Positions 1 through 64,000 of a stretch of DNA of 64,000 nucleotides are shown here, one piece after another. The notes beneath the pieces were generated by a model, which was given only the letters and a program-made list of their open reading frames with translations, made no database searches and was not told the origin of the DNA. The DNA comes from a virus. The stretch lies in the IMG/VR virus record IMGVR_UViG_2623620549_000002, positions 1,871-65,870 of that record; one strand, given 5' to 3'. Every line of letters begins with the position of its first letter. Positions within the stretch are counted from its first letter, which is position 1. The translations under genes and the position numbers were made by a program.

Positions 1-452
1 ATACCCTCGGCCACGATGTCGGCGTCGCTGATGTCCTGCACGCGCTCGACGCGCACCGACACGATCTCCAGGAGGATTCGGGTGGCCCAGCGCGGCATGT
101 GGATGCTCGGGATAGTCCGCGCTGGGATACCGATCGATGGCGACGGTTCCAGTTCGTAGTCGAGCAGCGGCCCTACATGCATGCCAGTGGCCGCGTAGTA
201 GTGGCCTTTATCCGCGTGATGACCGAGCGTTTCACGTACCCAAATTTGGTCGCCAGCCTGGCCGTATGGGCATTTGCGGCCCGATTCCGCCAGCAGCGCA
301 AGGAGTGCGGCCGGATCGCCTTGCCACGGCTCGATACGCTTGTCAGTGACCATTTGCGGCTGCGGCTTGATGATCCGCCGTGTCTGCGTCTTGGCGCCGG
401 CCAGCGTGGCGCGCACCATGGCGCCGTTCATGAGAATAGGGCGCTCTTTCAC
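1..452 (-). CDS. ASCH-like phage protein (partial, runs off window start)
   Basis: Read manually. GTG at 452 overlaps the stop of the upstream ORF. Translation begins [26 protein letters not shown] and later reads PSIHMPRWATRILLEIVSVRVERVQDIS, the typical phage ASCH-like motifs. Not in the ORF track. Confidence 0.8.
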   Translation of the reverse strand, partial: MKERPILMNGAMVRATLAGAKTQTRRIIKPQPQMVTDKRIEPWQGDPAALLALLAESGRKCPYGQAGDQIWVRETLGHHADKGHYYAATGMHVGPLLDYELEPSPSIGIPARTIPSIHMPRWATRILLEIVSVRVERVQDISDADIVAEG

Positions 453-856
453 GTTGCACCGCCTTTCAGGAAGCTGTTGATTTGGATGGCCAGCGGATTA
501 ATGGCAGGCTGCTCGCCGGTAGCCTGGACTGCCTTGACGTGATCGTTGTGAGGCTTGACCGCCTCAGCCAGCAGTGCACGAGCGGCGCGGAGTTGGGCGT
601 TCAAGCCTCGCAGGCCATCCTTGATCGGATTATTGTTCTCAAGGTTTTCGGTGCTCAGTCCATCGCACGCATTCCAGCAGGCGACCAGGTGCCGGGCGTT
701 GGCCTCCCGCATGCCGGGCGCATTCTTGAAGTCGATTGCCACTGCTATCGCATGATTTTCAAATTGGGCGGTACCGCCGATAACGGTTTCGGGCACGCCA
801 TCGTTGTCGAGGGGCGTTTCTCCGACCATCAGCATGCCAGGCGTGCGCGCGCTCAT
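449..856 (-). CDS. phage hypothetical protein
   Basis: 135 aa ORF with 4-nt overlaps to both neighbours in the leftward operon. Confidence 0.65.
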
Positions 857-2328
857 GCTGCCGCTCCCGGAGCAGCCAACACCGTGCGGTTGCCATTTGA
901 CGCCATCCCGCTTACCACGCCCAGCGCCTCCATGGCTTCCATCAGGTTGCTCGCCCGGTTGTAGCCGATCCGCAGGTGGCGTTGCACCAGCGACAGCGAT
1001 GCGCGCTGGTGTGCACGCACCACCTCGACAGCTTTGGCGTACAGCGGATCGCTGGCGCTGCCGTCGCCTGGTGGCACGGTGCCGGGCGCTTGGCCGTTCA
1101 ATTCCAGCGCCACGCGCTGTTCGCGCACTTGCTCGTGGCCTTTAGCTGGCCGTGGGCTCGGCTCCATGATTTCAACGGCGGCTACCAGCAGCAGGTCGGC
1201 GGATTGTGAGCCGCCAGGAAGCTCCTTGACCAGCGTCAGCGCCGATTTAATCGCGCCCTCGGCGGTTTCCGTCATGTGCTCGCGCACGCGGGCAACGGCC
1301 GGCTGCACGGTGCTGTCATACAGCTCGTTGAGCACATCGCGGTAACGGGCGCGAAGCTTGTACAGATCGCCAGTCAAGTTCACGGCGCGCTCGACCTTCT
1401 GCTGGCCGGCAGCAGCCGGGCCCGGCGTCTGCGTTTCCACGTCAGCCTCGCCGCCCAGAGCCTCGACCAGGTCGGCCAGCATCTTGGCCAGTTCGCCCGA
1501 CATCAGCGCGAAATCGCTGTCGAAGCGCTCGTCGTCGTTGCGCGTGGCGCTTTCCTTGATAATTTCCAGCGGCTTCACCGATTTGATAGCCAGGCTCTCG
1601 TCCAGCACGAAGCTAATCTTGTCGCTCCAGGTCATGGCCAGACGGGTACACTGCTTGCCGGCGGCGATGTGGCGACGGATATCGTCCGCCTCCAGGGTGT
1701 GGCGCTTGTATGCCACCTGGGCCTTGCTTTCGCCCGTGGCGCGCATGATTGCGTCCTGGTCGACCGTGAAGCCTGCCGGCGCTTCGTCGTGCTGCAGCCA
1801 GCCCGTCATCATCGCCACGGGCGAGCGCATGACGCGCAGGCTTTCCAGCGGCAGCTTGTCCACGGACTTGAGCAGCAGCTTGACCACCTCGTCGGCTTTG
1901 GCCGGGCTGGCCGCGTCCACTACCAGCCAGCCGTTGATCGGGTCGATCCACACGGCCGTGGTGCTCTGAATGGCGAAGGCGCGCGGCAAAAGCTCGTCGG
2001 TGACGCGCTCCTTCAATTCCTTCATGGCCTTCTTGCCGGGCGCGAAGCCCTGGGCTTCTTCCATTTCCAGCGCGCGGGCCGCGGCCACCTGGTTCACCAC
2101 GGTGGAGGGAAGGAGCTTCTTCTCGGTTTTCAGCTGCAGCAGGAACTGGCCGCCCACGGCGTGCACCAGTGGCGTGCCGGCGCCGCGCGGCGCAGCCCAG
2201 CCTTGGCGCTGCAGCTCGGCGCTCGTGGCGGGCGTGAAGGCCTGGCGCTCGAGCATGCTGTTCAGCTCCGGGGCGCTCATGGGCCAGTTTGCGGGCAGGC
2301 GGTAAATCTGGAGATTCTTGAAAAACAT
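853..2328 (-). CDS. rdgC: recombination-associated protein RdgC with C-terminal FtsK gamma (winged-helix) domain
   Basis: N-terminal ~295 aa ([11 protein letters not shown]...[13 protein letters not shown]) is RdgC-like. C-terminal [11 protein letters not shown]...[31 protein letters not shown] matches the FtsK gamma consensus. Confidence 0.9.
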
Positions 2329-2337
2329 GGCGCTTCC

Positions 2338-2751
2338 TTATTCTGAGAACACGACGCCGCGCGCGGCACCGAAGGCATACAAAAACTCAATGAATTGCGC
2401 GGCTTCCTTCACGTAGAAGTCGCTGGTCTGGACGCCCAGCTGCACGATCCGGCGCCCGTCGAAGCTGGGCGTCACGCGCCCGTCGTGGTGCAGCGGCGTG
2501 CCGGCCAGGCGCATTTCGTCGGCAAACTCGTCCACCAGCAGCCGCTTCATGTCATCCGCATCCCACTTTCGCCCGATATGCTCGACCTGCTTGGCGATCT
2601 CGCCGATCATCGCGTGGTACTTTTCTTCCTGGGCGCGCTTCTTCTTCGGCTCCGAAAACACCACCATCCAGCCAGGCGGCGCGCTCTTGGCAAATTCAAC
2701 CGCCCGGCGCCGCGCCTCGTCGTGCACGAGGAAGTAGGTTTGCTTCGTCAT
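2338..2751 (-). CDS. ninB: NinB/Orf-family recombination protein
   Basis: QEEKYHAMIGEIAKQ...WDADDMKRLL...GVQTSDFYVKEAAQFIEFLYAFGAARGV fits the NinB pattern. Confidence 0.8.
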   Translation of the reverse strand: MTKQTYFLVHDEARRRAVEFAKSAPPGWMVVFSEPKKKRAQEEKYHAMIGEIAKQVEHIGRKWDADDMKRLLVDEFADEMRLAGTPLHHDGRVTPSFDGRRIVQLGVQTSDFYVKEAAQFIEFLYAFGAARGVVFSE

Positions 2752-3008
2752 GGTGGCGATCCTGCGGCCGTACTGGCCGGCGGCAGCGCCGTCACGCGTT
2801 CCAGGGCATAGCAGCCGCTGATGCCATCCAGCCAGATGACTGCGGTGTGGCCGCTGAGCACCAGCGCTTCGCTGACGGTGACCGTCTCGCGGACTTCACC
2901 GCCATCCAGCTCGACGCTGACGGCGGCGCCGACCTGGTGTACCGCGTTGAACCTGTCGCATGCCGCCTGCAGCTGTGCGGCAGACTTGCGGGCCGGACGG
3001 CCGGTCAC
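2748..3008 (-). CDS. phage hypothetical protein
   Basis: 86 aa ORF overlapping both neighbours by 4 nt. Confidence 0.65.
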   Translation of the reverse strand: MTGRPARKSAAQLQAACDRFNAVHQVGAAVSVELDGGEVRETVTVSEALVLSGHTAVIWLDGISGCYALERVTALPPASTAAGSPP

Positions 3009-3715
3009 GCTGCACCGCCCAGGTCGGCCGCGTCGATCACGATGCCGCGGCAGTACGGTTCGCCGTCTTCAACGATTTCGAAGGTGGCGTGCGGCACATC
3101 GGTGCGATAGGTCCAGCTGTAGCCGTCTTCCTTACCCCACAGGGCATCCACGGCGCGCACCTGCGGCGCCCGGGCGAAATAGTCCTTGAGCGCATCGTCG
3201 TCGTGCTGGATATCCTCGCGGAATGGCAGCAAGCCCTTGGCGTCGATCAGGGCGATGGTCGGCGCGCCGCGCTCGTCGTCCACGAAGCCGCGAAACTCCA
3301 TCAGGTCGTCGCTGGCGCCGAAAATCACGATCAGCCCGGCCGCCTTGGCCTGCTGCTCTTCTTCCTTCACCATTTCCTTGCCGTACTCGCGGCCAGTCAG
3401 CAGGCCGGCCAGCAGCTCCTTGCTCAGCTTGACCGGCGCCAGCTCGATGGCTGGCGTGCCCATGTTCGTGTACGGGTGCTTGTCGGCATGCGGTTTGATG
3501 TGCGCGTAAAAGTGCTTGCCGATGGATTCGGCGCCGGCGAAGGCCGCGTATTCCGTGGCCGTGACGTTGGCGTAGTGGTACACGTCCGCCGGCGCGCCCT
3601 TGCGGAAGAACTGCACGGCCAGGGTTTCGGTAGCCGGGCAGTGGCCGATAGCCGCGATCTGCGAGGACTGGATGGTTTGCAGGGTGATTTGTGGTGCTGC
3701 GACTGCTGTATTCAT
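3005..3715 (-). CDS. KTSC-domain protein fused to a second phage domain
   Basis: Start reassigned to MNTAVAAP (ATG 3715, GGAG upstream). SSQIAAIGH...TLAVQF...YHYANV...AESIGKHF is KTSC-like. Confidence 0.75.
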   Translation of the reverse strand: MNTAVAAPQITLQTIQSSQIAAIGHCPATETLAVQFFRKGAPADVYHYANVTATEYAAFAGAESIGKHFYAHIKPHADKHPYTNMGTPAIELAPVKLSKELLAGLLTGREYGKEMVKEEEQQAKAAGLIVIFGASDDLMEFRGFVDDERGAPTIALIDAKGLLPFREDIQHDDDALKDYFARAPQVRAVDALWGKEDGYSWTYRTDVPHATFEIVEDGEPYCRGIVIDAADLGGAA

Positions 3716-3746
3716 TGGTTTCTCCAGGTGGTGGGCGGGGCGGTGT

Positions 3747-5528
3747 TTATGCGGCTTCGGCGACCAGACCGGCGCGCGCGGCGGCAAAGTCGAATTTGTC
3801 CAGGCGGTCGATGGCCTCGGCTGGCGTCAGGCCGAACTGTTCGAACAACACATCGAGGATGTCGCTGTCGGATGGGTAGAGGTCATCGGCAGCGGCGTCG
3901 AGCAGGTCAGGTGCTGGCGCTGAGCGGCTCGGGGCCGGTACCGGTGCTGCGGCGGTCGGCGCGCGGCGGGCGGCGATAGGGGTGGTCGGTTTGGGCGCCA
4001 CAACTTGGACGCTCGGCTCGGCGGCGCGCTCGGCAGCGATCTGCGAGGCTTGCTCCGCCAGTTGACGCTGCGTGTCGGCTGCCGCGCGCTCGCGTTCGGC
4101 CTGCGCCGCCTCTGCCGCGAGGCGGTCAGATCCGACTTGGGCCAGGCGGATCGTTTCAGCGGCTGCCTTTTCTGCCTTGACGCGCTCCTCTTCCCGGATC
4201 CTGGCCCGTTCGGCTTCGGCTTTCGCTTCCTCGGCGCGCTTGTGATCGGCAATGCGGCTGGTGATGACGAGCTGGAAGTCTTCCATGGGCTTGCCGATGA
4301 TGTTGGCCATGTGCATGAACAGGAAGCCGTAGGTAGCGGCGTGCTCGCGGCACCAAGCCTGTTTGGCGCGGTAGTCGGCTGCCTGGGTATTGGCGGCGAT
4401 CTTGGCGTTGGCCAGCGTGGTGCTGACTGCATCGCGCAAGCTGCCGAGGGTGCGCTTATTCTTCATTGCGCCGGCGAAATCCGGCTGGGACTGCTGCAAG
4501 CGCAGCGGCGTGATTTCGGTTTCGAGCGCGGCGATGTGGGCGGTGAAGGCATGGCGGCCTTCGTTCAAGATGGTTTCTTTGATCTGTTCCTTGCGGGTTT
4601 TGACCAGCTTTTCCAGTTCCAGGCGCTTGGCGCGAAATTGCGCCTTGATGTGGTCGACCGTGCGCATCATTTCGTCAATGGTCGCGGTCTGCGCCAGGGC
4701 GGCAGCCTTGGCCAGTTCCAGCTTATCTTCAGCCTCGCCGCAATACTTGACGGTGTTTTCAGCATTGGCGAAGTCTTCGTCGGTTTCTAGCTTGGTGTTG
4801 ATTTTGGCAATGAACTTCTCGGCGGCGGCCTTGTACGCCACCAGGTTGCTGCTGACGACCTTGCCTTCGGTCTGGACGACCAGGGCGGGCAGGGCGGCAA
4901 TAGGCTCGGCGGCCGGCTTCTCGGCAATGTCGACCTGCGTGTAGTTAACGACGTCGATATCGAATTGCTCCCAGCCGGCGACGATGCGCGCGAACCAGGC
5001 TGTGTCCGGATAAACCCACATCCAGACCATGTTGTTTTCAGTGCCGTCGGATGCCATGAACAGCCACTTCTCGGCGCCGGTGACCAGCAACTGCTGCTGG
5101 ACCTGCGGCTGGTGCTCTTCCGGCAGTACGTCGGCGCGAACTGACGCGGCCAGATCCGCATTCCATTGCTTGTGCTCGAAGCCGATGGTCTCCGCCATGT
5201 TCAGGCCGTCGCAAGAGGCGCTTTCGCGGCCCAGCGACAGGGTGGCGGGGTAGAGGTCGTCGCCGATGATGCGCTCGGCGAACGGGCGCGCCAGCGCTTC
5301 GACCTCGTGGCCATAATCCAGGATGTTTTCCTGTACCCAATCGCTGAATTCCTTGGCCAGGCCTGTCGCCTTCATGCGCACCAGTTCGCTGCGAGTTACC
5401 TTCTTCGACAGACCCAGCATCGCGGCTGCCTCGCTGGCGCCGTGGTGGTTGAAGCGGAACGCGTGCCAGTCATCGCTGCCCTGGAGTAGATTGTGGATTT
5501 CGCGGGTGAGAGTGTTTTCACGTTGCAT
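3747..5528 (-). CDS. YqaJ-like viral recombinase exonuclease with long coiled-coil C-terminus
   Basis: QGSDDWHAFR...GASEAAAMLG...GHEVEALAR...ASCDG...EHK...QVQQQL motifs of the YqaJ/lambda-exonuclease family. Confidence 0.85.
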   Translation of the reverse strand: MQRENTLTREIHNLLQGSDDWHAFRFNHHGASEAAAMLGLSKKVTRSELVRMKATGLAKEFSDWVQENILDYGHEVEALARPFAERIIGDDLYPATLSLGRESASCDGLNMAETIGFEHKQWNADLAASVRADVLPEEHQPQVQQQLLVTGAEKWLFMASDGTENNMVWMWVYPDTAWFARIVAGWEQFDIDVVNYTQVDIAEKPAAEPIAALPALVVQTEGKVVSSNLVAYKAAAEKFIAKINTKLETDEDFANAENTVKYCGEAEDKLELAKAAALAQTATIDEMMRTVDHIKAQFRAKRLELEKLVKTRKEQIKETILNEGRHAFTAHIAALETEITPLRLQQSQPDFAGAMKNKRTLGSLRDAVSTTLANAKIAANTQAADYRAKQAWCREHAATYGFLFMHMANIIGKPMEDFQLVITSRIADHKRAEEAKAEAERARIREEERVKAEKAAAETIRLAQVGSDRLAAEAAQAERERAAADTQRQLAEQASQIAAERAAEPSVQVVAPKPTTPIAARRAPTAAAPVPAPSRSAPAPDLLDAAADDLYPSDSDILDVLFEQFGLTPAEAIDRLDKFDFAAARAGLVAEAA

Positions 5529-5564
5529 GATGTGTCCTTGGTGATTTTTTGTGTGGTGTGGCGA

Positions 5565-6503
5565 TTAGTCGTTTTCGTGCGCCCAGCTGTCGATCGTCAT
5601 TTTTTGGGCCTCGGTGAAGGTCGCCCGGGTGCTGAGCATGGCAATCAGCTGCGCCGGCGTTTTCTTCTTGCTGTGGATGGTCTGGCGCCATTCCGGCGTT
5701 TTTTGCTTGAACAGCTCGTCGGTGCATTCCGGCAACTGATCGATCGTGCGGTCATCTGTAGCAGCCGCAGCTGGCGTGATGTCGCGCGCCTCGCGGCTGC
5801 CTTCGTCCAACTCGTCCGGCGTATACACGCCCAGGATCACGTCGGGGGAGTAAAGGCGGGTCCAGCGCTTCACAGCCAGGTACGCCAACTGCTGTTTCGG
5901 GTCCGTCGCCCACAGCGGGGAATTACGCACGCTGGCCTGTACCAGCAGCAACTCGAGCACGCGTGGCTCAGTCTCGCCGCGTAACGTCGCCCAGATGCGC
6001 ACGCCCAGGCCATCCTCGTCCTTGAGGTCGTAGTCCGGCACGCGGAACTGATATTCTTTCTTGTAGTCAGCCGCACCCTTCGTGCCCTTCGCCGGCGCGG
6101 TGCAGACCTTGGATTTACCAATGATCTTTTCCCATGGGCCGTACCACTCGTAATTGAAGCGGTCGACCGTGACGCCACTCGACTGGATCACGGCATTGAC
6201 CAATTGCGCCTCGTAGCCCAGCACGCCGTTGACCAAGTGGGTTTTCTGCGCCACTGCGAATGGGTTCATGCGCCACTGAATGGCCTGCATGATGACGGCG
6301 GCACAGTCGGCCGGGCTACCGCGCAGGTGTTCCGGGATCGTGGCGCGGCCTTTAGCCATGATGTCGGCCAGGCGCATCATGCTGTCCATACTTGCGCTGT
6401 CCAAAATCAGCGAGGCGCTGCTGGTTGCCACTACGGGCATGTCGCCCTGGTCGTATTGCGTCGGCTGCATGGCGGTGCGACTTTCTTGCGTAACTGCGTT
6501 CAT
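5565..6503 (-). CDS. recT: RecT-family single-strand annealing protein
   Basis: ADCAAVIMQAIQWRMNPFAVAQKTHLVNGVLGYEAQLVNAVI and W...PKQQLAYLAVKRWTRLYSPDVILGVYTPDE; adjacent to the exonuclease. Confidence 0.85.
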   Translation of the reverse strand: MNAVTQESRTAMQPTQYDQGDMPVVATSSASLILDSASMDSMMRLADIMAKGRATIPEHLRGSPADCAAVIMQAIQWRMNPFAVAQKTHLVNGVLGYEAQLVNAVIQSSGVTVDRFNYEWYGPWEKIIGKSKVCTAPAKGTKGAADYKKEYQFRVPDYDLKDEDGLGVRIWATLRGETEPRVLELLLVQASVRNSPLWATDPKQQLAYLAVKRWTRLYSPDVILGVYTPDELDEGSREARDITPAAAATDDRTIDQLPECTDELFKQKTPEWRQTIHSKKKTPAQLIAMLSTRATFTEAQKMTIDSWAHEND

Positions 6504-6640
6504 GACTTTTTCCTTGTGAGTTTTATGATTTCTGCTTTCAACAGCGCCAGGCGGACGGCGTAGGCGATGGCGTGGCCGGCATGCCAGTTGCGTAAGGCCT
6601 GGCTGGCCACGTCCATCACGGCTTGGCTGACGACGTCCAC
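6500..6640 (-). CDS. small phage protein
   Basis: Read manually: VDVVSQAVMDVASQALRNWHAGHAIAYAVRLALLKAEIIKLTRKKS; stop overlaps the recT ATG. Confidence 0.45.
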   Translation of the reverse strand: MDVVSQAVMDVASQALRNWHAGHAIAYAVRLALLKAEIIKLTRKKS

Positions 6641-6861
6641 TGCGCCTCCCGGTGGGCGCGGCCCAGGCGTTGCACGCGCGCGGCGGATGCCTCCAGGTCG
6701 ATCAGCGCTTCGATCTGTGCAGTGATCAGTTCTTTGCGCATTTCTTCCAGGCCGGCCAGTTCGCGGCGCACGCCGGCCAGGCGCATCTTGTTCATGCGGT
6801 GCTGGTGCTGCGCCTGGGAGTGGCGGTGGGCGGCCAGCAGGCGGTGGAAGAGGGCGATCAT
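6616..6861 (-). CDS. small coiled-coil phage protein
   Basis: 3' part of ORF 6616..7290, starting at MIALFHRLL. Confidence 0.5.
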   Translation of the reverse strand: MIALFHRLLAAHRHSQAQHQHRMNKMRLAGVRRELAGLEEMRKELITAQIEALIDLEASAARVQRLGRAHREAQWTSSAKP

Positions 6862-7020
6862 GGACGCACCATTGCAGTCACGCCCAGGGCGCCGCCGTCG
6901 TACGCGGCATCGATCAGCGCGGCCAAGTTGCCGATGGCCGCGAAGTGCGCGACATCCTCGGCGCGCGGGCCGGTGCGGATGGTGATCATGTAGCTCATGT
7001 CCTGCTCCTCTTGTTAATGG

Positions 7021-7210
7021 GTTGCTGACGACCCGGCATAATCCGTCGGGCGTGTGAGTCCTGCGGCTGGTGGGCCGCCAACAAGGGAGGCGTTTGGTCA
7101 GACGGCGGGATTTGCTTTCGGCTCGGCCCCGCTTGCATAGTGCAAACGCCTCTCTTGTTGGCCGCCGGTTACGCCGGCGAAACGGGCCAGGGCGACTGGC
7201 CGGGGTGAAA
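7021..7210 (-). other. highly structured intergenic region in the PL transcript
   Basis: 20-bp inverted repeat (7077-7096 / 7143-7162, 19/20 match) plus short hairpins such as GGCCAG-N5-CTGGCC at 7185-7201. Confidence 0.55.
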
Positions 7211-7390
7211 TCAGGCTGCCGACACCTGCGAAGGGCGGAAGCGCTGGCTTTGCGTCGAGCCGTCCAGCAGCACTTCCAGGAAGTCGCCACGGGCGCCGGG
7301 GTGCGTCTTCACGAACTTGCCCGGGCGCGGCAGCGGCTCGGTTTTCGTGCCCTTCACATTCACCTTCTGATCTTTTTTGAAATTCGACAT
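7211..7390 (-). CDS. small phage protein (59 aa)
   Basis: Read manually: MSNFKKDQKVNVKGTKTEPLPRPGKFVKTHPGARGDFLEVLLDGSTQSQRFRPSQVSAA, with AAGGA RBS. Confidence 0.6.
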   Translation of the reverse strand: MSNFKKDQKVNVKGTKTEPLPRPGKFVKTHPGARGDFLEVLLDGSTQSQRFRPSQVSAA

Positions 7391-7517
7391 GCTGTATTTC
7401 CTTTAAGGTTGGTTGTGGCGCCGGGCTTCCCCGGGCGCCTGATCCTCACGAAGATCAATCGGGGCATGCTGATCCCACAGGGCATTTATCCGGCCCGCCG
7501 GCCTGTCCCGCCTTGAA

Positions 7518-7784
7518 CTACGGTGCGGGCGACCGCTGCTCTTGTTTGGCCAGCTCGACCAGATGGCCGAGCTCTTTGCCGTAGAAGGTGCTGCAGGGAG
7601 AGGCCATACGTGCATCCGTCAGGGCCATGGCATGCGCCACACTTTTGTTGCGGGCCCGGACCTTGTTGCGGTACGTGCCGTCCGTGAAGTGAATCGTCAC
7701 GTCGAAGTGAAAACGCGGGGCCGGCGCATGGTGCTGTGCCAGCTCGGCTTGCAGTTGAGCGGCGTCGTGGTCGCGGGCGCTCAT
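7518..7784 (-). CDS. phage hypothetical protein
   Basis: 88 aa ORF near the start of the leftward operon. Confidence 0.55.
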   Translation of the reverse strand: MSARDHDAAQLQAELAQHHAPAPRFHFDVTIHFTDGTYRNKVRARNKSVAHAMALTDARMASPCSTFYGKELGHLVELAKQEQRSPAP

Positions 7785-7912
7785 GACGATTAGCCGCGGG
7801 CCGGGATTGCGATTGGCGGGATCACTTCGCCATGGGCGACGAGGACCGCTTCAAGTGCTGCGAGCTCTGCTGGGGACATGGTGTACTCCGGTGGTTGCTG
7901 TTCGATAAGCGT

Positions 7913-7954
7913 ATTAAACACCATGTTTATAAACAGAGTCAAACGTTTTGTTTA
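7913..7954 (-). promoter_or_regulatory. PL promoter and OL operators
   Basis: Minus strand TTGACT (7942-7937), 18 bp, TTTAAT (7918-7913). Palindrome TAAACA-CCA-TGTTTA at 7915-7929 and degenerate CAAACG-TTT-TGTTTA at 7940-7954. Confidence 0.75.
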
Positions 7955-8109
7955 ATTTGTGGAGATTTTTGTTTGCTTGAGCGCACGAGGGCTTTGCTGT
8001 TCTGGTGTGTGAACTGACGGACTCCAGGTGTGCTACTGGAGTCGGGAGAGTAGGGGAGTTGTGATTGCTCTACCCAACTTGACTACTTCAATCGCAAAAT
8101 TTTAGGGCG

Positions 8110-8138
8110 AAAAAAAGCCCGCATGTAGCGGGCTTCTT
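8110..8138 (-). terminator. intrinsic terminator for the cI operon
   Basis: AAAAAAAGCCCGC-ATGTA-GCGGGCTT hairpin; U-tract on the minus strand, downstream of 8162..9022. Confidence 0.75.
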
Positions 8139-8161
8139 GAGATGTGGAATAGGGGAGTGGT

Positions 8162-9022
8162 CTACAGAGGCTCTTTCGCAAAAATCTGCCCGGTCTTAGT
8201 GTTGTACACCCAAACTTGGGATAAGGTGGTTACGATTGATGGTCCTGACATTGAGATCTCTGTCGGGCTGTCCATAGTCGCTTTCATGTAGTCGCTGTAT
8301 CGCACAATGTATGGTGCGCTAAGGTTTGTAATGTATAGGATGCCAATATTTCCTTTGCTATCCCTGGCAAGTTCGGGGGCAACTTTAAAAGAAAATTCCG
8401 AGGGGATGTGAATGGACTTTGCTATAGAATTTACGTTGGCAAACGTGATGCCACAAACTAAATAAGTAAAGCTATTTACTTCAATTTTTTTTCCATAACC
8501 ATTTTCAGCCACGTAGCTTCTCGAATCAGATAAATCTTTTATAATCGGTGCTGAGGAATAAAAATTCTCACCAATACGAACTGATTGAGATCCGTGTGAA
8601 ACTATCTTGATCGTCATGGTTTCGGTATCGGCGTCATACTTTGGCAAAAGTAGTGGCCTTGCCGGTGAGAATGCGAGAGTGCTCGTTCCTTTAAGTTTTC
8701 CATATAATGGACTATCTTTGACGAACTCAATACGCTCTGCGAATGCCTTTGAACTCTCGAATTCATCCTTCTCTAACTTGATATTGCCGAGAGGTCTTAC
8801 AATCTCGGCGCAGCTGTGGCCGCGATAATTGGCTGGCAACGATTCAACGCTTATATCAAAGGGATTTTCATCGTAACTGATGGAATCCTGCGCAGTCTTG
8901 CTAGTTTGTTTCGCTTGTTGCTTCTTGGGTGCTACTTTTGATTTTGGCGCATCTTGCGCTTGCAGACAATGATGGAATCCGCCTAGAAGTACTAATGCAA
9001 AAACTACTTTTTTCATAATCAA
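8162..9022 (-). CDS. secreted/periplasmic protein co-transcribed with cI
   Basis: N-terminal signal-peptide-like MKKVVFALVLLGGFHHCLQAQD; AT-rich; directly downstream of cI. Confidence 0.75.
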   Translation of the reverse strand: MIMKKVVFALVLLGGFHHCLQAQDAPKSKVAPKKQQAKQTSKTAQDSISYDENPFDISVESLPANYRGHSCAEIVRPLGNIKLEKDEFESSKAFAERIEFVKDSPLYGKLKGTSTLAFSPARPLLLPKYDADTETMTIKIVSHGSQSVRIGENFYSSAPIIKDLSDSRSYVAENGYGKKIEVNSFTYLVCGITFANVNSIAKSIHIPSEFSFKVAPELARDSKGNIGILYITNLSAPYIVRYSDYMKATMDSPTEISMSGPSIVTTLSQVWVYNTKTGQIFAKEPL

Positions 9023-9084
9023 GATTTCAGTTGTGATTTTAGATTATTTAATGTTGGTGTGGGCTAATCCTGAGATCGCAGTAA

Positions 9085-9783
9085 CTAGATTTTATCTCCT
9101 TCACGTCTTACTACTCGACCGATGATAATGCACTCACCATTCCGGCACATTTTTCTATGATATTTCCTTTGGTCTGCATTATCTGAAGTAAGCCACCATT
9201 CACCAATGTCACGTGATAATCTCTTTACAACAGCTTCACCCTCATAATTTACAGCAAAAACAACGCCGTCCACGGGTTTCTGATCTTCTGTATTGATAAT
9301 GACAATGTCACCTTCATGTAGAGAAGGCTCCATACTTTCCCCTTTTACCTTAATTGCTATTAGCTTGCTTGGCACGAATTTATGCTTTGCTATCCATCGA
9401 GGGTCAAGGGGAATGGTTCCTCCATCGTCAAATTCCGGATCCGCTTGAAAGCCCGTTACCCCGGCAGACAAGCGAAGCTTGACTTTTTTGATATGAACAA
9501 AGTTTGTATTGTCTCGATCTGCCTGTTCAACACGAATTGAACCTGACACGTTGGCAGGCTCAATCGTCGTCAAGGACATAGCTCCAACACCACTCTCTAG
9601 CCAACTGGCTGAGCAGCCAAGTACTGTCTGAGCATTTATCAGGCCAGCTTTTGAAATTCCTCTTGCTTCCCAGTTGTTTATCACCTGGGAGGATACGTTC
9701 AGGGCGCGCGCGACTTCCGCTTGACTATGAAGATTTTTGAGTGCTTCTGCTGCCTCGTAGAGGCGGGTCATCTGTATGTTCAT
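9085..9783 (-). CDS. cI: CI-like repressor (HTH + S24 peptidase)
   Basis: N-terminal HTH (SQAEVARALNVSSQVINNWEARG), A-G-like cleavage site (LSAG), VKGESMEP catalytic Ser and VVKRL Lys; divergent from cro. Confidence 0.92.
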   Translation of the reverse strand: MNIQMTRLYEAAEALKNLHSQAEVARALNVSSQVINNWEARGISKAGLINAQTVLGCSASWLESGVGAMSLTTIEPANVSGSIRVEQADRDNTNFVHIKKVKLRLSAGVTGFQADPEFDDGGTIPLDPRWIAKHKFVPSKLIAIKVKGESMEPSLHEGDIVIINTEDQKPVDGVVFAVNYEGEAVVKRLSRDIGEWWLTSDNADQRKYHRKMCRNGECIIIGRVVRREGDKI

Positions 9784-9802
9784 GCGCGATTTTCCCGTTA
9801 AC

Positions 9803-9867
9803 TAAACAAAATGTGTTACACGCAACGTTTAAATTTGTTTGACTTGTTTATAAACATAGTGTTTAAT
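9803..9867 (+). promoter_or_regulatory. PR promoter and OR operators
   Basis: TTGACT (9839-9844), 17 bp, TTTAAT (9862-9867). Perfect operator TAAACA-TAG-TGTTTA at 9851-9865 and degenerate copy at 9803-9817. Confidence 0.75.
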
Positions 9868-9895
9868 GCTTTCATCTTCACCAGTGAACTCATAC

Positions 9896-10141
9896 ATGAT
9901 GAACAACGATAAAAAGCAAATTACAGAGCTTGGCGGTCCAACAAAGCTGGCCGAACTGCTGGGCTATGCGAAGCAAGGCGGGGTTCAGCGCGTCCAAAAC
10001 TGGATGGTTCGGGGGATCCCCTCCAAGGTGAGGTTGGATCATCCTGAGATATTTGCCGCTGCATTCCGTTCGAGCGCCGAGTCCACTCAAGCCTCAATAC
10101 AGCAGACCGACTCGCGCATCGACGCGGGCGCGAAGCCATGA
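9896..10141 (+). CDS. cro: Cro-like regulator
   Basis: ITELGGPTKLAELLG...QRVQNWMVRGIP HTH pattern; first gene after PR. Confidence 0.8.
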   Translation: MMNNDKKQITELGGPTKLAELLGYAKQGGVQRVQNWMVRGIPSKVRLDHPEIFAAAFRSSAESTQASIQQTDSRIDAGAKP

Positions 10142-10272
10142 TCCGCCTGATCCCAATTTCCCCACCGCGCTCGGCGGCCGGCATCGTGCGCATCCCGCTG
10201 CTCGAACTGCACCAGCTGCAACCTGGCGTGCCGCTCGATGAATGCCTGAAACAAATGAAGGAGCCAGCATGA
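10138..10272 (+). CDS. small phage protein coupled to cro
   Basis: Read manually: MIRLIPISPPRSAAGIVRIPLLELHQLQPGVPLDECLKQMKEPA; ATGA overlaps at both ends. Confidence 0.45.
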   Translation: MIRLIPISPPRSAAGIVRIPLLELHQLQPGVPLDECLKQMKEPA

Positions 10273-10274
10273 AG

Positions 10275-10754
10275 CTAGAACTTAATGCGCACCGGTTGTA
10301 CCACTTTGTCAGGAATCTCAGATCGGATTTCACCATGCTCTTTACAAAAGAGCACGGTCACGAGTCCGCTCGTTCGAAGTTGAAGAAACGTTTTTACGCC
10401 GGCGGCCACGCAGTTTGCGCACAGATATACCGGTTTGTTCGAGGAGTCGAGCGATCCCTTGGACTGATACATGACCGCACCATGAGTGTTCTGGTGCAGC
10501 TCGTACTGATCAAGGTCCGCCGCTTTTTCTTCCATCTTTCGCAATTTTTCTTTGAGATCACGTTCGCTATCGGCCAGCGCCGCTTGCTTCTCTTGGAGTG
10601 CGAGGCATTGACTCTGAATATCAAGCATTCGGTCGTTCATGTCACCGATGACTATCACGATTAATGCATCGTCGCGTGCCGCAATGGCAGCTTTTGCTAA
10701 ATCAATTGTGGCCCTAAATGCCGTAATCGCGGCAGAGACAGTAGTGATTGCCAT
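10275..10754 (-). CDS. antisense moron, coiled-coil plus C-terminal Zn-ribbon protein
   Basis: Start MAITTVS (ATG 10754, AAGAAAT/GGA-type upstream sequence). Heptad-rich middle and LCANC...FCKEH motifs; lower GC than flanks. Confidence 0.7.
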   Translation of the reverse strand: MAITTVSAAITAFRATIDLAKAAIAARDDALIVIVIGDMNDRMLDIQSQCLALQEKQAALADSERDLKEKLRKMEEKAADLDQYELHQNTHGAVMYQSKGSLDSSNKPVYLCANCVAAGVKTFLQLRTSGLVTVLFCKEHGEIRSEIPDKVVQPVRIKF

Positions 10755-10865
10755 AGGACATTCTTTCAAATTTTTATTGCGGAGATAGCAATGTAGCACG
10801 AAGGAATTCCCGGTACTTTTTTCGCTGCACCCAAACCCTGTAACACCGACCACCAGGAGAAAACC

Positions 10866-11156
10866 ATGAAACAGAAACAAAAACGTACCGCGCTCGTCAA
10901 GGGCTACATCACCGACGACAACAAGGATGCCTTGCAAGCCGCATGCACTTCGATGCGGAAGACCGTCAGCGACGTGCTGAACGAATGCACGATCGTGATC
11001 ATCCGCAATCACCTGGATGCCAGGCCGAAACGGAATGATACGCCGCCGTTTTCGAGTGGGGCTAGGCCCATATCAGGAAATAACAGGGCCCAGATTATGC
11101 CGGCGTCGCGCCCGTGCTTCGGTGTCGTCCCGCGCGTCGTGCGGATGCGGGTTTAA
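10866..11156 (+). CDS. ribbon-helix-helix-like regulator (CII position)
   Basis: RTALVKGYITDDNKDALQAACTSMRKTVSDVL pattern; AGGAG RBS. Confidence 0.55.
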   Translation: MKQKQKRTALVKGYITDDNKDALQAACTSMRKTVSDVLNECTIVIIRNHLDARPKRNDTPPFSSGARPISGNNRAQIMPASRPCFGVVPRVVRMRV

Positions 11157-11173
11157 CGGCATGGAGGCCGCTA

Positions 11174-11389
11174 TTGAATAAACAAGCCGAGGCCACGGCC
11201 GAGGAAAAGGAGCTGGTTTTCCAGCGTTCGATGATCTACCGCCAGGCCGAGAAAGACCTGCAGGGCGCCAAGGACGGGGAGGGCGAGGCAAGCGCGAAGG
11301 CCGCGCACAAGGAAGCGCGCCAGAAATGGCGTGATGCCACCGACAGGGTGGCGAAGAAATACGAGGTGCCGCGGCGCGAGCCGCCATAA
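11174..11389 (+). CDS. phage hypothetical protein
   Basis: TTG start after GGAGG; helical charged protein. Confidence 0.55.
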   Translation: MNKQAEATAEEKELVFQRSMIYRQAEKDLQGAKDGEGEASAKAAHKEARQKWRDATDRVAKKYEVPRREPP

Positions 11390-11465
11390 CGAATCCGCAC
11401 CCGACAGCTACAGCATCGCATGGCCGGAAACAGCCACTTTAATCACCATCAAGATGGAACATGAC

Positions 11466-11729
11466 ATGACGCAAACAACTGCAATTACACCGTATCGCTC
11501 GCTGGACAACGCTGCTGGCAACAACGAGCTGCTCGACACGCTGCTCGCCAAAGGCCCAAAGAACGACGCCGCCCTGGCCCGGGCGCTGGAAGTGGCGCCG
11601 CCAGTGATTTCCAAGATTCGCCACGGCCGCTTGCCAATCGGCGCCTCGCTGCTGATCCGCATGCACGAGGTGTTCGACGTGTCGATCCGCGAACTCAAGC
11701 GCATTGCGCGCGCCGAGGTGGCGGCTTGA
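11466..11729 (+). CDS. Cro/C1-type HTH protein
   Basis: KNDAALARALEVAPPVISKIRHGRLPIGASLLIRMHE HTH. Confidence 0.75.
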   Translation: MTQTTAITPYRSLDNAAGNNELLDTLLAKGPKNDAALARALEVAPPVISKIRHGRLPIGASLLIRMHEVFDVSIRELKRIARAEVAA

Positions 11730-11895
11730 CCTGGACGACACTCCAGCCGGAGGCCGGTGCCAGCGCGGCGCGGGCCGAGGAGGGCAACCACGCCCAGCAA
11801 GAGCCGATCGACGGCGCTCTGCCAGTCGATCCCGGCCACGTCCGGACGCGCCAGCACCACGAATCAATGCTGCGGGAACTGCAAGGCCAGAAATG

Positions 11896-11922
11896 AAAAA
11901 AGCCCGCTGGCAGGCGGGCTTC
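11896..11922 (-). terminator. hairpin, terminator-like on the minus strand
   Basis: AAAAAAGCCCGC-TGGCAG-GCGGGCTT. Confidence 0.5.
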
Positions 11923-11953
11923 CTTGAAACAACAAAAATTCGCGAAAGAATTT

Positions 11954-12721
11954 ATGACCGAAATTGTACAACACAAAGGCATCACGATAGCGAATACGCT
12001 GATCGCGACTGACAGCGAAGGGCGTTTTCGCCTGAACGATTTGCATCAGGCTGCCGGCGGCGAGAAGCGCCACGGCCCAGCATATTGGATGGACACCCAG
12101 CAAGCCCGCGAGCTGGCTGAGGCGATTGCGGGAGAAATGACGGGCGATACCGGGAAACCGGTATCGGTTATTCGTGGCGGGCAAGGGCAGGGTACCTACA
12201 TGTGCCGTGAGCTGGTTTATGCCTATGCAATGTGGATCAGTCCCAAGTTCCACCTGGAAGTCATCCGCACCTTCGACGCGGTGGCCACCGCCCAAGCGCC
12301 AGTCGCTGCGCTGAAGCCCAGCGCAATCTCGCCCGCCAAGGAATTCCGCGCCATCTTCGGCATTGCGCGCCTGATCGGCCTCGACAAAAACGCCGCCGCC
12401 ATCAGCGCAAACCAGGGCACGGCTGCCCTGACCGGTGTCAACATGCTGCAGCTGATGGAACGCACGCACCTGGCCACGCCCAGCCAGGAGATTTACTACA
12501 CGCCGACCGAGCTGGGCAGCCGCTTCGTCAAGAGCGCCAAGGCATTCAACCAGCTGCTGGTGCAGGCTGGCCTGCAAGAGAACATCGCTGGCCACTGGGT
12601 GCCAACGGAGAAGGGCCGCGAACATGCCTACGTGATGGACACGGGCAAGGCGCATTCCAGCGGCACGCCTATCCAGCAGGTGAAATGGCGCGACTCGGTA
12701 CTGGCGGAGGTGGCATTGTGA
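11954..12721 (+). CDS. KilA-N domain antirepressor-like protein
   Basis: GRFRLNDLHQAAG...QGTYMCRELVYAYAMWISPKFHLEVIRTFD is KilA-N; C-terminal YYTPTELG...WVPTEKG resembles antirepressor C-domains. Confidence 0.85.
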   Translation: MTEIVQHKGITIANTLIATDSEGRFRLNDLHQAAGGEKRHGPAYWMDTQQARELAEAIAGEMTGDTGKPVSVIRGGQGQGTYMCRELVYAYAMWISPKFHLEVIRTFDAVATAQAPVAALKPSAISPAKEFRAIFGIARLIGLDKNAAAISANQGTAALTGVNMLQLMERTHLATPSQEIYYTPTELGSRFVKSAKAFNQLLVQAGLQENIAGHWVPTEKGREHAYVMDTGKAHSSGTPIQQVKWRDSVLAEVAL

Positions 12722-13122
12722 CTGGCCAAGTTGACAATCGCGCGCGCCCGACTTTTGGCGTAAACAAGACGAAACGCCGCCGTTCTGGCGTCACACTCCC
12801 GAAACAAGGCTCCCGCTCTTACGTGCTACTGCAGGCGTTGCTGGCCGGGCCGGGCACGTTTTACCAGGTGTGCGAGCGCGCTGGCTTCGATATCGAAGAG
12901 GCGGGAATGGAGCACCGCCTGCGCATGATCTTCTCGCGCTTCATACAGGGCAATGTGCGCCTGGTGGGTATTCGCTACGTGGTGAAAGACGCCTCGCGCG
13001 CGGCGCTGCTGGGCGCTGAGTCCGAACAGCCTGGCCAGGTGGCCACGCCACACTTTCGCGGCACGTTGGGCGCAATGCCTGTCCTGGTCGTTCGCCGGCC
13101 AGCTGCCGAGGTGTGGCCATGA
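12718..13122 (+). CDS. phage hypothetical protein
   Basis: GTG start overlapping the KilA-N stop (GTGA); 3' part of ORF 12232..13122. Confidence 0.6.
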   Translation: MTGQVDNRARPTFGVNKTKRRRSGVTLPKQGSRSYVLLQALLAGPGTFYQVCERAGFDIEEAGMEHRLRMIFSRFIQGNVRLVGIRYVVKDASRAALLGAESEQPGQVATPHFRGTLGAMPVLVVRRPAAEVWP

Positions 13123-13169
13123 AGCACGTGCATCAATGTCAAAAGGCCACGAAAAGTGAAGTAGTGCAG

Positions 13170-13775
13170 CTACTCAGCTTTGAGGGCTTCAACGCCTTCG
13201 AAAAAGAGCATCTTGGAATTTTCACAGTTCGAAAGCGTCCTTGTCAGAAACCTTTGAATATCTTCTATGGCCGGAAGGAGCGGGTCATTGAGCAACACTT
13301 CAGCCCACTTATCAAATGTGCTGAGGGATTGCACAATTTTGCTCAAACCGCTCACCATTTTATAGGATCCCAACTCCTGCGCCGGAATGGCGCGTGTTGC
13401 ACCTTGCGCTTCCTGCAGTGCAAATTGCGAAGTGAGAATTGCAGAGCGAATATTATTTTCATTCCCTACCGCCAGACTCTCCGTAATCAATTTGCAAAAT
13501 TGCTGCAATTGGTTCATGGCACGGTCTATTACTGCGGCCGTTGCGTCAGCCCGTCGCATCAACGCTCGTTTATCTGCGTCAATCAAGAGCCGAGCAGCGT
13601 GCTGATTCTGCCGAGTCATTATATAAATTGCTACTCCCAAGGCCGCGATAGAGCCTATCGCTTGCACCCAGCCAGACCAATCGGACTTCGTGAGCTCGTA
13701 GTGATTTCCCAAGATAGCGATGTCGATGATCCCGAAGATTACGAGGAGTGCGACGGTCAGATAGGGATATTTCAT
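13170..13775 (-). CDS. antisense moron, membrane-anchored protein
   Basis: Two N-terminal hydrophobic segments (LTVALLVIFGIIDIAIL; WSGWVQAIGSIAALGVAIYIM); lower GC. Confidence 0.75.
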   Translation of the reverse strand: MKYPYLTVALLVIFGIIDIAILGNHYELTKSDWSGWVQAIGSIAALGVAIYIMTRQNQHAARLLIDADKRALMRRADATAAVIDRAMNQLQQFCKLITESLAVGNENNIRSAILTSQFALQEAQGATRAIPAQELGSYKMVSGLSKIVQSLSTFDKWAEVLLNDPLLPAIEDIQRFLTRTLSNCENSKMLFFEGVEALKAE

Positions 13776-13908
13776 GTAGCTGTCAAGAGTTGCTGGAAAG
13801 GAATCTTAGCATGAGGCGCGACCTTCCCATTTCTCCTTCCAGCATTGGTCGTGGTCTGCCCCTCGCCAACTTCGCGCATGAGCGCGAGATTGCGAGGGTG
13901 GCGTGAAC

Positions 13909-14145
13909 TTAACCTCGACCAACCAACTGACGCAGTTTTTTGAGGTGCGCTTCAATGCTCTCGGTGAAGACTTTCGCTTCACGGACTCGCTCCTGAGCCG
14001 CTTCCACGTCCCCCTCATTTGCTTTCACATAGGCAACATGATTTACAGCGGCGGCCCATTTAGCGCTTTTGATGGCCAGCTCATTTTCAAGTTCGTGAAT
14101 TTTATCTTCGATACTTTCATCGGGTCCAGCTTGGTTATAGCTCAT
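13909..14145 (-). CDS. antisense moron, small coiled-coil protein
   Basis: 78 aa, GAGG RBS, heptad pattern. Confidence 0.6.
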   Translation of the reverse strand: MSYNQAGPDESIEDKIHELENELAIKSAKWAAAVNHVAYVKANEGDVEAAQERVREAKVFTESIEAHLKKLRQLVGRG

Positions 14146-14186
14146 ATATCACCTCGGTATGTGGATTGCATTAAGGAAATATTACC

Positions 14187-14615
14187 ATGATCTACGACCT
14201 TTCCCGTTCCGAGCGGCAACACCGCGCTATCGCCAATGAAAGCCCCACGCCGACTTTGGTGCGCAAGGTCTGCGCATGCGGCAAAGCCAGCACCGCCAAG
14301 CAGCTGGCCCAGCACGGCAAATGCGCCGCCTGCGCGCTGGCCGCCGTCCGCGACGCAATCATGCCTGGCGACTTCGCCAAGCTGCAGCACATGCTGGGCG
14401 CCGTGCAGCAATATCCGAAGTCAAAATGGGGCTGGCGCAACTATTTTGCCGCCGACAACGTCCAGCAGCACGAGGCCATGCAGCGCCTCGTGGCCGCCGG
14501 CCTGGCCACGGCTGGCCGCATGACTGGCGACATGACCTACTTCCACGCCACCCGCCTGGGTTGCAAGGCTGCTGGCCTCGACACCGCAGGCATCAAGCGT
14601 GCGATGGAGGATTGA
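14187..14615 (+). CDS. phage hypothetical protein with CxC...CxxC motif
   Basis: AAGGA RBS; VCACGK...KCAAC; GC-rich phage-like codon usage. Confidence 0.7.
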   Translation: MIYDLSRSERQHRAIANESPTPTLVRKVCACGKASTAKQLAQHGKCAACALAAVRDAIMPGDFAKLQHMLGAVQQYPKSKWGWRNYFAADNVQQHEAMQRLVAAGLATAGRMTGDMTYFHATRLGCKAAGLDTAGIKRAMED

Positions 14616-14749
14616 CGATGAACCAGTCCGAATTATTCGCGGCTGGTATCGCGCAATTGCCTGGGCAAGCCATGACAAAAACCGCATATGAGGTAGTTCG
14701 CAGCAGTTCTTCGAGCAGCGCTCGATTTATCGGGAAAGTCGATATTTCC

Positions 14750-15382
14750 TTACTTGAACTGCAATCCCCAATCAGCCTCACGCTCTATAACGTCACGTCC
14801 CTGCTCAATAAGGGGGATTGCGTTGCTCAAGATACCAATGCATTCAGAAAGGTGCTCGCGGAGACTATCGGTATTCGTATCAGTGGCATCTGTTCCTTTC
14901 AGTATTTTGACGCACGCATTGATAACACCTTGACCCAGCGCGATTTTGTCCGCGCAGTGATCTGGAAGAGGAATAAGCCTGCTCAACTCATCCGCAGTGA
15001 AATAGACGCTGCGATCAAGAGTATCGCTAACAATGAAAATTGCCTTAATTACATCGTGCTCAACAGCGGCATGCTCATCAAGAAAATCTCTCAAGTTCGA
15101 CAGGGATTCAAGAACCCCTTTTGCAAGCGACTCTGTATGCAGCAAATTCATGTGGATGTGGAGAGCAGTCAATTTAGCCTTGGAAAGAGCTTCTGCTCGT
15201 CTGTGCCTGGACTCGTTTGTTGCAAGCCAAATAGTTCCCAAGAGGGTGGAGATCGTACCAACCGCAGCAACCCAATATGCCCATACCGTAATGTCCATCT
15301 TGCACCATGGAATTCCTTCGTAGCCAGCCAAACCTATGGCTCCGGCTATGACCATGATTGCCCATTTGTCGTACCAAGCCAT
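14750..15382 (-). CDS. antisense moron, membrane-anchored protein
   Basis: Start MAWYDKW (ATG 15382, GAGG upstream); two N-terminal hydrophobic segments (WAYWVAAVGTISTLLGTIWLA). Confidence 0.75.
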   Translation of the reverse strand: MAWYDKWAIMVIAGAIGLAGYEGIPWCKMDITVWAYWVAAVGTISTLLGTIWLATNESRHRRAEALSKAKLTALHIHMNLLHTESLAKGVLESLSNLRDFLDEHAAVEHDVIKAIFIVSDTLDRSVYFTADELSRLIPLPDHCADKIALGQGVINACVKILKGTDATDTNTDSLREHLSECIGILSNAIPLIEQGRDVIEREADWGLQFK

Positions 15383-15438
15383 CCTGCCTCCGAATTTAGT
15401 TGGCGGAATGGTAACACGCAAAGTATTGGCGGTGGGAA

Positions 15439-16185
15439 ATGATCCACTACCACGGACTGCCAATAACCCCGGCTACCGCCGCGGTACGTGCCATCAGCTG
15501 TGGCCACGCCTTCGTTTCGTTCCGCCATTCGGACCAGTTGACCATCGCCTTGGAGGTGGCGCAGTCGTTTGCAGTCGACAATGGGGCTTTCTCGGCCTGG
15601 CGCAGCGGCCAACCGATCACAGACTGGTCGCTATTCTATGAATGGGTGGGTGAGTTACACCGTTACCCGAACTTCGATTTCGCGGTAATCCCTGACGTCA
15701 TCGACGGTAGCGAGGCCGACAACGATGCGCTGCTGGCCGAATGGCCATGGCGAGCGTCGGCGCCGCATGTCGGTGCGCCGGTGTGGCATCTACACGAGTC
15801 GCTGGGCCGTTTGGATCGCCTCGTCAGCGATTGGCCGCGCATTTGCCTGGGCAGTTCGGGCGAGTTCGCGCAGATCGGTACGCCGGCGTGGTGGACCCGA
15901 ATGGCCATGGCAATGGATGTGATCTGCGACCGGCAGGGGCTGCCTGCGGCGAAAGTTCATGGGCTGAGAATGCTTGATCCAGCCATTTTCTCTCGCTTCC
16001 CGTTCTCCAGCGCCGACAGCACCAACATCGGCCAGAACGTGGGGATTGATTCGGCGTGGCGCGGTACCTACACGCCGCCAACGAAAGAGGCGCGCGCGGC
16101 CATCATGCGGGAGCGTATCGAGACGCACCAGTCGATCACGTTCTGGCAGCGAACGGCCGCGCCAATTCAGGAGGGGCTGTTTTAA
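15439..16185 (+). CDS. TGT/DpdA-like (tRNA-guanine transglycosylase fold) protein
   Basis: Ordered motifs DNGAFS, AVIPDVI, PVWH, ICLGSS, VHGLR, SADSTN parallel the TGT/DpdA barrel motifs. Assignment is by eye. Confidence 0.6.
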   Translation: MIHYHGLPITPATAAVRAISCGHAFVSFRHSDQLTIALEVAQSFAVDNGAFSAWRSGQPITDWSLFYEWVGELHRYPNFDFAVIPDVIDGSEADNDALLAEWPWRASAPHVGAPVWHLHESLGRLDRLVSDWPRICLGSSGEFAQIGTPAWWTRMAMAMDVICDRQGLPAAKVHGLRMLDPAIFSRFPFSSADSTNIGQNVGIDSAWRGTYTPPTKEARAAIMRERIETHQSITFWQRTAAPIQEGLF

Positions 16186-16204
16186 TGACTCTGAAAAAAC
16201 CCAT

Positions 16205-16459
16205 TTATTTAATCCAGTGCAGGGCTTGTGCTGCAGTGATGCCTGTACTGATCGCAGAAATTAACATGCCGAATGCCGCGACGATTGCTGCAACCATGGT
16301 CCATTTTGCTGAACGCTGCGCTGCTTCGGCAGCTAATTTTGCCGCGGCGCTGGAGTCGGCGGCCGTCGCCATTGTTGAAGCAGCTAATTCTTCTAGAGCT
16401 GTCGCCGTTCGTTTTGCCGAATGTGCTTTCAGGAATTCAGTGGGTTCCATAATTTCCAT
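16205..16459 (-). CDS. antisense moron, small protein with C-terminal TM helix
   Basis: 84 aa; KWTMVAAIVAAFGMLISAISTGI hydrophobic segment. Confidence 0.6.
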   Translation of the reverse strand: MEIMEPTEFLKAHSAKRTATALEELAASTMATAADSSAAAKLAAEAAQRSAKWTMVAAIVAAFGMLISAISTGITAAQALHWIK

Positions 16460-16483
16460 TTCTAGCGAAAAGCGAATCGTAGC

Positions 16484-16969
16484 ATGATGCGTCGCTCCCC
16501 CATGAAGCCCGCTACCACGCCGATGAAACGCACGGCTTTCGCACGAAGCGAGCGCATCGAGGCGCGCGAAGTGTCAAAGCTCAAGCGTACGGCGCCGAAG
16601 CGCAAGGTCGGCTTGAGGGCCAAAGGCCAGCGCTCGACGCCGATCCGGCGCGCCGCGCGCGGCCAGGACTGCACGCTGCGCCTGGCCGTCTGCAACTTCG
16701 ACCCTGACACCACCGTGCTTTGCCACTCGAATTTCCTGGCGGACGGAAAAGGCTTGGGCCTGAAGGCACCAGACACGGCCGCCGCGTTCGGCTGCAGCGC
16801 CTGCCACGACGTACTTGACGGCCGGCGCCCGCGCCCGGCTGATCTGTCGCTGGAATGCCTGCAGGCTGCCTTTCGCTTGGCCGTGGGCCGCACACACGAA
16901 ATTTTACGGTCAATGGGTCTGCTCGCTGCGGCGGCCAATAATCAAAAACAAAATATGGAACACACATGA
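16484..16969 (+). CDS. DUF1364/YbcO-family nuclease-like protein
   Basis: ARGQDCTLRL.VCNFDPDTTVLCH...GKGLGLKAPD...AFGCSACHDVLDGR. Confidence 0.85.
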   Translation: MMRRSPMKPATTPMKRTAFARSERIEAREVSKLKRTAPKRKVGLRAKGQRSTPIRRAARGQDCTLRLAVCNFDPDTTVLCHSNFLADGKGLGLKAPDTAAAFGCSACHDVLDGRRPRPADLSLECLQAAFRLAVGRTHEILRSMGLLAAAANNQKQNMEHT

Positions 16970-17373
16970 CGCGAATTAACTTCAGTGAATTTGTTCTGGG
17001 CGCTATGCCCGGCACCAAAGCCGATATCGTCACTAAGTCCGGCGTCAGCCAGGCAGCCGTGCTGCGCTGGGTGCGCTTGCTGCACGCCGATCGCAAGATC
17101 CATATCGCCGGCTGGCGGCCGCACCCGCGTGCTGGCGCCGCCATGGCTGTGTATGCCGTCGGCAACCTGCCAGACGCGCCGTGCAAGCTGCAGCACCTGT
17201 CCAAGCGCCAGATTCGCTTGCGCTTCGAGGCCAAGGCCAAGAAGGACGGCCGCTATGACTCGATGAAGGCGCGCTGGCGCAGCAAGTACTGGATCCGAAA
17301 GGCGGGCGCCGTGGGTGACCCGCTGGTAGTGGCCCTGTTCGGCACGGCGCGTGTGCAGGAGGCCCTTCCTTGA
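16966..17373 (+). CDS. phage hypothetical protein, probable winged-helix
   Basis: TKADIVTKSGVSQAAVLRWVRLL HTH-like segment; coupled to both neighbours. Confidence 0.6.
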   Translation: MTRINFSEFVLGAMPGTKADIVTKSGVSQAAVLRWVRLLHADRKIHIAGWRPHPRAGAAMAVYAVGNLPDAPCKLQHLSKRQIRLRFEAKAKKDGRYDSMKARWRSKYWIRKAGAVGDPLVVALFGTARVQEALP

Positions 17374-25711: not shown

Positions 25712-27283
25712 TTAGTCGTAAGCTGGGATGTTTATTGTGAGACGTCCTTCGAAGATTGTATTTAGCGATGGATATCGATATTGCTCCATATTGTGCATGT
25801 TGGCTTCAGTAAGCGTGATTTGCACTTTGAGGAAGTCAGCCTTCGGGAATAGATAAAAAGTACTTGCTTTTGTGTTTTCAAGATCAAGAAGTACTGCCAG
25901 AACAAAATCGCATCTGGACTCCTCATCCAGTCGTATCCGCCAGCGAGGAGGGGCCTGCTTTTCGTACAGGCATCTTGCTATCGTGATCTTCAAGACAATC
26001 CGATCATCGAGCAGCAGAGTATTGCGAGATGACCCGTTTACTTGGCTGACACCCGTTTTCGAAATGAGTCCCACAATTCGTTCGTGCGTTTCTGCGCGAA
26101 CAGTTCGTACTATTTTCCGCGTGGCCACGAACTTATGTTCGTTGATAGGTGGCAGTCCAGCAAGGGCGTAGGCTTCCAGCATGGTGCCAAAGTAGTAGGC
26201 GAACATCTGTGCACCGGGAAGTGTATTGTCCTGATCAATTAGCACGGTGGTTACCTTCCCATGTTTTTCATGTAACTTGCGCAGCATTGCCAAGAGTTCT
26301 TCTTTTGGAATCGGAGCGAGGCGAAGTTTGCGCTCTTGCTGCGCTTTACGAAAAAGGGCAACCGGGATAAGGGGAGGGAAGGCACCGATCCTTTGTATCC
26401 ACATGGATGCAGGATTCTCGACGTGATACTTTCGGAGCTTGAAAGAGGCTCTGTTGTAGATGATGTTGCCAATGTACTTTTCGTTTGTAAGCACATCACG
26501 AACGCAGTCACGAGTCCAAGCGCGGCCGCATTCGCGAGGTGCCTCCATTGCATTTAACAAGAAAGCAATTTCGCTTTCACTTAGCCTTTCCAGTACGTAC
26601 CAGTCGTACACTCCTCGAAGAATCTCAAGCTCCTCATTTGGTCCAGGAACTAGTATTACGCGGTCTGTAGGATGGCTCTTCCTTTCTCCGTATTCCAGTG
26701 CCGGCTTGGCCTTGCCGTTTGCACTGATAGGTATTCGGCGCAATCCAAATCCCGCTCTGCCACCTTGCTTAAATCCCATTTCTACAAAACGGCACTGAGC
26801 TGCAAACACCTTGGTTGAAAGTTCTCTGCTGTACTCGGCGGCCATGGCGCGCTTTACGCTCTTAATTATGGACGAGACCGAAGATCCATTGTTCTCGAAG
26901 TCTTCTGCACAATAGACGATGGCGACTCCTGCGCGGCGGCATATGTATTCGTAGTAGGCGCTTTCGTCCAAGTCCTGGAACCTTCCCCAGCGGCTTATAT
27001 CATAGGCAAGTATCGACTGAAATGGTGCTACGCCACTTTGCACGTCTTCTATCAGGCTTCGTAAGCCTGGGCGAGAGGAAAAATCGAGCCCGCTCCTACC
27101 CTCGTCGGTGTATGTTTTGATAATGTCTATGCCATGGCGTTCTGCGTACTCCGAAATGCAATGAAGCTGATGTAAAACAGAATGATTTTGATTGTCTGTA
27201 GACATCCGGACGTATACCGCAGCTGTCGGCTTTGCACTTTTTTCCTTCGCCTTTGGAACGTGTATGGCTGCTTTGCGTCGCAT
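25712..27283 (-). CDS. large serine recombinase (recombinase family protein)
   Basis: YVRMST catalytic Ser, DEGRSG, YDISRWGRFQD, KRAMAAEYSRELS and a downstream recombinase domain (LTNEKYIGNIIYNR). Confidence 0.9.
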   Translation of the reverse strand: MRRKAAIHVPKAKEKSAKPTAAVYVRMSTDNQNHSVLHQLHCISEYAERHGIDIIKTYTDEGRSGLDFSSRPGLRSLIEDVQSGVAPFQSILAYDISRWGRFQDLDESAYYEYICRRAGVAIVYCAEDFENNGSSVSSIIKSVKRAMAAEYSRELSTKVFAAQCRFVEMGFKQGGRAGFGLRRIPISANGKAKPALEYGERKSHPTDRVILVPGPNEELEILRGVYDWYVLERLSESEIAFLLNAMEAPRECGRAWTRDCVRDVLTNEKYIGNIIYNRASFKLRKYHVENPASMWIQRIGAFPPLIPVALFRKAQQERKLRLAPIPKEELLAMLRKLHEKHGKVTTVLIDQDNTLPGAQMFAYYFGTMLEAYALAGLPPINEHKFVATRKIVRTVRAETHERIVGLISKTGVSQVNGSSRNTLLLDDRIVLKITIARCLYEKQAPPRWRIRLDEESRCDFVLAVLLDLENTKASTFYLFPKADFLKVQITLTEANMHNMEQYRYPSLNTIFEGRLTINIPAYD

Positions 27284-27393
27284 GCAATTCCCCTATGGAC
27301 GGTGCCAAGTGCGGCGAGCTTTTTGCACTTGCTTGATGCGGATCAACACCTGGCCCTTCACCTGTCGCATCCTACTGAAACAGGGAGGGTGCT

Positions 27394-27606
27394 ATGTTTG
27401 ATAATGCCACTGAAAAAACGTTACGACTGATTGCTGCCGGGGTGTATCTGAAACGAATACATGGCCTGGAGTTCGCGGTTCTTGTGCTGATAGATGCCGG
27501 GTTTTGTGAAGGTATCGCAAGAGCTGCCCTGCAAGAAGACCGGGCTTACTTAGGTAGGGACTTGATGTTGAAAAACTGCCTGAGTGACGGTATACATCCG
27601 GAATGA
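27394..27606 (+). CDS. small hypothetical protein
   Basis: 70 aa, GGAGG RBS. Confidence 0.45.
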   Translation: MFDNATEKTLRLIAAGVYLKRIHGLEFAVLVLIDAGFCEGIARAALQEDRAYLGRDLMLKNCLSDGIHPE

Positions 27607-27778
27607 TCTGTAACCTATTGCAGTGTCGCACGATTCGGGTAACCCTTTCCTTTTCCTCTGGCCAGCAGTCCTCGTCACTAGGTACCCAATTGCGTGGTCA
27701 TACAGTTTGGAAAGGAGTAATCTTCTGTGTAGCCATTTTTAATAATTACAAATTGCGTTCGCGCAAAGGATCTTTAAG

Positions 27779-28786
27779 ATGAAAATCGCTGTATTCAGCT
27801 CCCAACCATATGATCGCCGTTTTCTCAATGAGAAAGCAGATCAACGCGATACTCAAGATGCCGTGGAGATGCGTTTTCACACTGAGTCCTTGTCCCTGCA
27901 GTCGGTGGCTCTTGCACAAGGATGCAAGGCAATCTGCGTGTTTGTAAACGATGTGCTTGACGCCGAAGTACTGCATGCTCTTGCTCACATTGGTGTGCGC
28001 GCGATCCTGTTGCGTTGCGCAGGTTTCAATAACCTCGATATCGATGCAGCACGGCGGTTGGACTTTTTCGTCGCACGCGTGCCTGCATATTCACCGGAGG
28101 CTGTTGCTGAGCATGCACTTGCCTTAACGCTGACGCTGAATCGCCGAACTCACCGTGCCTATGCAAGGGTGCGCGAAGGCAATTTTGCGCTTGATGGCCT
28201 TTTGGGGAGCAATCTGCACGGGAAGACGGTGGGCATCATAGGAACAGGAAAAATTGGCCTGGCTACCGCAAAGATTTTTAACGGTTTCGGCTGCCGTCTG
28301 TTGGGTTTTGATCCGTTCCCATCGCCGGAGTTTGAAGCATTCGGCGAAATGGTTGAACTGTCCGAGCTTCTCTCCGAGTCGGATTTCGTCTCACTGCATT
28401 GTCCGCTCACAACCGATACCCACCACCTCATAAATGCCGATACGCTGAATCTGATGAAGGAGGGGGCTATGTTGATCAATACTTCACGTGGAGCTCTCAT
28501 TGACACACAGGCAGTGATTGACGCGTTGAAGTCGCGCCAACTAGGCTCCTTGGCCATCGATGTGTACGAACAAGAAAGCAACCTTTTCTTCGAGGACCGG
28601 TCCGGCGACATCATTACGGATGATATTTTCCAGCGCCTGATGACGTTCCCGAACGTTCTTGTTACCGGACATCAAGGTTTCTTTACCATTGAAGCTATGC
28701 GTGAGATTGCCACGACAACCTTTGATAATTTGTCCGCATATCAGCTTGGCGCCGAGTGTTCGAACCTTGTGCCAGGTACATATTGA
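27779..28786 (+). CDS. ldhA: D-lactate dehydrogenase (D-2-hydroxyacid dehydrogenase)
   Basis: LRCAGFNNLD, VPAYSPEAVAEH, GIIGTGKIG, SLHCPLT, INTSRGAL, DVYEQE, VTGHQGF. Confidence 0.93.
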   Translation: MKIAVFSSQPYDRRFLNEKADQRDTQDAVEMRFHTESLSLQSVALAQGCKAICVFVNDVLDAEVLHALAHIGVRAILLRCAGFNNLDIDAARRLDFFVARVPAYSPEAVAEHALALTLTLNRRTHRAYARVREGNFALDGLLGSNLHGKTVGIIGTGKIGLATAKIFNGFGCRLLGFDPFPSPEFEAFGEMVELSELLSESDFVSLHCPLTTDTHHLINADTLNLMKEGAMLINTSRGALIDTQAVIDALKSRQLGSLAIDVYEQESNLFFEDRSGDIITDDIFQRLMTFPNVLVTGHQGFFTIEAMREIATTTFDNLSAYQLGAECSNLVPGTY

Positions 28787-28902
28787 CGGTTCTCGTTTTC
28801 CCAAAAGTTAGCGGTGCATAGCTTGCGCCTCTGCTGATACTCTCGGCCGCCAGGCCGGTGAAATCGCATGCTACGATTGTCGAATTCTGACAGGAGTAGA
28901 GC

Positions 28903-29445
28903 ATGGGATTTGCTGAAAAGTATGTTGCGTCAATCGGATCGAGCAATTTAATGGATGACGCGCAGCACCACCAGACTGACCCGCTCGCCGCTGCGGCGCT
29001 GGCTGGTGACATCGGCGCGCTGCTGTGCCGCGTGAAGTATGCCGACGGCACGCTAAACCGCATGTTTGAGGGCAACCAGCAGAACCTGGCGCAGCTGTTG
29101 CGCATCTGGACCGCCGAAGTGATCAAGCGTGGCCGGTTCCGCCGCTGGGTGCCAGAAAATACAGCTTGGGATGCGGCAGCGGCGCAAGCGCTTTACCGGC
29201 GCGTAGCCGAGAAGTCGCTGGCGCACTGGCTGGACAGCAAGTGCAGGGGATGCAGCGGTACCGGCGTTAAGGTGCTGCTCGGGAACGGCATTTGCACGAG
29301 CTGCAAAGGAACGGGCGTATCGACAGTGTATGGCGTGGCGGGCCTAGAGCTGGAGCGCGTCAAGGATATGGTGAGCGAGCTAAGCGCCATTTACGACAGT
29401 CACTCTGGAAGGGCGGGCGGATTGTTACGCGGCAGAGACATATAG
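28903..29445 (+). CDS. Q-like antiterminator with Zn finger
   Basis: CRGCSGTG...CTSCKGTG near the C-terminus; position just before the late promoter and packaging genes. Confidence 0.65.
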   Translation: MGFAEKYVASIGSSNLMDDAQHHQTDPLAAAALAGDIGALLCRVKYADGTLNRMFEGNQQNLAQLLRIWTAEVIKRGRFRRWVPENTAWDAAAAQALYRRVAEKSLAHWLDSKCRGCSGTGVKVLLGNGICTSCKGTGVSTVYGVAGLELERVKDMVSELSAIYDSHSGRAGGLLRGRDI

Positions 29446-29468
29446 CGCGGGTTTTCTTTTGGCCTGTG

Positions 29469-29496
29469 TTTACAAACAGTATTTCTGCGGTATACT
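29469..29496 (+). promoter_or_regulatory. candidate late promoter (pR'-like)
   Basis: TTTACA, 16 bp, TATACT just after the Q-like gene. Confidence 0.5.
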
Positions 29497-29651
29497 TCAG
29501 ACCTCAGTTCAAGAAAATTCTTCCGGAAATCGTAATGTGCGCATCGCGCCACCGATAGCTGGAACTCGCGACAGTACCCATCCATGCATCGGACGTGCTC
29601 GCCCTCAATTTGACGTTCACCACGCACTTTACTCACAGGAGCAAAGTCGAC

Positions 29652-29682
29652 AGCCTGCCACCTCATGGTCGCGGGCTTTTTT
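29652..29682 (+). terminator. candidate tR'-like terminator
   Basis: AGCCTGC...GCGGGCT followed by TTTTTT. Confidence 0.55.
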
Positions 29683-29971
29683 GTGTTTCAAGCTCATTCT
29701 TAATGACTTGCCCACCGGTCACATTCAAGGATACAAGCCACTTAGTCACTAAAGAGCATGTTAGATGATGAGAGGAGGGAACTGCGAAAGTGATTTTTCT
29801 TAGGGGAATGGAAGAGTACTTGTCAGTACAGACTTCAACTGATTCACAAAAAATAGTGATATGTTTATTTAGCAATAGTAGTAAATCGTTTAGCTCGATA
29901 TCATTTGCTGGAACATATATTCTGAACCGTTTAGTAAAGCCAGCCTCAAAATTTTCCATTTCGACGACCAA
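29663..29971 (-). CDS. AT-rich antisense hypothetical protein
   Basis: 102 aa ORF in a low-GC segment. Confidence 0.45.
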   Translation of the reverse strand: MVVEMENFEAGFTKRFRIYVPANDIELNDLLLLLNKHITIFCESVEVCTDKYSSIPLRKITFAVPSSHHLTCSLVTKWLVSLNVTGGQVIKNELETQKSPRP

Positions 29972-30132
29972 AGTTAGTTAATTAACATTAACTATATTGC
30001 ACTTTTGTTTTTTCTTGCGCACTGCACAATCTTTTGCACTGTCTTCAACGAAACGTTGAAGGTTGGCGAGAAGCGAATGTGATCCCTTTGGTAGCTTCGC
30101 TCAGGCACTAGCTACTTAGGGGTATGAAAGAG

Positions 30133-30348
30133 TTAGCGTGGCTTTCGACGCATCTTAGGGTCTTGGCTCAGTACGCGCAATGCGGTCCATTTACTGACGT
30201 TGTATCTCTGTAGATATGCCTCTGCGGCTGCCGTGCCAACTTCCATTGCCATTCGAACCGCATTTTCGATGATCTCTTCAGTTTCTTTGTCCGGACGGGA
30301 GAGCGACAATGGTTTGGGCACAAATGTAGGATCGTTTGGCATGCACAT
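30133..30348 (-). CDS. small hypothetical protein
   Basis: 71 aa helical ORF. Confidence 0.5.
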   Translation of the reverse strand: MCMPNDPTFVPKPLSLSRPDKETEEIIENAVRMAMEVGTAAAEAYLQRYNVSKWTALRVLSQDPKMRRKPR

Positions 30349-30434
30349 GTATGGTGAGGTGGAAAACTAAATCATGCCGAAAGAAAATTTATCGGAATTG
30401 ATTTGCATCAATCGTTTCCTACCTGTTCAATATT

Positions 30435-30680
30435 ATGCCTAGAATGCAACACCCATCGAACAACGGCTTGCTTGGCGCACCTGCAGGCTGGGACCAGGCC
30501 GAACTGCCGTGCAACGCGCTGCCGATCACGCGCACGCATGTCGGAGACCTGCCGGCCGTGCTGTCGTACTGGCGCCCCGATGCTGGCGAACTGGCCGCGT
30601 TGAATGCCGGCGGCGCCGTCAGGCTATGGGTGGTGGGCGCAACGATGCCACCCGTGATGCTCGACCTCGAAATCGCTTGA
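30435..30680 (+). CDS. phage hypothetical protein
   Basis: SYWRPDAGELAALNAGGAVRLWVVGATMPPV, a recurrent small phage protein pattern. Confidence 0.65.
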   Translation: MPRMQHPSNNGLLGAPAGWDQAELPCNALPITRTHVGDLPAVLSYWRPDAGELAALNAGGAVRLWVVGATMPPVMLDLEIA

Positions 30681-30775
30681 GACACTACATTTAGTAGGTC
30701 ACCAGCGAAAGTGTCGAAAATTGCCGGGCTGAGACCGCCGGAATTATTACCAAACACTACATCTAGTAGGTCGGA

Positions 30776-31417
30776 ATGAAGAAAAGCCGCAGTTTCGCAG
30801 CGCCCACATCGGCGCGCCCGATGCCGCCGACCGAATTCACCGACCCGCTGAATAATCGGTACATGCCCGCGCCCGAGGTGCTGAAGTGGGCCCGCACCAC
30901 CATCCTCACCGAAGGCGGCGCGCTCTACAACGTAGACCACGCGCACCTGGAATATGCCGACATGCAGTTCCTATGGGCGCCGCAAGGTTTTGTGAAGGCT
31001 GGCCGCACGGTGCTGGGCCAGTGCGAGGAAGTGACGTTCCGCTGTGGGCCGTGGCAGAAAGGCCGCCAGCAACAGCAGATGGTCGATTGGTTCGGCGCCG
31101 TGCCGGACTTCCTGATTACCTTGGACGCTTCCTACTGCCTGACTTGCAGCGATGCCGAATTCTGCGCGTTGCTCGAGCACGAGCTTTATCACATCGCCCA
31201 GGAGATGGATGAATTCGGTGCGCCGGCCTTCAACAAGTACGGACTGCCGAAGCTGTGCATGCGCGCGCATGACGTCGAAGAGTTTGTCGGCGTTGTCCGG
31301 CGCTACGGCGCAAGCGAGGACGTGCAGCGCATCATCGACGCAGCAAAGACACCGCCAGAAGTGGCGAAAATCAACATAGCGAGGGCGTGCGGAACGTGTC
31401 TTCTAAAGGCTGCGTAG
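30776..31417 (+). CDS. putative phage metallopeptidase
   Basis: ALLEHELYHI (HExxH) and HDVEEF. Confidence 0.8.
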   Translation: MKKSRSFAAPTSARPMPPTEFTDPLNNRYMPAPEVLKWARTTILTEGGALYNVDHAHLEYADMQFLWAPQGFVKAGRTVLGQCEEVTFRCGPWQKGRQQQQMVDWFGAVPDFLITLDASYCLTCSDAEFCALLEHELYHIAQEMDEFGAPAFNKYGLPKLCMRAHDVEEFVGVVRRYGASEDVQRIIDAAKTPPEVAKINIARACGTCLLKAA

Positions 31418-31447
31418 CCTTTACGTTGCTTTACAGGAAACTAATAC

Positions 31448-31909
31448 ATGGCCGCACTCAAGGACGAGGTGAAGCTGTACGTCGTCACCGCGCTGGCCTG
31501 TTTCGACTCGCCCACGCAGGTGTCGATAGCGGTAAAAGAGGAATTCGGGCTCGATGTGAGCCGCCAACAGGTCTCCTGCTATGACCCGAACACGTACGTC
31601 GGCCGTAACCTGAGCCAGAAATGGCGGACGATCTTCGAAGAGACCCGGACGAAGTTCCGCGCCACGGCTGAGGAAATCCCGATCGCCAGCAAGGCATTCC
31701 GCTTGCGTGGCCTGGGCCGCCTGGCACAGAAGGCCGAGAACATGCGCAACTTGCCACTGGTCGCCAGTCTCTACGAGCAGGCCGCCAAGGAAGTGGGCGA
31801 CATCTACGTGAACAAGGGCAAGGCCGAGCAGGCCGACCAAGCGCCCACGCCTGTCGCAATTACCTTCGGCGTGAAAGACGCCAAGCGCCATGACGACAAT
31901 CCAGTTTGA
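31448..31909 (+). CDS. terminase small subunit (DUF2280)
   Basis: MAALKDEVKLYVVTALACFDSPTQV...YDP...IPIASKAFRLRGL...LYEQAAKEVG. Confidence 0.85.
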   Translation: MAALKDEVKLYVVTALACFDSPTQVSIAVKEEFGLDVSRQQVSCYDPNTYVGRNLSQKWRTIFEETRTKFRATAEEIPIASKAFRLRGLGRLAQKAENMRNLPLVASLYEQAAKEVGDIYVNKGKAEQADQAPTPVAITFGVKDAKRHDDNPV

Positions 31910-33176
31910 CCTGAACGTCCCGCAATCGAGCTTCCTGCAGCTGCCGCACAAGTTCAAGGCTTACGTGGCCGGGTTCGGCTCGGGCAAGACGTTTGTGGGC
32001 TGCGCCGGCATCTGCGCCCACTTTTGGCAATGGCCAGGCATCAACCAAGGCTACTTCGCGCCGACCTATCCGCAGATTCGCGACATCTTCTATCCCACGA
32101 TGGAGGAGGTGGCCTACGCGATGGGCCTGCGCATCAAGGTGAAGCAGGGCGACCACGAAGTCGAGGTGTACGAGGGCCGACGCTATCGCGGCACCGTCAT
32201 CTGCCGCTCGATGGAAAAGCCTGAAACCATCGTCGGCTTCAAGATCGGCCACGCGCTGATCGATGAGTTAGACGTGATGCCGCTGAAGAAGGCGCAGACG
32301 GCCTGGCGCAAGATCATCGCCCGTATGCGCTACAAGGTGCCGGGTCTGATGAACGGCATCGATGTGACGACGACGCCCGAGGGCTTCAAGTTCGTGTATC
32401 AGCAGTTCGTGAAGGCCATCCGGGACAAGCCAGAGCTGGCCAGCCTGTACGGCCTGATCCAGGCGAGCACGTTCGACAACGAGCTGAACCTGCCAGACGA
32501 CTATATTCCGTCGCTGATGGCCAGCTACCCGCCGGCGCTGATCGATGCTTACCTGCGCGGAAAGTTCACCAACCTGACTAGCGGCAGTGTGTACGCCGAC
32601 TTCGACCGCATGCTGAACCACACGAACGAGATCATCCTGCCCGGCGAGCCGCTGATGGTGGGCCTCGACTTCAACGTCCAGAACATGACAGCATGCGTCA
32701 ACGTGGTGCGCGACGGCCTGCCGCGCACGCTGGCCGAGCGCGTGCAAGTGCGTGACACGCCAGCCATGGCCAAGATCCTGAAGGAAGACTTCAAGGACAA
32801 AGGCCACCAGGTGAAGATTTTCCCGGATGCGTCCGGCCAGAACACCAGCAGCAAGAACGCGAGCGAGTCCGACCTGTCCATTTTGCGCCAGGCGGGCTTC
32901 ATTCTCGAAGTGAATCACTCAAACCCTGCGGTCAAGGACCGGGTCAACGCCTACAACGGCATGATCCTGAACGCCCAGGGCGAGCGTCGCTGGAAGATCA
33001 ACACTGATCAGTGCCCGACCACCACCGAGGCGCTGGAGCAGCAGGTGTGGGGTGCCGACGGCCAGCCGGACAAGAAATCCGGCCACGACCATCCGAATGA
33101 CGCGAACGGCTACTTCCTCGTGAAGCGCTACCCGATCGTGAAGAGCACGACGACCACCGCGCCGCTGCGGATGTAA
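31890..33176 (+). CDS. terminase large subunit
   Basis: AGFGSGKT Walker A, LIDE Walker B, TTPEG, GLDFN nuclease motif, DHPNDA. Confidence 0.93.
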   Translation: MTTIQFDLNVPQSSFLQLPHKFKAYVAGFGSGKTFVGCAGICAHFWQWPGINQGYFAPTYPQIRDIFYPTMEEVAYAMGLRIKVKQGDHEVEVYEGRRYRGTVICRSMEKPETIVGFKIGHALIDELDVMPLKKAQTAWRKIIARMRYKVPGLMNGIDVTTTPEGFKFVYQQFVKAIRDKPELASLYGLIQASTFDNELNLPDDYIPSLMASYPPALIDAYLRGKFTNLTSGSVYADFDRMLNHTNEIILPGEPLMVGLDFNVQNMTACVNVVRDGLPRTLAERVQVRDTPAMAKILKEDFKDKGHQVKIFPDASGQNTSSKNASESDLSILRQAGFILEVNHSNPAVKDRVNAYNGMILNAQGERRWKINTDQCPTTTEALEQQVWGADGQPDKKSGHDHPNDANGYFLVKRYPIVKSTTTTAPLRM

Positions 33177-33190
33177 CAACAAGGATTTCC

Positions 33191-34555
33191 ATGACCGATG
33201 TACGCACACAATCAGCCGAAGCCGCCAAGCTGAACGAGGATTGCGCGCTAATCGCCGCGCTGCTGGGCGGTACCAAGACCATGAGGGCGGCTGGCAAGAA
33301 GTATCTGCCGCAGTGGCCAGGCGAAGACAGCGCAAGCTACGACCTTCGTCTCGCCGTGGCTACGCTGTTTCCAGCATACGCCCGCACCATCGACGTGCTG
33401 TCGGCCAAGCCGTTCAGCAAGCCGGTGACGTTGGGCGAGGACGTGCCTGAGCGGCTCAAGCCCTGGCTGCAAAATGTCGACCTGTCCGGCCGCGACTTGC
33501 ATAGCTTCCTCTCGGAGATCACACAGGAGGCGATGGGGTACGGCTTCGCCGGCATCCTGGTCGACTTCCCCAAGGCGGGAAATCTGGTCACGAAGGCCGA
33601 CGAGCAGGCCGCTGGCGTGCGCCCGTATTTTGTTCAGGTGCACGTCCAGAACATCCTGGGTTGGCTGCCGAAGAATGCGACCAGTCTTGAAGGACTGACC
33701 CAGCTGCGGCTGCTGGAGAGCGTGTCCGAGCCGAATGGTGACTTCGATACCAAGGAAATTGAGCAGGTGCGCGTCTTGGGGCGGGGCTCCTGGCAGACCT
33801 GGCGCCAGCGCGAGGCCGGCAGCAAGAAGGAATGGGCGCTGTTTGAGGAAGGCGTCACCACACTGGAGACAATCCCCTTCGTGCCCGTCTACGGCAAGCG
33901 CCTGGGCTACATGCAGGCCACGCCACCGCTGCTCGAGCTGGCGCACAGCAACGTCGAGCACTGGCAGAGCAAGAGCGACCAGCAGAATATCCTGCACGTC
34001 GCGCGCGTGCCGATCCTGTTTGCCAAGATGCTGGGCGAGGGCGGCATCACGGTCGGCGCCGGCAGCGCGGTCAAGTCGGAATCGCCAGAGGGCGACCTGA
34101 AGTTCGTGGAGCACGGCGGCAAGGCCATCGAGGCCGGCCGCCTGTCCATCCTCGACCTGGAAGACCGTATGCGCCAGGCCGGCGCCGAGCTGCTGGTGAT
34201 CAAGCCGGGCAACGTGACCGAATCGCAGACCCTGGCCGACAACGAGCAGGGCGCATGCGCGCTGCAGAAGATCGCGGGCAACGTCGAAGACGCAGGCGAC
34301 CAGGCCCTGCAGTTCATGGCTGAATGGGTGAGGGAGGCCGAAGGCGGCCATATCACCATTTTCAAGGACTTCGGCGCAGCGTCGCTGGCCGAGGCAAGTG
34401 CCGAGTTGCTATTCAAGAGCGTGGCGAATAACCGAATTTCCGGCGAAACCTACTTCAACGAGTTGCAGCGCCGCGGCATCGTGTCGCCAGACTTGAAGTG
34501 GGAGGATGAGCAGGAGCGCATCCAGTCGGCTCCGCCTGACTTGGAAGGGACATAG
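33191..34555 (+). CDS. portal protein (DUF4055)
   Basis: Follows TerL; YLPQWPGED...Y..RL; PPLLELAHSNVEHWQSKSDQ. Confidence 0.88.
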   Translation: MTDVRTQSAEAAKLNEDCALIAALLGGTKTMRAAGKKYLPQWPGEDSASYDLRLAVATLFPAYARTIDVLSAKPFSKPVTLGEDVPERLKPWLQNVDLSGRDLHSFLSEITQEAMGYGFAGILVDFPKAGNLVTKADEQAAGVRPYFVQVHVQNILGWLPKNATSLEGLTQLRLLESVSEPNGDFDTKEIEQVRVLGRGSWQTWRQREAGSKKEWALFEEGVTTLETIPFVPVYGKRLGYMQATPPLLELAHSNVEHWQSKSDQQNILHVARVPILFAKMLGEGGITVGAGSAVKSESPEGDLKFVEHGGKAIEAGRLSILDLEDRMRQAGAELLVIKPGNVTESQTLADNEQGACALQKIAGNVEDAGDQALQFMAEWVREAEGGHITIFKDFGAASLAEASAELLFKSVANNRISGETYFNELQRRGIVSPDLKWEDEQERIQSAPPDLEGT

Positions 34556-35641
34556 ATGGGCGCGCTCGAAGAGTGGATTGCAGAGATGTTCCTCGTGCAC
34601 TCCTTGAACCTGCTGCGCTTTTCATCCGGCACGCAGGAGAAGATCCTGCTGCTGATGGCTGCCATGTCGAAGGAATTGACGGCCAAGCTGAACGAAGGCG
34701 AGATATCGACCTACGGCAAGCAGCGCCTGGGTGCACTGCTGCGCGAGTCGAACGCGGTGATTTCATCGCACTACACCGGCATGCAGGCCGAAATGACCCG
34801 CAACCTGGCTGGCATGGTGCGCATCGAGGCCGATTACACGGCCAAGGTGCTGACTCAGGCCTTGAAGATCGAGCTGGGCGCCAAGCTGCCGCCGGCCACC
34901 TATCTCGAAAAACTGGTCGGCGACACGCTGATCAAGGGCGCGCCGTCGGCCGACTGGTGGAAGCGCCAGGCGCTCGACACACAATTCCGCTTCGCCAGCC
35001 AGGTGCGGCTCGGCGCCGCGCAAGGCGAAACGACGTCGCAGATAGTTGCGCGCGTTGTCGGCACCAGTTCCAAGGCCCTCGGCGGCGATGCGGAGGCGAT
35101 GCCTGGCATCCTGAAGACGTCCGAAGCGAATGCGCGCGCGCTGGTGCACAGTTCGGTACAGGCTGTGGCCAATGCTGCGCGCCTGGCGTCTTTCCAGCAG
35201 AACGGCGACCTGATCGAGTGCCTGGTGTGGCTCAGCACGCTCGATTCGCATACCTGCCTGCTGTGTGCGATGCGAGACCTGCACGAGTACTCGCTGGACG
35301 GGCAAGAACCGATCAATCATACGCACGAGTGGGCGGGCGGGCCGGGCGCCATCCATTTCAGTTGCCGCTGCGTGCTCAGTACTCGCACGAAGTCATTTAA
35401 AGACCTGGGCATCGATTTGGACGAGCCGGGCGACAGCACGCGGCCCAGCGACGGCGGGGCGGTCAGTAGCAAGATGAACTTCAAGGACTTCCTGGCCAGC
35501 AAGGACAAGGCCTGGCGTGCTGAATACCTGGGCCCGGGCCGTGCCGAGATGTACGAGGCGGGCAAGATTACGCTGAATGATCTGATGAACCTGAAGGGGC
35601 GTAAGTTGACGCTGGAGGAACTGCAGGCAAGATATAAGTGA
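34556..35641 (+). CDS. minor head morphogenesis protein (Mu F/SPP1 gp7-like)
   Basis: WLSTLDSHTCLLCAMRD...HFSCRC. Confidence 0.85.
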   Translation: MGALEEWIAEMFLVHSLNLLRFSSGTQEKILLLMAAMSKELTAKLNEGEISTYGKQRLGALLRESNAVISSHYTGMQAEMTRNLAGMVRIEADYTAKVLTQALKIELGAKLPPATYLEKLVGDTLIKGAPSADWWKRQALDTQFRFASQVRLGAAQGETTSQIVARVVGTSSKALGGDAEAMPGILKTSEANARALVHSSVQAVANAARLASFQQNGDLIECLVWLSTLDSHTCLLCAMRDLHEYSLDGQEPINHTHEWAGGPGAIHFSCRCVLSTRTKSFKDLGIDLDEPGDSTRPSDGGAVSSKMNFKDFLASKDKAWRAEYLGPGRAEMYEAGKITLNDLMNLKGRKLTLEELQARYK

Positions 35642-35760
35642 TTTCGTGCCAGTGATTATTCGCAAGCACCCCATAGAGTAAGGGACTTAGCTTTTCACGG
35701 TTATTTCACACATTATTAGGATAGAATAAACAATTCTTTGCAAAAATTTCAGGATCGAAC

Positions 35761-36357
35761 GTGATTAACTGGTCTGACGTTGTACCCGTAACGGTTGTAG
35801 CAGCCATAGCAATCTTCGGAATTAAAGAAATTCTAGAATTTAGGCGGCGGAAAATTGCCGATGTGAGAAAGCTCTCGGCACTCAAAAAACTATTTGCACG
35901 GGAATGCGAACTTAATGCATGGACGATAAAGGCGCTCGTACGTATTTTTCAAGGTTTCAAAGATGATCCAAGCGATCTAGATTTTGTCACAATAGCGACA
36001 CATAAAAGTGGGCATGTTTATTTGCACGTACAGGATGATTCAAAAAATCTTTTGGGTCAAACTTGGGTTCCATCGGTGCAGCGTGAGGCAATGTCTAAAT
36101 ATTCTTTAGATGTCGCCACGCTCAGTGAGGAGTTTTATGGCCTTGTTGAGATAGCACTTGATGGACTTGCTCAGACTCAGCATGTTCGTGATTACATCTT
36201 GCAACTGGGTGAGGAAAACACATTTCTGGATCGCTCTGATTATTCTGCTAGCCTGGCCGATTATTCTCTTGAAGAACTCGCGGACGCGCAGGATGCACTT
36301 AAGAAATTGTATACGTATTGCACCGGAAAGATTCTTGAGGGGCACAGACTTCGCTGA
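35761..36357 (+). CDS. AT-rich moron, N-terminally anchored protein
   Basis: VTVVAAIAIFGI TM segment; sharp GC drop; between head genes. Confidence 0.7.
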   Translation: MINWSDVVPVTVVAAIAIFGIKEILEFRRRKIADVRKLSALKKLFARECELNAWTIKALVRIFQGFKDDPSDLDFVTIATHKSGHVYLHVQDDSKNLLGQTWVPSVQREAMSKYSLDVATLSEEFYGLVEIALDGLAQTQHVRDYILQLGEENTFLDRSDYSASLADYSLEELADAQDALKKLYTYCTGKILEGHRLR

Positions 36358-36388
36358 TTGATGTAGTCCCCTAATAGTTTGAATTTGC

Positions 36389-36412
36389 AAGCCGCCTTAA
36401 GGCGGCTTTTTT
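36389..36412 (+). terminator. intrinsic terminator after moron
   Basis: AAGCCGCC-TTAA-GGCGGCTT-TTTT. Confidence 0.7.
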
Positions 36413-36487
36413 TATGCCGCAAGCGGACGCGACGCGGTGCACGGCCGGAAGGCCATTCACAAGGGCGGATGCCCGGAAAGCCACCAA

Positions 36488-37282
36488 ATGAAACTCAAAC
36501 TCGATGCAAATGGCAACGCAGTGCTGCAAGATGGCAAACCTGTCTACATTCTGGACGACGGTCGCGAAGTTGCGCACGACGCCGCCGCGACCGTGGCGAA
36601 GATTTCCAGCCTGAACGGTGAGGCTATGAGCCATCGCCAGGCGAAAGAGGCTGCCGAAGCCGCACTGAAGCCATTCAAGGATGCTGGCATCGAAGATGCG
36701 GCCGCCGCCGCTGCTGCGCTCCAGACTATGGCGAATATCAATTCCGGCGATCTGACCACGGCGGCCAAGGTGCAAGAGATCAAGGATGCTGCGACGCGCT
36801 CGGCGAACGAGGCAGTCGCTGCGGCAACCCGGGCGGCCGAAGAAAAGCAGCGCACGCTGACCGAGCAGAACACGAAGCTCACCAACGACCTGAACGATCA
36901 CATTATTGGCGGCTCGTTCGCGAGCTCCAAATTCATTTCCGAGAAGCTGGCTATCCCGGCTGACATGGCGCGGACCTTCTTCGGCAGTCGCTTCAAAGTC
37001 GATGGCGGCAAGCTGGTTCCGATGGACCAGCAGGGCAACCCCATTTTCTCGTCCACGAACCATGGCAACCACGCTGACTTCGATGAAGCCATCCAAGTGA
37101 TGGTCGGCCAATACGCCAACAAAGACATGATCTTGAAAGGCAGTGGCGCCTCCGGTGGTGGTGCTGGTGGCGGCAAGAGCGGCGCCGGCGGTGGCAAGGA
37201 AATCCCGCGCTCCCAGTTCTTTACCATGGCCCCGCAGGCGCAGGCCGAGGCAATCAAGGGCGGCGCGGTCGTTACTGATTAA
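36488..37282 (+). CDS. capsid scaffolding protein (DUF6651-like)
   Basis: MKLKLDANGNAVLQDGKPVY; Ala-rich coiled coil; GSGASGGG tail; precedes capsid. Confidence 0.8.
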   Translation: MKLKLDANGNAVLQDGKPVYILDDGREVAHDAAATVAKISSLNGEAMSHRQAKEAAEAALKPFKDAGIEDAAAAAAALQTMANINSGDLTTAAKVQEIKDAATRSANEAVAAATRAAEEKQRTLTEQNTKLTNDLNDHIIGGSFASSKFISEKLAIPADMARTFFGSRFKVDGGKLVPMDQQGNPIFSSTNHGNHADFDEAIQVMVGQYANKDMILKGSGASGGGAGGGKSGAGGGKEIPRSQFFTMAPQAQAEAIKGGAVVTD

Positions 37283-37403
37283 GCAGTTGCAACCAATTCA
37301 CCCAGTCTTCTCAATGAACTATTTTTATGCCTTGCTGATGGATGTCGGCGGGGTGCTTTGGGCTGGATAGCCTATCCGTTCTACAACTCAAACCATCCCG
37401 ACT

Positions 37404-37428
37404 GGCTCGCATTACGCGGGCCTTTTTT
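37404..37428 (+). terminator. hairpin before the capsid gene
   Basis: GGCTCGC-ATTAC-GCGGGCC-TTTTTT. Confidence 0.55.
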
Positions 37429-37449
37429 ATTCCCGAAAGGCATTAGCAA

Positions 37450-38619
37450 ATGACCATCCTTACCCTTACCGGCCTCATCCCCGACATCTATGCAGCAATG
37501 AACGTCATTGCGCGCGAGCAAGTTGGCTTCATCCCGGCCGTGTCGCGCGACTCGACCGCCGAGCGCGCTGCCCTGAACCAGACTGTCCGCTCGCCAGTCG
37601 TCGGCGCAATGGCCGCCGAAGACCTGACGCAAGGCGCGTACGCTGAAGACGCTGGTAATCAGACCATCAACTACGTCGACATGACGATCTCGAAGCAGCG
37701 CTCCGTCCCGTTCGGCATCAACGGCGATGATACCCAGCGCCTGCAAAGCGCTGGCACTTACGCCAACATCAATCAGCAGCGTATCGCGCAGGCCTTGCGG
37801 ACGCTGACGAACGAAGTGGAAGCGGACCTGGCCGCCACCAGTATCAAGTTGAGCCGCGCCTATGGCGCAGTGGGCACGATCCCCTTTGGCACCTCGGGCG
37901 ACCTGTCCGACTTCGCCCAGCCGAAGAAGATCCTGAAAGACAATGGTGCACCGTTGTCTGATCTGCATATGGTCCTGGGCTCCGCTGCGATGGCGAATAT
38001 CGAAGGCAAACAGGCCGGTCTGTTCCGCGTGAACGAAGCCGGCACCGACGATCTGCTGCGTCGTGGCGCGGTTAGCGTGGTCCAAGGCTTCGACCTGCAC
38101 AACTCGGGCGCGATTGGCGACCTGATCGTGGCCGGCAATGCTGCAGCTGCGACGACCAGCAATGCTGGTCACGCCAAAGGCGCGACCGTGATTAACCTTG
38201 CTGCGGCAGGTACCGGCGCCTTTCTCGCTGGCGACATCGTGAGATTTGCTGGTGACCCGAACCAGTACATTCTGGCCGCTGGTGATACCGATGCGTCGAA
38301 CGGCGGCCAGATCCGCTTGCAAGCGCCGGGCCTGCGCCAGGCAATCCCAGCCGCGGCCACCGGCATTACGCTGATCGCGGCGACCGTGCGCAATGCGTTC
38401 TTCCAGCGCGCCGCGCTCCAACTTGCGACCCGCGCGCCCGCCATGCCTCAGGGCGGCGACTCGGCCGACGACGTTATGTTGGTGCCAGATCCGATCTCGG
38501 GCATCACCTACGAATTCTGCATCTACAAACAAAAGCGTCAAGTTCGCTACGAGGTCAATTTGGCCTGGGGCACGGCGGCGCCGAATCCCCACCTGGGCGG
38601 CCACCTGATCGGCGGCTAA
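37450..38619 (+). CDS. major capsid protein (P22 coat-like)
   Basis: 389 aa after scaffold; LTGLIPDIYAAMNVIAREQVGFIP...LTNEVEADL. Confidence 0.85.
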   Translation: MTILTLTGLIPDIYAAMNVIAREQVGFIPAVSRDSTAERAALNQTVRSPVVGAMAAEDLTQGAYAEDAGNQTINYVDMTISKQRSVPFGINGDDTQRLQSAGTYANINQQRIAQALRTLTNEVEADLAATSIKLSRAYGAVGTIPFGTSGDLSDFAQPKKILKDNGAPLSDLHMVLGSAAMANIEGKQAGLFRVNEAGTDDLLRRGAVSVVQGFDLHNSGAIGDLIVAGNAAAATTSNAGHAKGATVINLAAAGTGAFLAGDIVRFAGDPNQYILAAGDTDASNGGQIRLQAPGLRQAIPAAATGITLIAATVRNAFFQRAALQLATRAPAMPQGGDSADDVMLVPDPISGITYEFCIYKQKRQVRYEVNLAWGTAAPNPHLGGHLIGG

Positions 38620-38673
38620 TCCATCAACGTCACCCGGCGGCCAGCATGGAGCCGGGCAACCTACGAGAACAAC

Positions 38674-39069
38674 ATGACCACTATCAAGATCAAACCAAGC
38701 CACCCAAGCCAGGGCGACTTCGTCCTGATTGATAAATCCGACTTCAACCCCGACGTGCACGAGGTGTACGGCGACGATCAGGAGCTGGGCGCGCACATCG
38801 AGCGAGCGCCCACCATGGCCGAACTGCTCGCCGCGCGCGATCAACTGGCAGAACGCGGGCGTGAGCTGAATGAGCGTGAACAAAGCCTGATAGCCGAGAT
38901 GGACCGCGTCGCCGAGCAGGCCCGGGCCAACGAGGTCGAAGCGCAGCGCCTGCGCGGCGAAGCGGCAATCCTTCAGGCCGCTAAGGATGCTGCTGTCTCC
39001 GCCGCACAGGTGCCAGTTGCACCGGCCACCGCCACGGCCGAGAAGCCAGCGAAGGCTGCCAAGGCGTAA
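38674..39069 (+). CDS. phage structural/hypothetical protein
   Basis: MTTIKIKPSHPSQGDFVLIDKSDFNPDVHE plus coiled coil; directly after capsid. Confidence 0.7.
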   Translation: MTTIKIKPSHPSQGDFVLIDKSDFNPDVHEVYGDDQELGAHIERAPTMAELLAARDQLAERGRELNEREQSLIAEMDRVAEQARANEVEAQRLRGEAAILQAAKDAAVSAAQVPVAPATATAEKPAKAAKA

Positions 39070-39131
39070 TCCCTGTCCAGATCCGCCCCGCATGCCGGGG
39101 CACCACATAAACCGCAATTCCGAAAGCCAAT

Positions 39132-40976
39132 ATGCCAACCATTACTGCCGGCGGCACGCCGCAAACTATCAAGCTGCCTGAGGGGCAAGTCCTGAATGTC
39201 AGCGGTGTCGCTGGCGCGGCCGGCATGGTGTATCGACTCGATCCGATTTTGGGCGGAACGAACTCGCTGCAGTCCTGGCCGGTCGGCAATGGTGCGCTGG
39301 CGTCTATCGGGCCGTACGCCGGTGAGCAGCGATTTTTGGTGTCGTGTTCGGTCGGTAGTGTGGATGTAGCAGTAGCGAGTGCGATCTTATCGATCGCGCC
39401 GGCGACTATCGTGCCCAGTGCCAGCGAAAGCCCTGTTCGCGTTGTTGTCGGTGGCGATTCGATCAGTGAAATGTACGACTTCACCGACGGCAATGGCGCG
39501 AGCATTGTTGCGCCGGGAGTGGCGCGGGTTACGTTTGCCGCTGCCTTCCCCGGCGGTGCTTACTGGCCTGGCGATCCGATTAAGGTCGTGAAGGCGCCGC
39601 TGCGGGAAGCAAATCAGATGAGCTCCACCGTCCTGGCTGTTGATCCAGCTCGGCTTTGGCTTGAATATGGTGTCAGCAGGGCGCAAGAATGCGCCGTGCT
39701 GTCTTCAGCCCCATCGGTGTACCGAAAATACGCCATCGCCTTCAGCTCATACATTGCCCAGGCGTTTGCCCTGGCCGGCAGGCCGTATCGGGTAGTGACC
39801 GATGCAGCAATGGCTGGTGGAGACTCGATTCAGGTGGGCGAGGTCATGCGGCGTGATTGGCAGCCGAACGACGTAGCCATTTATGCGCCGGGCATGAATG
39901 ACGTGTATGCGCGCGGCTGGTCATTTGCGCAGATTCGGGACAACGATATTGCCAATTTGACGTATATGCGGAATAAAACCCCGCGACTGATCATTTCCTC
40001 TATCCCCGCGCGGTCGCCGTTGAACAATGGGTGGTCGGCGGAACGTTATGCTACCTGGCGTCAGGTGAACGAGTGGCGCCAGCGTTATGCCGCCGAAATA
40101 GGTGCAACGTTTATCAACTGGTCAGCGTCCAGCGTAGGTCCACGCACCTACAGCGACCCGCTTGCAATGAATGCTGACACTTTCACCAACGGCGCACAGC
40201 AAACGAGTATTGATGGTGTGCATCCGATTGGCTTGGGCGGCGTCATCGGTGGCGCTGGCTTCGCGCCGAGCATGAAGGTTCTATCGTCGGCAGACCCACT
40301 GCCGGCCAGTGCCGGTGCTGGCCTGCTGGTCGATGACTACGTTTTTCCGAATCCCATGCTTATTCGCTCCGCTACACCTGGCGGCGCAGACGGGGCGGCC
40401 ACGTTCCAGAACCTCGCGGGCGCAGCAGGTGCCGAGATCGCTGACAACTGCATGCTGTCGTATCTATCAGGCTCAGGCGCTGCCGTTATCGTGAAATGCG
40501 GCGTTCTGGCGCGCAGCCAGGCTGTGCACGGCGATGTTCTTGGCAACTCCCAGCGCATCATTGTCGACAATACTGCTGGGGCGGCAACTGCAAACTTTAT
40601 TTTTAAGACTGACGATTTCAAGGCAGCGATGCGCGATGGCGACACGGTCGACTATGGCCTTCATTTACTGACATCGAGCGCGGCTACGCCGGGATCGGGT
40701 GATCCTGATGGCCTGATTAGCTACGGAGTGACCTTGCTGGACCAGCATGCCGTTGCATTGAACAAGTCGGACTCGGCGCTCGGGAGTACAGGGGGGACTG
40801 GCTGCATCCCTTCTGTATCGGTCAAGCCTATTCGATTGGGGGCGCCAACACGCCGGGTTGCAGTTGCTGGAGCGTTCAGCTCGACGCGCATGCAGATACC
40901 GTTCTCAGTTGCCGCAGGAAAATCAGCTTGCATTGACCTAGGGCGCATTTTGGTGCGTCGGGGCGCAAAAGTATAA
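39132..40976 (+). CDS. SGNH-hydrolase-domain virion-region protein
   Basis: GGDSISE (block I), PGMND (block III), DGVHP (block V); beta-rich N- and C-terminal domains. Confidence 0.75.
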   Translation: MPTITAGGTPQTIKLPEGQVLNVSGVAGAAGMVYRLDPILGGTNSLQSWPVGNGALASIGPYAGEQRFLVSCSVGSVDVAVASAILSIAPATIVPSASESPVRVVVGGDSISEMYDFTDGNGASIVAPGVARVTFAAAFPGGAYWPGDPIKVVKAPLREANQMSSTVLAVDPARLWLEYGVSRAQECAVLSSAPSVYRKYAIAFSSYIAQAFALAGRPYRVVTDAAMAGGDSIQVGEVMRRDWQPNDVAIYAPGMNDVYARGWSFAQIRDNDIANLTYMRNKTPRLIISSIPARSPLNNGWSAERYATWRQVNEWRQRYAAEIGATFINWSASSVGPRTYSDPLAMNADTFTNGAQQTSIDGVHPIGLGGVIGGAGFAPSMKVLSSADPLPASAGAGLLVDDYVFPNPMLIRSATPGGADGAATFQNLAGAAGAEIADNCMLSYLSGSGAAVIVKCGVLARSQAVHGDVLGNSQRIIVDNTAGAATANFIFKTDDFKAAMRDGDTVDYGLHLLTSSAATPGSGDPDGLISYGVTLLDQHAVALNKSDSALGSTGGTGCIPSVSVKPIRLGAPTRRVAVAGAFSSTRMQIPFSVAAGKSACIDLGRILVRRGAKV

Positions 40977-40987
40977 AGGGGAGCCTT

Positions 40988-41125
40988 ATGGCGATCACTA
41001 CAGAAATTGGCGCTGGCCTGCCCGATACCGAATCTTATGTCAGTGTCGTTGCGGCAAACGTGCGGTGCGCCAGCCTGTGGCTGACAGCCTGGGCGGCGTT
41101 GCTACCGCCTAGTTCTAACACTTAA
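40988..41125 (+). pseudogene. truncated duplicate of the 5' end of the DnaT-like adaptor gene
   Basis: MAITTEIGAGLPDTESYVSVVAANVRCASLWLTAWAAL vs MLVETGAGLPDAESYASIAAADARCASLGLTAWAAL at 42079. Confidence 0.8.
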
Positions 41126-42009
41126 TTCTTGTCGATTTCGATCGGGGCGGTTCTCTCAAAATAACGAAGCTGAAGCTGTAGAGACTGAAGTTCTCCAAAT
41201 AAAGTTTCAACGCCGACATGTTCGAAAGCGATATGCGTAATCTCTATATCAGGGCGTATCTTTGATTTATGCCATTCGATGTCTTCTCCGGTTGGAGGAT
41301 GTAGTTGAATTAATCCATGAGACTTAGAAAATTCTGAGGGGGATTGGTCAAAAGGACTTACTGTTGGATTTTCCAATCTAGTACTAAATATCATGAAGTC
41401 TAAATTCTCAATGCCGACTATTGTTTTCTGAGAATTTGTCTCCGAAACCAACGGAGTCTTATCTGCGCGAAACATCCGGTATCCGTGGTGAAATAATCTG
41501 CACTTCCATGATTCCCCACTGTGCCTCCCTACAAATATTCTCCACTCCCCTTGCGGAGGAAGTCGCAGGCTACGAAGCCAAAGCCGCTCCGTTTCTAGTA
41601 TCGACATGGTATCTGGATCGTCGAATTCAAATGTCATTGCTGTCATAGTCGCCCAAGCAGCAAGGATGGCTTGATCCTTTGTACTAATCAAGAAATTCAC
41701 GTCTTGTATCATTTTTATGATAATCGATGATGCCCGGTCTTGAAGCACGCTCATCCACTCATTGTTGCATTTGACGCAAACGACTTTTAGGCGCTTTGAT
41801 CTTGGGCTACCGTTTTTTTGCTTAACCACTGTAGAACTCATGCCGTCGGTCTTGGTTCTTGATTTGGATTGAAAAGTGCGATCCTCGTGTTTACGAGGGG
41901 TGAGTATTTTATCGAGCCACTGCGGAAGTACATGTTCATCACTGTTCGCGTCGTTTTTGCAAAAAGCACATTGTTGTTTATGCACATACTGTGATGGCTT
42001 GGCGGACAT
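41122..42009 (-). CDS. antisense moron, HNH-like Zn-binding protein
   Basis: CAFC...SDEHVLPQWL and LKVVCVKCNNEWMS; AT-rich. Confidence 0.7.
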   Translation of the reverse strand: MSAKPSQYVHKQQCAFCKNDANSDEHVLPQWLDKILTPRKHEDRTFQSKSRTKTDGMSSTVVKQKNGSPRSKRLKVVCVKCNNEWMSVLQDRASSIIIKMIQDVNFLISTKDQAILAAWATMTAMTFEFDDPDTMSILETERLWLRSLRLPPQGEWRIFVGRHSGESWKCRLFHHGYRMFRADKTPLVSETNSQKTIVGIENLDFMIFSTRLENPTVSPFDQSPSEFSKSHGLIQLHPPTGEDIEWHKSKIRPDIEITHIAFEHVGVETLFGELQSLQLQLRYFERTAPIEIDKN

Positions 42010-42078
42010 TCATTGCTCCTTGAGTTGTACTTGCTATTTAAACACATTCTCAAACGCAAAAATCAAAGGAGCACAAAT

Positions 42079-42588
42079 ATGCTAGTCGAAACCGGCGCTG
42101 GCCTGCCCGACGCCGAATCCTACGCCAGCATCGCTGCTGCAGATGCGCGGTGCGCCAGCCTGGGGCTGACCGCCTGGGCGGCGTTGGCTGATGGCGACAA
42201 GGAAATCGCGTTGCGCAAGGCAATGATCTTCATGGCGACCTACCGCACACGTTGGGCCGGTCGCCGGGTCAATCAGCACCAGGCACTGGACTGGCCACGC
42301 TACAACGTGGTGGTCGACGGCTTCATCGTGCCCAGCACGATCGTGCCTGCCGATGTCGTAAATGCCTGCATCGACCTGGCCGTGCGCGCCGGGCGCAGCG
42401 AGGATCTTCTACCTGATCTCGACACCGGCTCGAATGCCATCAAGAAAGACAAAACGGGGCCACTGGAAACGGAGTATTTTCAGAACACCACGGACGCGCG
42501 CGAGCGCTTCGTGGCCGTTGACGCACTCTTGGCGCCTTACTTCGGCTCGGCCGGCGGCGGCAATTCGATCAAGGTGGTGCGAGCATGA
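42079..42588 (+). CDS. head-tail adaptor (DnaT-like ssDNA-binding domain family)
   Basis: AGLPDAESYASIAAAD...QALDWPR...VVNACIDLA; AAGGAG RBS. Confidence 0.8.
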   Translation: MLVETGAGLPDAESYASIAAADARCASLGLTAWAALADGDKEIALRKAMIFMATYRTRWAGRRVNQHQALDWPRYNVVVDGFIVPSTIVPADVVNACIDLAVRAGRSEDLLPDLDTGSNAIKKDKTGPLETEYFQNTTDARERFVAVDALLAPYFGSAGGGNSIKVVRA

Positions 42589-42956
42589 GCGCTTTTCCAG
42601 CAGTCAAGATTGACGGCTGTTTCGTCGCCGACAACACGTATCGCGAGGGCGATAAGGTGTGGATCGTCACCAACCTGATAGTACGCGCCAAGGACCTGGT
42701 CCCGTTCGATCTGCCGCTGGCGGCAATTTATAGCGGATCGGAAGTCTGGCCTGCAGTCGGATCGGCCTATGGCATCGCGCATCATGTGCGGCGCGCGCTG
42801 GACGTCGATACCAGTTTCCCGATCATCATGTGCCAGCAAGGCTTCATCATGGACGGCTGGCACCGGGTGCTGCGCGCGCTGATCGACGGCAAGACCACGA
42901 TCAAGGCCGTACGCTTCGCTGAGACGCCGCCGTACGACTACGTGAAAGTGCCATAG
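42585..42956 (+). CDS. ParB/Srx-like small protein
   Basis: FPIIMCQQGFIMDGWHRVLRALIDGKTTIKAVRF resembles the ParB-N GxHR motif. Confidence 0.6.
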   Translation: MSAFPAVKIDGCFVADNTYREGDKVWIVTNLIVRAKDLVPFDLPLAAIYSGSEVWPAVGSAYGIAHHVRRALDVDTSFPIIMCQQGFIMDGWHRVLRALIDGKTTIKAVRFAETPPYDYVKVP

Positions 42957-42959
42957 CCT

Positions 42960-43334
42960 ATGACCGATTACGCCAAAACTGCCGCGCGCGCCGACCAGTC
43001 CTTGCGCCGCAAGGGGGGAATCGTGGTGTTGCACCAGGTCGTGACCGGCGAATACGATCCTGACCTGGGCACGGCGCCCGCCACCACCACCGACTACGAG
43101 GGCACGGGCGTGAAGATTAACTACGAGGTCGAGAACATCGACGGCACGCTGATCCAGGCGGGCGACCAGCAGATGCTGCTGTCGCCGCTGCAGCGCAACG
43201 GTGCGCCAATGCCGACGCCGACCACGGCCGACTTGGTACTGTTTGGCGGCTCCAGCTATACGGTGAAGGCCGTCGAAACTACGGCACCGGTCGACGTGGC
43301 CGTGCTGTACACGCTGCAACTAAGGGGGCTTTGA
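42960..43334 (+). CDS. head-tail joining/closure protein
   Basis: Size and position; DGTLIQAGDQQMLL. Confidence 0.75.
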   Translation: MTDYAKTAARADQSLRRKGGIVVLHQVVTGEYDPDLGTAPATTTDYEGTGVKINYEVENIDGTLIQAGDQQMLLSPLQRNGAPMPTPTTADLVLFGGSSYTVKAVETTAPVDVAVLYTLQLRGL

Positions 43335-43831
43335 TGGCCAGTATGTCGTTTTCCATGCAGATCGCCGAATTCATCGCCAAGACCAAGGCCAATCAGGATC
43401 TGGTGGTGCGCGCCATCACCATGAAGGTTGACAACAAGCTGGTGCAGCGCTCGCCGGTCGGCGATGCGAAGTACTGGACGCACAAGCCACCGCCCGGCTA
43501 CACAGGCGGCCGTTTCCGCGCTAACTGGCAACTTTCCATCGGTTCGCCGGCCGCTGGCGTGCGTGACTTGATCGACAAGAACGGCAGCGCCACAATCGCT
43601 GCCCACGGCAGCACGATCAGCGCTGCGAAGTCCGGCGACGTGATCTACCTCGTGAACAACTTGCCATACGCGAAGCGCATCGAGGAGGGCTGGTCCGGCC
43701 AGGCGCCCGTCGGCGTGGTGATGCTGACGGTCGTGGAATTCCGCACCATTGTGGACAATGCCGTGAACGGCGTGCGCGACGGCACCACCGCAAGCGAGTT
43801 CGCCCAAGGCTATTCGAGCTATAAATTATGA
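43334..43831 (+). CDS. HK97 gp10-like tail completion protein
   Basis: SPVG...TGGRFRANW...NNLPYAKRIEEGWSGQAP.G. Confidence 0.8.
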   Translation: MASMSFSMQIAEFIAKTKANQDLVVRAITMKVDNKLVQRSPVGDAKYWTHKPPPGYTGGRFRANWQLSIGSPAAGVRDLIDKNGSATIAAHGSTISAAKSGDVIYLVNNLPYAKRIEEGWSGQAPVGVVMLTVVEFRTIVDNAVNGVRDGTTASEFAQGYSSYKL

Positions 43832-44229
43832 GCCAACCAACAATACGCGCGGCGCTGGAGGCGGCCCTGGCCAGCCTCGGTCCGGCCATCGACACCGCAT
43901 GGCAAAATGTGCCGTACACACCGGTAACTGGCCGGCCATACCAGGCAGCCTACCTGCTGCCGGCGGAACCGGCCAATCATTCCATGGGCGACGGCTCGCG
44001 TCAGGAGCGCGGTATCTTCCAGGTCAGCCTGATGTATCCGCCAGGGCAGGGCACTGCTGCAGCCGGTGCGCGCGCCGAAATGATCAAGGATCTGTTTTGC
44101 CGCGGCGCAAGCTTCCCGAAGGGCGATTTGACTGTGCAGATCGAGCGCACACCGGAAATCGCGGACGGCCGCGAAGACGGCGACCGCTGGATGGTCCCGG
44201 TCAAAATCCGCTGGTTCTGCAACCTGTAA
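43828..44229 (+). CDS. tail terminator-like protein
   Basis: AWQNVPYTP...GIFQVSLMYPPGQG; position before tail tube. Confidence 0.8.
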   Translation: MSQPTIRAALEAALASLGPAIDTAWQNVPYTPVTGRPYQAAYLLPAEPANHSMGDGSRQERGIFQVSLMYPPGQGTAAAGARAEMIKDLFCRGASFPKGDLTVQIERTPEIADGREDGDRWMVPVKIRWFCNL

Positions 44230-44246
44230 CCCGCATCACCCCACAC

Positions 44247-44271
44247 AGATCGCCTCGGCGGTCTTTTTTTT
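44247..44271 (+). terminator. hairpin before tail tube gene
   Basis: AGATCGCC-TC-GGCGGTCT followed by a T-tract. Confidence 0.5.
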
Positions 44272-44296
44272 CGACCAAAGAAAGGCAATCCACACC

Positions 44297-45499
44297 ATGA
44301 CCACTGCAAACGGCATCGACAGCCTGCTCGTAATCGGCAAGCAACCGGCGGAAGGTACGAAGGCCCTGGCCGCCGCCGGCCGCCTCTATCCGCGCGTGAC
44401 AGCGACGTTCGACACGGACGCCGACAAGTACTCGAGCAACGAGATCGACCCGAGCCAGCAACAGAGCGACACGCGCCTGGGCAACTTCCGGACCTCCGGC
44501 GCCATCAAGGGTGAGGCTTCGTGCGGCACCTACGCAGTGCTGCTGGCTGCGCTGCTGCGCCGCGACTTCACGGCCGGCGGCGTCACCACGGCGCAAAACA
44601 CGATCGCATCGGGTGTAACGGGCCTGACGCGCAGCGCCGGTTCCTGGCTGGCCGACGGCCACCGCGCCGGTACCGTCGTGCGCATTGGCGGCTTCCTGAC
44701 CACCGGCGCCGCCAACAACGGCAAGAATTTCTTCGTTACGTCCGCCACAGCGCTGAAGCTCACGGGTCAGTTCATGGACGGCAGCGCGATGACGGTGAAG
44801 GTCGAGGGCGACCCGGTGACCGTGACCGCGACCGGCAAGCGCAGCTTCACGCCTCTGACCGGCCACACCACGGACTGGTTCACGGCGGAAGTGCAGGATC
44901 CGGGCATTGCCGTGAATCGCTGTTTCATCGACCAGTTGGTCAGCAAGGTTGACATCGCCGTGCAGCCGAATGGCATCACGAGCATGGACTTCACCCTGAT
45001 GGGCAAGCTGGAGGGCCCGACCACGCCGGCGGCTTACTTCGCGGCACCGGCCGCCACGCCCGGCACCGGCAAGTTCTCCGGCGCCACCGCGATGCTGTCG
45101 GTGGCGGGCATCCCGTCGCAAATCTGCACGGGCATGTCGTTGTCGCTGGACGGCCAGGTCAAGATCGATCCCGTGATCGGCTCCAAGTTCGCCACGGCTG
45201 CCTCGCGCGGCAAAGTGCTGGGCAGCGGCCAGTTCACCGTGCTGATGCAGGATTCGGCATATATCGACTACTTTAAGCAGGAAATCGAGCTGCCGCTGGC
45301 CTACGCCATGGCGGCCAGCACTGCGCCGCTGGCCGAAGTGATGACCATCGCCATGGGCCGCATCAAGATCACCTCGGCCAAGGTCGATGATGGCGAGAAA
45401 AACAAGATCGTCACCTGCGCCTTCGACATCCTGCGCTACCAAGGGGCTGATTCGCAGCACGAGGCAACGACCGTGGCGTTTCAAGACACCAGCCTGTAA
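44297..45499 (+). CDS. major tail tube protein
   Basis: 400 aa, Thr/Gly-rich; precedes tail assembly chaperones and TMP. Confidence 0.85.
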   Translation: MTTANGIDSLLVIGKQPAEGTKALAAAGRLYPRVTATFDTDADKYSSNEIDPSQQQSDTRLGNFRTSGAIKGEASCGTYAVLLAALLRRDFTAGGVTTAQNTIASGVTGLTRSAGSWLADGHRAGTVVRIGGFLTTGAANNGKNFFVTSATALKLTGQFMDGSAMTVKVEGDPVTVTATGKRSFTPLTGHTTDWFTAEVQDPGIAVNRCFIDQLVSKVDIAVQPNGITSMDFTLMGKLEGPTTPAAYFAAPAATPGTGKFSGATAMLSVAGIPSQICTGMSLSLDGQVKIDPVIGSKFATAASRGKVLGSGQFTVLMQDSAYIDYFKQEIELPLAYAMAASTAPLAEVMTIAMGRIKITSAKVDDGEKNKIVTCAFDILRYQGADSQHEATTVAFQDTSL

Positions 45500-45631
45500 C
45501 CCACTTGCACGGCCCTGCGCCGGGCTTTCTTTTGGCGCAAGCGCCACCCCAGCACCGACCGGTTGCTGTCGCCTTCGTGGGCGCGGCGGCCGGCACGGGC
45601 ACATATTTCCACCCCACGAAAGGCAATACCC

Positions 45632-46099
45632 ATGAATACCACCCAAGCAACCCTGAATACCGCGCAAACCCTGGCCGTCGCAGGCTTCGACATCGCCAAC
45701 CTGTCGGCACCTGCCGCGCGCGTGACCTTCGACGTGCCCGTGATCTTCGACGCCGACGGCGAGCCCGTGGCCGGCATCAAGATCGTCGGCAAGAATTCCG
45801 ACGAGTACCGCAAGGAAAGCCACGCCGTGCGCGCCGAAGGCTATAAAAAGTCGGCCAAGCGCAAGACCGCCATCGACGCCTCCACCGACGAAGGCGCGGA
45901 TCAGCTGGTGCACGTCATCGATGACAACCAAAAGCGCCTGGCGCTGGCCGTGGCCGTCGACTGGTACGGCTTCACCAGCAACGGCGCCGTCGTGCCGTTC
46001 GACAAGGGCCTGATCGCCACGGCGTTCGACAAATACCCGACCTGGCAAGAGCGCGTCACGGCCGCCCTGGAAAATGACGCCAATTTTTTGAAGGTCTAA
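45632..46099 (+). CDS. tail assembly chaperone (G-like)
   Basis: AAGG RBS; between tail tube and TMP; ends at slippery site. Confidence 0.8.
   Translation: MNTTQATLNTAQTLAVAGFDIANLSAPAARVTFDVPVIFDADGEPVAGIKIVGKNSDEYRKESHAVRAEGYKKSAKRKTAIDASTDEGADQLVHVIDDNQKRLALAVAVDWYGFTSNGAVVPFDKGLIATAFDKYPTWQERVTAALENDANFLKV
46084..46090 (+). other. programmed -1 frameshift site (T TTT TTG)
   Basis: X XXY YYZ heptamer 9 nt before the G stop; the -1 frame is open into ORF 46231..46446. Confidence 0.75.
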
Positions 46100-46446
46100 C
46101 CCAGGCCCTGCTGCTGTATGCCGATCACCTGTTTGATCGAGCGACAGCTGCAGGCGACGGCAACGCCAAGGGCAATCACCTGGACACCGCCCGGCAAAAC
46201 CCGCTTTACCGGGCGCCCGAGGCGCCAGCGGTGCCGCAGCTGCCGCCCGAGCTGGCCTATATCTGGACCTGGTTCACCCAACTGAACCAGAAGCGCCAGT
46301 GCGGCATGGCCGTGAACGCGTTGACCAGTGTCGAGATACTGGCCTGGCAGGCGCGCCACGGTATCCGCTTCGATCCGTTCGAAGAAGTCGCCATCGATCG
46401 CCTGGATGCGCTGTTCATTTATCACCAGAATAAGAAGGAGAAATAA
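46087..46446 (+). CDS. tail assembly chaperone T segment (G-T frameshift product)
   Basis: -1 frame open from the slippery site; LPPELAYIWTWFTQL...LTSVEILAWQ. Confidence 0.7.
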   Translation, partial: FEGLTQALLLYADHLFDRATAAGDGNAKGNHLDTARQNPLYRAPEAPAVPQLPPELAYIWTWFTQLNQKRQCGMAVNALTSVEILAWQARHGIRFDPFEEVAIDRLDALFIYHQNKKEK

Positions 46447-49400
46447 TGCCTGATATCGCCGAGCTTGGACTTTCGATTGATACGCGACAACTGGAGCAGG
46501 GCGCCCAGGCAATGGACCGCCTCGGCGTCGCCAGTGAGGGTGTCGAGAAGAAGGTCGACAGCGCGACGTCGGCCATTGATAAGCTTGGGAAGGCAAGCGC
46601 TGACGCCAAGGCGAAAACTGCCGAAGGCGCGGCGGCCGTCGATGCCGTCGGCGAGGCCGGCGCGCGCGTGGTGCAAAAGGTCGACGCCGCGTCGGCATCT
46701 ATCGATGCAATGGGCGCCACCGCCACCCGCATTCGCACGGTCTTCCTGGGCGGCAGCAACACGCTCGATGGGTTCATGGGCTCATCGATGGGCGTCTGGC
46801 GTAGCAGTGAGGCCGCCGCCGCTGGGATTGATAGTCTTGGCAATGCCACCGAGCGTACTTGGAAGAAGCAGGCTGACTACAACGGTGCGATGGCCGACAC
46901 GACCCGTATCATGCGGCAGGCGGCCGATGCTGCGCGCACGCTGGAGGAATCCAACCACAGGATGCTGATCGAGCTGCAACGCGAGATCGACACGTTCGGA
47001 ATGGCGCGGGGCGAACTGGAGCGTTATCGTGCGGCCGAGCTTGGCCTTGGAAGTGCCGCGCAGACCAAGGCCGCAGCCTTGGGAAACAGCATTGATGCGA
47101 TGCACCGCGAAGAACGAGCTGCACGCGACGCTGCTGGCGCTCAGGATCGCGCGGCAGCCGCTGGTGATCGTTTTATCAAAAGCCTGCAGGACCAGGTGGC
47201 CACGCTGGGCATGTCGACCCAGCAGCTGCAAGCATATCGCGCCGCTCAGCTGGGCGTTTCCGATGCGGCGGCGCCACTGATCAACAAGTTGGCCGAAACT
47301 GGCGAAGGCGCCAAGAAAGCTGGCGGACACATGGAGGGCTTCAGCTTCCAATCAGCCAGCGCCAAGCGCGAGTTGTTGGTTCTCGCGCACGAGCTCAGCC
47401 AAGGGCAGTTCCAGCGCTTTGGCGGCTCAATGATGGTATTGGGCGAGCAGACTGGCGCCGCAGGCTTGCTGTTCAGTAGTACCGGCCTGGCCGTGCTGGG
47501 CTTTGCAGCCGCGCTGGGTACGGTGGCATACGCAATGATCAAAGGCGCCAGCACACAGCGAGAAATGAACAATGCCCTGATCTCGACCAACAACTACGCA
47601 GGGGTTACCAGCGACAAGCTGAATGAACTGGCGCATGCCGCGACTGCCGTGCACGGGAGTATTGGCGAGGCGAAGAAGGTTGTAACGGAATTGGCTGGCA
47701 CTGGCAAGTTCACGGGCGACCAGATCGCATACATCACCGATGCTGTCATTGCGTTGGAGACTGCGACAGGCGAATCTGTCAAAAAGACCATTAAGGAGTT
47801 CGAGTCCCTGGCCGTTCAGTCGACAGGCAGCACCAATCGCGCCACCGAGGTGATTACCCGCGCAACCGTCAAACTGGATGATACCTATCACTTCTTGACG
47901 CTTTCCGTCTATGAGGCAATCCGCGCTTTGGAAAAAGACGGCGATGCGAAAGGTGCGTCTGCCGTCGCTACAGCGGCGTTCGCAAAGGCGACCAAGGATG
48001 GTGCTGACCAGATGATTGCCAACCTTGGTAGTGTGGCGCGCGCCTGGCATGGCGTAAAAGAAGCAATCGGCGGCGCTATGGATGCCATCGGAAGCTACGG
48101 CGCCAAGGCCACGCCAGCGGCCGATGTAAAAAAATACAGTTTCCGCCTGTCGGAATTCGATAAGGGGCTGGCTGATAGTAATCTGCGCTTGGGGCGGGCG
48201 CCTGATGCCATTACGCCTGAACTCCAGGTAGCCCGCACGCAGATTGTTCTTGGCCTGACGGACGCGGTGGATAAATTAAACAAGGCTGACGCTGTCGCCC
48301 TTGCCCAGGGTGAAATCGCGACCAAGAATTCTCGTGCTGTTCATGCTGCTGCGATGATCCATGCGGAAGATATCCGCCTGCAGAAGAAGGGGATGGGTGA
48401 GCTTGCGGTCGCCTTGGATGCATACCAGTCGAATATTGATGCTATTCGCGCTGCCGACCCAAATTCACCTCTTATTACCCCTGATGCGATTGCCGCCGGT
48501 ATTGCTGCTCGGAAAAAAGCACATACCGATCAGGCAAAGCCGAAAGCTGACCAGGTCGAAAACACCGAGCTTGCCGACCAAATTAAGCAGTACGCGAAAG
48601 AAGCTGCGGCTGCAAAGGCACACTACGACGAATTGGGCAAGCTTGACGACATGTATTTGAGGGCTGGCGAGCTGTCTGAACGTCAGTTTTTCGAAAACAA
48701 GCGGTCTTATGCACTTTCAACCTACGAGGCACAGATTGATGCTTTTGATCTAGAAATTGGTGCATTGAAGGCGCACAACAGCGTCACAAAAGCTGAGGCG
48801 GCAAAACACGAGAAGGCGCTTAACGAAATACTAGGCAAACGAAGTGCAGCTGAGAAAGCGTTCTTTGACGAGAGTTTCCGTCGGGACGAAGAGGAACGGT
48901 TGCGGAAGGCTGCCGTGGTTGCTGCTTCAAACGATGCAATGAATAAATATATTTCTAGCATCAATCAGGAAGCGCAAAAGATCGAGGATTCGAATCATAT
49001 CCATGAGAAGGCGCGCAGCGTCATTGAGCGGGAGGAGGTTGCCCGGCTGGAATTGGCAATCGCGTATCAAAAGCAATTTATTGAAGGCCAGGCTGCAGCT
49101 GGCGCCACCGCGGAAGAGATCGCACAAGCGCCGGCCATTCTCAAATATCTTGAGGACCAGCGTGCCGCGCGGCTTCGTTTGGCGCAAGGCCTGGATCAGC
49201 AGGATCAAGTGAAGCTGGCGCAAGCTCAGATCGAAACCAACAAAAAAATGTGGGAATCGATCGACTCCACAGCGCAAGACACTTTCGTATCGATTGGTAA
49301 TTCAGGTATTTCTGCTATCGATCGGGTGTGGGGTGCATTGAAAAATGGCTTGTTCGCATGGCTTTACCAGATGACGCTCAAGAAGTGGATTATCAACATC

Positions 49401-51794
49401 GGCGCGTCGATGACTGGCGCGAACGCTACCAGCATGGCAATGGCCGGTGACCTCGGTGGATTAGGCGGTGCCGGCGGAATTGCTGGCAGCGTGGGCGCGA
49501 CAGCAAACCTGTTGCAAAGTGCCAAAACCGCCTACACCATCGCGTCACAAGGTTTTGCCGGCATTACGGCAGGCTTTGGCACCAGCGTTGTCAGTCTGGG
49601 CACGCTGTTTGGCTCGACTGCAATTGAGGCATTTGGTGCTGGCCTGGGTAGCACGGGCCTTGTGGGCGCGGCAGATGCCGCCGGCCTGTACGCGGCATCT
49701 GGAGGCGTGGGTAGCGCGGGCGCAGTTACGGCCGGCGCCTATGCTGGCGCGGCGGTTACGGCCGCCGCCGGCATCGCCGCTGGCGTGCTGGGTGGCCGGA
49801 TGATCTCTGGCCAGTATGGCAGCAACTCGACTGTGAACGCCGGCACCGGCATCGGTGCAGTCGCCGGGGCATTCATGGGTGGCCCTATCGGCGCGGCCAT
49901 CGGCGGCGCCCTGGGTGGCTTGATCGGGGGCCTTGGTAATCGTGTGTTCGGCATGGGTGAAAAGAAGTACGGGGAAACGGGTATCACCGGAACGTTATCC
50001 GGTACCGGGTTCAGTGGCACCGAATATGCCAAATGGACGCAAAAGGGCGGTTGGCTGCGCAGCGACAAGAAGGACACTGACCGTAAAGCCGTCGACGCGA
50101 CGACGTCCAATGCGTTTGTGGAGACGTATGCAGCCATTCGCAACGTCTCGGCTACCTTGGCCAATACGCTGGGCATCGATACCTCCAGCCTGGCCACGCG
50201 CGCCCAGGCGCTCAACATCAATCTGACCGGCCTCACCACGGAAGCTGACAGGCTGGGCGCCGTGACCAAGTTCTTCGAAGGCGTCGGCAATGCCATCGCC
50301 GTCGAGCTGCTGCCCAATGTCGGCCAGTTCAAGCAAGGCAACGAGGAGCTGAGCGTTACCTTGCAGCGTGTGGCCGGGAATTATGCCGGTGTCGACGCTG
50401 CCCTGCAACTGATCAGCCGCACGTCGCAGGATGCCTTCGGCGCCGTGGGTGTGGCCACCATTGGCGCACGCGAGAACCTGATCAAGCTGGCCGGCAGCCT
50501 GGACTCGCTCACCAGCGGGACCAGCTTCTTTGCCGAAAACTTCCTGACGGAAGCCGAGCAGATGGCGCCCGTGCTGTCGACCGTGGCCGATACGCTGGGC
50601 AAGCTGGGCATGTCTGGCGTCAAATCGGTGGAGCAGTACAAGGACGTGGTGCTGGGCTTGGACTTGGCCAGCACGGGCGGCCAAGAGATGTACATCAAGC
50701 TGCTGGCTCTGGCGCCGGCCTTCAAGGCTGCCGCCGACTACAGCAGCCAGCTGGCCGCAGCGACCGGCAATTATGCCGCTGTGGTCAAGTCCGCCAGCGA
50801 GATTGCCAGCGAGCGCATGGATCTGCAAAAGCAGCTAAACGAATTGACGAAAAGCGAAACGGAACTGCTGGCCATCCAGCGCTCCAGCATCGCCGCCGTC
50901 AACCGTGCACTGTTCGACCAGGTGCAGGCGGCCAAGGCGGTGGTGACGGCCAAGGACGTGCTGGCAAAGGCTTACGACAGAGAGGCAGCAGCGGCCCAGA
51001 CGGCGCTGGATAAATCGAAGTCGTGGGTGGCCACGCTCAATGGCCTGAACGCCAGCATGGCCCTGGGCAACCAATCCACCCTGACGCCGGAGCAGAAATA
51101 CGCCGAAGCGCGTGCCCAGTTCGAGAAGACCCTGGCAGCGGCCAATGCCGGCGACACGACGGCGCAGTCCGGCCTGTCGGCCGCCGAGCAGGCCTTCCTG
51201 ACAGCTTCTCAAGTGGTCAACGCTTCGGATGCCCGCTACGCGGCAGATTACGCCCGCGTGGTGGCGGCCAACAACGAGGCGTTGAAATGGGCCTCGGCCC
51301 AGGTCGACGTGCAGCAGGCCAGCCTGGACGCCCTCAAGGCCCAGGTGTCGGGCCTGATCACCATCAATGACAGCGTGCTGACGGTGGCGCAAGCCATTGC
51401 CAACCTGCATGCGGCGATGGGCACGGCCAAAGGCTTGGGCGTGCAGTTCGACGGCTCCCATGCCGGCGGGCTGGCCAATGTGCCGTTTGATGGCTACGCG
51501 GCCGAGCTGCACCGCGGTGAAGTGGTGGTCGACGCGCAGGCTGCCGCTGCCATGCGCCGTTACTTCGGTGGCGCACCGAGCCAGGGCGGCGGCAACACCG
51601 ATGCCCTGGTGGCCGAAATCAAGGGCTTGCGGGAAGAGGTCAAAGGGCTGCGCGCCGATCAGGACAAGCAGACCGGCGCCACCATCCAGGCGACAGTCGA
51701 ATCGAACGACAAAGCAGCAAAAACGGTCGTGGCCGGTGTCGATAAATCCGCCAAGGCATCTGCCTGGGCGAAAAAAGTGGAGTACTCGCAATGA
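46446..51794 (+). CDS. tail tape measure protein
   Basis: 1782 aa, Ala-rich and helical; lambda-TMP-like segment (AKRELLVLAHELSQGQFQRFGGSMMVLGEQ). Confidence 0.93.
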   Translation: MPDIAELGLSIDTRQLEQGAQAMDRLGVASEGVEKKVDSATSAIDKLGKASADAKAKTAEGAAAVDAVGEAGARVVQKVDAASASIDAMGATATRIRTVFLGGSNTLDGFMGSSMGVWRSSEAAAAGIDSLGNATERTWKKQADYNGAMADTTRIMRQAADAARTLEESNHRMLIELQREIDTFGMARGELERYRAAELGLGSAAQTKAAALGNSIDAMHREERAARDAAGAQDRAAAAGDRFIKSLQDQVATLGMSTQQLQAYRAAQLGVSDAAAPLINKLAETGEGAKKAGGHMEGFSFQSASAKRELLVLAHELSQGQFQRFGGSMMVLGEQTGAAGLLFSSTGLAVLGFAAALGTVAYAMIKGASTQREMNNALISTNNYAGVTSDKLNELAHAATAVHGSIGEAKKVVTELAGTGKFTGDQIAYITDAVIALETATGESVKKTIKEFESLAVQSTGSTNRATEVITRATVKLDDTYHFLTLSVYEAIRALEKDGDAKGASAVATAAFAKATKDGADQMIANLGSVARAWHGVKEAIGGAMDAIGSYGAKATPAADVKKYSFRLSEFDKGLADSNLRLGRAPDAITPELQVARTQIVLGLTDAVDKLNKADAVALAQGEIATKNSRAVHAAAMIHAEDIRLQKKGMGELAVALDAYQSNIDAIRAADPNSPLITPDAIAAGIAARKKAHTDQAKPKADQVENTELADQIKQYAKEAAAAKAHYDELGKLDDMYLRAGELSERQFFENKRSYALSTYEAQIDAFDLEIGALKAHNSVTKAEAAKHEKALNEILGKRSAAEKAFFDESFRRDEEERLRKAAVVAASNDAMNKYISSINQEAQKIEDSNHIHEKARSVIEREEVARLELAIAYQKQFIEGQAAAGATAEEIAQAPAILKYLEDQRAARLRLAQGLDQQDQVKLAQAQIETNKKMWESIDSTAQDTFVSIGNSGISAIDRVWGALKNGLFAWLYQMTLKKWIINIGASMTGANATSMAMAGDLGGLGGAGGIAGSVGATANLLQSAKTAYTIASQGFAGITAGFGTSVVSLGTLFGSTAIEAFGAGLGSTGLVGAADAAGLYAASGGVGSAGAVTAGAYAGAAVTAAAGIAAGVLGGRMISGQYGSNSTVNAGTGIGAVAGAFMGGPIGAAIGGALGGLIGGLGNRVFGMGEKKYGETGITGTLSGTGFSGTEYAKWTQKGGWLRSDKKDTDRKAVDATTSNAFVETYAAIRNVSATLANTLGIDTSSLATRAQALNINLTGLTTEADRLGAVTKFFEGVGNAIAVELLPNVGQFKQGNEELSVTLQRVAGNYAGVDAALQLISRTSQDAFGAVGVATIGARENLIKLAGSLDSLTSGTSFFAENFLTEAEQMAPVLSTVADTLGKLGMSGVKSVEQYKDVVLGLDLASTGGQEMYIKLLALAPAFKAAADYSSQLAAATGNYAAVVKSASEIASERMDLQKQLNELTKSETELLAIQRSSIAAVNRALFDQVQAAKAVVTAKDVLAKAYDREAAAAQTALDKSKSWVATLNGLNASMALGNQSTLTPEQKYAEARAQFEKTLAAANAGDTTAQSGLSAAEQAFLTASQVVNASDARYAADYARVVAANNEALKWASAQVDVQQASLDALKAQVSGLITINDSVLTVAQAIANLHAAMGTAKGLGVQFDGSHAGGLANVPFDGYAAELHRGEVVVDAQAAAAMRRYFGGAPSQGGGNTDALVAEIKGLREEVKGLRADQDKQTGATIQATVESNDKAAKTVVAGVDKSAKASAWAKKVEYSQ

Positions 51795-53260
51795 CCGATG
51801 TGCAGTTTCTGGAATGGCTCAAGAGCCCGTTGGCCATCCGCATGGTGCTGATCGAGGCGCAGGTGAATGTGGCCGGCAGCGAGGTGACGCGCTACATCGC
51901 CTCGCGGCCGTATGTTACAGGCCCAGCGGAGGTGCCGGCCAATACGGTGTATCTGCCGATGGCCACCGGCGGACTGGCCTTCACCGAGCAGGTCAGCCTG
52001 ACTGGCGAGGCGGGGCTGTCGGGTGGCGATGTAGAGCTGGGCAACGCGGACGGCGCGCTCGACGGCTGGCTCGGCGACGTCTGGCGCAATCGGCCCATCA
52101 AGGCCTGGTCCGGCGATCCGCGCTGGCCGCGCGCCGATTTCCGCCTGGTGTTCAACGGCATCATTGCCGACATCGCCAGTGCGAGCCGTGAAACGCTCAA
52201 CCTGTCCCTGCGGGACAAGCTACAGCGCCTGGACACGCCGATTGCCGAGGCCAAGCTGGGCGGCACCTCGCCAAACAAGGACGCGACGCTGCCGATCCCG
52301 TTCGGCGAATGCCACAACGTCACGCCACTGCTGACCAATCCCGCCACCCTGGAGTATGGCTTCCTGGGCGCGGTAGAGTCGAGTTTCGAGGTGCGCACCA
52401 ACGGTAAGCCAATTGCCGTGGCCCTGAATGACCAGGCGGGACGCTTCAACCTGACCACCGATCCGTTTTCCACCACGATTACGGTCAGCGTGCAGGGCGA
52501 CAAGGGCGGCGGCTACGCACCGCGCATCGCGCCGCTGGTGCAGCGCATTGCCACCGCCTACGGCAAGGCCTCGGATCGTTTCACCCTGGCCGACCTCGAT
52601 CTGGACAATCTGGCCGCCTTCGATGCCGCCCACCCGCAGCTGGTGGGCCTGTACGTTGCGGACCGGACGAACCAGGCGCAGGCCATCCAGCAGCTGGCGG
52701 CCAGCGTTGGCGCCCAGGCGGTCATGTCGCGCACGGGCCAGTTGCGCCTGGTGCAGATCGCGCTGCCGGCCGCCGGCGTGGCTCTGCAGATTGGTCCCGA
52801 GAAAATGCGGGTGGACTCGCTGCGCGTGGTGCAGCGCTTGCCGGTAGTGGCGGCCGTCAAAATTGCGTTTGACCGCAATTACACGGTGCAGGCCAGTCTG
52901 ACCACCAGCATCCCGCCGGCGCATGCCGACCTGTATGCCACGGAGTGGTTGACCGAAACGGCGGTCGATGAGGCGGTGCGCGCGCGCTACCGCCTGACGG
53001 ACGACCCGCCGCAGATCGAAACCTGCCTCAAGACGAACGAGGACGCCCGTGCGGAAGCGCTGCGGCGCCTGGCCTTGAATAAGGTGCAGCGCACGATTTA
53101 CGAATTTGATGGAGAGCCCGAGATGATGATGCTGGAACTGGGGCAGCCCGTGGTGCTGCGCGATAATCGTTTCGGCCTGCAGGGCGGGGTGCCTGGTGTG
53201 GTGGTGCTGCTGTCGCCGCAATGGCTGACTGGGCGCGTGACGGTGGGAGTACTGGTATGA
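51791..53260 (+). CDS. tail tip/baseplate hub-like protein
   Basis: ATGA-coupled to TMP; LPIPFGECHNVTPL. Confidence 0.7.
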   Translation: MTDVQFLEWLKSPLAIRMVLIEAQVNVAGSEVTRYIASRPYVTGPAEVPANTVYLPMATGGLAFTEQVSLTGEAGLSGGDVELGNADGALDGWLGDVWRNRPIKAWSGDPRWPRADFRLVFNGIIADIASASRETLNLSLRDKLQRLDTPIAEAKLGGTSPNKDATLPIPFGECHNVTPLLTNPATLEYGFLGAVESSFEVRTNGKPIAVALNDQAGRFNLTTDPFSTTITVSVQGDKGGGYAPRIAPLVQRIATAYGKASDRFTLADLDLDNLAAFDAAHPQLVGLYVADRTNQAQAIQQLAASVGAQAVMSRTGQLRLVQIALPAAGVALQIGPEKMRVDSLRVVQRLPVVAAVKIAFDRNYTVQASLTTSIPPAHADLYATEWLTETAVDEAVRARYRLTDDPPQIETCLKTNEDARAEALRRLALNKVQRTIYEFDGEPEMMMLELGQPVVLRDNRFGLQGGVPGVVVLLSPQWLTGRVTVGVLV

Positions 53261-54819
53261 CGGCCATTGGCGGTGCCCGTGACAAGCTGCTGCAGGCCAC
53301 GGCGGAGCGCTTCAGCACAACGGCCGATGGCAAGGCGATCTTGCTGGCTGGCAGCACGCCTGTGTTTCGTGTGAACAGCGCCGGCGCTGGCGCACCTGGA
53401 TCGATTGCCATCACCGCCAAACCGGTGAACGTGGTGGGCGATATCGTGTTTTCGGTCTCTGCCGGTACGCAGATGACCGTCAACGGCAACGTGGCCACGG
53501 TCAATTTTGCCACCATGACCACGGATACGGCACTGGTGCAGGCCCGCATCCGCGAATTCGGTGTCGACTATGTCGGCAACTACATGATCAGCAAGGTCTT
53601 CGACGGCGAGACGGGCTTGGCCGGCTTGAACACGGGCCAGGCATTCGCCTACAAGCGCGCGGCTGTGGCGCCAGTTGATTCGCCAGGTGATGTGATCTTT
53701 ACCTTTGCCACGGCCAGTATCACGACGCCGGCCGGCAACGATCTGGCCAACGGCTGGGCGAAAAATATCCCGGCCGGAACGGCGCCGCTGTATGTGCGCG
53801 TGGCTGCCGCCAGTTCGCGCAATGCCACGGACAATATTGCCGCCAATGAGTGGGCAGGAGCGGTGCAGCTGGCCAAAGATGGCGCAAACGGGGTGGATGG
53901 GTTGAATGTGGCGCCTGTGCGCATCTACCAGCGCGGCGCCACGAATATTGCGCCGGCGCTGCCGAGCGCGGCATGCACGTTCACCTTTGCTACCGGCGCA
54001 CTTGCGGGCCTGAACAACGGCTGGTCGACCCAAGTGCCCACTGCCGGCGGCGCCTACCTGTTCACCTCAGGTGCCACGGCCGCTGCGCGCACTGCCACCG
54101 ATGACATCGCCCCAGGCGAATGGGCGGCCGCTGCGCGCCTGGCCGCCGACGGGGCGACTGGCCAGCGCGGCACCGTCACCGTGACGGCGCCCGGCTATTC
54201 GACCTGGTCGGATGCCTCGGCTGTATATGAGCTGGGCCGCGCCGGCTACGGCGCGCCGATCAACCGCGACGTGGTCACGCTGTACGACGCGACACATGTG
54301 GTGACGAAGTATTTTGATAGCGGCGCTTGGCTGGTGCTGGGCACGGTGCTGAATGGGAATTTGCTGGTCGATGGCAGCGTGGCGGCGAAGGCGGTGTCGG
54401 TGGACAAGCTGTCGGCCTTCGTTTCCAATCTGGGCGAGGTGACTGCTGGCGACCTGTACGGCACCACGCTGCATGGCGGCCCTGGGTATCCAACCAGTGC
54501 GTCAGGTTGGCCAGTTACCGGCAATTTAGGTACTGGCTATCATTTGAGCGCCGGCGGCCTGTACATCGGCAATCCGCAAACAGGGAAATATTTTGGTGTC
54601 GACGCATCCGGCAACGTTTTCGCTCCAGCATTTTCCGTCGTAAACGGCACGGCGACTTTCTACGGCACGCTGTCGGCAGTGACCGGTACCATCGGTCTGC
54701 TGCGCAGCCGCGCCAGCGGTGCACGCATGGAGATGTATGGCGACGCCCTGAAATCAATCGGCATCGATGCTGGAGGCGCTGAAGTTGTTACGGCGCAGTT
54801 CGGCAATCTTGATATATGA
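53257..54819 (+). CDS. tail fibre/central spike-like protein with internal duplication
   Basis: Two ~90 aa repeats (FTFATASI...NGWAKNIP...DNIAANEWAGAVQLAKDG vs FTFATGAL...NGWSTQVP...DDIAPGEWAAAARLAADG); GNLLVDGSVAAKAVSVDKLSA as in fibre proteins. Confidence 0.7.
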   Translation: MTAIGGARDKLLQATAERFSTTADGKAILLAGSTPVFRVNSAGAGAPGSIAITAKPVNVVGDIVFSVSAGTQMTVNGNVATVNFATMTTDTALVQARIREFGVDYVGNYMISKVFDGETGLAGLNTGQAFAYKRAAVAPVDSPGDVIFTFATASITTPAGNDLANGWAKNIPAGTAPLYVRVAAASSRNATDNIAANEWAGAVQLAKDGANGVDGLNVAPVRIYQRGATNIAPALPSAACTFTFATGALAGLNNGWSTQVPTAGGAYLFTSGATAAARTATDDIAPGEWAAAARLAADGATGQRGTVTVTAPGYSTWSDASAVYELGRAGYGAPINRDVVTLYDATHVVTKYFDSGAWLVLGTVLNGNLLVDGSVAAKAVSVDKLSAFVSNLGEVTAGDLYGTTLHGGPGYPTSASGWPVTGNLGTGYHLSAGGLYIGNPQTGKYFGVDASGNVFAPAFSVVNGTATFYGTLSAVTGTIGLLRSRASGARMEMYGDALKSIGIDAGGAEVVTAQFGNLDI

Positions 54820-55166
54820 GCAGCCATGGCGTGATAAGCCGGGATTTGCAAACCCGAGAAGTGCTCTATGACAGCCGGGAGGAGAACACCCTGTTCTGGA
54901 TTGCTGAAGAGGCCATTGCCGGGGCCAGTGTCGGCACCGGGGCCGGTCGTACATTCTCATACCCGGCGTATTCCGGAAAGAAAATCGTTGCCAACCTGGT
55001 TTCACCCTATCAAACCAGTGACGTTGACGGCTGGGCGGTGCTGAGCTGTCGCGTCAGCTATCCATCGGGCATCCCGACGGTCCAGGTGTTTGTCGACAAT
55101 GCCACTGCCGGCTTACCGGTGTGCGATGGCTACATGATGATTTACTTTACCGGAGCGGCGCTATGA
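54816..55166 (+). CDS. minor tail protein
   Basis: ATGA-coupled in the tail operon. Confidence 0.6.
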   Translation: MSSHGVISRDLQTREVLYDSREENTLFWIAEEAIAGASVGTGAGRTFSYPAYSGKKIVANLVSPYQTSDVDGWAVLSCRVSYPSGIPTVQVFVDNATAGLPVCDGYMMIYFTGAAL

Positions 55167-55990
55167 GAATGGGCTTTCAAGCGAAGAACCTGGCGAAGGG
55201 CAATATCACCATCGATTCCAGCCTGCGTGCTTACGTGTACCTTGGAAAATACCTCATCCCCAGCCAGATCGGCGCGTACCCAACGGTCGATTTTCAGTGC
55301 AAGGGCATGCCCCAGCTGTATTTTGACGTGCCCTACAACATCACGGCCCAAGACATCGGCACTACCGGGCTGGATGCTTTCCGTTCGCGCACGGGCATGA
55401 GTCTGCGCAAGTTGCAGTTTCTGGGTGGCGATAGCTGGCGCGCGACCATGGCCATCAATAACCACAATGGCCCCGCTCTGGCGCTGTTCTTGCGGGTATT
55501 CGGGCGCCTGGATCTAAATCCTCCAGCGCGCCCATATGGCTACGGCCTGCTGGTCCGTACGCTGGAGGAAAAGGCGCTGGTGTTTCTCAGCGGCAAACGC
55601 ATGTTGCGCCTGGCTGGCGATACCTACGATGTCGAGCTGACACTCCCCTGGCCGGTGCCGCCCAGTGACAGTGCTCCAGCGAATGGCCAGGACACGGCAA
55701 TCAATTTGCCGTTCAGCATGCAAGGAAAATCCATCAGCGCGAATACCCGTGGCATGGTCTCGATGCCGTATTACCTGTATTCGTATGAAGACGACGGCCG
55801 GACCATGAACCGCTATGCGGTGCTGCACTACGAATCGATGTACTGGGCCAGCGGTAATCAGCTGCAGGTGCGCCGTATCGCGGCGAGCGCAGATGAGATG
55901 GACGTCAGTGGCTCCCTGATTATCGACAACTCCCGCTGCCAGACGGTGTATTCCCGCCTTTCGGTCATCGACAACGCTAAATTTCCCTAA
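55163..55990 (+). CDS. minor tail protein
   Basis: ATGA-coupled; beta-rich. Confidence 0.6.
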   Translation: MRMGFQAKNLAKGNITIDSSLRAYVYLGKYLIPSQIGAYPTVDFQCKGMPQLYFDVPYNITAQDIGTTGLDAFRSRTGMSLRKLQFLGGDSWRATMAINNHNGPALALFLRVFGRLDLNPPARPYGYGLLVRTLEEKALVFLSGKRMLRLAGDTYDVELTLPWPVPPSDSAPANGQDTAINLPFSMQGKSISANTRGMVSMPYYLYSYEDDGRTMNRYAVLHYESMYWASGNQLQVRRIAASADEMDVSGSLIIDNSRCQTVYSRLSVIDNAKFP

Positions 55991-55991
55991 T

Positions 55992-56822
55992 ATGCCAAAT
56001 CTCCGCATCATCTACGACAACGCCGCTGACCGCGCGGTGCTGACCGCATCGAGCCAGGCTGACGCGCTGGGGCCAGCCAACCTGCAACGTGAAGGCAAGT
56101 ATGACGTTCTGCGCTCGCTCGGCCTGACCCTGACCATCACCGCCACCTGGCCCACGCCCGAGATCGTCGGCTGCGCGGCCCTGCCATTTTGCAACCTGAC
56201 GCCGACGGCGACGATCCGCGTGCGCGGCTATGTCGAGCCAGGTGACGCCGTGCCCGATTTCGATACAGGCATAGTATCGGCCTGCGAATACGCTGGGCTG
56301 GGCATGTGGGACTGGGGCGCGCTGCCGCTGGGCGTGAATGCCTATAGCTACGGCGGCGGCACGTACGCGCGCTGCTGGCTGCCGATGGTCAGTGTCAAAA
56401 AACTGGTGATCGAGCTGGCGGACCCGGACAACCCGGCAGGCTACATCGAGGCGGCGCGCTTCGTGACCGGCCCTTACTGGAGTCCCGAACTAAATGCTTC
56501 GTATGGTGCTGGCGTCACTTCAGTCGACACCAGTACCCAGAATAGGGACGGCGCTGGCGGCCAGACCGTGGCGCGCGGCGCGCTGTACCGGAAGCTCACG
56601 CTGGCGCTCGATCATATGACACCGCTGGACAGGGCCGAGGTGTGGCGCATCCTGCGTGGCAACGGCCTGTCGCGCCCGCTGCTGGTCAGTTTGTATCCAG
56701 AGAGCGACGACGGTGAGCTTGAGCAGGCGCACCAGGTGTATGGCCGCATCGCCAGTAATTCCGCCATCACCACCCCGTATTACCAGGCATATGCCACCAA
56801 CATCGAAATCGAGGAAATGTAA
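55992..56822 (+). CDS. distal tail-like protein
   Basis: MPNLRIIYDNAADRA...YIEAARFVTGPYWSP. Confidence 0.65.
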   Translation: MPNLRIIYDNAADRAVLTASSQADALGPANLQREGKYDVLRSLGLTLTITATWPTPEIVGCAALPFCNLTPTATIRVRGYVEPGDAVPDFDTGIVSACEYAGLGMWDWGALPLGVNAYSYGGGTYARCWLPMVSVKKLVIELADPDNPAGYIEAARFVTGPYWSPELNASYGAGVTSVDTSTQNRDGAGGQTVARGALYRKLTLALDHMTPLDRAEVWRILRGNGLSRPLLVSLYPESDDGELEQAHQVYGRIASNSAITTPYYQAYATNIEIEEM

Positions 56823-58672
56823 TGAGCGCCTTTTTTTACTATGGCCAAAAGGATACGATCCGACGCCTGAATGAATTGGCCGGGCGCGGCGCCGTGGTGG
56901 CATCGTATGCGCCAGCGGTGGGGCGGTCGCCACTCGGTGGGGTGAATGGTTTTATTACGCCTGAATGGCTGGACCCGAGCATCCCAATTTTCACAAATTC
57001 TCCTGTCGTGGTGGGCGTGACCAATAAGTACGGCTATAGCTACATCGGCCAAAATCCCCCGACTGGCCTTTGGTATCGGATCGCCACTTTTGCAGTTGAC
57101 GGCGGCAGCAATGCACAGCATCTGCGTATTGACGGGGTTTTGAATGATAGCTGGGCAGCAAACGCTAGTTCCCCGTTCGTGCTCATGCTGGGCGTCCGGG
57201 GTGGTTTCTACTACGATTCGACGTTTAATGGCGCCGTTCCGATAAACACGCGTATGCAGGTTTTTCAGCAGGTGAACGGAACGTTTGAGGTTTACCTGAA
57301 TTTCCGGGCTGGTACGTTTGGATCGGCGTCCTTTAGCCTGCAGGGCTTTACCACTACCACATACGCACAACCTGTATCAGTAACAGCAATTCCATCTGGA
57401 ACACTGATCTACGATTCGGGCAACACTGCTATGTACCCGCCACGCATGAGGGGAATCTCCTCGTCCGGCCTGTACTCCGGCGCACAGAACGCTGTGCAGA
57501 TAAACAACGGCTTATTTATCGGTGACTGGACGACGGGCGGGTCTTACATTTTGAACTGCCCAGTTGGCACTGCAGCAGGCAGTGTGAACAGCGTCATTTC
57601 TTCGGGCATCGGCGGACTGGTCGGCACCTACTCGGCTGGCAGTATCGGTTGGTACGTGTCCGGCGGAAACGGAGCCTTGCCAGGCAAAGAAGGCTACCGG
57701 TATATCCTTCGAGCTTACGACAAAAACTCCAACACGACCTCAGCGGACATAGCAAGGTTTGGCGGGAATGGCCTGGTCTATATTCAGCTCTTAAAAGCAG
57801 GTAGCGGGGATGTTAATGCCCGGCATAACATCAGCCGAGGCTCTGCCCAGGGCGATGAGATACTTCATGTAGGTAGGGACGGTGCAACAAACCCTAGTGT
57901 GGCAGTCCTTGCCGCAGATGGTGCGGGCGGATGGAATGGCGCTAGCAGTGTGCTGTATGTTGGTAAGAATTCTGCGACCGGACGCAGCGTTTCTGTCCCA
58001 GGAACAGTAAATACGATGGGCAACGATTATGCCGAGTACATTTTCAAAAGCTCGACATGCAGCAGCGTAGCTCCTGGGCAGATTGTCGGTATCACCGCAG
58101 ACAATAAGGTTACCGACAAGTGGGCCGACGCCGTGATGTTTTCGATTAAATCGACCGCGCCCTCGTTCGTTGGTGGCGACTCATGGGCAAGCGACATAGG
58201 GTCGCGCCCGTCGCCCCAGGCAGGGCCAGCGCCGACCCAGTCCCAGCGTCGCGCCGATGTCATCACGCAGCAGCCACTGCCAGGGAGCAATCCGCCGGAA
58301 TTCGAGGACGTGGTAAGCGAATATGGCGATACCGATGACGAGTGGATCGAAAAGCAGGCCGCCTATACCGCCGCGCTGGCTGCTCACAACGCAGCCGTGC
58401 AGCAGGACGTCGAAGCCATGGCCGTCTTCGACGCGGCGCTGGAAGTCGAGCGCCAGAAGGTCGACCGCATCGCCATCGCCGGCCGCGTGCCGGTGAACGT
58501 GCTGGGCGCCCAGCCGGGCGATTACATCGTGCCGGTCCAAGATGGCGCCGGTGTCACGGGCATTCCCGTCCACCAGGCGGACCTCACCCATTTGCAGTAC
58601 CTGCAGGCCGTCGGCCGTGTGATTTCGATTGAGCCCGACGGCCGCGCCTATGTGATGGTCAAGGTCGTGTAG
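56822..58672 (+). CDS. tail fibre/receptor-binding protein with C-terminal autocleaving chaperone-like domain
   Basis: Gly/Ser/Thr-rich beta body; C-terminal NDYAEY...GQIVGI...IAIAGRVPV resembles Peptidase_G2/IMC chaperones. Confidence 0.7.
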   Translation: MSAFFYYGQKDTIRRLNELAGRGAVVASYAPAVGRSPLGGVNGFITPEWLDPSIPIFTNSPVVVGVTNKYGYSYIGQNPPTGLWYRIATFAVDGGSNAQHLRIDGVLNDSWAANASSPFVLMLGVRGGFYYDSTFNGAVPINTRMQVFQQVNGTFEVYLNFRAGTFGSASFSLQGFTTTTYAQPVSVTAIPSGTLIYDSGNTAMYPPRMRGISSSGLYSGAQNAVQINNGLFIGDWTTGGSYILNCPVGTAAGSVNSVISSGIGGLVGTYSAGSIGWYVSGGNGALPGKEGYRYILRAYDKNSNTTSADIARFGGNGLVYIQLLKAGSGDVNARHNISRGSAQGDEILHVGRDGATNPSVAVLAADGAGGWNGASSVLYVGKNSATGRSVSVPGTVNTMGNDYAEYIFKSSTCSSVAPGQIVGITADNKVTDKWADAVMFSIKSTAPSFVGGDSWASDIGSRPSPQAGPAPTQSQRRADVITQQPLPGSNPPEFEDVVSEYGDTDDEWIEKQAAYTAALAAHNAAVQQDVEAMAVFDAALEVERQKVDRIAIAGRVPVNVLGAQPGDYIVPVQDGAGVTGIPVHQADLTHLQYLQAVGRVISIEPDGRAYVMVKVV

Positions 58673-58690
58673 CAAAAACGCATTCCCCAC

Positions 58691-58712
58691 AAACCCGCTT
58701 CGGCGGGTTTTT
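58691..58712 (+). terminator. intrinsic terminator after tail fibre
   Basis: AAACCCGC-TTCG-GCGGGTTT-TT. Confidence 0.75.
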
Positions 58713-58737
58713 CATTTCCACCACCTGAAAGGCATCC

Positions 58738-59166
58738 ATGGCCATCGAAACAACCGCCGCCGGCGGCGCACTGATTAAAATTTTTGGTATCCCGGTCCTG
58801 GCCGGCGCTGCCGCAACCTCACTGGGATTCATGTTTATGTGGCCAAAAACTGCCAAGGAAGCGGGCGTGCGCTTCTTCGTCACCATTCTGTTTTCCGCCC
58901 TGATGGGGCCGGCCCTGGTCGTGGTCGTGCGTAACTGGATGCCGGGCCTGTTCGACAGCGCGCGCGCCGTCGCCGTGCTGTACGGTAGCGACCCGGCGCT
59001 GGGCTTCCTGTTCATCGCCGCGCCTCTGATGGTGGCCGCCGGCCTGCCCGCCTGGTGGGTGCTGGGCGCCACGGTGCGCTGGTTCGACAAGCGCCGCGAC
59101 AAGGACATTGGCGAGCTGGCGCGCGATGCGGCCGCCGTTGTCAAGGACGTGCGGGGTGGCCTGTGA
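58738..59166 (+). CDS. holin
   Basis: Three TM segments, charged C-tail, directly before the endolysin. Confidence 0.75.
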   Translation: MAIETTAAGGALIKIFGIPVLAGAAATSLGFMFMWPKTAKEAGVRFFVTILFSALMGPALVVVVRNWMPGLFDSARAVAVLYGSDPALGFLFIAAPLMVAAGLPAWWVLGATVRWFDKRRDKDIGELARDAAAVVKDVRGGL

Positions 59167-59687
59167 GCGCCGTCACGCTGGTCCAGCTGCTGGCGATCAT
59201 GCCGCTGGCTCGCACGCGCGCGGTAGCCTTCCTGGCGCCGCTGAATGCGGCCATGGTGGAATTCGGGATCACGACGCCGGCACGCCAGGCTTCCTTCCTG
59301 TCTCAGGTGGGGCACGAGTCCGGCTCGCTGCGCTATGTGCGCGAACTGGCCAGTGGCGAGGCATACGAGGGGCGCGTCGACCTGGGCAACACGAAGCGCG
59401 GCGACGGCGTGCGCTTCCGTGGGCGCGGCTTGCTGCAGGTGACTGGCCGCGCCAACTACGCCGCCTGTGGCAAGGCGCTGGGCCTGGATCTGCTGGCTCA
59501 GCCTGAGTTGCTGGAGCAGACCGTCAATGCCTGCCGTTCGGCCGGCTGGTTCTGGCAGACGCGCGGCCTGAATGCCCTGGCTGACGCTGGCGACCAGGAA
59601 CGGGTGACACGCCGCATCAACGGTGGTGTGAATGGCCTGGCCGAGCGCCTGGCCTTGTACCGGGAAGCTCGCAAGGTGCTGGTGTGA
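59163..59687 (+). CDS. endolysin, glycoside hydrolase family 19
   Basis: FLSQVGHESG...YEGR.DLGN...DGVRFRGRGLLQVTGRANY...RINGG.NGL. Confidence 0.92.
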   Translation: MSAVTLVQLLAIMPLARTRAVAFLAPLNAAMVEFGITTPARQASFLSQVGHESGSLRYVRELASGEAYEGRVDLGNTKRGDGVRFRGRGLLQVTGRANYAACGKALGLDLLAQPELLEQTVNACRSAGWFWQTRGLNALADAGDQERVTRRINGGVNGLAERLALYREARKVLV

Positions 59688-60205
59688 TTGCGCCGGCCAA
59701 GCTGGCGAGCATGGTGCCTGGCTGGCTGTACGGCGCCGTGCTGGTATGCGTGGTGGCCGGCGCCGGCATGCTGCATCAGCGTGCGCAGGGCGACGCCCAG
59801 GGGAGGGCGGCCGTGCAGGCGCTGTGGGACGCCGACAAGCAGATCCGTGCGGCGGCGGAAATTAAAGCGGTGGCGCAGCGGGCCGCCGAGAATCTGGCGC
59901 AAGCCAGGCAACAGGCCGCCAGTGCGCTGGCCATCAAGAAAGTCTACGATGATGAAATCAACGATGTCCGCGCTCGCCTTGCTGCTGAGCGCATGCGCAA
60001 GCCCGCCTTCTGTGCAAGTGCTGGACCTGCCGCCCCGGCCGGTGCCGGTGGCGCCGAAGGAGGCGCTGCAGCCGATCCCGTCGGCGGGCTACTTCCTGAC
60101 GCGGTGGCGCGAGATATTCAAGCCTTGATCCTGCAAACGGAGGAAGTTGCCGCGACGGGCCGCGCATGCCAGTCATTCGTGCGTGAAAATGGCATGGCGC
60201 CATAG
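59684..60205 (+). CDS. i-spanin (Rz-like)
   Basis: N-terminal TM followed by coiled coil; after endolysin. Confidence 0.8.
   Translation: MIAPAKLASMVPGWLYGAVLVCVVAGAGMLHQRAQGDAQGRAAVQALWDADKQIRAAAEIKAVAQRAAENLAQARQQAASALAIKKVYDDEINDVRARLAAERMRKPAFCASAGPAAPAGAGGAEGGAAADPVGGLLPDAVARDIQALILQTEEVAATGRACQSFVRENGMAP
59949..60128 (+). CDS. o-spanin (Rz1-like lipoprotein) nested in Rz
   Basis: Alternate frame MMKSTMSALALLLSACASPP..., lipobox LSAC, Pro-rich. Confidence 0.8.
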   Translation: MMKSTMSALALLLSACASPPSVQVLDLPPRPVPVAPKEALQPIPSAGYFLTRWREIFKP

Positions 60206-60317
60206 AAGGGATGGCTGATTGTCGCTGCGCTAACAGCAGCAATCAGCCGGTGCCTGGTGAGTGGGCTTGGATTGCCTCATGGGAGGAATTCAACTTTACC
60301 ACTTGGAGGTACACATT

Positions 60318-61106
60318 TTGGCACTACCCATCATCCCCTGGATCGGCGGCAAACGACGCCTGGCCGACCGCATCATCCCTCAATTTCCGCCGCACACTTG
60401 CTACGTCGAGGTTTTTGCCGGTGGCGCCGCGCTGTACTTCATGCGGCCGCCGGCCGAGGTCGAGGTGCTGAACGACGTCAACGGAGAATTGATCAACTTG
60501 TATCGAGTCGTAAAAAACCACCTGGAGGAATTCGTGCGCCAGTTCAAATGGGCGTTGTCGAGCCGCGAGGTGTTCAAGTGGCTGCAGGACACGCCGCCAC
60601 ATACTCTGACGGACCTGCAGCGCGCGGCCCGTTTCTTCTACCTGCAGCAGCAAGCCTTCGGTGGCAAGGTTGATGGGCAGACGTGGGGCACGGCCACCAC
60701 CGCGCCACCGATCAATTTACTGCGCATCGAGGAGAATTTGTCGGCCGCACACCTGCGCCTGTCTGGTGCCTACATCGAGAACTTGGACTGGTACAAGTGC
60801 ATGGAGCGATACGACCGGCCTCACACGCTTTTTTACCTGGACCCTCCGTATTGGGAGACAGCAGGTTATGGCGTTGAGTTTGAATTCGCCCAGTACGAGA
60901 AGATGGCCGAGCTGATGGCCCGGCTGAAGGGCAAGGCCATCTTGAGCCTGAATGATCACCCGGATATCCGGCGCGTGTTCGCCGGTTTCCAGATGGATAC
61001 AACCGGTATCCAGTACAACGTGGGCGGAGGTGGCAAGGGGGTCGAGCGTCGGGAGCTGATTATTTATAGCTGGGATAGGGCGGCTGAGCCAGCTGGTCTT
61101 TTCTAA
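60318..61106 (+). CDS. Dam-like (D12 class) N6-adenine DNA methyltransferase
   Basis: TTG start after GGAGGT; PWIGGKRRL, YVEVFAGG, LNDVN, FYLDPPY. Confidence 0.9.
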   Translation: MALPIIPWIGGKRRLADRIIPQFPPHTCYVEVFAGGAALYFMRPPAEVEVLNDVNGELINLYRVVKNHLEEFVRQFKWALSSREVFKWLQDTPPHTLTDLQRAARFFYLQQQAFGGKVDGQTWGTATTAPPINLLRIEENLSAAHLRLSGAYIENLDWYKCMERYDRPHTLFYLDPPYWETAGYGVEFEFAQYEKMAELMARLKGKAILSLNDHPDIRRVFAGFQMDTTGIQYNVGGGGKGVERRELIIYSWDRAAEPAGLF

Positions 61107-61366
61107 ATTTCCACGGCTGTAGCCAGTTGCCAATGACGACGACGTCGCTCTGGCGCTGGCGGAAGACTGGTATACCGGCCGCTCTACGAGGGACAGATTG
61201 AAGCAATCTTAGGGAAGTGCTGATTAATTCGTTTTCCGGAAATTCGCTCTCTTATAAATAAATGGATTGCGGGAAAAATTTGGGGAAATCTGCAATTAAT
61301 CATCGGCTCCTTAGAGGGCTGCAGACTGCTTCATTGATAATGGACACATTATCTTCGGCCTATAGA

Positions 61367-62053
61367 TTATTGCCGTGCATCGTTAAGTAGCTTCTCGTTC
61401 TGCACAAGCCATATTTCAAGATCTTCGAATGCAAGTCTTGAATCCTCATATTCCCGCTCAAACATGCACATCGCTAGCAAGCATCCATTCTCGTGCATAT
61501 GAGAATAGAGAATTTCTGTCTGATTTGAAAATCTTGTTATCATTTCTTCTTGATCCGTAGTTGAGTAGCAAATTCGCATTCCCTCAAAGTTAGGATGCGC
61601 ACTTTCTGAAAGCCATGCATAAAGCTTGATTGTTCCAGGGTACTTTTTTTCGCATTTTTCGAGAATGGTTACTATGTTAGTTGCTTTCTGGTCCGTCATT
61701 TCATCGCGACACTGAAGGAGTAAATTCAATACTTTTTCTGAAAAAGTGTTGAAATTTAATTTTCCTAAAATAACACCTTCAATTAAGGTGTCCAAATAAA
61801 TAATTATAGCTAGAGTTTCAATCGATGCTCTTAATAATATTCTCGCTCCAATTGCTCTCTTTGCAGCGTGCAGCATCCAAGATTGACCCAAAATATCCAC
61901 AAAGCGCCATGCGACTGTTTCACGCAAACATAATATCTGATAGGTCACTTTCCACTTGTGAGCTATCGGGTTTCTTTTTCTAAGGCCAATGATATCTATT
62001 TCCTTGCACAAGGATTTTTGATAATCGCCTATTGCTTTCTCGATGGGGTGCAT
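61367..62053 (-). CDS. AT-rich protein, HEPN-like
   Basis: GARILLRASIETLA and YAWLSESAHPN, a helical HEPN-like pattern. Confidence 0.55.
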   Translation of the reverse strand: MHPIEKAIGDYQKSLCKEIDIIGLRKRNPIAHKWKVTYQILCLRETVAWRFVDILGQSWMLHAAKRAIGARILLRASIETLAIIIYLDTLIEGVILGKLNFNTFSEKVLNLLLQCRDEMTDQKATNIVTILEKCEKKYPGTIKLYAWLSESAHPNFEGMRICYSTTDQEEMITRFSNQTEILYSHMHENGCLLAMCMFEREYEDSRLAFEDLEIWLVQNEKLLNDARQ

Positions 62054-62162
62054 GGGACATCTCCTAATTTAAAAATGAAATTTTACAAATACGTTAAATC
62101 AGACAAATGGTAATTTCACTATATTGTAAGATCTACTCAATGAATTATCTGGCTGGTATAAA

Positions 62163-63722
62163 TTATTGGTTTGATGATAGTAGTTTATTTATTTTTTGCC
62201 TCGATAGATGAAATTGAGCGCGCCCGCTACTCCAATGTGTCATATTTTTAGTTATTGTCTCGGCCTGTTCGGAATAGGCATCCATACATAATTTTTTGAG
62301 TTCTTTGTTTCTTTGGTGCGCACCATATGTGTCGAGATGCATTTTAAATAACATGTATTGAGTTTCTGGGAGTTTATCCCGCTCCAAACATGAATCGAGA
62401 ATTTCAAAAATCCCCCCTTTTTTCTCGAACTCATATTCAGCAAGTCGCTCTAGGTCATCAATGGTGATGTAATATGTATTTTCCAGTGGAATCGGCAGGT
62501 ACCCAAACTTTTCTATAATTTTATTTGATAAATCGTGTTGTATTAATTCTTCAATCCTTGAGCCGGTGGAAATGTAATGATCTTGATGGACAACTACCAG
62601 TAAATAGCTAATCTTTTTGGGGAATTTAAAATGATCTGAAAGTATGTGGCAGCATTCCTGTCCTTGAAATATTGCTTTTATGTAACTCGCTTCTAATCGA
62701 GATCTTAAGACTTCAGGGTCATGTGAGGTGGCTACAAGACTATTTGGTTCAATTGCTTTTGAATCCAGAAATATTCTGCAATCCCCGTCAATTATAAAAT
62801 CAACTATCTTCCCATTCCTTCCTATATCCTTATAGAAATTTCTAATGTTAATTTCTGTATGGTGGTCAATATTTTTTTTGGTAAAAATTTCCTCTACATA
62901 TCTTTCAAGGGTTTCGCCGAAATGGTTTTTGAATAATATGTCATTTCTTTTTAGGAATTTTGAAACGAAATCGGAGGCTGATCTTAAAAATAAATCATTT
63001 TCAATAAATAGTAGAAAATTATCTATTATTAGAATTGGTTTGTTTATTAGCGGTGTTTCTTGGAAGTACTCAATTTTTGGATTGTGCGACAGTTCAAATT
63101 TCTTAAAATAAGCGGGCATCTCTTCTATTCTGATCCCGAAAATATTTATGACTAATGTTATGTCTTCTATCTTGACGCTAGGCGAAAGATGTCTTGCTAT
63201 ATCTTGAAGGGGTATTGATCTTGTTTTTGGATGTGCTGGTTGGGCCAGAGCTGATAAATACATGGTCACCTGATAAAAGTCATTAAGCGATACGCCAGTC
63301 TTCCTTTTGAAGCTATCTTCATAAAATTTATTTCCGGTTTTTGTAAACCAAAATTTTTGACGAATTAGTGTCATGATGTGATTTTGGAATGACTTCTGCG
63401 GAATTGTTTGTTGCATCAGCATCACTCTTAACTTCAGCATTAGATTCCCATCAGGTTTTATGTCAGCTGCCAAATGCTGAATTTGATGAATCTTGTCTGC
63501 AAAATAAAAAAACTTATCTGTAGTTATATCTTCGGGGCCGTCTCTTTGTGTTAGCATACTCCACTTAATTAAAAGAAATATTATGTGGGGCATTGACCTT
63601 GCTCTTTCTTCTAGTCCATCGCCTATGCTGTAGAAATAAGTCATAGATTTATCAAGAATTGATTTTCTGGAATAATTCTCAATACCTTTTTTAATTATTT
63701 CAACGGATTTTTCGTATGTCAT
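62163..63722 (-). CDS. AT-rich 519 aa protein with C-terminal PD-(D/E)xK-like nuclease motif
   Basis: LERYVEE...IVDFII...IFLDSKA; very low GC. Confidence 0.6.
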   Translation of the reverse strand: MTYEKSVEIIKKGIENYSRKSILDKSMTYFYSIGDGLEERARSMPHIIFLLIKWSMLTQRDGPEDITTDKFFYFADKIHQIQHLAADIKPDGNLMLKLRVMLMQQTIPQKSFQNHIMTLIRQKFWFTKTGNKFYEDSFKRKTGVSLNDFYQVTMYLSALAQPAHPKTRSIPLQDIARHLSPSVKIEDITLVINIFGIRIEEMPAYFKKFELSHNPKIEYFQETPLINKPILIIDNFLLFIENDLFLRSASDFVSKFLKRNDILFKNHFGETLERYVEEIFTKKNIDHHTEINIRNFYKDIGRNGKIVDFIIDGDCRIFLDSKAIEPNSLVATSHDPEVLRSRLEASYIKAIFQGQECCHILSDHFKFPKKISYLLVVVHQDHYISTGSRIEELIQHDLSNKIIEKFGYLPIPLENTYYITIDDLERLAEYEFEKKGGIFEILDSCLERDKLPETQYMLFKMHLDTYGAHQRNKELKKLCMDAYSEQAETITKNMTHWSSGRAQFHLSRQKINKLLSSNQ

Positions 63723-63888
63723 TTGATATATTTTTAAATAATTATGAGTGATTTTGGGGAATTTTTATTTTGTGCCTTTGTTAACTGTAGTGCTCTAAAA
63801 AAATACAAATGGATAAGGCCCGGAAATATCATCGGGCGATATTTTTGTTAAAATATTCGTGTGCATCTCTATCTGTTATTATTCTACT

Positions 63889-64000
63889 ATGTGCGCCGAC
63901 TACACCCCCAGCCGAAATGAGCAGATCGAAGACCATTTCGGTGCCCGATCGCCTCAGCTCGACTTGTTGCCTGGGGCATGGCCCGGCTACATGGCACCCA
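63889..64000 (+). CDS. SOS response-associated peptidase SRAP/HMCES (partial)
   Basis: Read manually: MCADYTPS...WPGYMAP; Cys2 N-terminus typical of SRAP. Confidence 0.7.
   Translation, partial: MCADYTPSRNEQIEDHFGARSPQLDLLPGAWPGYMAP

What the first reader, a model, noticed from the sequence alone, without database searches (positions are those of the whole stretch)
12718..16969. Unbroken chain of coupled sense ORFs running through four antisense morons
On the + strand the ORFs tile with almost no gaps: 12718-13122, 13119-13814 (ATGA), 13811-13906 (ATGA), 13903-14190 (GTGA), 14187-14615 (ATGA), 14618-15442 (2-nt gap, GGAGG), 15439-16185 (ATGA), 16185-16487 (TAATG), 16484-16969 (ATGA). Four links (13119-13814, 13903-14190, 14618-15442, 16185-16487) lie fully opposite real-looking, lower-GC antisense genes. 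Each starts at the upstream gene's stop and ends on the downstream gene's start. Inference: the phage accepts lysogen-expressed antisense cargo in its early operon only if ribosomes can still traverse the sense strand. That would keep translational coupling, avoid Rho polarity, and let lytic transcription silence the cargo. Caveat: three of the four are in the codon-aligned antisense frame, which is the frame most easily left open. That does not explain the precise junctions at both ends.
Basis: partly seen in the sequence, partly recalled or inferred. Interest (0 to 1): 0.75.

Follow-up and report, generated by a model that had tools for sequence, protein, structure and literature searches.

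The report
Stop-free bridge frames across backward genes
In this Janthinobacterium-type prophage, accessory genes that sit backwards inside the early operon lack every codon that would read as a stop on the operon strand, apparently so that ribosomes can translate straight across them into the next gene; this design rule does not seem to be described in print.

Summary
On the + strand an unbroken chain of ORFs joined by 4-nt or 1-nt overlaps runs from 11924 to 18807. Four links lie opposite low-GC minus-strand genes A to D.

A and C are real. They belong to one superfamily of two-TM helical proteins and are under purifying selection. B is an orphan, and D has one known relative.

A, B and C contain no TTA, CTA or TCA. 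Other low-GC genes of the same phage carry 2.4 per 100 codons, which gives a joint P of about 4e-6.

The pattern recurs in about 40 inserts from related phage loci, including 17 found only through a core gene.
- Pooled embedded genes: 0 of 646 eligible Leu/Ser codons are TTA, CTA or TCA.
- Their use of other A-ending codons is normal.
- Non-embedded relatives carry 2 to 15 such codons each.
- The bridge-frame protein is no more conserved than random synonymous codons predict.

So openness and start/stop coupling are selected, and the bridge protein is not. The best reading is ribosome transit that keeps termination-reinitiation coupling and avoids Rho polarity. That mechanism is inferred, not shown.

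D's openness alone is not significant, and exceptions exist. This scan has noted the same phenomenon before on at least nine other genomes. I found no published description.

The parts
11924..12721 (+). KilA-N / anti-repressor-like early gene; first link of the coupled chain examined
   Evidence: Pfam KilA-N E=5e-20; PHROG 129; 4-nt overlap with the next gene
12718..13122 (+). Core 134-aa early gene of unknown function, which precedes an A-family cargo in most related loci where it was found
   Evidence: 84-93% identical in L001, L004, L005, L037, L043, L046 and L053; high GC3
13119..13814 (+). Bridge ORF 1 (231 codons), codon-aligned opposite cargo A; ATGA overlaps at both ends; GAGGTG upstream of the start
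   Evidence: no Pfam or PHROG hit; protein not conserved beyond the synonymous-random expectation
13170..13775 (-). Cargo A: 201-aa protein with two TM helices and a four-helix bundle; real gene
   Evidence: 41 homologues, mostly Janthinobacterium; substitutions p3 > p1 > p2 in this frame; AF2 pLDDT 79.5; 0 TTA/CTA/TCA among 25 Leu and 13 Ser codons
13776..13814 (.). Conserved junction module of A-family cassettes: the end of the bridge ORF, an AAGGAA Shine-Dalgarno (SD) sequence and the ATGA start of the following gene on the + strand
   Evidence: Nearly invariant block in 8 loci despite saturated cargo divergence
13811..13906 (+). 31-codon relic of a C-5 cytosine methylase gene (first ~11 and last ~20 codons, in-frame internal deletion), still coupled at both ends
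   Evidence: tblastn of residues 12-31 hits the 3' end of the 713-875-aa gene in more than 10 loci; that gene is a DNA methylase by Pfam; the 5' end aligns with the methylase start
13903..14190 (+). Bridge ORF 2 (95 codons), codon-aligned opposite cargo B; GTGA and ATGA junctions
13909..14145 (-). Cargo B: 78-aa predicted coiled-coil ORF with a GAGGTG SD; an orphan, so its status as a gene is uncertain
   Evidence: Only itself found among 5.8 billion proteins; no relative in the fetched loci
14187..14615 (+). Core 142-aa early gene (four conserved Cys), followed directly or within one or two genes by an antisense cargo in most relatives
   Evidence: 75-82% identity in 6 loci; 20 further loci
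14612..15442 (+). Bridge ORF 3 (TTG 14612 with a 4-nt overlap, or ATG 14618 behind GGAGG), codon-aligned opposite cargo C, ending on the ATGA of the next gene
   Evidence: 134 nt beyond the cargo's stop are also stop-free in this frame only
14750..15382 (-). Cargo C: 210-aa two-TM protein, a distant paralogue of A; real gene
   Evidence: 27 homologues; A-C BLASTP E=1e-5; p3 > p1 > p2; 0 TTA/CTA/TCA among 25 Leu and 12 Ser codons
15383..15442 (.). Conserved junction module of C-family cassettes: on the - strand the cargo's GGAGG SD; on the + strand GGTGGGAA plus the ATGA start of whichever gene follows
   Evidence: About 55 nt nearly invariant in 9 loci although the downstream gene differs (DpdA-like here, YbcO elsewhere)
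15439..16185 (+). TGT/DpdA-like core gene
   Evidence: PHROG 887 E=1e-67
16185..16487 (+). Bridge ORF 4 (100 codons), not codon-aligned, opposite cargo D; TAATG and ATGA junctions; AGGAGG upstream
   Evidence: openness not significant alone (P=0.58); the only known relative of D is bridged in the same way
16205..16459 (-). Cargo D: 84-aa (or 81-aa) Ala-rich ORF with a C-terminal TM helix
   Evidence: One relative, 55% identity, E=6e-8, in the same slot before a YbcO gene
16484..18807 (+). Rest of the coupled chain: YbcO-like nuclease, 135-aa gene, DUF1376 primosomal/replication gene, 63-aa gene, DUF6475 gene
   Evidence: Pfam; all junctions are 4-nt overlaps

Best explanation
The + strand carries the early (rightward, replication-side) operon of a temperate Janthinobacterium-type phage. 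Almost every gene in it starts on the stop codon of the gene before it.

Low-GC accessory genes are embedded in this operon on the opposite strand. Most belong to one hypervariable superfamily of two-TM helical-bundle proteins of unknown function.

Selection keeps the operon-strand reading frame across each such gene free of stop codons. For the codon-aligned frame this means no TTA, CTA or TCA in the cargo. Selection also keeps that frame joined to both neighbours: a start codon overlaps the upstream stop, and a TGA overlaps the next gene's ATG, preceded by a Shine-Dalgarno sequence that travels with the cassette.

The polypeptide read from the bridge frame is not itself selected.

The most likely mechanism runs as follows. 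During lytic transcription, ribosomes that finish the upstream gene reinitiate on the bridge ORF. They translate across the backward gene and terminate on the next ATGA. Termination-reinitiation coupling is therefore never interrupted, and no long untranslated RNA is exposed to Rho.

- Shown: the anatomy, its recurrence, the codon purge and the lack of protein-level constraint.
- Inferred: that the frames are translated, and that coupling and Rho polarity are the selective reasons.
For: 1. The chain of overlaps from 11924 to 18807 is confirmed.
2. A and C are real genes. They have 41 and 27 homologues. Their substitutions follow p3 >> p1 > p2 in the cargo frame, for example 0.57 / 0.21 / 0.18 for L002 versus L013.
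3. In the window, A, B and C have 0 stop-making codons in 489, against 48 in 2025 in other low-GC genes. The recoding null gives joint P = 3.7e-6.
4. Among loci found only by cargo homology, 13 of 16 embedded members have no such codon, against 0 of 14 non-embedded or unclear ones (Fisher 4.8e-6).
5. Pooled counts:
   - 24 embedded codon-aligned genes (4795 codons): TTA 0/130, CTA 0/360, TCA 0/156. Other A-ending codons are normal in the same genes (AAA 62%, CAA 59%, GTA 17%, ACA 22%, GCA 30%).
   - Window controls: 15/56, 20/172, 13/80.
   - Non-embedded family members: 19/70, 20/150, 16/69.
6. In 17 loci ascertained through the core 142-aa gene alone, there are 15 bridge ORFs. Fourteen start at the 4-nt overlap, and 11 of the 15 start with ATG. 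All 16 downstream genes start with ATG on the bridge's TGA.
7. SD motifs precede bridge starts as often as they precede core genes (47% against an 18% background). They precede 88% of the genes that follow a bridge.
8. Parts of 44 inserts that do not code for cargo have 0 stops in 1597 bridge-frame codons, against 74-77 in each other frame.
9. Bridge-frame amino-acid identity between homologues equals the expectation from random synonymous codons (z mostly -0.7 to 2).
10. Junction modules carrying SD plus ATGA are nearly invariant while the cargo diverges to saturation.
11. From the literature: expression strictly dependent on translation of an upstream ORF through an AUGA overlap has been shown experimentally in bacteria (PMC11260477). 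A codon-aligned reverse ORF whose translation itself matters is known in narnaviruses (PMC8316113).
Against: - There is no expression or ribosome-profiling data. No RNA run holds this sequence.
- Exceptions exist:
  - An embedded Massilia homologue has three stops in the aligned frame (L009).
  - L028 has one.
  - An antisense integrase in L041 is unbridged.
  - The antisense gene 41122-42009 in this phage's late operon carries 15 such codons and no bridge.
- D's open frame is cheap, because the protein is Ala-rich (P=0.58). B is an orphan.
- 33 of 46 cargo ORFs belong to one superfamily, and the junction modules are inherited. The number of independent origins is therefore far smaller than the number of inserts.
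- Any NTGA gives a start codon three times in four if GTG and TTG are allowed, so the upstream junction alone is weak evidence.
- Part of the pooled set was picked by a chain-walk that requires openness.
Confidence: 0.7

Rival explanations
1. Translation of the bridge frame is selected, but for an RNA-level reason other than coupling or Rho polarity. Ribosomes on the sense transcript might stop it pairing with the cargo's antisense mRNA, which would otherwise lead to RNase III cleavage. Or they might protect the transcript from decay, as proposed for ambigrammatic narnaviruses.
For: All the evidence for a selected, unconstrained open frame fits this equally well. The narnavirus precedent stresses protection of RNA by ribosomes (PMC8316113).
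Against: It does not by itself explain why both ends of the frame sit exactly on the neighbours' stop and start codons. Nor does it explain why the cassette carries an SD plus ATGA for the next gene. No evidence was obtained that the cargo is transcribed at the same time as the operon.
Confidence: 0.12
2. Dual coding: the sense ORFs opposite the cargo encode functional proteins of their own, so that both strands code for selected products.
For: The ORFs are long (95-276 codons), have start codons and often SD motifs, and are conserved as ORFs in many loci. Antisense overlapping genes have been claimed in E. coli and Pseudomonas (PMC8850804, listed).
Against: - Sense-frame amino-acid identity is no higher than expected from cargo conservation with random synonymous codons.
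- The most variable codon position is the sense frame's first position.
- There are no Pfam or PHROG hits.
- Bridges cover unrelated cargo families and even non-coding spacers.
Confidence: 0.07
3. Passive by-product: the cargo family simply does not use TTA/CTA/TCA (host-adapted codon usage, the 'easy' frame), and the junctions are coincidental.
For: The codon-aligned antisense frame is the one most easily left open. TTA, CTA and TCA are rare codons in high-GC hosts (general knowledge). D's frame is open by composition.
Against: - Other low-GC genes of the same phage and non-embedded members of the same superfamily use these codons at 12-27% of their codon boxes.
- Other A-ending codons are used normally.
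- Spacers that do not code for cargo are stop-free only in the bridge frame.
- 16 of 16 downstream junctions are in phase.
Confidence: 0.05
4. Filter on arrival without maintenance: a cassette that happened to be stop-free with fitting junctions was acquired once and spread by recombination at its conserved junction modules. The present state would be inherited rather than actively kept.
For: Junction modules are nearly identical across loci. 33 of 46 cargo ORFs are one superfamily. An earlier check in this scan (e1-1915598) warned that a filter on arrival can suffice in a different system.
Against: - Synonymous sites between embedded homologues are saturated (p3 0.57-0.75). Sense-frame identity equals the random-synonymous expectation.
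- Yet none of about 30 lineages has acquired one of the three codons. At control usage a 200-codon gene stays open with P of about 0.004.
- Unrelated cargo families show the same feature.
Confidence: 0.05

Closest known systems
Ambigrammatic narnaviruses (reverse ORF of Culex narnavirus 1; Retallack et al. 2021, PMC8316113)
   Same: A codon-aligned reverse frame is kept free of stops over a whole gene by avoiding the three complementary codons. The reverse product has no recognisable homology. The act of translation rather than the protein is proposed to matter.
   Different: That system is an RNA virus of eukaryotes with a single gene and no operon. Here it is DNA phage operons, the selected protein is on the 'backward' strand, and the stop-free frame is stitched by start/stop overlaps into a chain of real genes.
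Translational coupling by termination-reinitiation at AUGA-type overlaps, and uORF-dependent expression (Kipkorir et al. 2024, PMC11260477; Huber et al. 2019 as cited there)
   Same: Stop and start overlap by 4 nt. The downstream gene depends on ribosomes arriving from the upstream ORF, whose sequence may be irrelevant. Rho termination is discussed as the alternative cost of non-translation.
   Different: Known cases involve short leader ORFs or ordinary neighbouring genes. Here the 'spacer' ORF is 95-280 codons long and has to be threaded through a functional gene on the other strand.
Phage morons (extra genes with deviant GC inserted between conserved genes, e.g. lambda bor and lom, HK97 gp15; concept from general knowledge)
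   Same: Low-GC accessory genes sit between conserved phage genes, vary between relatives, and are probably expressed from the prophage.
   Different: Classical morons are described as autonomous units with their own promoter and terminator, and no requirement on the opposite strand is described. The cargo here shares its DNA with a translated operon frame and carries signals for the operon's next gene. No promoter or terminator was detected above shuffled controls.
Antisense overlapping (embedded) protein-coding genes of E. coli and Pseudomonas aeruginosa (e.g. PMC8850804)
   Same: Long ORFs lie in the directly antisense frame of a known gene.
   Different: Those are argued to encode selected proteins. 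Here the test for protein-level constraint on the second frame failed.
Noncontiguous operons
   Same: A gene of opposite orientation sits inside an operon whose transcript reads across it.
   Different: The emphasis there is on mutual transcript processing. As far as I recall, no stop-free bridging frame is described.

Membership tests
Ambigrammatic (stop-free codon-aligned reverse) ORF pair | The reverse frame in the same codon register is open over the whole forward gene | tested here: met
   Met for A, B and C and for 24 embedded homologues. D uses another register.
Ambigrammatic (stop-free codon-aligned reverse) ORF pair | Depletion of TTA/CTA/TCA beyond what codon usage explains | tested here: met
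   0/646 against 48/308 and 55/289 in two control sets, with other A-ending codons normal. Recoding P = 3.7e-6 in the window.
Ambigrammatic (stop-free codon-aligned reverse) ORF pair | The second frame is actually translated | not testable with these tools
   No RNA or ribosome-profiling run is available.
Translationally coupled operon (termination-reinitiation) | Stop and start codons of successive ORFs overlap (ATGA, GTGA, TAATG) | tested here: met
   13 consecutive junctions between 11924 and 18807. 43 of 57 core-core junctions in relatives are at the 4-nt overlap.
Translationally coupled operon (termination-reinitiation) | Downstream expression depends on upstream translation | not testable with these tools
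   Requires reporter or mutant experiments.
Phage moron | Deviant base composition, and presence or absence or replacement between related phages | tested here: met
   GC 0.48-0.51 against 0.62-0.68. The slots hold different cargo in relatives whose core genes are 75-93% identical.
Phage moron | Own promoter and terminator flanking the gene | tested here: inconclusive
   Consensus scan found 2 promoter-like and 5 terminator-like sites, equal to the shuffled expectation and not suitably placed. The spacers are only 19-56 nt.
Antisense overlapping protein-coding gene pair (dual coding) | Both frames are under purifying selection at the protein level | tested here: not met
   The cargo frame is under selection. 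Bridge-frame identity equals the synonymous-random expectation.
DUF4760 (PF15956), the name one source gives to a homologue of cargo A | Significant match to the Pfam model | tested here: not met
   No member of alignments A1 or A2 reaches it. Atlas similarity to a DUF4760 cluster is only 0.79.
Known anti-phage defence proteins (PADLOC) | Match to a PADLOC model | tested here: not met
   No hits for A, C or D. B has only a chance-level Cas11d hit.

The most novel reading that the evidence does not exclude
Antisense cargo in tightly coupled phage operons is organised as 'translationally transparent' cassettes. Each is a backward gene purged of the three mirror-stop codons, together with a portable junction module that supplies the Shine-Dalgarno sequence and ATGA start for whichever operon gene follows. 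On this reading, translation of a meaningless bridge polypeptide is an obligatory cost of carrying lysogen-expressed genes in operons that depend on termination-reinitiation and lack antitermination. It is a general and so far unpublished rule. It also yields a simple sequence signature (specific loss of TTA/CTA/TCA) for finding such cargo and for telling bridge ORFs from real genes.
Probability: 0.5. Interest if true: 0.85.

Novelty: new variant of a known kind. Interest (0 to 1): 0.75.

Why it matters
If this is right, selection here acts on a reading frame only so that it can be translated, not for what it encodes. That is a rare and clean case in DNA genomes, and it sits on top of a functional gene on the other strand.

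- **Phage biology.** It explains how temperate phages can carry backward, probably lysogen-expressed, genes inside essential early operons without breaking them.
- **Annotation.** Bridge ORFs should not be called as hypothetical proteins, and gene callers may pick the wrong strand. Specific loss of TTA/CTA/TCA flags embedded cargo.
- **Phage engineering.** Antisense payloads in coupled operons need a stop-free mirror frame and in-phase junctions.
- **Testability.** The relative weight of translational coupling and Rho polarity in phage operon design becomes directly testable.

Tried and rejected
**Searches that returned nothing usable**
- Megablast of the region against deposited phages: no match.
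- RNA evidence: no RNA holder is listed for the region, so expression could not be examined and read laying was not used.

**Cargo function**
- Pfam, PHROGs and PADLOC gave nothing meaningful.
- The AF2 model of A (pLDDT 79.5) matches only generic helical bundles and uncharacterised proteins.
- The Atlas search returned only unnamed clusters.

**Promoter and terminator scan**
- It found no more sites than in shuffled sequence. A hand-read -35/-10 upstream of C was not convincing and was dropped.

**Ideas tested and dropped**
- That the core genes before A and C are paralogues, which would imply module duplication: no similarity.
- D as independent statistical support: rejected, since the frame stays open in 58% of synonymous permutations.
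- 56780-57370(-) as a control gene: rejected, because it is a shadow ORF of the 616-aa gene 56822-58672.
- L041's unbridged antisense ORF as a cargo counter-example: it is an integrase, probably another element or the end of the operon.
- The 31-codon ORF as a purpose-built intergenic bridge: rejected, because it is a methylase relic.

**Literature**
- Seven literature searches found no description of bridge frames across antisense phage genes.
- The noncontiguous-operon paper could not be fetched.

Full report
**1. What is in the window**

The + strand between 11924 and 18807 is the early operon of a temperate phage. Its genes, in order, are:
- a KilA-N/Ant-like gene
- a 134-aa gene
- a 142-aa Cys-rich gene
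- a TGT/DpdA-like gene
- a YbcO-like nuclease gene
- DUF1376 and DUF6475 replication-type genes

The GC content is 62-68%. Homologues of its proteins come almost only from Janthinobacterium and its relatives.

A chain-walk shows that every successive ORF from 11924 to 18807 starts on the stop of the one before it. Eleven junctions are NTGA overlaps and one is TAATG. The junction at 14612/14618 is either a TTGA overlap or a 2-nt gap.

Four links of the chain fall in low-GC segments (0.47-0.51). Each lies opposite a minus-strand ORF:

| Cargo | Coordinates | Length |
|---|---|---|
| A | 13170-13775 | 201 aa |
| B | 13909-14145 | 78 aa |
| C | 14750-15382 | 210 aa, ATG behind GGAGG |
| D | 16205-16459 | 84 aa |

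A, B and C are in the same codon register as the sense ORF. D is not.

**2. Which strand codes**

A and C are real genes on the minus strand.
- They have 41 and 27 homologues in a 5.8-billion-protein collection.
- They share a conserved N-terminal pair of TM helices and have a variable C-terminal helical domain.
- They are distant paralogues of each other (E=1e-5).
- The AF2 model of A (pLDDT 79.5) shows two TM helices followed by a four-helix bundle.

Between homologues, substitutions are concentrated at the third position of the minus-strand codons. For example, L002 versus L013 differ at p1 0.21, p2 0.18 and p3 0.57. This is the signature of purifying selection in the cargo frame. It is the opposite of what a selected plus-strand protein would give.

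The plus-strand translations have no family hits.

B is an orphan. D has a single relative.

No function could be assigned to any cargo.

**3. Is the open sense frame more than chance?**

*In the window.* A, B and C contain no TTA, CTA or TCA, although A and C each have 25 Leu codons and 12-13 Ser codons. Six other low-GC genes of the same window (GC 0.49-0.53) carry 48 such codons in 2025. Recoding A, B and C with that usage leaves the aligned frame open with P = 0.0034, 0.27 and 0.0039, jointly 3.7e-6.

D is different. Its frame stays open in 58% of synonymous permutations, so it carries no statistical weight alone.

*In loci found by cargo homology.* Thirty-five loci were fetched purely by homology to A or C.
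- Members embedded antisense between opposite-strand genes have no mirror-stop codon in 13 of 16 cases.
- Members in other or unclear contexts have none in 0 of 14 cases. They carry 1-15 each (Fisher 4.8e-6).

*Pooled codon usage.* The table compares three gene sets.

| Gene set | TTA / TTR | CTA / CTN | TCA / TCN |
|---|---|---|---|
| 24 embedded, codon-aligned genes (4795 codons) | 0/130 | 0/360 | 0/156 |
| Window low-GC controls | 15/56 | 20/172 | 13/80 |
| Non-embedded superfamily members | 19/70 | 20/150 | 16/69 |

The embedded genes use other A-ending codons at normal rates: AAA 62%, CAA 59%, GAA 54%, GTA 17%, ACA 22% and GCA 30%. The purge is therefore specific to the three codons whose complement is a stop.

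Part of this pooled set was picked by a chain-walk that requires openness. The homology-only comparison above is the unbiased one.

**4. Junctions**

Seventeen further independent loci were ascertained only through the core 142-aa gene.
- The chain-walk found 15 bridge ORFs opposite antisense ORFs.
- Fourteen of them start at the 4-nt overlap with the upstream stop.
- Eleven of the 15 use ATG, where 25% would be expected (P = 1e-4).
- All 16 genes that follow a bridge start with ATG on the bridge's TGA.

Shine-Dalgarno-like motifs precede bridge starts as often as they precede core genes (47% each, against an 18% background). They precede 88% of genes that follow a bridge.

The parts of 44 inserts that lie outside the cargo coding sequence have 0 stops in 1597 bridge-frame codons. 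Each of the other two frames has 74-77. The 'easy' codon-aligned frame therefore cannot be the whole explanation.

One caveat applies. With GTG and TTG allowed, any TGA stop is overlapped by a start codon three times in four. The upstream junction is weak evidence on its own. The weight lies in the phase, the full span, and termination exactly on the next ATG.

**5. Is the bridge protein selected?**

No. I redrew the synonymous codons of each homologue at random from the embedded-gene usage and recomputed the sense-frame identity for 24 pairs. The observed identity equals the simulated one. The z-scores are mostly between -0.7 and 2, with one pair at 4.3 that still shares ancestry.

This result also shows that synonymous sites are saturated between lineages. 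Even so, none of about 30 lineages carries a mirror-stop codon. That argues for continuing maintenance rather than a single filter at acquisition. An earlier check in this scan (e1-1915598) raised the filter-at-acquisition caution for a different system.

**6. Cassette structure**

The spacer between the cargo's start and the next operon gene is nearly invariant across loci, while the cargo itself diverges to saturation.
- For the C family it is about 55 nt. It holds the cargo's GGAGG on one strand, and GGTGGGAA plus ATGA on the other.
- It is conserved whether the next gene is the DpdA-like gene (this window) or YbcO.
- For the A family, a block with AAGGAA, 7 nt and ATGA is invariant.

The cassette thus brings the translation start signals for whichever gene follows it.

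The flanking core genes are 75-93% identical between loci in which the cargo is only 30-55% identical, or is replaced altogether. These slots are therefore hypervariable.

33 of 46 cargo ORFs form one superfamily. The rest fall into 11 small or single-member groups. D's only known relative sits in the same slot before a YbcO gene. It too is spanned by a sense ORF with 4-nt overlaps at both ends.

**7. The 31-codon link**

ORF 13811-13906 is not a designed bridge.
- Its last 20 codons match the 3' end of a 713-875-aa C-5 cytosine methylase gene. In relatives this gene lies between the A cassette and the next small insert.
- Its first codons match that gene's start.

It is an in-frame internal deletion that kept both coupled junctions.

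**8. Exceptions and limits**
- An embedded Massilia homologue (L009) has three aligned-frame stops. Its sense strand is cut into four short overlapping ORFs.
- L028 has one stop, near the cargo's 5' end.
- In this same phage, the antisense gene 41122-42009 in the late operon has 15 mirror-stop codons and no bridge.
  - This fits a model in which bridging matters where genes depend on coupling. I have not shown that.
- No RNA data exist for this sequence.
- No cargo promoter or terminator was detected.
- Lysogenic expression of the cargo and its silencing by lytic transcription remain conjecture.

**9. Mechanism**

The best-supported reading is that ribosomes leaving the upstream gene reinitiate on the bridge ORF, translate across the backward gene, and terminate on the next ATGA. 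That would preserve termination-reinitiation coupling and leave no long untranslated RNA for Rho.

Both principles are established elsewhere. Strict dependence on upstream-ORF translation through an AUGA overlap has been shown experimentally (PMC11260477). Translation-dependent protection from Rho is textbook knowledge.

I put 0.7 on this reading and about 0.9 on the narrower statement that openness and junction phase are under selection.

The rivals are:
- translation needed for RNA protection or against sense-antisense pairing (0.12)
- true dual coding (0.07)
- a codon-usage by-product (0.05)
- an inherited state without maintenance (0.05)

**10. Novelty**

The nearest published analogue I could read is the ambigrammatic narnavirus reverse ORF (PMC8316113). 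Seven literature searches found no description of stop-free bridge frames across antisense genes in phage operons.

Within this scan the same phenomenon has already been noted on at least nine other genomes. Those are unchecked AI notes and not independent evidence.

What this window adds:
- a dense case, with four inserts in 4 kb
- a large cargo superfamily with embedded and non-embedded members for contrast
- portable junction modules
- a test showing no protein-level constraint on the bridge frame

Noticed in passing
window 13811-13906 (+): The 31-codon ORF is an in-frame internal deletion relic of a 713-875-aa C-5 cytosine DNA methylase gene that related phages carry at this place. It keeps that gene's start (ATGA) and end (GTGA) junctions.
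   Followed up: yes
window 15383-15442 and 13776-13814; alignments A4, A5: Short junction modules next to the cargo start codons are nearly invariant across loci although the cargo diverges to saturation. They carry an SD plus ATGA for the next operon gene and may serve as recombination joints for cassette exchange.
   Followed up: partly
L053 5001-5963 and L055 5001-5993: In two relatives the 142-aa core gene is truncated (only residues ~1-107 match). It continues in frame into the bridge frame across the next antisense gene, giving a 320-330-codon fusion ORF.
   Followed up: no
window 41122-42009 (-): A 295-aa low-GC antisense gene in the late (structural) operon is not bridged. It has 15 TTA/CTA/TCA codons and many sense-frame stops, in contrast with the early-operon cargo.
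   Followed up: partly
L009 (Massilia sp.), cargo 3884-4504: An embedded homologue whose opposite strand is not one open frame. Instead it is four short ORFs (19, 56, 34 and 99 codons) that overlap each other by 4-7 nt. This could be stepwise reinitiation or chance.
   Followed up: partly
window 13100-15450 and related loci: The cargo stays at 47-52% GC in phages of 62-68% GC, although the superfamily appears to reside long-term in these slots. Why it has not drifted to the phage's composition is unexplained.
   Followed up: no
window 56780-57370 (-): A 196-codon minus-strand ORF without mirror-stop codons is only the shadow of the 616-aa plus-strand gene 56822-58672 (tail-fibre-like). It is not a gene.
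   Followed up: yes
L041 7208-8203 (-): A tyrosine integrase gene lies antisense within the downstream part of an otherwise similar operon, with no bridge frame. It may mark another inserted element or the end of the prophage.
   Followed up: no
L004 (uncultured Janthinobacterium MAG), cargo at 3297-3872 and 2153-2821 (-): A near-identical phage (cargo A 98% identical) has different antisense genes (191 aa and 222 aa) where this window has B and C. Both are also bridged with 4-nt overlaps. This is direct evidence of cassette replacement within a conserved frame.
   Followed up: partly

What the first reader, a model, noticed from the sequence alone, without database searches (positions are those of the whole stretch)
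15439..16185. Stand-alone TGT/DpdA-fold enzyme in a temperate phage: possible DNA base exchange
The motifs DNGAFS, PDVI, PVWH, LGSS, VHGLR and SADSTN occur in the order expected for the TGT barrel (DSGGF, substrate Asp, HxxG, catalytic Asp). Phage DpdA proteins are known to swap guanine for 7-deazaguanine derivatives in DNA. No folE/queD/queE/queC genes are in the window, so it would need host preQ0/preQ1 or would act on another base or on RNA. It sits among early replication genes, consistent with anti-restriction. The fold call is by eye.
Basis: inference. Interest (0 to 1): 0.7.

Follow-up and report, generated by a model that had tools for sequence, protein, structure and literature searches.

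The report
Solitary phage DpdA DNA-modification gene
This prophage gene encodes a compact member of the known phage DpdA family, enzymes that swap guanine in DNA for a 7-deazaguanine base. It probably uses a precursor made by the host, so it is a new member of a catalogued but barely tested group and not a new kind of system.

Summary
The ORF at 15439-16185 (+), 248 aa, is real, and all six motifs are there in the stated order. They are conserved: D47, H174, D193 and S194 in 53/53 diverse homologues, D86 and H117 in 52/53.

Family assignment:
- Pfam and NCBIfam find nothing, but it falls in PHROG 887 (E 1.3e-67), which also holds the validated DpdA enzymes of phages 9g and Iggy.
- Profile-profile comparison with seven DpdA1 proteins gives 99.35% probability (E 5.6e-21), and the catalytic motifs align.
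- The AlphaFold model (pLDDT 95.5) is an eight-stranded TIM barrel. Its best solved matches are TGT-superfamily members (Cap10, archaeosine TGT, bacterial DpdA, TGT; Z 13.7-15.2), only slightly above generic barrels (Z 13.1).

Context:
- The 66-kb provirus has no TGT, QueC, QueD, QueE-type, FolE, QueF or YhhQ gene.
- Related Janthinobacterium-type genomes encode QueC, QueF and TGT.
- It is 45-51% identical to proteins of Salmonella phages BTP1 and SPN3UB and Shigella phage SfI, and 36% to that of phage 7-11. Hutinet et al. 2019 list all of these as "DpdA-only" phages. Phage 7-11 DNA carries trace dADG.

This scan has also noted it before on other DNA. Interest is low to moderate.

The parts
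15439..16185 (+). Solitary DpdA-family gene (248 aa, P0001): a minimal TGT-superfamily TIM barrel. Putative general acid/base D47 (DNGAF), base-recognition D86/D89 and H117, Gly/Ser loop G138-G141, H174, and putative nucleophile D193 (SADS).
   Evidence: ORF and motifs. PHROG 887, E 1.3e-67. hhalign to DpdA1 98.6% and 99.35%. AF2 pLDDT 95.5. Structural neighbours. Conservation.
15427..15433 (+). Shine-Dalgarno-like GGTGGGA just upstream of the ATG.
   Evidence: Read directly from the sequence. Homologues begin with the same MIHYHG N-terminus.
16484..16969 (+). Context only: YbcO-like / HNH-type nuclease gene downstream on the same strand.
   Evidence: PF07102 YbcO 8.7e-25 and phrog_131 2.5e-29. 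It is not a conserved neighbour of the DpdA-like gene in 31 related loci.
17370..18149 (+). Context only: DUF1376 / O-like replication (primosomal) protein gene.
   Evidence: PF07120 2.2e-34, phrog_6451 8.5e-41, phrog_678.
18136..18807 (+). Context only: DUF6475 early-region gene.
   Evidence: PF20081 5.7e-36, phrog_10105 2.1e-70.
9085..9783 (-). Context only: cI-type repressor with S24 peptidase-like C-terminus. It marks the element as temperate.
   Evidence: phrog_4 1.8e-41, phrog_6201, phrog_811.

Best explanation
The gene encodes a solitary ('DpdA-only') phage DpdA: a DNA guanine transglycosylase reduced to the catalytic TIM barrel. It is expressed from the early lytic operon together with the replication genes. 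By analogy with TGT and DpdA, it would flip a guanine out of double-stranded phage DNA. D193 would displace the base to form a covalent enzyme-deoxyribose intermediate, with D47 acting as general acid/base. D86/D89 and H117 would read the Watson-Crick edge, and F51 would stack on the base. The intermediate would then be resolved with a 7-deazaguanine base (preQ0, or its amide ADG) taken from the host's queuosine pathway, because the phage has no synthesis genes of its own. The expected result is a low, probably motif-restricted level of dPreQ0 or dADG in progeny DNA that blunts host restriction. What is shown here: homology, fold, conserved catalytic residues, absence of phage que genes, and presence of the pathway in related hosts. 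What is inferred: DNA as the substrate, the identity of the inserted base, the level of modification, and the anti-restriction benefit.
For: Family: PHROG 887 matches P0001 (1.3e-67). The same PHROG holds validated DpdA1 of Iggy (5.1e-86) and 9g (2e-98), and the 7-11 singleton (7.1e-74). Profile A1 against Iggy DpdA gives 98.6%, E 5.4e-16. A1 against a 7-sequence DpdA1 alignment gives 99.35%, E 5.6e-21 over 175 columns, with all catalytic motifs in register. Iggy DpdA finds the homologous ORF in 30 of 31 related loci by tblastn.

Fold: pLDDT 95.5, pTM 0.92, eight beta-alpha units. VIA-align top four are Cap10 Z 15.2, archaeosine TGT 15.1, DNA preQ0 insertase DpdA 7ui4 13.9 and TGT 13.7. Foldseek's top PDB hits are TGTs. 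BFVD hits with E<=0.001 that carry a name are all phage 'queuine tRNA-ribosyltransferase', and the list includes the Cellulophaga phiST protein.

Residues: D47, H174, D193, S194 are 53/53; D86 and H117 are 52/53; F/Y51 is 51/53. These correspond to the D95/F99/D130/H181/D256 set that defines the DpdA active site, where D95A and D256A abolish exchange (PMC10164549).

Substrate supply: no que genes in the provirus. QueC, QueF and TGT are in 4/4 related Oxalobacteraceae genomes, two of which share the host flank at 79-93% DNA identity.

Precedent: 9g DpdA alone puts dPreQ0 into plasmid DNA in E. coli. Phage 7-11, which encodes only a DpdA 36% identical to this protein, carries dADG at 50 per 10^6 nt (PMC6884629). 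A clade member in Caulobacter phage DMCA is start/stop-overlapped with a PTPS/QueD-like ORF, which ties the clade to deazapurine chemistry.
Against: No member of this exact clade (BTP1/SPN3UB/SfI-like, about 50% identical) has been assayed. The only tested relative, 7-11, shows just 0.02% of G modified, and the mycobacterial singleton phage Orion shows none. Hutinet et al. themselves say the singleton clusters may have diverged functionally. The protein lacks the roughly 40 N-terminal and 60-90 C-terminal residues of DpdA1 and has no Zn subdomain, so how it would grip DNA is unclear. It is acidic (pI 5.8). No conserved partner gene exists, whereas bacterial DpdA needs the ATPase DpdB. The structural margin over unrelated TIM barrels is small (Z 15 vs 13). 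Direct profile comparison with a canonical TGT is insignificant (7%). The actual host genome is not held, so its preQ0 pathway is inferred from relatives.
Confidence: 0.6

Rival explanations
1. A DpdA-family barrel with a diverged activity: it still binds a guanine or 7-deazaguanine-type base but acts on something other than bulk phage DNA. Possibilities are a glycosylase-like excision, insertion of a different base, or action on a protein-linked or free deazaguanine (as Cap10 handles NDG-CD-NTase), perhaps as a counter-defence.
For: The best single structural match is Cap10 (Z 15.2). Cap10's catalytic Asp/His pair (D248/H226) has the same spacing class as the invariant H174/D193 here. Hutinet 2019 flags possible functional divergence of singleton clusters. 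Modification is trace or absent in the two tested singleton phages. The protein is minimal and acidic, with no obvious nucleic-acid-binding extension.
Against: Cap10 ties with archaeosine TGT (15.1) and is within 1.5 Z of DpdA, so structure does not discriminate. The H/D pair is equally invariant in DNA-modifying DpdA1 (H193/D212). No CD-NTase, Cap9/QueC or Qat gene is in the provirus. Sequence-wise the family is far closer to DpdA1 (99.35%) than to anything else.
Confidence: 0.2
2. A phage tRNA-guanine transglycosylase: it modifies host or phage tRNA (position 34 or another) with preQ0/preQ1 to tune translation during lytic growth.
For: Database annotations call the family 'queuine tRNA-ribosyltransferase'. 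The superfamily's founding members act on tRNA. The host makes preQ1 (QueF present in relatives).
Against: These names are inherited by homology, not tested. The Pfam TGT model does not match. The Zn subdomain and C-terminal tRNA-binding parts of TGT are absent, and no Cys is conserved. hhalign to the host-type TGT is 7%, against 99.35% to DNA-modifying DpdA1. Related hosts already have their own TGT.
Confidence: 0.1
3. Functionally silent passenger in this host: an intact DpdA-family gene that produces no meaningful modification because substrate, partner or expression is lacking, as seen for phage Orion.
For: Orion (DpdA-only) DNA has no deazaguanine. No conserved partner exists. One close homologue in Duganella matches only residues 1-186 and may be truncated.
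Against: The family is large and under clear purifying selection on catalytic residues: more than 7000 proteins, 845 clusters at 50% identity, catalytic residues 52-53/53. Orion's host lacks the preQ0 pathway, whereas relatives of this host have it.
Confidence: 0.1

Closest known systems
'DpdA-only' phage DpdAs (group 3 of Hutinet et al. 2019, Nat Commun, PMC6884629): Salmonella phages BTP1, SPN3UB, SEN1; Shigella phage SfI; coliphage HK106; Salmonella phages 7-11 and SE131
   Same: Same PHROG (887). Similar size, 234-250 aa where checked (7-11 234 aa; family alignment A1). 45-51% identity to BTP1/SPN3UB/SfI, 46% to SEN1, 35-36% to HK106, 7-11 and SE131. Solitary, with no que genes, mostly in the early/accessory region of temperate phages of Proteobacteria. 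All are listed as DpdA singletons in the paper's supplementary data.
   Different: The host is a betaproteobacterium (Janthinobacterium-type), whereas the paper's singleton cluster was described for gamma-Proteobacteria. The nearest relatives (75-92%) are in Oxalobacteraceae and Burkholderia prophages. Only 7-11 has any chemistry (trace dADG), and the BTP1-like clade is untested.
Phage DpdA1 (Enterobacteria phage 9g, Escherichia phages CAjan/Bas24, Pseudomonas phage Iggy)
   Same: Homologous over beta2-beta8 (hhalign 99.35%). Shared motifs are DxGAFS, (V/L)xDG, FH/WH, GG/GS loop, K(V/L)HG and S(A/C)DS. Experimentally these enzymes insert preQ0 or G+ into DNA.
   Different: About 26-27% identity only. 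DpdA1 is 300-317 aa, with extra N- and C-terminal segments. It is always next to FolE/QueD/QueE/QueC and modifies up to about 30% of G. The window's protein has none of these neighbours.
Bacterial DpdA of the dpd cluster (Salmonella Montevideo, PDB 7UI4)
   Same: TIM-barrel transglycosylase fold (Z 13.9, 214 residues, rmsd 3.4 A). The active-site logic is the same: Asp general acid/base in a D-x-G-x-F motif, Asp/His base readout and an Asp nucleophile.
   Different: 413 aa with DpdA-specific insertions. It needs the DpdB ATPase and works within a restriction-modification-like island. No sequence-level hit, and no DpdB/DpdC-like neighbour here.
tRNA-guanine transglycosylases (bacterial TGT, archaeosine TGT 1IQ8, eukaryotic QTRT1)
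   Same: Superfamily fold (Z 13.7-15.1) and the double-displacement Asp chemistry inferred from motif order.
   Different: No Pfam PF01702 match. No Zn-binding subdomain or tRNA-binding domains. hhalign to a host-type TGT is insignificant.
Cap10 of type IV CBASS (PDB 9NTN)
   Same: Top structural match (Z 15.2, 232 residues). It has a conserved catalytic Asp with a His hydrogen-bond partner.
   Different: Cap10 works with Cap9 (QueC-like) and a CD-NTase in a bacterial defence operon and handles a protein-linked deazaguanine. None of these partners is in the provirus. Identity is 9%.

Membership tests
Phage DpdA family (PHROG 887; DpdA1 plus singleton DpdA) | Significant sequence/profile homology to experimentally validated phage DpdA | tested here: met
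   phrog_887 E 1.3e-67. The same PHROG is hit by Iggy and 9g DpdA. hhalign 98.6% to Iggy DpdA and 99.35% (E 5.6e-21) to a 7-sequence DpdA1 alignment.
Phage DpdA family (PHROG 887; DpdA1 plus singleton DpdA) | TGT-like (beta/alpha)8 barrel fold | tested here: met
   AF2 pLDDT 95.5 with eight strand-helix units. The top four of 48,161 PDB representatives are TGT-superfamily (Z 13.7-15.2), but generic barrels follow at 13.1. BFVD neighbours are phage DpdA-type proteins.
Phage DpdA family (PHROG 887; DpdA1 plus singleton DpdA) | General acid/base Asp in a D-S/N-G-A/G-F motif, with the stacking aromatic | tested here: met
   D47 53/53 and F/Y51 51/53, aligned to DpdA1 D69...F73. Equivalent to D95/F99 of 7UI4 per PMC10164549; that last step is by motif, not by superposition.
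Phage DpdA family (PHROG 887; DpdA1 plus singleton DpdA) | Nucleophile Asp at the end of the last barrel strand | tested here: met
   D193-S194 53/53, at the end of strand 191-194, aligned to the invariant D212-S213 of DpdA1.
Phage DpdA family (PHROG 887; DpdA1 plus singleton DpdA) | Asp and His that read the Watson-Crick edge of guanine/7-deazaguanine | tested here: inconclusive
   H117 (52/53) aligns with the invariant DpdA1 H138. For the Asp, hhalign puts D89 (31/53) on the invariant DpdA1 D111, whereas the family-conserved residue is D86 (52/53), three positions earlier. One of the two is expected to serve, but a superposition with ligand was not possible.
Phage DpdA family (PHROG 887; DpdA1 plus singleton DpdA) | Gene-dependent 7-deazaguanine in DNA | not testable with these tools
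   Needs LC-MS/MS of virion DNA. The only literature precedents are for relatives.
'DpdA-only' group (Hutinet 2019 group 3) | No preQ0/G+ synthesis genes in the phage genome | tested here: met
   No PF01702, PF06508, PF01242, PF14489, PF02592, PF01227 or PF04055 match in six frames of the 66,442-base provirus. CheckV completeness is 89%, so a small part may be missing. No Iggy Que homologue lies within +/-8 kb in 31 related loci.
'DpdA-only' group (Hutinet 2019 group 3) | Host able to supply a 7-deazaguanine precursor | tested here: inconclusive
   The host genome itself is not held. QueC, QueF and TGT are present in 4/4 related Oxalobacteraceae genomes that carry homologous prophage genes. 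Two of them match the host flank at 79-93% identity.
Canonical tRNA-guanine transglycosylase (Pfam PF01702) | Match to the TGT family model | tested here: not met
   No Pfam or NCBIfam hit at E<=1. hhalign to a Janthinobacterium TGT gives 7%. The validated Iggy DpdA also lacks a Pfam TGT hit.
Canonical tRNA-guanine transglycosylase (Pfam PF01702) | C-terminal Zn-binding subdomain (CxCxxC...H) | tested here: not met
   The protein ends about 55 residues after the last barrel strand. Its three Cys (21, 136, 163) are not conserved.
Bacterial Dpd system DpdA | Encoded with DpdB (ParB-like ATPase), DpdC and restriction genes DpdD-K | tested here: not met
   The neighbours are a YbcO-like nuclease, DUF1376 and DUF6475 replication-region genes and unknowns. 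No neighbour is conserved across 31 loci. Dedicated DpdB/DpdC models were not run.
Type IV CBASS Cap10 | Operon with a CD-NTase and Cap9 (QueC-like) | tested here: not met
   No QueC-family match anywhere in the provirus. The setting is a prophage early operon. Structural similarity alone is Z 15.2.

The most novel reading that the evidence does not exclude
The solitary, minimal DpdA clade of temperate phages may not be a bulk DNA modifier. It could instead be a counter-defence or regulatory enzyme that exploits 7-deazaguanine chemistry in another way. Examples: stripping or hijacking the deazaguanine (NDG) handle that Cap9/Cap10 or QatC-type immunity attaches to proteins, marking only a few specific sites such as cos/pac or the origin, or marking the lysogen's chromosome. 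That would explain the trace or absent modification in tested singleton phages and the lack of any DNA-binding extension.
Probability: 0.07. Interest if true: 0.8.

Novelty: new member of a known kind. Interest (0 to 1): 0.25.

Why it matters
It adds a betaproteobacterial (Janthinobacterium-type) prophage to the large "DpdA-only" group: more than 7000 proteins, 845 clusters at 50% identity, and 105 sequenced phages with a match. What this group does is still essentially untested. Only phage 7-11 has been analysed, and it showed 0.02% of G as dADG. If these minimal enzymes do modify DNA with host-made precursors, then a large share of temperate phages of Proteobacteria carry a cheap one-gene anti-restriction device, and prophage induction would draw on the host queuosine pathway. 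The 248-aa protein would also be the smallest known DNA transglycosylase scaffold. For this window alone the finding is ordinary, because the reading matches what the literature already proposes.

Tried and rejected
1. Pfam and NCBIfam scans of the protein found nothing. This is not evidence against DpdA membership, because the validated Iggy DpdA has no Pfam TGT hit either.
2. phmmer and hmmsearch of the protein, of profile A1 and of the DpdA1 profile A2 against PDB sequences gave only noise: GCN4, enolase, tail fibre, a cobalamin-binding protein. No residue-level alignment to 7UI4 or a TGT could therefore be printed. The mapping to D95/D130/D256 goes through DpdA1 and motif order.
3. hhalign of A1 against a single host-type TGT gave 7%. 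The local match did fall on the correct beta6 GG loop.
4. Foldseek against PDB gave weak scores (E about 3e-4, TM about 0.5) in which TGTs mix with tryptophan synthase, aldolases and pyruvate kinase. VIA-align and BFVD were needed to separate them.
5. Search for a conserved partner: tblastn of ten window neighbours, the four Iggy Que proteins and the DMCA QueD-like protein against 31 related loci. No neighbour recurred beyond the closest Janthinobacterium/Duganella prophages, and no Que gene appeared.
6. Search for a small QueF-like, QueD-like or YhhQ-like partner of the kind noted elsewhere in this scan: none in the provirus. The + strand ORFs abutting the gene (14618-15442, 16185-16487) have no Pfam or PHROG hit.
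7. Literature search for functional work on temperate-phage singleton DpdA after 2019 found none.
8. Considered and not run: a homodimer or complex prediction (no binding claim is made), and sequencing-run searches (short-read or contig data cannot show base modification).

Full report
**Observation.** The window has an ATG-to-TAA ORF at 15439-16185 on the + strand, encoding 248 residues. A GGTGGG ribosome-binding-like stretch lies just upstream. I aligned the protein with 52 full-length cluster representatives that are 33-83% identical to it (alignment A1). D47, H174, D193 and S194 are invariant. D86, H117, A50, I88 and N95 are 52/53, and G138 and G175 are 50/53. The motifs are therefore selected features and not chance strings. 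GC3 of the ORF is 0.75, like the neighbouring bona fide genes.

**Setting.** The record behind the window is an IMG/VR provirus of 66,442 bases.
- It has a cI/S24-type repressor at 9085-9783(-), a serine-recombinase-type integrase at 25712-27283(-), and terminase, portal and major-head genes at 31890-38619. It is a temperate tailed phage.
- The gene lies in the rightward early operon. Downstream on the same strand are a YbcO-like nuclease (16484-16969), a DUF1376/O-like replication protein (17370-18149) and a DUF6475 protein.
- The left 7.5 kb of the window is host DNA. It is 87-93% identical to a Janthinobacterium MAG and 79-89% identical, in synteny, to Janthinobacterium sp. UMAB-56. The host is therefore a Janthinobacterium-type betaproteobacterium.

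**Sequence evidence.**
- Pfam and NCBIfam give no hit, and sequence searches of PDB chains give noise.
- PHROGs places the protein in phrog_887, 'queuine tRNA-ribosyltransferase', at E 1.3e-67.
- That PHROG is also the best hit of the experimentally validated DNA transglycosylases of phage 9g (2e-98) and Pseudomonas phage Iggy (5.1e-86), and of the DpdA-only protein of Salmonella phage 7-11 (7.1e-74).
- tblastn shows a graded series. Identity is 45-58% to proteins of temperate phages (Acinetobacter AB3P2, Pseudomonas Epa33, Salmonella BTP1/SPN3UB, Shigella SfI and many vibriophages). It is 35-37% to 7-11, SE131, HK106 and Caulobacter phage DMCA. It is 24-28% over residues 46-196 to the DpdA of Queuovirinae, Iggy and BcepGomr, which sit next to FolE/QueD/QueE/QueC.
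- Profile-profile comparison makes the distant link firm. A1 against Iggy DpdA gives 98.6% probability (E 5.4e-16). A1 against a seven-sequence DpdA1 alignment gives 99.35% (E 5.6e-21, 175 columns).
- In that alignment LDNGAFS pairs with LDSGAFS, VWH with CFH, LGSS with IGG, KLHGL with KVHGF and SADST with SCDSS.

**Structure.**
- The AlphaFold2 model built on A1 is very confident (mean pLDDT 95.5, pTM 0.92). It has eight strand-helix units, and every conserved motif lies at the C-terminal end of a strand, which is the catalytic face of a TIM barrel.
- An exhaustive VIA-align search of 48,161 PDB representatives ranks four TGT-superfamily proteins first: Cap10 of type IV CBASS (Z 15.2), archaeosine TGT (15.1), the DNA preQ0 insertase DpdA 7UI4 (13.9) and bacterial TGT (13.7). 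Unrelated barrels begin at 13.1, so the margin is small.
- Foldseek on PDB is weak but also puts TGTs first.
- In BFVD the 32 matches at E<=0.001 are, wherever they are named, phage 'queuine tRNA-ribosyltransferase' proteins. The list includes Cellulophaga phage phiST, with Vibrio phage nt-1 just below the threshold.
- Taken together with the profile evidence, the TGT/DpdA fold call is correct.

**Active site.** In bacterial DpdA the defining residues are D95 (general acid/base), F99 (stacking), D130 and H181 (base readout), a Gly-rich beta6 loop, and D256 (nucleophile). D95A and D256A abolish guanine exchange (PMC10164549). Through the DpdA1 alignment the counterparts here are D47, F51, D86 or D89, H117, G138-G141 and D193. 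One point is uncertain. hhalign places D89 (31/53) on the invariant DpdA1 Asp, but the family-conserved residue is D86 (52/53). The protein lacks the Zn subdomain of TGTs, since no Cys is conserved. It also lacks the N- and C-terminal extensions of DpdA1. It is essentially the bare barrel.

**Solitary status and substrate supply.** Six-frame HMM searches of the whole provirus find no TGT, QueC, PTPS/QueD, QueF, YhhQ-type transporter, GTP cyclohydrolase I or radical-SAM protein. In 31 related genomic loci (40-92% identity) no neighbour is conserved and no Que homologue lies within 8 kb. Four related Oxalobacteraceae genomes that carry homologous prophage genes each encode QueC, QueF and a canonical TGT. 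A host source of preQ0/preQ1 is therefore plausible, although the actual host genome is not available. One clade member, in Caulobacter phage DMCA, overlaps a 98-aa PTPS/QueD-like ORF (22.5 bits against a cut-off of 22.4). This links the clade to deazapurine chemistry.

**What is already known.**
- Hutinet et al. 2019 (PMC6884629) divided DpdA-encoding phages into three groups. [quoted passage not shown]
- Their supplementary table lists BTP1, SPN3UB, SfI, HK106, SEN1, SE131 and 7-11. These are exactly the phages whose proteins match this one.
- In their similarity network the singleton DpdAs form separate clusters, and the authors note that they may have diverged functionally.
- Experimentally, 9g DpdA alone inserts dPreQ0 into plasmids. 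Phage 7-11 DNA has dADG at 50 per 10^6 nt (0.02% of G). The mycobacterial singleton phage Orion has none.
- I found no later functional work on the temperate-phage clade.
- Earlier notes of this scan reached the same classification on other genomes.

**Mechanism and rivals.**
- Most likely (about 0.6): the protein is a post-replicative DNA guanine transglycosylase that uses host preQ0 or ADG at low or motif-restricted level to blunt restriction.
- About 0.2: a diverged activity on another target. The tie with Cap10, the minimal acidic protein, and the trace or absent modification in tested singletons keep this open.
- About 0.1: tRNA modification. This is disfavoured by the missing Zn and tRNA-binding parts and by the far stronger link to DpdA1 than to TGT.
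- About 0.1: a silent passenger. This is disfavoured by strong conservation across more than 7000 homologues.

**Verdict.** Interest is 0.25.

Noticed in passing
window 13119-13814, 13903-14190, 14618-15442, 16185-16487 (both strands): Four lower-GC segments between the early genes each carry overlapping ORFs on both strands. The minus-strand ORFs (13170-13775 201 aa, 14750-15463 237 aa, 16205-16459 84 aa) have hydrophobic, TM-like stretches and look like antisense morons. The + ORFs tile with ATGA/TAATG overlaps. Only 13170-13775(-) has any family hit (phrog_33632, 4e-6). GC3 does not decide which strand codes.
   Followed up: partly
window 18851-19648 (-): A 265-aa ORF opposite to the early operon has GDSWF and GGGNDF motifs that by eye resemble an SGNH/GDSL hydrolase. 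It has no PHROG hit, and Pfam was not run.
   Followed up: no
window 25712-27283 (-): A large serine-recombinase-type integrase (phrog_95, 1.6e-46, also matching DNA invertase) lies in the middle of the element and not at an end. The flanking 24-30 kb region has lower GC (0.50-0.52).
   Followed up: no
window 62001-64000: GC drops sharply to 35%, and the region holds a 519-aa minus-strand ORF (62163-63722) that matches only an unknown-function PHROG (phrog_14259, 6.6e-23). This could be a foreign insertion or cargo at the right end of the prophage.
   Followed up: no
L034 (Caulobacter phage DMCA, PQ480021.1) 5705-6726: A 98-aa PTPS/QueD-like ORF (PF01242, 22.5 bits, cut-off 22.4) overlaps the start of a DpdA-like gene that is 36.6% identical to the window's protein. 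This is a two-gene unit in a cultured phage where the clade's chemistry could be tested.
   Followed up: partly
L015 (Duganella sp. BJB476) 8001-8558: The homologue is 82% identical but matches only residues 1-186 of the query, so it would lack the SADS nucleophile strand. It may be a truncated or frameshifted copy.
   Followed up: no
L001 (Janthinobacterium sp. UMAB-56) 7597-10136: In the closest isolate genome the gene order is 135-aa unknown, DpdA-like, DUF1376, DUF6475, with no YbcO-like nuclease or low-GC segment in between. The window's 16185-16969 stretch therefore looks like an insertion or rearrangement relative to it.
   Followed up: partly
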